A DNA stretch of 20,000 nt from Bacteriovoracaceae bacterium (GTDB lineage: Bacteria; Bdellovibrionota; Bacteriovoracia; Bacteriovoracales; Bacteriovoracaceae): positions 49,515 through 69,514 of the forward strand of contig JABIHA010000076.1 in assembly GCA_018649885.1 (NCBI GenBank), given 5' to 3'. The position numbers were made by a program, and so were the translations under genes. The notes under the pieces are model-generated. The model saw only the letters and a list, made by a program, of their open reading frames with translations, was not told the origin of the DNA and did not search any database. Shown here in pieces: positions 1-20,000 of this stretch (the stretch's first letter is position 1; every line of letters starts with the position of its first letter).

Positions 1-1
1 A

Positions 2-205
2 ATTGAGTTAATTCTAAATGGAGCGGCCATAAACTTTGTGGCTTACTCTAAATTTGTTACTCAAGATCTTGATGGTCACATTTTTCCACTCTTTATAATA
101 ATCGTGGCAGCAGCTGAGGCAGCTGTCGGTCTTGCAATTGTAATTAGATTTTATCAAATTCGAGAAACGATTCATATTGATGAAGCAACTCAATTACAAA
201 GTTAG
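2..205 (+). CDS. nuoK: NADH-quinone oxidoreductase subunit K (5'-partial, starts before window)
   Basis: Not in ORF track. Frame from base 2 reads IELILNGAAINFVAYSKFVTQDLDGHIFPLFIIIVAAAEAAVGLAIVIRFYQIRETIHIDEATQLQS* (TAG 203-205). Both NuoK glutamate motifs (IELxLN, AAAEAAVGLA) are present, directly upstream of nuoL. Confidence 0.95.
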   Translation: MELILNGAAINFVAYSKFVTQDLDGHIFPLFIIIVAAAEAAVGLAIVIRFYQIRETIHIDEATQLQS

Positions 206-223
206 GGTGAGGTAGAAAATATT

Positions 224-2407
224 ATGGATTATACAATTGGTACTGTCGCCCCTATTCTCTTGTTTCCTTTAGCAGCATTTGTAATTAATGCATTTATTGG
301 AAGAAAATTGCCCAGACAGGGTGATTGGGTTTCAATTATAGGAATACTTCTTTCTTTTGGTTGGTCTGCAAGAATTTTTAACGATTTTGTCTTTGGTCAC
401 TATTCTTCTGATTATTATGTTCACAAAGTTTTTACATGGATTGATTTATCTTATGGTGATTTTCCGTTTCAAATAGATCTTGGAATTTATATCGATAATA
501 TGACTGCCATGATGCTCTTGATGGTAAGTGGCGTTGCTGCTTTAATTCATATCTTTTCATCTTTTTACATGAAAGGTGATCCTCGCTACGGCAGATTTTT
601 TACATATTTGTCTCTGTTTACAACGGGGATGCTTGGCCTCGTATTATCTGAAAATTTACTTTCAGTTTTTATCTTTTGGGAATTGATGGGATTTTGTTCA
701 TACTCCCTTATTGGTTTTTACTATGAAAAAGAGGAGGCGGGTAACGCTTCCATGAAAGCATTTATGACCACTAGGGTAGGGGACGTCTGTTTCTTGCTCG
801 CGATTCTTGGAATTTGGTCAGTAGTTGGAAGTGTTAGCTTTGTCGATATATACAACCACTTAGCATCTGGAGCCTTTGAAGGACAAGTTGCGATACTGGG
901 AATACCACTAGCAAGCTTTTGTGCTTTTATGATTTTTGCAGGAACAATTGGAAAGTCCGCACAATTTCCACTTCAGGTTTGGCTACCCGATGCCATGATG
1001 GGCCCTACACCATGTTCGGCACTAATTCATGCAGCTACAATGGTTGCAGCCGGAGTTTATCTTTCACTAAGAATGTATCCACTAATGGAGGCGGGTCATT
1101 TGACGACCTTCATCGCCTATATTGGTGCCATAACTGCCTTTGGCGCAGCAACGATTGCTCTGATACAAACAGATATAAAAGCAGTGCTGGCCTATTCAAC
1201 AATTTCTCAGCTTGGTTATATGGTTTTGGGGATTGGGGTTGGCTCATACAATGCAGCCTTTATGCATTTGATCACACATGCTGTTTTTAAAGCATGTCTG
1301 TTTTTATCGGCTGGATCAGTTATTCACTCACTACACGATCACCATACTCATGGTCATGTTCAAGAAATGCCTCGAATGGGCGGACTTAGAAAGAAAATGC
1401 CATATACTTTTCTTGCAATGGCCTGCTGTACGCTAGCGATTTCTGGCGTGCCATTTTTCTCAGGATTTGTCTCAAAGGATAGAATTTTAGGAGATGCACT
1501 TTATTGGGGGATCACAGGACACCATGCCCATTGGTATCAAGCCATTCCACCCATATTAGGATTTGCAGCTGCATTCTTAACAGCTTTTTATATGTGCAGA
1601 ATGATGTTCTTAACATTTTTTGGAGAGCCAAGAGATAAAGAGCTTTATGAGCACTGTCATAAAGAGAAACTGTCATTAAATAGAAATATACCTCTACTCT
1701 TACTTGCTGTTTTTACACTTGGGGTTTGGTACTCGGGTTCTCTCACTGGCCAAGGCAAAGTTAAAGTCGCAGGTGATAGATATGAATGGTTTTCAACTCT
1801 AATTGAAAAGCCTAATACTTCTAATTTTAGAGAGTACACAAAAGAGCCCTTTGGACTAAAAGACACTAGGGGAACTGTTCACTTTGAAAAATCTCACTAT
1901 GATCCATCACACGGACTTAGTGAAGAAGAGGCTCATCATGTGCATACTGCTCACAATATTGGTGCTGGGCTATCTATCTTGGTTGCATTCCTTGGAATAT
2001 TCATAGCCTTTCTAATGTATATAAGAAAATCAATGGATCCGGGATTTTGGGTTCGAACATTCCATCGTTGGAATAAGGCACTAAAGGAAAAATATTATTT
2101 CGATCATCTTTATATTGATGTATTGATACAAAAAGTATTATTGACTGTGAACCGTTTGCTCGCAGCATTTGATATGGGTGTTTACGACCGCTTTGCCATT
2201 GATGGTATGGCTTCCGTAAACAGGTGGCTGTATAAGGCGGCAAACTTTTTTGATAATTTTATTGTCGATAATTCAGTAGATCTTACTGGTGTGTCCGTGA
2301 AGTTTTTAAATGTAGCTTCAAGAACGGTTCAGTCAGGAAAGGTTCAGTTCTATTTTATGGTACTGATACTTGCTGTAAGTTTTTATATATTAAAAATTAG
2401 CTTTTAA
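224..2407 (+). CDS. nuoL: NADH-quinone oxidoreductase subunit L (727 aa, extended lateral helix)
   Basis: Motifs [69 protein letters not shown]; C-terminal lateral helix and [8 protein letters not shown]; GAGG RBS upstream. Confidence 0.97.
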   Translation: [727 protein letters not shown]

Positions 2408-2422
2408 TTAAATGATAAGGAG

Positions 2423-3946
2423 TTGGTCTTGGAGAATTTATTAAGCTGTATTTTGTGGCTTCCTGTAGTTGGAATCGTAGCCGTACTATGCACGCCAAAA
2501 GGAAAGGACAACGCTGTAAGGTGGATATCACTTGCAGTGACAACCATTACTTTTGTATTGACTCTCGTTTTATACTGTAATTTTGATACCAGCATGTCTG
2601 AGATGCAATTTGCCATAAAAGTCCCTTGGATTAAGGCCTTTCACATCTTTTATAGTCTGGGTGTAGATGGAATATCTCTTCCAATGATTATATTAACGAG
2701 CCTCTTATTTGCTATTTGTATAATGAGCTCATGGACAATTACCAAATCAGTGAAGGGTTACTTTGCACTTCTTTTAATGCTTGAGTCATCTGTTTTTGGT
2801 GTATTCATGTCACTGGATTTTTTCCTCTTTTATGTATATTGGGAAATTATGCTTCTGCCTATGTTCTTTCTTATCGCTGTATGGGGTGGAGAGAATAGGG
2901 AATATGCTGCGATTAAGTTCTTTCTCTATACTTTTTTTGGATCAATTTTAATGCTTGTTGGTATGGTTGCTCTTTATTATGTAACAGGTCAGTCTAGCTC
3001 TTCATTTGATATTTTGGCCCTGCAGGGAGGAAATTTTACAAACGAGATGGTTAGTATTTTTGGATATGACTTTCACTTTAATAAATTATTCTTTTGGTTC
3101 ATGTTTATTGGCTTTGCTATCAAGGTGCCAGTGTTCCCTTTTCACACTTGGCTTCCGCACGCACACGTCCAGGCGCCAACTGCTGTTTCAGTCATCCTGG
3201 CAGGGGTGCTGTTAAAAATGGGAACCTATGGATTTTTAAGAATCAGCTTTCCCATTTTCCCTGAGGCCAGTGTTCATTACTCAACTGCAATCGCAGTACT
3301 CGGAGTGGTGAATGTTATCTATGGTGCGATGTGCGCGATGGCCCAGACAGATGTTAAAAAACTTATTGCATATTCATCGGTGTCCCACATGGGTTTTGTT
3401 ATGTTGGGGCTTGCGGCCATGACTGTTCAAGGTATGAACGGAGCAGTTCTTCAGATGTTTAACCACGGAACATCTACTGCAATGATGTTCCTACTAGTAG
3501 GGATTTTATATGAAAGATCTCACCACAGGTGGATTATCAGACCAGATGGAACAAAAGGTTTTGGCGGTTTATTCACTCAATTACCTAATTATTCAATAAT
3601 CTTTATTATTGGTATGTTTGCCTCTCTTGGTCTTCCTGGATTGTCTGGATTTATCTCAGAAGCCTTAATCTTTTTAGGTATCTACGAAAGATTTACAACA
3701 ATTACAGTTATAGCCGTATTTGGACTTTTGCTTGGAGCCGCATATTTACTGTGGATGTTCAAAAGAATGTTCTTTGGTGAAGTGATTGAAGAGTGTAAGA
3801 GCTACACTGATGTGAACGCACGAGAAATATTTTATATGCTGCCTCTTTGTATTGCAGTTGTTGTATTTGGTGTTTACCCAACCCCGATATTGGATATTAT
3901 GAGAGCTTCGGTTGGTGAGCTGGTTACACTACTTTCTAGATTTTAA
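2423..3946 (+). CDS. nuoM: NADH-quinone oxidoreductase subunit M
   Basis: GVDGIS, FYVYWE, KVPVFPFHTWLPHAHVQAPT, LLKMGTYG, AYSSVSHMG, GLPGLSGFISE. The true start is probably TTG at 2429, 6 nt after AAGGAG (2417-2422). Confidence 0.97.
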   Translation: MVLENLLSCILWLPVVGIVAVLCTPKGKDNAVRWISLAVTTITFVLTLVLYCNFDTSMSEMQFAIKVPWIKAFHIFYSLGVDGISLPMIILTSLLFAICIMSSWTITKSVKGYFALLLMLESSVFGVFMSLDFFLFYVYWEIMLLPMFFLIAVWGGENREYAAIKFFLYTFFGSILMLVGMVALYYVTGQSSSSFDILALQGGNFTNEMVSIFGYDFHFNKLFFWFMFIGFAIKVPVFPFHTWLPHAHVQAPTAVSVILAGVLLKMGTYGFLRISFPIFPEASVHYSTAIAVLGVVNVIYGAMCAMAQTDVKKLIAYSSVSHMGFVMLGLAAMTVQGMNGAVLQMFNHGTSTAMMFLLVGILYERSHHRWIIRPDGTKGFGGLFTQLPNYSIIFIIGMFASLGLPGLSGFISEALIFLGIYERFTTITVIAVFGLLLGAAYLLWMFKRMFFGEVIEECKSYTDVNAREIFYMLPLCIAVVVFGVYPTPILDIMRASVGELVTLLSRF

Positions 3947-3964
3947 TAAACGAAGGAAATACCT

Positions 3965-5431
3965 GTGATGTTAAAACTTCTTTCAAATATGTCTTTTTAT
4001 GTACCAGAGTTGGTATGTATTTTGACCATGTGTACACTGCTGTTTATGGAAGCATTTTATGGCGACAAGTCTAAAGGCAGAACTTTCGTTTATATCACGG
4101 CCATGATTGGCCTTGCTATAGCCTTTGCAGTGCTCGCTTGTTCTGTTGGAAATAAGCCTCAGCCAATTTTTTACAATGCACTCATAATTGATTCATTTAG
4201 CACAGTGATGAAAATGATTATGGTTCTTGGAACATTGGGTGTTTTTTATCTATGCTCTCAATCAACTGACATATATGAAGATTTGAAAACAGAGTTTCTT
4301 GTTATGACTATTGGTGTGCTTATTGGGGGGATGCTTTTATCATCGGCCAATAACTTACTCACGGTTTATCTAGGAATTGAAACTCTCTCTATACTGTCTT
4401 ATGTTCTTGCAGCTTTTAAGAAAAGAGACGGCCGCTCATCTGAGGCTGGTTTAAAATATGTTCTCTATGGCGGGATTACTGCAGGGGTAATGCTTTACGG
4501 AATTAGTCATATCTATGGTATTTTGGGAACAATTCAATTTTCTGAAATTCCAGGATTGATTAAGGCCTTAGATTCTCAGCAAACACTTCTGCTCTTGCCT
4601 GCATTTGTATTATTCTTCGTTGGCATTGGTTACAAAATTGCTTGTGTGCCTTTCCATATGTGGAGTCCGGATGTTTATGAGGGCTCTCCTGTTCCTGTAA
4701 CAACTTTTTTCTCTATCGTGCCAAAGCTTGCCGGAATGGCAGTTTTGATTCGAGTGACTTTAGTTTTTTTCAATCACGATGGAGTTTTACAGACGGCTTG
4801 GGTTGGCTTGATGCAAGTTCTTGCTGCTCTTACAATGTTTGTCGGTAATATTACTGCAATAAATCAAAAGTCAGTAAAAAGAATGCTGGCATTTTCATCC
4901 ATTGCTCACGCTGGTTTTATGATGTGCGGGATATTGGTTTTGAATGCAACAGGTATTCGGGCCATTTTGTTCTACGGAGCGACATATCTATTTATGACCT
5001 TGCTGGCTTTCTATGTGACCTCATTTATTATTGATAAATATGGCACTGATGATCACGAGCGCTTTACTGGACTTATTTCCAAGCATCCCCTTGTTGCAAT
5101 TAGTATGTCAGTGGCCCTTTTCTCCCTGGCGGGACTTCCTCCTTTCAGTGGCTTCATAGCGAAATTTAATATTCTTTCTGCCCTTATTGAATCAGAGAAA
5201 TATAGTCTTGCTCTAATCGCTGTGTTGAATTCGGTAATTTCACTTTATTACTACCTTCGGTTGGTTAAAACCATGTGTGTGAATGAAGCTGACAGTAGTG
5301 AGCCTATCGAGGGCCTGGGATTTGTAAATCAAGCAGTAATAGTAGGGCTTGGTATTCCGGTAATACTGCTAGGCGTTTTCTGGGAAAAGCTAATGCTCGT
5401 TGCTGATGGTGCAAAGATTTTTATTCAATAA
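3965..5431 (+). CDS. nuoN: NADH-quinone oxidoreductase subunit N
   Basis: YLGIE, SSEAGLKY, KIACVPFHMWSPDVYEG, KRMLAFSSIAHAG, SLAGLPPFSGFIAKF, SLYYYLR; follows nuoM. Confidence 0.97.
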   Translation: MMLKLLSNMSFYVPELVCILTMCTLLFMEAFYGDKSKGRTFVYITAMIGLAIAFAVLACSVGNKPQPIFYNALIIDSFSTVMKMIMVLGTLGVFYLCSQSTDIYEDLKTEFLVMTIGVLIGGMLLSSANNLLTVYLGIETLSILSYVLAAFKKRDGRSSEAGLKYVLYGGITAGVMLYGISHIYGILGTIQFSEIPGLIKALDSQQTLLLLPAFVLFFVGIGYKIACVPFHMWSPDVYEGSPVPVTTFFSIVPKLAGMAVLIRVTLVFFNHDGVLQTAWVGLMQVLAALTMFVGNITAINQKSVKRMLAFSSIAHAGFMMCGILVLNATGIRAILFYGATYLFMTLLAFYVTSFIIDKYGTDDHERFTGLISKHPLVAISMSVALFSLAGLPPFSGFIAKFNILSALIESEKYSLALIAVLNSVISLYYYLRLVKTMCVNEADSSEPIEGLGFVNQAVIVGLGIPVILLGVFWEKLMLVADGAKIFIQ

Positions 5432-5460
5432 TCGACCTTCCAGTCTCCTAATTATATAAT
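5432..5460 (+). promoter_or_regulatory. Candidate sigma70 promoter for the divergent membrane-protein cluster
   Basis: TCGACC (5432-5437, 4/6 to TTGACA), 17-nt spacer, perfect TATAAT (5455-5460); GGAG RBS at 5484-5487 before TTG 5493. Confidence 0.55.
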
Positions 5461-5492
5461 TTTAGTATGTTGAACACTTCTGGGGAGATGGA

Positions 5493-5777
5493 TTGTCTGT
5501 TTTAACATTATTATTTATTGCTATTGTCCTGGTGATTTTGGCTGACCTAATCCTGGGTTCATTCACAGAGAAAAGTCTTGCGGCCAATTCTGTTTTTTTT
5601 TCCAAGAGGTCTTTCTCAACTAGCCTAGGTAGTATTTTAACTGCCCTTCTGAGGCTTTCTCTTTTTGCTGTGATAGTATCGGTTTATCTTTTCGGAGGGT
5701 TAAAAATAGAACCAAGCCAGCTTGTTTTGCTTTTTGGAATTTTGGCAATGATTTTATTTTTGATGCATAGAGGATAG
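5493..5777 (+). CDS. Small 3-TM membrane protein, divergent NuoA-like
   Basis: 94 aa, three hydrophobic segments with a loop after TM1. LSLFAVIVSVYLF falls where NuoA has FIIFDVExxFLF, and the end LMHRG resembles NuoA W-K/R-K-G. First gene of an A-H-J-K-L-M-N series. Confidence 0.55.
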   Translation: MSVLTLLFIAIVLVILADLILGSFTEKSLAANSVFFSKRSFSTSLGSILTALLRLSLFAVIVSVYLFGGLKIEPSQLVLLFGILAMILFLMHRG

Positions 5778-5780
5778 TAA

Positions 5781-6626
5781 ATGGTTATTGCGGGAACACT
5801 GTCTTTTTTATTAGTAAATATTTTGGCAGCAATTTTTGGCTTATGCGATAGATTTCTATTTAATTCAAAAAATTTTGGTTTCGGTAGCGCTAGCTCAAAT
5901 AAAATTACAAATAAAGAAAATTCAATATTTCTGCTGAGAAACAAAGCCAACTGGGAAAAAATGCATCCCATTGTATTGATGTACACTCATCTTTTAGTGC
6001 ATTTCGTTCTGATTTTCACATTACTTGTCAGCTCGCAGGGATGGAATACCTATCTCTATTTGAGTATTGCGAGTCAAATTTTAGTAGAGGTTTTATTTTT
6101 GGCCTTTAGTTTTAAAGGGCAGGGACAAAGTATTTCAAAGCTTTGGGAATTGTCCGCAGTGACATTTAGCTATGGCGTTTTATATATAGCACTTTTTTCA
6201 TATCTAATGTTTTTTTACATAGAAAATATTGGCAATGTAGATAAGGTTTTGTGTAGCCTTTTCCTGGTAGTCTTAATTGGAATTGAGGATAAATTTTGGC
6301 GCAATTATTTGGGAACTATTAGCCCCTTTAAATATGAAAGTATGACTCAAAATTTAAAGTTAGTGCTAAAACTCTTTTTGGTAGCAATTTCTGCAACAGC
6401 TCTACTTACACTGGATGGATCGGTTTTAGATCAATCAATTTCCAGTTTTTTAACACTAGGTAATATTGTTATTTCCACTATGCTTGTGGTTTTGTTTTTT
6501 CCTCTTATTTCGGTTGTTCACTTATGGGCCGATAAGATGAGTAGAAAAAATGCACTCGATCTCGCGAATTTAATTGCTTGGCCGGTGATATTTTTGGGCC
6601 TACTGATTGGAGGTCTCCTTGCATAG
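5781..6626 (+). CDS. Polytopic membrane protein, divergent NuoH-like
   Basis: 281 aa. AAIFGLCDRFL resembles NuoH A-F/Y-L-T-L-L-ERK; SAVTFSYGV resembles AAQxISYEV; C-terminal DKMSRKNALDLANLIAWPVIFLGLLI resembles PRxRYDQLMxLGWKxLLPLALxNL. Confidence 0.65.
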   Translation: MVIAGTLSFLLVNILAAIFGLCDRFLFNSKNFGFGSASSNKITNKENSIFLLRNKANWEKMHPIVLMYTHLLVHFVLIFTLLVSSQGWNTYLYLSIASQILVEVLFLAFSFKGQGQSISKLWELSAVTFSYGVLYIALFSYLMFFYIENIGNVDKVLCSLFLVVLIGIEDKFWRNYLGTISPFKYESMTQNLKLVLKLFLVAISATALLTLDGSVLDQSISSFLTLGNIVISTMLVVLFFPLISVVHLWADKMSRKNALDLANLIAWPVIFLGLLIGGLLA

Positions 6627-7080
6627 TATATTTTTAGAAGTAGCAATTTGGATATTTACAATTGTTTCTCTTTTGTATTTTTTATTAAATAAAAACTCAA
6701 TTAATCAGATCAAATCACTACTCGTAGTCCTGCTTTCAATCGCAATCTTATTTGTTAGTGCAAAACAATATCAGGCATTGATTGTTTTTCTTTTTGTTAA
6801 CTTGTTGGCCCTATTCTTAATAACCCTTTTCCACCTTAGTTTTGATGGATTTAAAGAAAAGGTGAAATTCTATAGGGGGATGAGGTTAGAGTCACTTATT
6901 AGTGTTGTGATTTGTTTAGGTCTACTTGGCCTATGTCTTCTTCTTTCAGAAAGATTTCCTGAGGATTACAACATAGATGTTTCAACATTAAGCTTAAAAT
7001 TTGAATTAATAGAAATAGCACCAATTTTTCTTTTATCAATTATGGGAATGGGATTAGTAGTCAAACATGGAAGTAAGTAG
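6607..7080 (+). CDS. Membrane protein, divergent NuoJ-like
   Basis: 157 aa, about 5 TM. LLNKNSINQIKSLLVVLLSIAILF resembles NuoJ xxxKNPVHSxLxLxxxxxSIAxLF; C-terminal FELIEIAPIFLLSIMGMGLV resembles PFExxSxLLLxAMIGAIxL. The start may be TTG 6619, after GGAGG 6609-6613. Confidence 0.65.
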   Translation: MEVSLHSIFLEVAIWIFTIVSLLYFLLNKNSINQIKSLLVVLLSIAILFVSAKQYQALIVFLFVNLLALFLITLFHLSFDGFKEKVKFYRGMRLESLISVVICLGLLGLCLLLSERFPEDYNIDVSTLSLKFELIEIAPIFLLSIMGMGLVVKHGSK

Positions 7081-7363
7081 CGAACTGACAATAGTGCGGT
7101 CATTCTGGGTTCTATATTTTGTAGGAATTGTAGGGTTTATTACAAAAAAAACTATTTCACAAAAATTGATGGCAGCTTTTTTAATACTGCTCGCTAACTC
7201 GGCTTTATTGCTTTCAAATGTTGACAAGGCTCAATCTGGAAAAGAAGCATTTGTTTTTTCCATAATTTCAGTTGTGTCACTTTTAACTCTTTTATTGTTT
7301 TACTTAATATCGAATAAAATATTGTTCAAATATAAAACCTTAGATTTGGATACTTTAGAATAG
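7067..7363 (+). CDS. Small 3-TM membrane protein, divergent NuoK-like
   Basis: 98 aa. LYFVGIVGFITKK resembles NuoK LFxIGxxGxLxRR; C-terminal YKTLDLDTLE resembles the window's own NuoK RETIHIDEA; both glutamates are absent. Confidence 0.7.
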   Translation: MEVSSELTIVRSFWVLYFVGIVGFITKKTISQKLMAAFLILLANSALLLSNVDKAQSGKEAFVFSIISVVSLLTLLLFYLISNKILFKYKTLDLDTLE

Positions 7364-8995
7364 ATGATTATATTTTTATACTTTACCCTATTTAATCTTA
7401 TGAAAAGCCTTCTTACAAAACAGCGTTATTTGTTGTTTGGGTTTGGCATGTTTTTCTACGTTTTCTATTCAGCATGGTTAAATTTTGCAGGAGAAGTTAA
7501 TTTAATAGGTTTTGATTCAATAGTGGGGGCAAGCTCACTTTGGAGTATTCAATCAATTTTGACAAGAAGTGATATCTTGCTTTTAACGTTTGTTACAACT
7601 GTTCTTGGCCTCGTTGGAATTGGTTCCACAAATCGAAATTGGATTTTAAAAAGAGAAACACACTATCTGTTTCAGTTCTTACTTTTAGTATTTCTTATTG
7701 GCGCCAAAAATGTCTTGTTTGTACCAGTCGTTTTGGGTGCAAAAATTCTTGCAGATGAATGGAAAAAAGAAGATTTTGGTATTGGGGTAACGGATTGGAT
7801 TTTAGCAATTTCACTTTTAGCAGTTTTAATTAGTGACAAAATGACTCTATTTGGTGAGATTCAGGTGGATGGTGTTAGCCGTGTAGTGTTGTATGCCATT
7901 TCAATTGTTTTTTCTCTGCACTCAGCAATCAAGGTATTTCTTGCCTCGCGAAACTTTACACATCGTCATATTGAAAGAGCCTTTTTTGATCTGATGGTTC
8001 TTCTGATTTGTCTTGGCAAATTATCAGCTGTTGATATTGCTGCTTATGGAGTGGCCTTTGATTTTATCGCCCTTGTATTTTTGGCGCTATCACTAGTTCA
8101 AGTTATGAGTTGGAAAAAAGGCGCAAAAAATACCTTTCAAAGGTTTGTCCTTCTAAAAGTTAGCCTTTATTTATTCTTTCTATTCTCCACGAGAAGTAGT
8201 GGTGTTACTCAGCTCTTTATAGGGGATATATTCTTTCTCTGTTCAGTAAATAGTCTTTTTTTCTTAAACAAGAAAGATCATCTGGCTTTTAAGGTGGTTC
8301 CATTCTTATTAACATTAGTATTTTTGGGAATACCTTTTGTTGGACTGACCTCTCTTGAAACCTTTTTCTATAAAGAGATGTTACTTTCTAAGAGTCTCAC
8401 TTTAGGATTGATTGTATTGTTACTCAACTTATCTTCAAATCTATACTTTATTATTTTTATTAAGAAAAAAGCACTGGAGAGGCGAGATCAAAAATTTGAC
8501 AACAAAAATATCATCTTTGCAGTAATGCTACTCACTTTGAATATTGGGATGCTTCCAATGATTCAATACATTTCGGGAGTTAACTTTAGTTATTCAGAAA
8601 ATCCGTGGGAAATAGTCGCAATCGTTTTCTTCTTGTTGCTGAAAGCCTTTTTCGTAGTGTATTTCTTAATTATACCGGCCCAATTTAACAAAGAAGTAAA
8701 AGGTGAGGGGATGCCACTGCTTGTCTTGGGTAAATTTAGATTAAAAAATGACTATGGTTTGGAGAAGAGATTATTCCCAATATATTACCTATTCACCGCT
8801 TGTGCCAAAGCAATATCCTCGGCATTTGTGGTCTTTGAATTAGGAATTAGGCAGTTAGGAACTCTTTTTCTCGAGCTAACGGTACTAGCTGAGGGAAGAG
8901 GAAGCTATATTTTCAATAAGCAGCTTACATATATTTTATTAATTTTTTTATTTCTAATCCTTAGTTTAGCAAGTGGGATTAATTTATGGGCCTAG
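7364..8995 (+). CDS. Polytopic membrane protein, divergent NuoL-like
   Basis: 543 aa. [16 protein letters not shown] aligns with NuoL [28 protein letters not shown] aligns with [11 protein letters not shown], followed by a roughly 50-aa amphipathic segment and a final TM. Confidence 0.65.
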   Translation: [543 protein letters not shown]

Positions 8996-10119
8996 GTTGG
9001 TTTAGTATATTTTTACTGGTCATAGTGAGCGGGATGTCTTTTTTAAAAAGAAAAAGTACCGTTGGGCTAATAGTTTCACAGGGCCTAATTTTAACACTAG
9101 GAGCATCTCTTTTGATTGGATCGGTATGGAACATTGATCTTGCAACGGGGTTGATCCTTCTTGCTGGAGCACAGGTCTTCTCATATTCAATTAATCGCAT
9201 GTTGGATGTTGAACAAAAATTGTTATCACTGTTACAATTTACTCTTCTTTTACTTCTATCCTCCTCACAAATTTTTTTACATAGCTTATTATTATATGAA
9301 GGGGTTCTCATTTTTCTTTTATATGGAGCCCTAGGGAGTGCTGCGAGTTCTAATTTAAGTATTTTACGTAGATATGCATTTTTTCAAGGTTTGTTGATAT
9401 TCCTTGGAACAATAGTGCAGTTTTACATGCAGGAGAAAATTTCTTCTGGCGCTAGTCTTTCACAGAGTGAGTCAGGTGCAAATGCTCTTAGCTATTTAAT
9501 GCTATTTTGTCCTCTTTGGATCCTCGGTATTGGGGTTGAGCGGGTTTTTTCGAATACAAGAGGTATCATTCAAGTTCATATTCTAAGTACAATTGTATTT
9601 TTACAATTAATTTTGCTTGGAAAAGTTAACATTGAATCTCTTTATTTTTATTCTCATGAGATTTTTTGGGCCATTCCATTTTTACTAATGGTGATATTTT
9701 CATTTTCTAGAATTTTTCTTGGGCTAAATTCATTTTATTCTGGAGTCAGAATATTTGTGGCCCTAATAGTATTATCTTATATATTTAGCCCACTTAAAAT
9801 GAGAGTTGAGATCATGTCATACCTACCGTTTTGGGTGATAACATATTCTATGGCCACTATTTTCCTTGAGGAAATTTGGCATCAGCAGTTATTTGGGCCC
9901 TGGAGGGGAAAGTTAAAGTTATGTGTATTGGTAGTTCTAGTCGGGTTACCTATCACACCATTTTTTAATATTGTAAAACTATCATTTTATTTTACAAAAA
10001 TTGATGCAATTAGACCTCTAGGGGTTTGTGTTTTAACAGGATGGATAATTGTTGTACTTGGGCTGGGTCTTGAGAGCATTTATGGAGTATATGCAGATGA
10101 TAAAGAGATGAGGGTATAG
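8986..10119 (+). CDS. Polytopic membrane protein, divergent NuoM-like
   Basis: 377 aa. SQIFLHSLLLYEGVL aligns with NuoM SLDFFLFYVYWEIML; LVGLPITPFF aligns with SLGLPGLSGF; lies between the L-like and N-like ORFs. Confidence 0.6.
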   Translation: MGLGWFSIFLLVIVSGMSFLKRKSTVGLIVSQGLILTLGASLLIGSVWNIDLATGLILLAGAQVFSYSINRMLDVEQKLLSLLQFTLLLLLSSSQIFLHSLLLYEGVLIFLLYGALGSAASSNLSILRRYAFFQGLLIFLGTIVQFYMQEKISSGASLSQSESGANALSYLMLFCPLWILGIGVERVFSNTRGIIQVHILSTIVFLQLILLGKVNIESLYFYSHEIFWAIPFLLMVIFSFSRIFLGLNSFYSGVRIFVALIVLSYIFSPLKMRVEIMSYLPFWVITYSMATIFLEEIWHQQLFGPWRGKLKLCVLVVLVGLPITPFFNIVKLSFYFTKIDAIRPLGVCVLTGWIIVVLGLGLESIYGVYADDKEMRV

Positions 10120-10121
10120 AG

Positions 10122-11324
10122 ATGCTACAGCTAGTATTTGCTATATGTGCACTAGTATTAATTGTTGAAAGGTACCAAGGTGTTGATAGGATTCGCTTGG
10201 GCCTAAATGCCATTTTCTCTACGGCCTCATTTTTTATTTGTATTTATTCAATTTTTAGACCGGAGATATTTAATCTTCAGCTTGGGATTAACTCATTTTT
10301 TATCACTGCGCTATTTGGAATGAGTGGTGTCTGTTTTTTAAGTCTTCTGATACAAAATAGTCGTCTGAGCCCATCTTTTTTAATTATGATCACCTCATTT
10401 TTTTATTTCTTATTTTCATTTGATTCCATCATTCCTTTGTATATTTTATTGTCAATGATCTTACTCTTTAGATCCTCTCTTTATATTACAGCAAAATCAT
10501 ACTCTCAAAAGCTGGTGATGAATACGGTGCTACTTGATTTACTTTCGTTTGTATTTTTGAGCATGTTTACAACCTTTTTTATTATTTCCACTAATAGTTT
10601 TAATATTTTTGATTTTCAAGTTGTCGGTAGAACAACCTTTATCATTTCTCTCATAAATCTTGTTCTAGCATCCTTGGTTGTACTACGCTTGCCACCGTTT
10701 CATACTGGGATATTAAATTTATATCGAGTGAATAGTCACATTGTAAGTTTGGAATCTTTGATTGTTAGGCCTTTTTTGGGTCTGTTTTTCTTTAGAGTCG
10801 TGTCTAATATTTTAAGAGAGATTGACCCAGAGTATTTTGCCCTGATTCAAGATTCATTATTTATAGTAATGGCTGCATCACTATTTTTTAATTTTGTGAT
10901 TTTCAATTGGAAGAAAAGCATTGAATCATTTTTATTTAATTCATTTAGTCAAAATGTCTTACTTCTTTATATGTTACTCATTGTAGGGAGTAACGATTTA
11001 CAAAATGATTCTCTGTTTTTTATTATACCCATGGGGAGCCTTCTGCTTTTTATTGGATGGAATTCATATATTGGATATACCGCAAGTGATGAGTATCAAA
11101 ATAAAGGAAGTGAGAGGCTAGGCTTTGTGTTCCTCTTCTATGCTAGCTTTGCACTTCAGCTATTTCTGCCATTTTGTTTTGATGTTACAAGATCGTATAT
11201 TTCGGAGCTTTCAATTGAAAAACTATTTGTTTTTAGTATCGCTGTGGCCATAAACAAGGCTGCTATAATTAGTAAGACCAATTTGTCGGCAAGAAGTGAA
11301 ATGACTGCCAGGGTAAAGAGTTGA
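10122..11324 (+). CDS. Polytopic membrane protein, divergent NuoN-like
   Basis: 400 aa. PPFHTGILNLY...IVRPFLG..FRV aligns with NuoN VPFHMWSPDVY...IVPKLAG...IRV; DSIIPLYILLS aligns with NNLLTVYLGIE. Confidence 0.65.
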   Translation: MLQLVFAICALVLIVERYQGVDRIRLGLNAIFSTASFFICIYSIFRPEIFNLQLGINSFFITALFGMSGVCFLSLLIQNSRLSPSFLIMITSFFYFLFSFDSIIPLYILLSMILLFRSSLYITAKSYSQKLVMNTVLLDLLSFVFLSMFTTFFIISTNSFNIFDFQVVGRTTFIISLINLVLASLVVLRLPPFHTGILNLYRVNSHIVSLESLIVRPFLGLFFFRVVSNILREIDPEYFALIQDSLFIVMAASLFFNFVIFNWKKSIESFLFNSFSQNVLLLYMLLIVGSNDLQNDSLFFIIPMGSLLLFIGWNSYIGYTASDEYQNKGSERLGFVFLFYASFALQLFLPFCFDVTRSYISELSIEKLFVFSIAVAINKAAIISKTNLSARSEMTARVKS

Positions 11325-14300
11325 AAAAGTATAGAATTAAACTAGAAAATGGAAGAGTTATAGGTCCATTTGCCAAGGAGCAGGTAGGTGAGCTCTATAT
11401 AAAAGGCCATATATATGGGCAGGAAGATTGTCAGGAGTTTCCCGCGGGGAAATGGCAAGATCTTGAATCATTTAGTGAGTTGTCTGAGCTTATTGTTGAT
11501 ATTATTGCAGGAAAAGTCTCTTTGGAGGTGTTGCAAGATAGGCAGAAGACTGTTTTTAAGAAAATATCAATTAAGAAAATTCATGAACTTCCAGATTCAC
11601 TAAAAAAAGAAGATAAGAAATTTGACTTGAAAGAGTTTGATTTTGATTCAGATGAAGAATTTAATTTTGAATCTGTTGATGAAAGTAAAAAAGATTCCGA
11701 ACTAAATTTGAGCAAATTATTTGAAGCTCATAAAGACGATGAAACGACTCCTTCAAAAGAAATGGTAAATCCTCAGCATATTGAAGAAACTCATGTTGAA
11801 AAGGATATTGGTGAAATTCCGTCCTTTGATGATGAAGATGATGAATTGAATAAAACCGTTATTAATAAATCATTTGAAAACTTTCCGCTGAAACAAAACG
11901 AAGAGGAAAAGGTTGAAGAGGATACTCCAAGCATAATTGAAGAGGTGTTAGAAAAAGCTAAAACCGATGGGCCAAGTAGTGAGGAGCAAGATGATATTGC
12001 TCCCGCGGTCTCCGATACGGAAATTTCTTCAGATGATCATACTGTAGTGGGTTCGTTAAAAGACTTTAAGTCTGATTTAATTAAAAAGGCTTCAAAATTT
12101 GAAGCAAATTTAGTTAGAGTAGAAAAAAAAGATCGTGCTGAAAAGAAGGCAAAATCAGAGACACCTCAAATTGCACCGCCAGAAGAAAAAAAAGAAGTTA
12201 AGAAACAAAAACCGATTTTTAAGATGGCAGCACTTTTAGTCGTTCTTGCAGTTATATACCAAGTGTTTTTAGGTGGAGAAGATAAGCAGAAAAATTTTAA
12301 GCCGATTTTTCCCGACATTGCCTTTCCTTTCCCCTTTGAAAAACCAAACCCAAAGGCTGCTTTAAAATATTTGAGAGAAGGCCTAGAATTATATAAGTTG
12401 GGAAGCTATAAGCATAAGGCTTTAGCTGCTAGAAAATTCAAAGATTCTCTCGACAATTCTTTTGAAAAAAACAAAGCACTAGGACATCTACTATTAACTT
12501 ACGCAGAGTTGTTGGAAAATGCCAAAGATAGAGAAAAGGCGAATCTTAAAGTTTACCAATTAGTCGAAGTTTCTAAAGGTCGTGTTTTAACGGATCAAAA
12601 GATTGCCATGGGCTCTGCCATTTTTTTCTTAAAATTGGGAAGACCAAAAGCTGCGTTGAAATTTCTTAATGATTTTTTGAGAGTAAATAGCAGCTCGGAT
12701 ATTAAGGCTGAAGACAAAGCTAAAATCTCGCTTAAGTTCTATGCTGTGTATCTAAGTGTTTTGATTGACCTTGGCGAAATGGCTGACGCTAGAAAAAAGC
12801 TCAATGGCTTAGAGCCCATACCGGATGATAAAAAGTCACTTGAAGTATATTCATCAATTGTACAATTTCATTTGAAAAATGATGATTACAATAAGGCAAA
12901 GGACGTAATTGAAAAGGGGCTGAAGTATTTCCCTTGGTCTGTAAGTTTAAGACTAACCCTGTGCCAAATTTATTCATATTTTGAAGAATATGATTTATTA
13001 AACTCAGAGTTAAAAAGAGTCAAAAAATTAAATTCGGAATTTTCAGTCGTTTACTATGCAAAATACCTTGAATTTATGGGGATTTTAAACGCTGTAAAGA
13101 AAGAATATAAAAATGCGGCAGTATTTTTTAAAGCAGCTCTAAAGTTAAGAGAAAATGATTCACTTAGATCAAAGCTCGCTCTACTAGAGGAATCCTCTGA
13201 AGCCAACTCAGATCCTGACATTGGAGCTCTTGTTAAAGAAAGTAAAGCACTTGATCTCATTAAGAAGTCGAAAGTAGAGGCATCTAACGGAAATTTTAAT
13301 AAGGCCCTGATACTAGCTCTTGAGGCCAGGGAGGGGTTCCCGAATTATGTGCCTGCGATTATTTACCTTTCCGACTTGCAAATTCGAAGAGGATTTTTTG
13401 ACGATGCAATTGAGACTCTTATTAAAGCTAAGAAAGCGAGCAAGTTGAATCAGCATATTATTTATGCACTAGTAAGAGCTTACGCTGAGTCATTCAAGGT
13501 GTCCGAGGCGAAGAAGACGCTTTCGATTTTAAGAGAAACAGAACACCGAAATAGTTACCAATTTGCCAGCGCTCTTGGACATATTTATTATAAATCAAAC
13601 GAATTTCTACAGGCAGTTAAATGGCTCAGAGAAAGTACCAATCTAAACCCTCTTAATGAAAAAGATTTTTTTAAGCTGGGAAGCCTGTTCTTAAGATATA
13701 GACGATATGATAAGGCAAAAATACTTCTATGGAAGGCGATCAGTCTTGATCCTTCGAATATTAAATATCAAATCGCCTATAGTAGAATTTTATATGAGCT
13801 TGATAGTGTTGATGTGGCGATCGGATACCTGCGGGATATTTTGAAGGAATATAACGATAGCGGCTTAATTCTATCTCAAATTTCGATTTATTATTATAAA
13901 AGTGGTCAGGTTAAAGCCTTTGAACAGTATAAAGAAAGGGTCATGAAATCTCTACATATTGGAAAAGATCTTTTTGATTTTCTTATTAAGGCATCTAAGC
14001 TTGAAGATAAAAAAGAAGAAATCATTAAAAATTATGAAGCCTATATAAAAGTTGAACCAGGAGATTTAGCTAAGCAACTCGAATTTGGAGAATACCTTCT
14101 TAGTGAGTCTGATCTGACCGCTGCCGAAAAAGTATTTACTAAAATTGAAACTAAGTTAAAAAGTTACCCGAAGGTGAAGTTTTTCTTGGCAAATATTAAA
14201 CTGATGAGTGGTAAGGAAGATGAGGCCCTTATTTTAGCTCAAGAAGAGATAAAACTTAATCCAAATATTGAGTACGGCTATACACTTCTTGGTCATATTT

Positions 14301-14620
14301 ATACAAAAAAAGAAGAATATAATAAGGCCTTAAAAAACTATAAACATGCTCAAACTATCAATCAGAACTCAGTCGATGCTCTTCTTGGTTTGGCCTGGAT
14401 TAAATATCAGCAGAATCAGATTGAGTCGGCACTTGATCTTTATGAGAAATGTGCCAAGCTCGATCCAAATAATTCATTTGTCAGAAAACAACTAGGATAT
14501 GTATATAAGGCATTGGGCCAAAGGCAGCTTGCGATTGAATCATTTAAGGTCTATCTTGATCTCAGTCCAGACGCACCTGATAGGAAGAAGATTGAGTCCC
14601 AATTAAATTCATTTCAGTAG
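11321..14620 (+). CDS. Large single-pass membrane protein: N-terminal GYF_2-like domain, acidic linker, TM, long TPR array
   Basis: N-terminus YRIKLENGRVIGPF...LYIKGHI...GKWQDLESFSEL fits the GPF-containing GYF_2-like pattern. A D/E-rich low-complexity linker precedes TM MAALLVVLAVIYQVFLGG, then many TPRs (e.g. GYTLLGHIYTKKEEYNKALKNYKHAQTINQN, ALLGLAWIKYQQNQIESALDLYEKCAKLDPNN). Start TTG overlaps the upstream TGA. Confidence 0.85.
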   Translation: MKKYRIKLENGRVIGPFAKEQVGELYIKGHIYGQEDCQEFPAGKWQDLESFSELSELIVDIIAGKVSLEVLQDRQKTVFKKISIKKIHELPDSLKKEDKKFDLKEFDFDSDEEFNFESVDESKKDSELNLSKLFEAHKDDETTPSKEMVNPQHIEETHVEKDIGEIPSFDDEDDELNKTVINKSFENFPLKQNEEEKVEEDTPSIIEEVLEKAKTDGPSSEEQDDIAPAVSDTEISSDDHTVVGSLKDFKSDLIKKASKFEANLVRVEKKDRAEKKAKSETPQIAPPEEKKEVKKQKPIFKMAALLVVLAVIYQVFLGGEDKQKNFKPIFPDIAFPFPFEKPNPKAALKYLREGLELYKLGSYKHKALAARKFKDSLDNSFEKNKALGHLLLTYAELLENAKDREKANLKVYQLVEVSKGRVLTDQKIAMGSAIFFLKLGRPKAALKFLNDFLRVNSSSDIKAEDKAKISLKFYAVYLSVLIDLGEMADARKKLNGLEPIPDDKKSLEVYSSIVQFHLKNDDYNKAKDVIEKGLKYFPWSVSLRLTLCQIYSYFEEYDLLNSELKRVKKLNSEFSVVYYAKYLEFMGILNAVKKEYKNAAVFFKAALKLRENDSLRSKLALLEESSEANSDPDIGALVKESKALDLIKKSKVEASNGNFNKALILALEAREGFPNYVPAIIYLSDLQIRRGFFDDAIETLIKAKKASKLNQHIIYALVRAYAESFKVSEAKKTLSILRETEHRNSYQFASALGHIYYKSNEFLQAVKWLRESTNLNPLNEKDFFKLGSLFLRYRRYDKAKILLWKAISLDPSNIKYQIAYSRILYELDSVDVAIGYLRDILKEYNDSGLILSQISIYYYKSGQVKAFEQYKERVMKSLHIGKDLFDFLIKASKLEDKKEEIIKNYEAYIKVEPGDLAKQLEFGEYLLSESDLTAAEKVFTKIETKLKSYPKVKFFLANIKLMSGKEDEALILAQEEIKLNPNIEYGYTLLGHIYTKKEEYNKALKNYKHAQTINQNSVDALLGLAWIKYQQNQIESALDLYEKCAKLDPNNSFVRKQLGYVYKALGQRQLAIESFKVYLDLSPDAPDRKKIESQLNSFQ

Positions 14621-14634
14621 TATAGGAGCTGCTT

Positions 14635-15906
14635 ATGCACGACATAAAAGCAATTGCCAAAAGCCCTGATAAATATAGGGAAAACCTCGCAAGAAGGAAA
14701 TTCGACCTCTCAATTTTAGAGGCGGTCATAGAAGGCAACGAGAGGCGTAAAAAACTCGTACTTGAGTCGGAGACAAATCGCTCTGAAGTTAAAAAACTCT
14801 CTAAGGAAATCGGAAAAATCAAAGGCTCTGGTGGTGATGCAAAAGAGCTGATGTCCCAGGTTTCTCAGCTAAAAAGCTCGCTTGAAGGTGTTAACAAGGA
14901 ACTTGAAGCCCTTGAAAAATTACAAAGCGACACTCTCGCGGTTATTCCAAATCTTCTTGATGACGAGGTACCAGAGGGTAAAGGCGAGGAAGATAATAAG
15001 CTTTTAAAAGAAGTTGGCGAAAAATTGAGCTTTGACTTTGAACCCAAAGAGCACTGGGAACTGGGTGAAGATCTAGGCATGCTCGACTTTGAGGCTGCCT
15101 CAAAACTGACCGGATCGCGTTTTTGTGTATACAAGGGAGCGCTGGCCAGAATGGAGCGTGCGCTTATTAACTATTTTCTCGATTCACATATTGATTGTGG
15201 ATACGAGGAGATTATTCCTCCCTATATTGTTAACGAAAATACCATGTATGGAACAGGCCAGTTGCCAAAATTTGAAGATGACCTTTTTAAAATCGAAGGA
15301 AAGTCTTGGTATCTGATTCCTACTGCTGAAGTTCCCCTCACGAACCTTAAAAAAGGTGAGTTATTCAAAGGTGAGGAGCTGCCTTTTAAATATTGTGCCT
15401 ACACCCCTTGCTTTCGAAGTGAGGCTGGCTCGTACGGAAAAGATACTAAAGGTCTTATTCGTCAGCATCAGTTTAATAAGGTGGAGCTAGTTAATATTGT
15501 GGCCGAAGATAAATCTAAGGAGGCACACGATGCCATGTTGGAGAGGGCCTGCGCTATGCTCGAAGGCCTTGGTCTTACCTACAAGGTCATGCTTCTTTGT
15601 TCTGCCGATATCGGATTTGGTGCCATGAAATGCTTTGATCTAGAGGTTTGGCTTCCTGGTCAGGGCAAGTTTCGTGAAATCAGCTCAATTTCTAATTGTG
15701 GCGAATTCCAGGGAAGAAGGGCCTCGATTAGATATCGAAATGCTGAGGGAAAGCCAACATTTGTCCATACCCTTAATGGATCGGGCTTGGCAGTTGGTAG
15801 AGCACTTGTAGCGGTGATGGAAAATTATCAAAATGCAGACGGGAGCATTACTGTTCCCGAAGTACTCAGAGGATATATGGGCGGAGTTGAACAAATAAAA
15901 GCATAA
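14635..15906 (+). CDS. serS: Serine--tRNA ligase
   Basis: N-terminal coiled-coil arm, YGTGQLPKFEDDLF, LIPTAEVPL, CFRSEAGSYGKDTKGLIRQHQFNKVE, REISSISNC, HTLNGSGLAVGR; AGGAG RBS. Confidence 0.98.
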   Translation: MHDIKAIAKSPDKYRENLARRKFDLSILEAVIEGNERRKKLVLESETNRSEVKKLSKEIGKIKGSGGDAKELMSQVSQLKSSLEGVNKELEALEKLQSDTLAVIPNLLDDEVPEGKGEEDNKLLKEVGEKLSFDFEPKEHWELGEDLGMLDFEAASKLTGSRFCVYKGALARMERALINYFLDSHIDCGYEEIIPPYIVNENTMYGTGQLPKFEDDLFKIEGKSWYLIPTAEVPLTNLKKGELFKGEELPFKYCAYTPCFRSEAGSYGKDTKGLIRQHQFNKVELVNIVAEDKSKEAHDAMLERACAMLEGLGLTYKVMLLCSADIGFGAMKCFDLEVWLPGQGKFREISSISNCGEFQGRRASIRYRNAEGKPTFVHTLNGSGLAVGRALVAVMENYQNADGSITVPEVLRGYMGGVEQIKA

Positions 15907-15930
15907 AGCGTTTGCTGCCATGCTCTTGTA

Positions 15931-15959
15931 TTGTCAATTCACACTATAAATTCTAAACT
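15931..15959 (+). promoter_or_regulatory. Candidate sigma70 promoter for the tRNA-Ser pair
   Basis: TTGTCA (15931-15936), 17-nt spacer, TAAACT (15954-15959), ending 14 nt before the first tRNA. Confidence 0.55.
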
Positions 15960-15973
15960 CTGGGATCATTTCT

Positions 15974-16063
15974 GGTGGTGTGGCCGAGTGGTTTAAGGCA
16001 ACAGTTTTGAAAACTGTCGTGGGTTCACGCCTACCCGGGGTTCGAATCCCTGCACCACCGCCA
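15974..16063 (+). tRNA. tRNA-Ser (anticodon TGA)
   Basis: Acceptor GGTGGTG/CACCACC + G discriminator + CCA; anticodon stem ACAGT/ACTGT, loop TTTGAAA; long variable arm; T-loop TTCGAAT. Confidence 0.96.
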
Positions 16064-16097
16064 TTTTTGAAGTGATTTATTTTTCGAAGATTTAAGC

Positions 16098-16185
16098 GGA
16101 GACGTGGGTGAGTGGCTTAAACCAACGCCTTGCTAAGGCGTCGTACCTTCGGGTACCCCGAGTTCGAATCTCGGCGTCTCCGCCA
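16098..16185 (+). tRNA. tRNA-Ser (anticodon GCT)
   Basis: Acceptor GGAGACG/CGTCTCC + G + CCA; anticodon stem ACGCC/GGCGT, loop TTGCTAA; variable arm GTACC-TTCG-GGTAC; T-loop TTCGAAT. Confidence 0.96.
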
Positions 16186-16275
16186 CTTTCGCACTTTTTT
16201 CCCGTTGTAGGCCATTGAGATTATTCGGTTTTATTTATCAAATTTAGTTTTATGGCCGTGAAAATGTGCGAAAGT
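16185..16275. repeat. Inverted repeat immediately after tRNA-Ser(GCT)
   Basis: ACTTTCGCACtTTTT (16185-16199) pairs with AAAAtGTGCGAAAGT (16261-16275) at 14/15; inner GGCCAT (16210-16215) pairs with ATGGCC (16252-16257). Confidence 0.6.
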
Positions 16276-16287
16276 TCGACGTGTATT

Positions 16288-16416
16288 TTACTCTTCTTCT
16301 GACTCTTTGTTTTCTAGTGAGCTAATAAGTAACTCATAATCACTTGGGAACTCATTGCCTTGCTCGGCTAACGCTTTTAGGCCTTTGCCCATAGCCTTTA
16401 GAATTTCTTCAATCAT
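16288..16416 (-). CDS. Small acidic hypothetical protein (42 aa)
   Basis: Not in ORF track. MIEEILKAMGKGLKALAEQGNEFPSDYELLISSLENKESEEE*, with AAGGAG RBS (16427-16422) 5 nt upstream of ATG. Confidence 0.65.
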   Translation of the reverse strand: MIEEILKAMGKGLKALAEQGNEFPSDYELLISSLENKESEEE

Positions 16417-16588
16417 TTTTACTCCTTATGAATGAAATGTTGTTTATGTAGTAAAGATTGTTTTTCTGTGCAGTTTATACGGTAACCAGTTGAATTTATA
16501 GGCATGAAATCCACCCAGGTCTCCCAGAAAAAATTTAAGTTAAAATATCGTATAATTATTTTAAGGTAGTAAATTTAAAGGAATTGTC

Positions 16589-17551
16589 ATGTCAGATAGA
16601 AACTACATTTACGAAAATGCGATTATATCCATCCACTTAGGTATCGCAGATTATCAAGATGATGATACGAACAGGCATATTAGTGCTGTTAGAAATTTTT
16701 ATTCTGGTGTCCTTTTACTTGGGAAATGCTGCTTGCTTGAATTTGCCAAAGCTGAAGAAGCAATGCAAATCTTAGCGTCAAAATTTGATATTGAGTTGGA
16801 TGATGACGGTGAAGTTATTTATGTTCCAAAGGGAACGCAAACAATAGATTTTAATGAAATGCAAAAAAGATTTAAAAACTTTAAGCTAAGCTGGCCCAAG
16901 GTAAATATAAAAAGTCTGCAAAGTTTAAGAAATAATCTTGAGCATTTTCATGCTTCTGAATCAGAAGATCAAATTCAAGAAATCATTGCTGAATGTTTTC
17001 CCATGGTAGAGAGCTTCTTTGAAACGCTCAATAAAGACCCTGCTGAGGAACTGGAAGATACGTGGAAGACAATGTTGGAAGAAAAAAACTTCTATAGTAA
17101 GAAGAAGGAAGAGTGCGATAAAACGTTTGAGAAAATTGATGTCCCAAACGTTGATGGCCTCTCGAACATTAGCTGTCCAGGATGCAGCTCAACTCTATTA
17201 TTTCAAGAAAACCCTAGTAACATTAACCTTGAATCTGTTGAGGTTAAGTGTAAAGCTTGTGGCGAAACATGTCCTACAACTTCATTTATTTTGGAATTTG
17301 TTAATAATGAATATGGGGTGGATGATTATATTTCATACAAAGATGGTGGAGGTCATACTGTTCATTCTTGTCCAGAATGTAGTGAAGATACATATGTACA
17401 TAATGGAGAAATTAACAAGTGTTTTAACTGTAACTATTCGATAAATTCAGAATGTGCGCGTTGCCAGTGCGAATTGACTGTTGAAAATTTGTCCGTAAAC
17501 AACTCTAGTTACTGTGATTATTGTGACCACATGATGAGTAAGGATGATTAA
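16589..17551 (+). CDS. Hypothetical protein with HEPN-like RxxxxH motif and C-terminal multi-CxxC zinc-binding region
   Basis: Helical N-terminal half with LRNNLEHF; six CxxC pairs (CPGC, CKAC, CPEC, CFNC, CARC, CDYC); AAGGA RBS; TATAAT at 16551-16556. Confidence 0.7.
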   Translation: MSDRNYIYENAIISIHLGIADYQDDDTNRHISAVRNFYSGVLLLGKCCLLEFAKAEEAMQILASKFDIELDDDGEVIYVPKGTQTIDFNEMQKRFKNFKLSWPKVNIKSLQSLRNNLEHFHASESEDQIQEIIAECFPMVESFFETLNKDPAEELEDTWKTMLEEKNFYSKKKEECDKTFEKIDVPNVDGLSNISCPGCSSTLLFQENPSNINLESVEVKCKACGETCPTTSFILEFVNNEYGVDDYISYKDGGGHTVHSCPECSEDTYVHNGEINKCFNCNYSINSECARCQCELTVENLSVNNSSYCDYCDHMMSKDD

Positions 17552-17641
17552 ATGGTGCCGCTCCCTTGGGTATTCGATTCTTCTATTTACCGATATGTAG
17601 GTTTTCAGTACCGTCACCAAAGAGAAGCGCCATATTTTTTT
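17552..17641. terminator. Imperfect long stem-loop with T-tract between convergent genes (possible terminator)
   Basis: ATGGTGCCGCTCCCTTGG (17552-17569) pairs imperfectly with CCAAAGAGAAGCGCCAT (17617-17633), followed by ATTTTTTT. The loop is unusually large (about 47 nt). Confidence 0.3.
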
Positions 17642-17670
17642 CTTGAGCGATGCTCTATTTAGCTTAAAAA

Positions 17671-17931
17671 TTAAATAATTCCTATAGAAGCATCAACTCT
17701 TCCTGAAAGTCCACCAAGGTCGACTATCACAAACCATCTTCCCGCATGGGGAGGATTAATGATTGCTGGCGATCTGCTGTAGTGACCACCACTATAACGA
17801 TATCTTCTGCCAGCTTTGTAATTACTAAAATTGATAGCATCCATAACCATCACATTCGCTGCGTTTCCCGTAAGGTCAACCTGGATAGCATCACTGCCTG
17901 CTGTCTGAATTTCTTTGTATAAATATTTCAT
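17671..17931 (-). CDS. DUF1883-like small beta-rich protein
   Basis: 86 aa; AANVMVMDAINFSNYKAGRRYRYSGGHYSRSPAIINPPHAGRWFVIVDLGG matches my recollection of the DUF1883 pattern (ANVxLMDxxNFxxYxxGRxxxYxGG...SP..I..P..G.W...D). Confidence 0.8.
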   Translation of the reverse strand: MKYLYKEIQTAGSDAIQVDLTGNAANVMVMDAINFSNYKAGRRYRYSGGHYSRSPAIINPPHAGRWFVIVDLGGLSGRVDASIGII

Positions 17932-17933
17932 AA

Positions 17934-18143
17934 CTATCCTAGGTTATTTCTATTTTTGCCATCAGGGTTACTTACAGGGGTTTTAACTTTGTTAATTTTA
18001 CGATTGTGATAATCCCCTTCGTGTTTGCCCTGTTCAATCTCTTTAACGAACTCCTGTCTTGAAATTTCCTTACCGTTTGGTTTTTCAAAACGTTGATTTC
18101 TTCCAGTCTTACTTTCTTTAGTCACCTTAATGTTCTTAGCCAT
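17934..18143 (-). CDS. DUF3892-like small basic protein
   Basis: 69 aa; ESKTGRNQRF...SRQEFVKEIEQG...KTPVSNPDGKNRNNLG fits the DUF3892 pattern ending S-x-P-D-x4-N-N-L; AAGGAAGG RBS; stop is 2 nt from the DUF1883 start. Confidence 0.75.
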   Translation of the reverse strand: MAKNIKVTKESKTGRNQRFEKPNGKEISRQEFVKEIEQGKHEGDYHNRKINKVKTPVSNPDGKNRNNLG

Positions 18144-18188
18144 TTTGTACCTTCCTTATTGGTAGAATTGGTTATTTATTATGAATAA

Positions 18189-18230
18189 ATGGTAGAGTCT
18201 TTTTAAAGGCTATGTCAATGGCCTTGACAT
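18189..18230 (-). promoter_or_regulatory. Leftward promoter overlapped by palindromic operator ATGTCAA-N5-TTGACAT
   Basis: Perfect palindrome at 18212-18230; minus-strand TTGACA (18218-18213), 18-nt spacer, TACCAT (18194-18189). Confidence 0.6.
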
Positions 18231-18315
18231 GTTTTTCGTGCTGTCGTTTACTGTCGCGCGAACGCGTGTAATTTCAATTGCATGCGTGGCTTTTGCTGTG
18301 CGTGGGCCAGTGACA

Positions 18316-18344
18316 TTGACATAAGGACTTAGAAGAAATATAAA
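18316..18344 (+). promoter_or_regulatory. Rightward promoter of the XRE gene, probably giving a leaderless mRNA
   Basis: TTGACA (18316-18321), 17-nt spacer, TATAAA (18339-18344); ATG at 18350 lies at the expected +1, and there is no SD at normal spacing. Confidence 0.6.
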
Positions 18345-18349
18345 AGATT

Positions 18350-18694
18350 ATGAATATTGATAAGCTATATTTAGAAATTGGCCAAAATATAAAAGCAGCA
18401 AGGCAAATCGTAAAGCTAAGTCAGGCAGAGCTTGCTACTAAACTAGGTTTAAAAAGAACATCAATTACAAACATTGAAAATGGCAAACAGAGGCTTCCTC
18501 TTCATTTATTATATGAGATTTGTGAATTATTAAATGTTGATGCCCTTAAAGTTCTTCCAGGTACTCAAAGAGAAAAAAGAAAAATGATTGTGTCGATTGA
18601 TGGTGGGGATGAATACCAGATTAGCGAAGATTCCGTTGGCAAAATAAATAAGTATTTATCAAAAGCAAAACTAGAAAATGTTCTACATCATTAA
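18350..18694 (+). CDS. XRE/Cro-CI family HTH transcriptional regulator
   Basis: IGQNIKAARQIVKLSQAELATKLGLKRTSITNIENGKQR...LYEICELLNV is a typical HTH_3 pattern. Confidence 0.92.
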   Translation: MNIDKLYLEIGQNIKAARQIVKLSQAELATKLGLKRTSITNIENGKQRLPLHLLYEICELLNVDALKVLPGTQREKRKMIVSIDGGDEYQISEDSVGKINKYLSKAKLENVLHH

Positions 18695-18705
18695 TAAAGG
18701 TTGTT

Positions 18706-19212
18706 ATGAATAAAAAAGCATCCGCTTTGTTAAAGGAAAATAGTTTATTTTCATATCCTGTTGATGTGAAAAAGCTCGCAAAGAAGCTAAAGGTAATTGT
18801 TTCCTCTGAAGACCTTGAAGATAAAGTATCAGGGTTTTTAGCTGTTGATGATGATAATGCGACAATTGTTGTAAATTCTAATCATCACGAAAATAGAAAA
18901 CGTTTTACGATGGCACACGAATTAGGCCATTTTGTACTACACAAAGGGAAAATGCCCCTATTCTTAGATACCAATCTGAAATTTTATAGAAGTGCAGTTC
19001 ATAGTGAGCATTCTGCTGAAATTGAAATGGAAGCAAATGCATTTGCTGCAGAACTATTGATGCCGAAATTGTTAATTGAGAAAATAATTGAAACTTACGA
19101 TTTAGATATAACTGATGAATATGACATTTACCAGCTTTCTAAAAAACTAAAAGTAAGCGAACAGGCCCTAACGATTAGGCTTGTGAAGTTAGAATTAATT
19201 TTTCCATTCTAG
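18706..19212 (+). CDS. ImmA/IrrE family zinc metallo-endopeptidase
   Basis: RKRFTMAHELGH (HExxH), EMEANAFAAELLMP, C-terminal LSKKLKVSEQALTIRL; 168 aa, too short for a GAF domain. Confidence 0.92.
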   Translation: MNKKASALLKENSLFSYPVDVKKLAKKLKVIVSSEDLEDKVSGFLAVDDDNATIVVNSNHHENRKRFTMAHELGHFVLHKGKMPLFLDTNLKFYRSAVHSEHSAEIEMEANAFAAELLMPKLLIEKIIETYDLDITDEYDIYQLSKKLKVSEQALTIRLVKLELIFPF

Positions 19213-19243
19213 AGCCAACAATCAGACAAATCGTCTTCTAGGC

Positions 19244-19888
19244 TTACTCATCCCAGTCAGTGTTAATTGCCCTAATTCCTCGCACAAGGCCTTCATAAGT
19301 GTGCACATATTTATCAAATACTTTCTCTGAGCTGTGGCCTAGCCATTTCATTCCAAGCTCTCTATCACCAGTAATCCCATGAAGAAAGGTACCCCTACTG
19401 TGTCTGCAACAGTGCCATGAACGATAGTGCAAATTTAGAGCTTTAAATGCTGATTTTAGCCGTTTTGTAGAAGTACTTTGGTTTATACCTGCAAATAATA
19501 AGTAGTTTGATTTTTCATCTGTACCATTCCCTCTTGCCTTCCATGCCTGAAATGCGTTCTTGGCCCTTCTCGTGAGTATTTCCCAGAGTTCTGTATGAAC
19601 TATTGGGATAATTCTAGTGTTACGTTCGTTTATGGCCTTCTTCATTTTGAGAGGCTTTCTTTTTATCTCTCCCAAATTATTTTTTACAATAGTCTTATCA
19701 TTTGAATTATCTGGTTGAGATGAGAGCGTAATAAAGCCATAGTAGCTATACAAATAATCATTTGGTAGATCTGCTGTATCCTTATAGAAAATCAAGTTAC
19801 GCCTAAGCAAGTTTTTAAATGAGGCCCTTGAAATTTCTCCTTTGTATATATCCGCAAGAGAAAGGCCAACACCTTCATTAAACCTCAT
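19244..19888 (-). pseudogene. Tyrosine recombinase/integrase, catalytic C-terminal part only (5'-truncated)
   Basis: Starts at M-R-F-N-E (the GxRxxE box without its G); HCCRH, WLGH and Y (DKYVH) are present. In-frame TGA at 19912-19910 lies eight codons upstream, and I found no plausible continuation in the other frames to the window end. Confidence 0.75.
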
Positions 19889-20000
19889 TTGGTTTTTGCA
19901 GTTGAAAAGTCATCCACTGTAACGGCCGAATTATCACCCACCCCGTGGTTAAATTAAATTCCTCTTTTCAATCATTTAGATTCTCTTCTTCTTAATTTTA

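Follow-up and report, generated by a model that had tools for sequence, protein, structure and literature searches.

The membrane arm of complex I (NDH-1; PF00507, PF00146, PF00499, PF00420 and PF00361) resembles the gene block described here in gene order, relative protein sizes and numbers of transmembrane (TM) segments, and the positional counterparts of the block in related genomes are ordinary Nuo subunits. The block differs from such an arm in that none of its products reaches a family threshold, its evolution is very fast and canonical residues are replaced. An antiporter-like fold (PF00361) associated with a small NuoK/MrpC-like subunit is also found in Mrp cation/proton antiporters and in the membrane modules of MBH/Ech, and both elements are shared by the block. 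To our knowledge, Mrp has no counterparts of NuoA, NuoH or NuoJ in the order seen in the block. The intact syntenic copies in relatives are of the Nuo type and not of the Mrp type according to Pfam and NCBIfam.

Complex I-like enzymes with 11 subunits that lack the NADH module NuoEFG exist, for example in Desulfitobacterium hafniense (accessible part of PMC11238625). The second set of genes reported here would be alike in its make-up, with B2, I2, fused C and D and the seven membrane subunits; it differs in occupying two separate loci, its membrane genes following on from the canonical membrane operon, and in its quinone-site motifs and channel residues, which are degenerate in this genome. 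In Bdellovibrionota, a stand-alone nuoAHJKLMN cluster is known, and fused nuoC-nuoD genes as well as an additional nuo cluster have been noted in predatory taxa (PMC13147790). The stand-alone cluster corresponds to the arrangement of the canonical genes upstream of the block; the accessible text of PMC13147790 makes no mention of a second, tandem and diverged A-H-J-K-L-M-N set behind it. Our literature searches found no description of such a diverged second seven-gene membrane arm.

Results

Seven intact hydrophobic ORFs follow canonical nuoN

The window analysed is a stretch of 20,000 nucleotides from a Bacteriovoracaceae bacterium. Its relevant features are the following.

2..205, + strand: canonical nuoK, 3' part (start upstream of the window); PF00420 59 bits, NCBIfam NuoK models; full 101-aa ORF on the contig
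224..2407, + strand: canonical nuoL, 727 aa; NF005141 584 bits, PF00361 264 bits
2423..3946, + strand: canonical nuoM, 507 aa; TIGR01972 605 bits
3965..5431, + strand: canonical nuoN, 488 aa; TIGR01770 410 bits
5493..5777, + strand: ORF1, ghost in NuoA position (A2), 94 aa, ~3 TM, TTG start; position, size and TM count only
5781..6626, + strand: ORF2, ghost in NuoH position (H2), 281 aa, ~8 TM; position, size, TM count and FSYGV site
6607..7080, + strand: ORF3, NuoJ-like ghost (J2), 157 aa, ~5 TM; weak but specific profile matches
7067..7363, + strand: ORF4, NuoK-like ghost (K2), 98 aa, 3 TM; sub-threshold PF00420, hhalign, iterative HMM
7364..8995, + strand: ORF5, ghost in NuoL position (L2), 543 aa, ~16 TM; ESMFold model
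8986..10119, + strand: ORF6, ghost in NuoM position (M2), 377 aa, ~13 TM; ESMFold model
10122..11324, + strand: ORF7, NuoN-like ghost (N2), 400 aa, ~13 TM; hhalign against the NuoN profile
11321..14620, + strand: TPR protein, 1099 aa; TPR Pfam families; conserved neighbour, not block-specific
14635..15906, + strand: serS; TIGR00414 514 bits

The ORF listing of the window recovered the seven intact, abutting hydrophobic ORFs directly 3' of nuoN at the coordinates claimed in an earlier note on this DNA. From ORF1 to ORF7, successive junctions measured +3, -20, -14, 0, -10 and +2 nt, and ORF7 overlapped the TPR gene by 4 nt. The open frames of the block are far beyond chance: across 500 shuffled sequences, the longest run without a stop codon had a mean of 91 codons and a maximum of 181, versus 543 observed in ORF5, and the probability of 543 open codons calculated from base composition (33.5% GC) was about 2e-17. 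Contigs from four marine metagenome runs belonging to four studies were identical to the window across the block (0 differences); the frames are therefore no assembly artefact. The in-frame codon-usage likelihood of the ghost ORFs was normal, matching that of nuoL, nuoM, nuoN and serS.

TM numbers agreed with those of the canonical subunits position by position, and each of the seven ORFs was 3-31% shorter than its canonical counterpart. None of the seven passed a Pfam or NCBIfam threshold, ORF4 alone giving a sub-threshold match (NuoK). No terminator-like site was detected in the 61-nt gap between nuoN and ORF1. The same gap contains a promoter-like TCGACC-17-TATAAT (5432..5460, + strand), which is a lead only: it was the top match of a promoter scan (10 of 12) in which total matches were at chance level (49 found, 53 expected). 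The sequence GGGGAG lies 6 nt upstream of the TTG start of ORF1.

Related genomes form a decay series at the same slot

Readable DNA 3' of canonical nuoN was available for 31 related genomes, and a block of hydrophobic ORFs was present between nuoN and the TPR gene in 21 of them. All seven ORFs were Pfam-recognisable in 5 genomes, 1 was intermediate, 13 had unrecognisable (ghost) blocks, 2 had partly deleted blocks and 10 had none, with G056 (intact-size) and G016 (ghost-size) assigned to their class by ORF size only. In G019, G018, G045 and G008, the slot ORFs were identified by Pfam as NuoA, H, J, K, L, M and N; in the intermediate genome G041, Pfam recognised H, J, K and N only. Twelve ghost-block genomes scanned with Pfam had no ORF above threshold; one of the twelve, G004, showed a faint sub-threshold NuoK match. 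This syntenic series, together with the profile matches of N, J and K and the ESMFold models of L and M described below, bears out the earlier proposal that the seven ORFs derive from an ancient paralogue of the NuoA-H-J-K-L-M-N set and keep its canonical order, and establishes the block as a unit as a homologue of the complex I membrane arm.

All seven ghost-block genes were kept together in at least 13 genera. Ghost proteins were 13-19% identical between genera, versus 56-61% for canonical NuoN (window against 11 other genera, >100 invariant columns); alignments of ghost H, J, K, L, M and N from 11-12 genera contained no invariant column besides the start Met. On the NuoN tree, the different block states were intermingled, and supported branches required a minimum of 3-4 independent changes. 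The block is dispensable, since 10 of the 31 relatives have lost it outright and 2 more have deleted part of it. The TPR gene was found behind the block, or directly behind nuoN, in relatives with contigs reaching that far. Because it follows nuoN in 10/10 block-less relatives, the suggestion that the block acts as a platform for the TPR protein loses its specificity.

Individual ORFs retain graded similarity to Nuo subunits

Nuo matches were obtained for ORF7 (N), more weakly for ORF3 (J) and ORF4 (K), and at the level of ESMFold models for ORF5 and ORF6, but not for ORF1 and ORF2 taken alone. ORF7 alone matched the NuoN profile with hhalign (88.5%, E 2.7e-6, 201 columns; L, M and other controls E>=0.17), and the official hhalign tool gave 89.4% and E 2.1e-6. 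PPFHTG of ORF7 occupies the site of canonical VPFHMW, with PFH in register in the NuoN alignment. ORF3 matched the NuoJ profile (hhalign E 4.2e-4) and a ghost-J profile built from other genera (E 5.7e-4 across 125 columns), and was picked up by iterative HMM search (E 1.9e-4). ORF4 scored 19.6 bits against PF00420 (E 7.6e-4; cut-off 26.1), E 2.6e-4 against the NuoK profile with hhalign and E 3e-5 in the iterative HMM search. These profile comparisons identify ORF7, ORF3 and ORF4 as homologues of NuoN, NuoJ and NuoK.

Taken singly, ORF1, ORF2, ORF5 and ORF6 resembled none of the Nuo profiles in sequence or profile comparisons, and a PDB search with ghost-only profiles returned no match even at E<=10; ORF5 and ORF7 were near-orphans in sequence searches. 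The two AF2 models of ghost ORFs, ORF5 among them, were unusable (pLDDT 46-47) and matched no complex I chain, so the fold evidence for ORF5 and ORF6 comes from ESMFold. Comparing moderate-confidence ESM Atlas models with other predicted models, the nearest neighbours of ORF5 (pTM 0.56) were ND5/NuoL clusters (TM-score 0.67-0.70, ~460 residues) and those of ORF6 (pTM 0.57) were PF00361 clusters (TM-score 0.74-0.79, residues 1-377), giving both an antiporter-like predicted fold.

ORF2 alone had no match to the NuoH profile; a ghost-family profile including it did (72%, E 3.3e-5), its FSYGV lies at a site proportionate to canonical VSYEI, and it has 8 TM segments as canonical NuoH. The other motifs quoted in the earlier note were likewise all present at proportionate sites. 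ORF1 gave no signal in profile comparisons. Based on position, size and TM number, ORF1 and ORF2 are presumably descendants of NuoA and NuoH.

Ghost genes of a related genus are under purifying selection, and the window copies have lost canonical residues

The window's genus has no close relative, and the block does not vary among the four metagenome populations. The dN/dS values come from the genus of G015, where ghost genes gave 0.014-0.19 at dS 0.2-0.9. Ghost N gave 0.014-0.04, ghost J 0.02-0.04 and ghost K 0.02-0.05, similar to the TPR gene (0.03-0.04). Ghost ORF lengths were near-identical in five species, down to 37-47% identity. Ghost-type blocks in a related genus are thus under purifying selection, as the earlier note had proposed for the window's block, whose own copies are presumably constrained as well. 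What selection seems to preserve is the fold, the packing and the insertion into the membrane, and not individual residues.

Of the residues that canonical copies have in common with intact second copies, the window kept only 1/21 in A, 17/106 in H, 11/29 in J, 8/20 in K, 19/180 in L, 26/136 in M and 13/68 in N, in alignments that are error-prone for ghost sequences. By alignment, both TM glutamates of canonical NuoK were replaced in ORF4 (E36>F, E73>T), and the NuoN Glu and two conserved Lys were replaced in ORF7. The motif series was graded: E/K/K/K of NuoN was kept in intact copies, partly lost in the intermediate and lost in the window copy. An alignment-free count found no depletion of charged residues in ghost hydrophobic segments. 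Since charged residues are undepleted, the loss is limited to canonical positions and the alignments are error-prone, the ghost arm may still conduct ions. The loss of canonical residues is shown; the repurposing of the arm proposed in the earlier note is putative.

A divergent second Q-module is encoded on another contig

The statement that the system has no hydrophilic subunits was correct at the locus but not genome-wide: another contig of the same genome encodes a divergent NuoB2-NuoCD2-NuoI2 module. A single NuoF-type gene was identified in this genome. A CD2-type gene was present in 18 (plus 1 weak) of 21 block-bearing relatives, versus 3 of 10 block-less ones. Full canonical D-subunit motifs were found in 3/3 intact-arm genomes examined and in 0/11 ghost-arm genomes, window counted. 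In the window genome, B2 and I2 retained their Fe-S ligands, the quinone-site Tyr was replaced by Phe and the His-bearing loop of D2 was scrambled; B2 Fe-S ligands were lost in parallel in 7/22 genomes. Block and CD2 co-occur and decay in parallel, and the ghost arm may physically assemble with B2-CD2-I2, a partnership weakened by the three block-less genomes that keep a CD2-type gene. With the conserved channel residues of K, L, M and N replaced and quinone-site motifs lost, the sequences indicate that the ghost complex has most likely ceased to work as a canonical quinone-reducing proton pump.

Discussion

Collectively, the data make it likely that the seven ORFs encode a membrane arm, A2-H2-J2-K2-L2-M2-N2, which belongs to a second complex I-type enzyme of ancient divergence, with B2-CD2-I2 as its likely partner and pumping probably lost.

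We consider it unlikely that the block is a functionless relic, its frames open and its sequences hydrophobic only because they are transcribed and translated in an operon with the conserved TPR gene and serS at its end. In that case, nonsense mutations would be polar on these two genes and misfolded membrane proteins would be toxic, leading to selection for harmlessness and not for the function of a complex. Such a relic fits the tight coupling to the TPR gene through the 4-nt overlap, the lack of invariant columns, the clean losses and partial deletions, the repeated changes of state on the NuoN tree and the parallel loss of B2 ligands. However, dN/dS of ghost N, J and K as low as that of the TPR gene is stronger than mere harmlessness predicts, and neither the constancy of ORF lengths nor the joint retention of seven genes across genera is in agreement with it.

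A somewhat smaller probability is given to the ghost proteins being partners of canonical complex I instead of NuoB2-CD2-I2, be it as alternative subunits, as a scaffold for assembly or as partners in a supercomplex. This reading is favoured by the location of the block, which follows canonical nuoA-H-J-K-L-M-N immediately, on the same strand and across a gap lacking a terminator-like site, and by the CD2-type genes of three block-less genomes. Against it, the slot is occupied in relatives by a complete second A-H-J-K-L-M-N set of the ordinary kind, implying a complex of its own. Also against it are the co-occurrence of CD2 with the block and the decay of the CD2 quinone-site motifs alongside; the promoter-like site in the nuoN-ORF1 gap is a further, weak argument. 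An unrelated multi-subunit membrane system mimicking Nuo order and sizes could account for the four window ORFs lacking detectable similarity to Nuo families and for the AF2 results, but is very improbable in view of the decay series seen at a single syntenic position, the matches of ORF7, ORF3 and ORF4 to Nuo profiles, for which the controls were clean, the nearest neighbours of the ORF5 and ORF6 ESMFold models and the agreement in TM numbers.

A second complex I-type enzyme would thus belong to this Bacteriovoracaceae-like family, whose member studied here is a marine predatory-type bacterium. Its arm is intact in related genera, and the seven genes of the window would be its fast-evolving remains, diverged past family-level recognition in this lineage and still encoding seven predicted membrane proteins of canonical topology. 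Together with its likely partner, the divergent Q-module NuoB2-NuoCD2-NuoI2, the arm would form a complex of the 11-subunit type without NuoEFG of its own. It would no longer pump in the canonical way, and the seven genes appear to be kept by selection despite the loss of the usual proton-pumping residues.

Seven intact hydrophobic ORFs follow the canonical membrane operon

The window opens within a canonical complex I membrane operon, which is followed by seven hydrophobic ORFs (ORF1 to ORF7, together called the block), a gene encoding a TPR protein and serS:

2-205, + strand, canonical nuoK, 3' part (strong Pfam/NCBIfam match)
224-2407, + strand, canonical nuoL (strong Pfam/NCBIfam match)
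2423-3946, + strand, canonical nuoM (strong Pfam/NCBIfam match)
3965-5431, + strand, canonical nuoN (strong Pfam/NCBIfam match)
5493-11324, + strand, ORF1 to ORF7
11321-14620, + strand, TPR gene
14635-15906, + strand, serS

The gap between nuoN and ORF1 is 61 nt. ORF1 to ORF7 encode 94, 281, 157, 98, 543, 377 and 400 aa, respectively, with junctions of +3, -20, -14, 0, -10 and +2 nt, and ORF7 overlaps the TPR gene (1099 aa) by 4 nt. ORF calling agreed exactly with the positions and sizes that an earlier note had read from this DNA. In 500 shuffles of the sequence (33.5% GC), the longest stop-free run had a mean of 91 codons and a maximum of 181; the 543-codon frame of ORF5 is far above these values, indicating that its openness did not arise by chance. 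The block was identical in contigs from four marine metagenome runs of four studies and the frames are therefore real; since these contigs showed no differences from the window, they provided no polymorphism for pN/pS.

The canonical cluster on the contig is a membrane-only operon encoding NuoA (137 aa), NuoH (384 aa), NuoJ (177 aa), NuoK (101 aa), NuoL, NuoM and NuoN. The window's genome carries canonical nuoB-C-D-I on contig C69 and one NuoF-type gene on contig C56. The window NuoN was 54-58% identical to three Bacteriovoracaceae/Bacteriovoracia MAG records, the only close relatives among 80 loci retrieved with NuoN-alignment patterns that were too general.

The same syntenic slot holds a recognisable second membrane arm in some relatives

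DNA downstream of canonical nuoN was compared in 31 genomes of the same family, one per genus. In 21 of them, nuoN and the orthologous TPR gene were separated by a run of hydrophobic ORFs; in the other ten (G001, G020, G052, G017, G049, G046, G002, G005, G007 and G048), nuoN led straight into the TPR gene. The 21 blocks were sorted by a Pfam scan of 105 + 28 proteins. NuoA, H, J, K, L, M and N were all recognised strongly in G019, G018 and G008 and more weakly in G045; such second copies are referred to as intact, and the G056 block was classed as intact-type from its ORF sizes, without Pfam scan. The intermediate block of G041 matched Pfam for H (56 bits), J (24 bits), K (51 bits) and N (40 bits), but not for A, L or M. 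A faint K match was the sole Pfam trace in G004, and no ORF of the block had a Pfam match in eleven further genomes. Diverged ORFs of this kind, below family recognition, are called ghosts; the G016 block was assigned to them by ORF size only, and those of G044 and G006 are partly deleted. A named Bacteriovoracia MAG (L114) showed the same canonical plus ghost layout as the window. ORF sizes fall along the series from intact to ghost.

The earlier note had proposed a second arm in the order A-H-J-K-L-M-N. This order, and the orthology of the ORFs by synteny, was borne out by the seven recognised Nuo genes occupying the same slot in G018, G019, G045 and G008. A single locus is thus seen at all stages from an ordinary second membrane arm to the state found in the window, and the block is derived from a second, complete membrane arm of complex I. 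On a NuoN tree built with a quick method and poorly resolved, the states were interspersed; counting supported branches alone, at least three changes of 'ghost', four of 'none' and two of 'intact' were required, indicating that decay and loss occurred repeatedly.

Traces of Nuo families in the window ORFs

None of the seven ORFs reached a Pfam or NCBIfam family cut-off. The best of them, ORF4 (98 aa), gave a sub-threshold match to PF00420 (19.6 bits against a cut-off of 26.1, E = 7.6e-4). In profile-profile comparisons, ORF7 alone matched a NuoN profile made of canonical sequences, four to six second copies and the intermediate (88.5%, E = 2.7e-6, 201 collinear columns), whereas profiles for L, M and other off-position subunits gave E ≥ 0.17; the official profile-profile tool returned 89.4% and E = 2.1e-6 for the same comparison. 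Weak matches at the expected position were found for ORF3 with NuoJ (E = 4.2e-4) and ORF4 with NuoK (E = 2.6e-4), the best off-position control across the position-specific tests being E = 0.03. Both ORFs were also recruited by iterative HMMs, with no off-position recruits, and ORF3 matched a ghost-J profile of other genera (E = 5.7e-4, 125 columns), J being the only position at which such ghost profiles matched a window ORF. Iterative HMM searches for L, M and N strayed to K and A sequences and were set aside as invalid.

ORF1, ORF2, ORF5 and ORF6 had no individual profile-profile match to Nuo profiles, and ORF2 did not match stepping-stone NuoH profiles; a ghost-H profile of 12 genera including ORF2 matched NuoH (72%, E = 3.3e-5). 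ORF1 and ORF2 were assigned as the NuoA- and NuoH-position members by position, size and number of transmembrane (TM) helices. BLASTP of ORF5, ORF6 and ORF7 against canonical L, M and N gave no match. ORF5 had no match in the genomes of 40 relatives and only itself among 5.8 billion clusters. An exhaustive phmmer search with ORF7 returned a self fragment and one 298-aa protein (E = 5e-5), and no non-self match below E = 1e-3 was found in all 237 family genomes. All-vs-all phmmer of 118 positional proteins matched no window ORF, and ghost-only profiles for H, N, L and M matched no PDB sequence at E ≤ 10.

By crude hydropathy, ORF1 to ORF7 have 3, 8, 5, 3, 16, 13 and 13 TM helices against 3, 8, 5, 3, 14-17, 12-15 and 12-15 in the canonical subunits, so that the canonical number is matched at all seven positions. 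In comparisons with predicted models on both sides, the ESM Atlas single-sequence model of ORF5 (pTM 0.56) was nearest to ND5/NuoL clusters (TM-score 0.67-0.70 over ~460 residues) and that of ORF6 (pTM 0.57) to PF00361 clusters (0.74-0.79, full length). AlphaFold2 models of ORF5 and ORF7 from 12-row ghost-only alignments had pLDDT values of 46 and 47; their best Foldseek hits in the PDB (E = 0.48 and 0.66) were unrelated helical repeat proteins, and we treated these results as meaningless.

Canonical residues are lost along the series

The motif traces listed in the earlier note proved to be real and at proportionate positions, the graded NuoN and NuoH series being the clearest. The NuoN motif reads VPFHMW in canonical proteins, FPFH(A/S)W in intact second copies, FPFHTW in the intermediate and PPFHTG in the window; for NuoH the series is VSYEI, VSYEL, VSYQM, YSYGS and FSYGV. 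Canonical NuoN retains over 100 invariant columns in 12 genera; when ghost H, J, K, L, M and N sequences are each aligned (11-12 genera), the start Met is the only invariant column. Ghost proteins of other genera are 10-26% identical to those of the window. Of the positions at which canonical and intact second copies share a residue, the window retains 1/21 in A, 17/106 in H, 11/29 in J, 8/20 in K, 19/180 in L, 26/136 in M and 13/68 in N; the ghost alignments are uncertain outside anchored motifs.

As channel residues we take the TM Glu pair of NuoK and, in L, M and N, TM5 Glu, TM7 Lys, TM8 Lys/His and TM12 Lys/Glu, with columns taken from our own alignments. In these, the window has F for E36 and T for E73 of NuoK, and S, V and C for E139, K224 and K400 of NuoN; conserved charged positions are kept at 1/11 in N, 3/21 in M and 4/25 in L. 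Intact second copies retain the charged channel residues, and the intermediate N lacks three of four. A reading of the window proteins as 'charge-stripped' was rejected, as charged residues were not depleted overall in hydrophobic segments by an alignment-free count; what the alignments support is a loss of the canonical positions.

Ghost arms are under purifying selection in one genus

Because the window's genus has no sequenced close relative, selection on ghost blocks was measured in the genus of G015. Ghost L was present in 6 of its 13 species, G015 included, and undetectable in seven; the other five copies were 85, 84, 73, 47 and 43% identical to that of G015. The lengths of the seven block ORFs were near-identical in five species.

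dN/dS in the genus of G015 (NG86 against three species, dS 0.2-0.9; distant pairs were higher, partly saturated)
Ghost A: 0.13-0.19
Ghost H: 0.06-0.08
Ghost J: 0.02-0.04
Ghost K: 0.02-0.05
Ghost L: 0.08-0.12
Ghost M: 0.09-0.11
Ghost N: 0.014-0.04
Canonical genes: 0.00-0.06
TPR gene: 0.03-0.04

The comparison of dN/dS among relatives, suggested by the earlier note, thus gave 0.014-0.19 for ghost genes rather than values near 1. The dN of ghost L, M and H was roughly 10-80 times canonical dN. In this genus, the Pfam-invisible ghost arms are protein-coding and evolve very fast under purifying selection, not neutrally. Selection on the window's own copies is suggested indirectly, by their intact frames and by codon usage: their in-frame likelihood (-3.87 to -3.96 per codon) is the same as for nuoL, nuoM, nuoN and serS, with a normal frame advantage. 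A look-up of sequencing runs listed no RNA run for this DNA.

The main rival explanation is that the genes are kept only since they are expressed ahead of the TPR gene and serS and must remain open and harmless. Ghost N, J and K, with their very low dN/dS, speak against this explanation. The repeated clean losses favour dispensability.

At loci L198 to L202 of the G015 genus, canonical nuoH to nuoN had a dS of 0.05-0.34, several-fold below that of the ghost and TPR genes in the same pairs (0.4-0.9). Strong codon bias, or recombination or gene conversion between species, are possible causes.

A second Q-module decays in parallel with the arm

The earlier note had described the block as lacking hydrophilic subunits. 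This holds at the locus but not for the genome, in which a second, divergent candidate cognate Q-module (NuoB, C, D, I), termed B2-CD2-I2, was found:

Contig C8, NuoB2, 170 aa (PF01058, 72 bits)
Contig C8, CD2, a NuoC-D fusion, 541 aa (PF00329, 78 bits; PF00346, 183 bits)
Contig C8, NuoI2, 161 aa (two CxxCxxCxxxC motifs)

A long-frame CD2-type gene was present in 18 of the 21 block-bearing relatives, with a very diverged, Pfam-negative one in G015, and in 3 of the 10 block-less ones (G001, G052 and G048), a co-occurrence counted among kin genomes and not a statistical test. The two block-bearing relatives in which no CD2 was found are genomes only 66% complete.

The D-subunit quinone-site motifs are the His-bearing loop HPxxHG and the Tyr of GYxHR. 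GPSHPATHG and GYLHR were kept in CD2 of the three intact-arm genomes examined (G018, G019 and G056), and also in G053 and G043. Among 11 ghost-arm genomes including the window's, the His loop was kept in none and the Tyr was lost in six; the window CD2 reads KISTWTKSTHLSFK and VGFLHR at these positions. The B2 cysteines for cluster N2 were kept in the window's genome and the intact-arm genomes and lost in 7 of 22 genomes. Conservation of CD2 far exceeds that of the arm: 26 of its columns are invariant across 24 genomes. The parallel decay of the arm and CD2 speaks for a single complex formed by the arm and B2-CD2-I2, and for a drift of this complex as a whole from canonical chemistry. A three-chain structure prediction with the D-part of CD2, B2 and ORF2, whose own fold is uncertain, scored 0.00 and counts neither for nor against an association.

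Several loci extend the picture of this module. G015 has one of the most shrunken ghost arms, and its CD2 counterpart is a 505-aa ORF (L108, G015:C6) with 21% identity to the window CD2 (E = 4e-6); it is unrecognisable to Pfam, so that the hydrophilic module can turn 'ghost' too. In the window's genome (L059, C8:20437-24637), the ORF ahead of B2-CD2-I2 has 509 aa and a lipoprotein-like N-terminus, and the one ahead of the module in G052 has 496 aa and no Pfam match; this ORF may be a conserved extra component. G052, block-less after canonical nuoN, carries at another locus (L110, G052:C6:34000-53999) a complete nuoA-N-type operon of ~14 genes followed directly by B2-CD2-I2, and the B2 there has neither a Pfam match nor the cluster cysteines. 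In the 5.6 Mb genomes G053 (contig C2) and G043 (contig C11), an L/M/N set follows a CD2-type gene on the same strand at a distance of a few kb, which suggests that the second complex is one contiguous operon there.

The TPR gene and its neighbours

The N-terminal part of the TPR protein is acidic and of low complexity; the protein also has a single hydrophobic segment close to residue 300 and numerous TPR repeats. Its orthologue followed nuoN or the block in relatives with contigs reaching that far, usually with serS next, which suggests that the gene is linked to the complex I membrane operon and not to the ghost block. The idea that the block serves as a platform for the TPR protein was dropped as block-specific, the gene being present in block-less relatives too.

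Just past serS are two tRNA-Ser genes (anticodons tga and gct, 15974-16185). Beyond them, region 16589-19888 carries a DUF3644-like ORF, an XRE-type HTH and IrrE/M78-peptidase gene pair, and, on the - strand, a 214-aa ORF that matches a phage integrase below threshold (21 bits, cut-off 27.1); the region looks like a mobile-element remnant inserted beside the tRNAs.

Discussion

Few energy-converting machines are as conserved as complex I. Its membrane arm is one of the closest known things to the block, and the window ORFs share its order and TM helix numbers; the conserved channel residues of a functional proton-pumping arm are mostly replaced in them. The 11-subunit complex I-like enzymes without NuoEFG are a close known type, given the Q-module in the window's genome; the intact D-subunit quinone-site motifs expected of such an enzyme are not seen in the window's CD2. 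A membrane-only nuoAHJKLMN cluster, a close known arrangement, has been reported for Bdellovibrionota in PMC13147790. In the literature searched, including passages of PMC13147790, 10.1101/2025.03.13.643058 and PMC3526173, we found no account of a second, diverged A-H-J-K-L-M-N set in tandem.

We propose that the seven ghost proteins would be made, inserted with canonical topology and packed into an arm-like assembly, probably beneath NuoB2-CD2-I2, a physical association suggested by co-occurrence and parallel decay. In the window's genome this assembly may still hold Fe-S clusters; it would be devoid of the canonical quinone ligands and channel residues, and since these are absent a quinone-reducing proton pump is unlikely. 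Architecture would then be what selection acts on. We consider it possible, if on balance unlikely, that a complex I-shaped machine still assembles in predatory Bacteriovoracia, without canonical quinone reduction or pumping, for a new job. It might serve as a scaffold or organiser of the membrane, use its retained Fe-S clusters for a different redox reaction, or provide a regulated path for ions. If this proposal is true, only architecture would be preserved, and the series from intact to unrecognisable would sort structural from catalytic features of complex I.

Every stage from a normal second arm to seven unrecognised proteins is found at one syntenic slot of one bacterial family, and the unrecognisable stage is still under purifying selection in the one genus where this is measurable. 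The series shows to what extent the space annotated as 'hypothetical membrane protein' can consist of hyper-diverged copies of known machines. Even as a tolerated relic, the block would be a calibration case for remote-homology and structure-prediction methods. It also lets one ask, as in a natural experiment, which of the constraints on fold, topology and subunit packing persist when catalytic residues can change freely. For this family, it points to a possible non-canonical use of the complex I scaffold in predatory bacteria, of which cultivable Halobacteriovorax/Bacteriovorax relatives exist.
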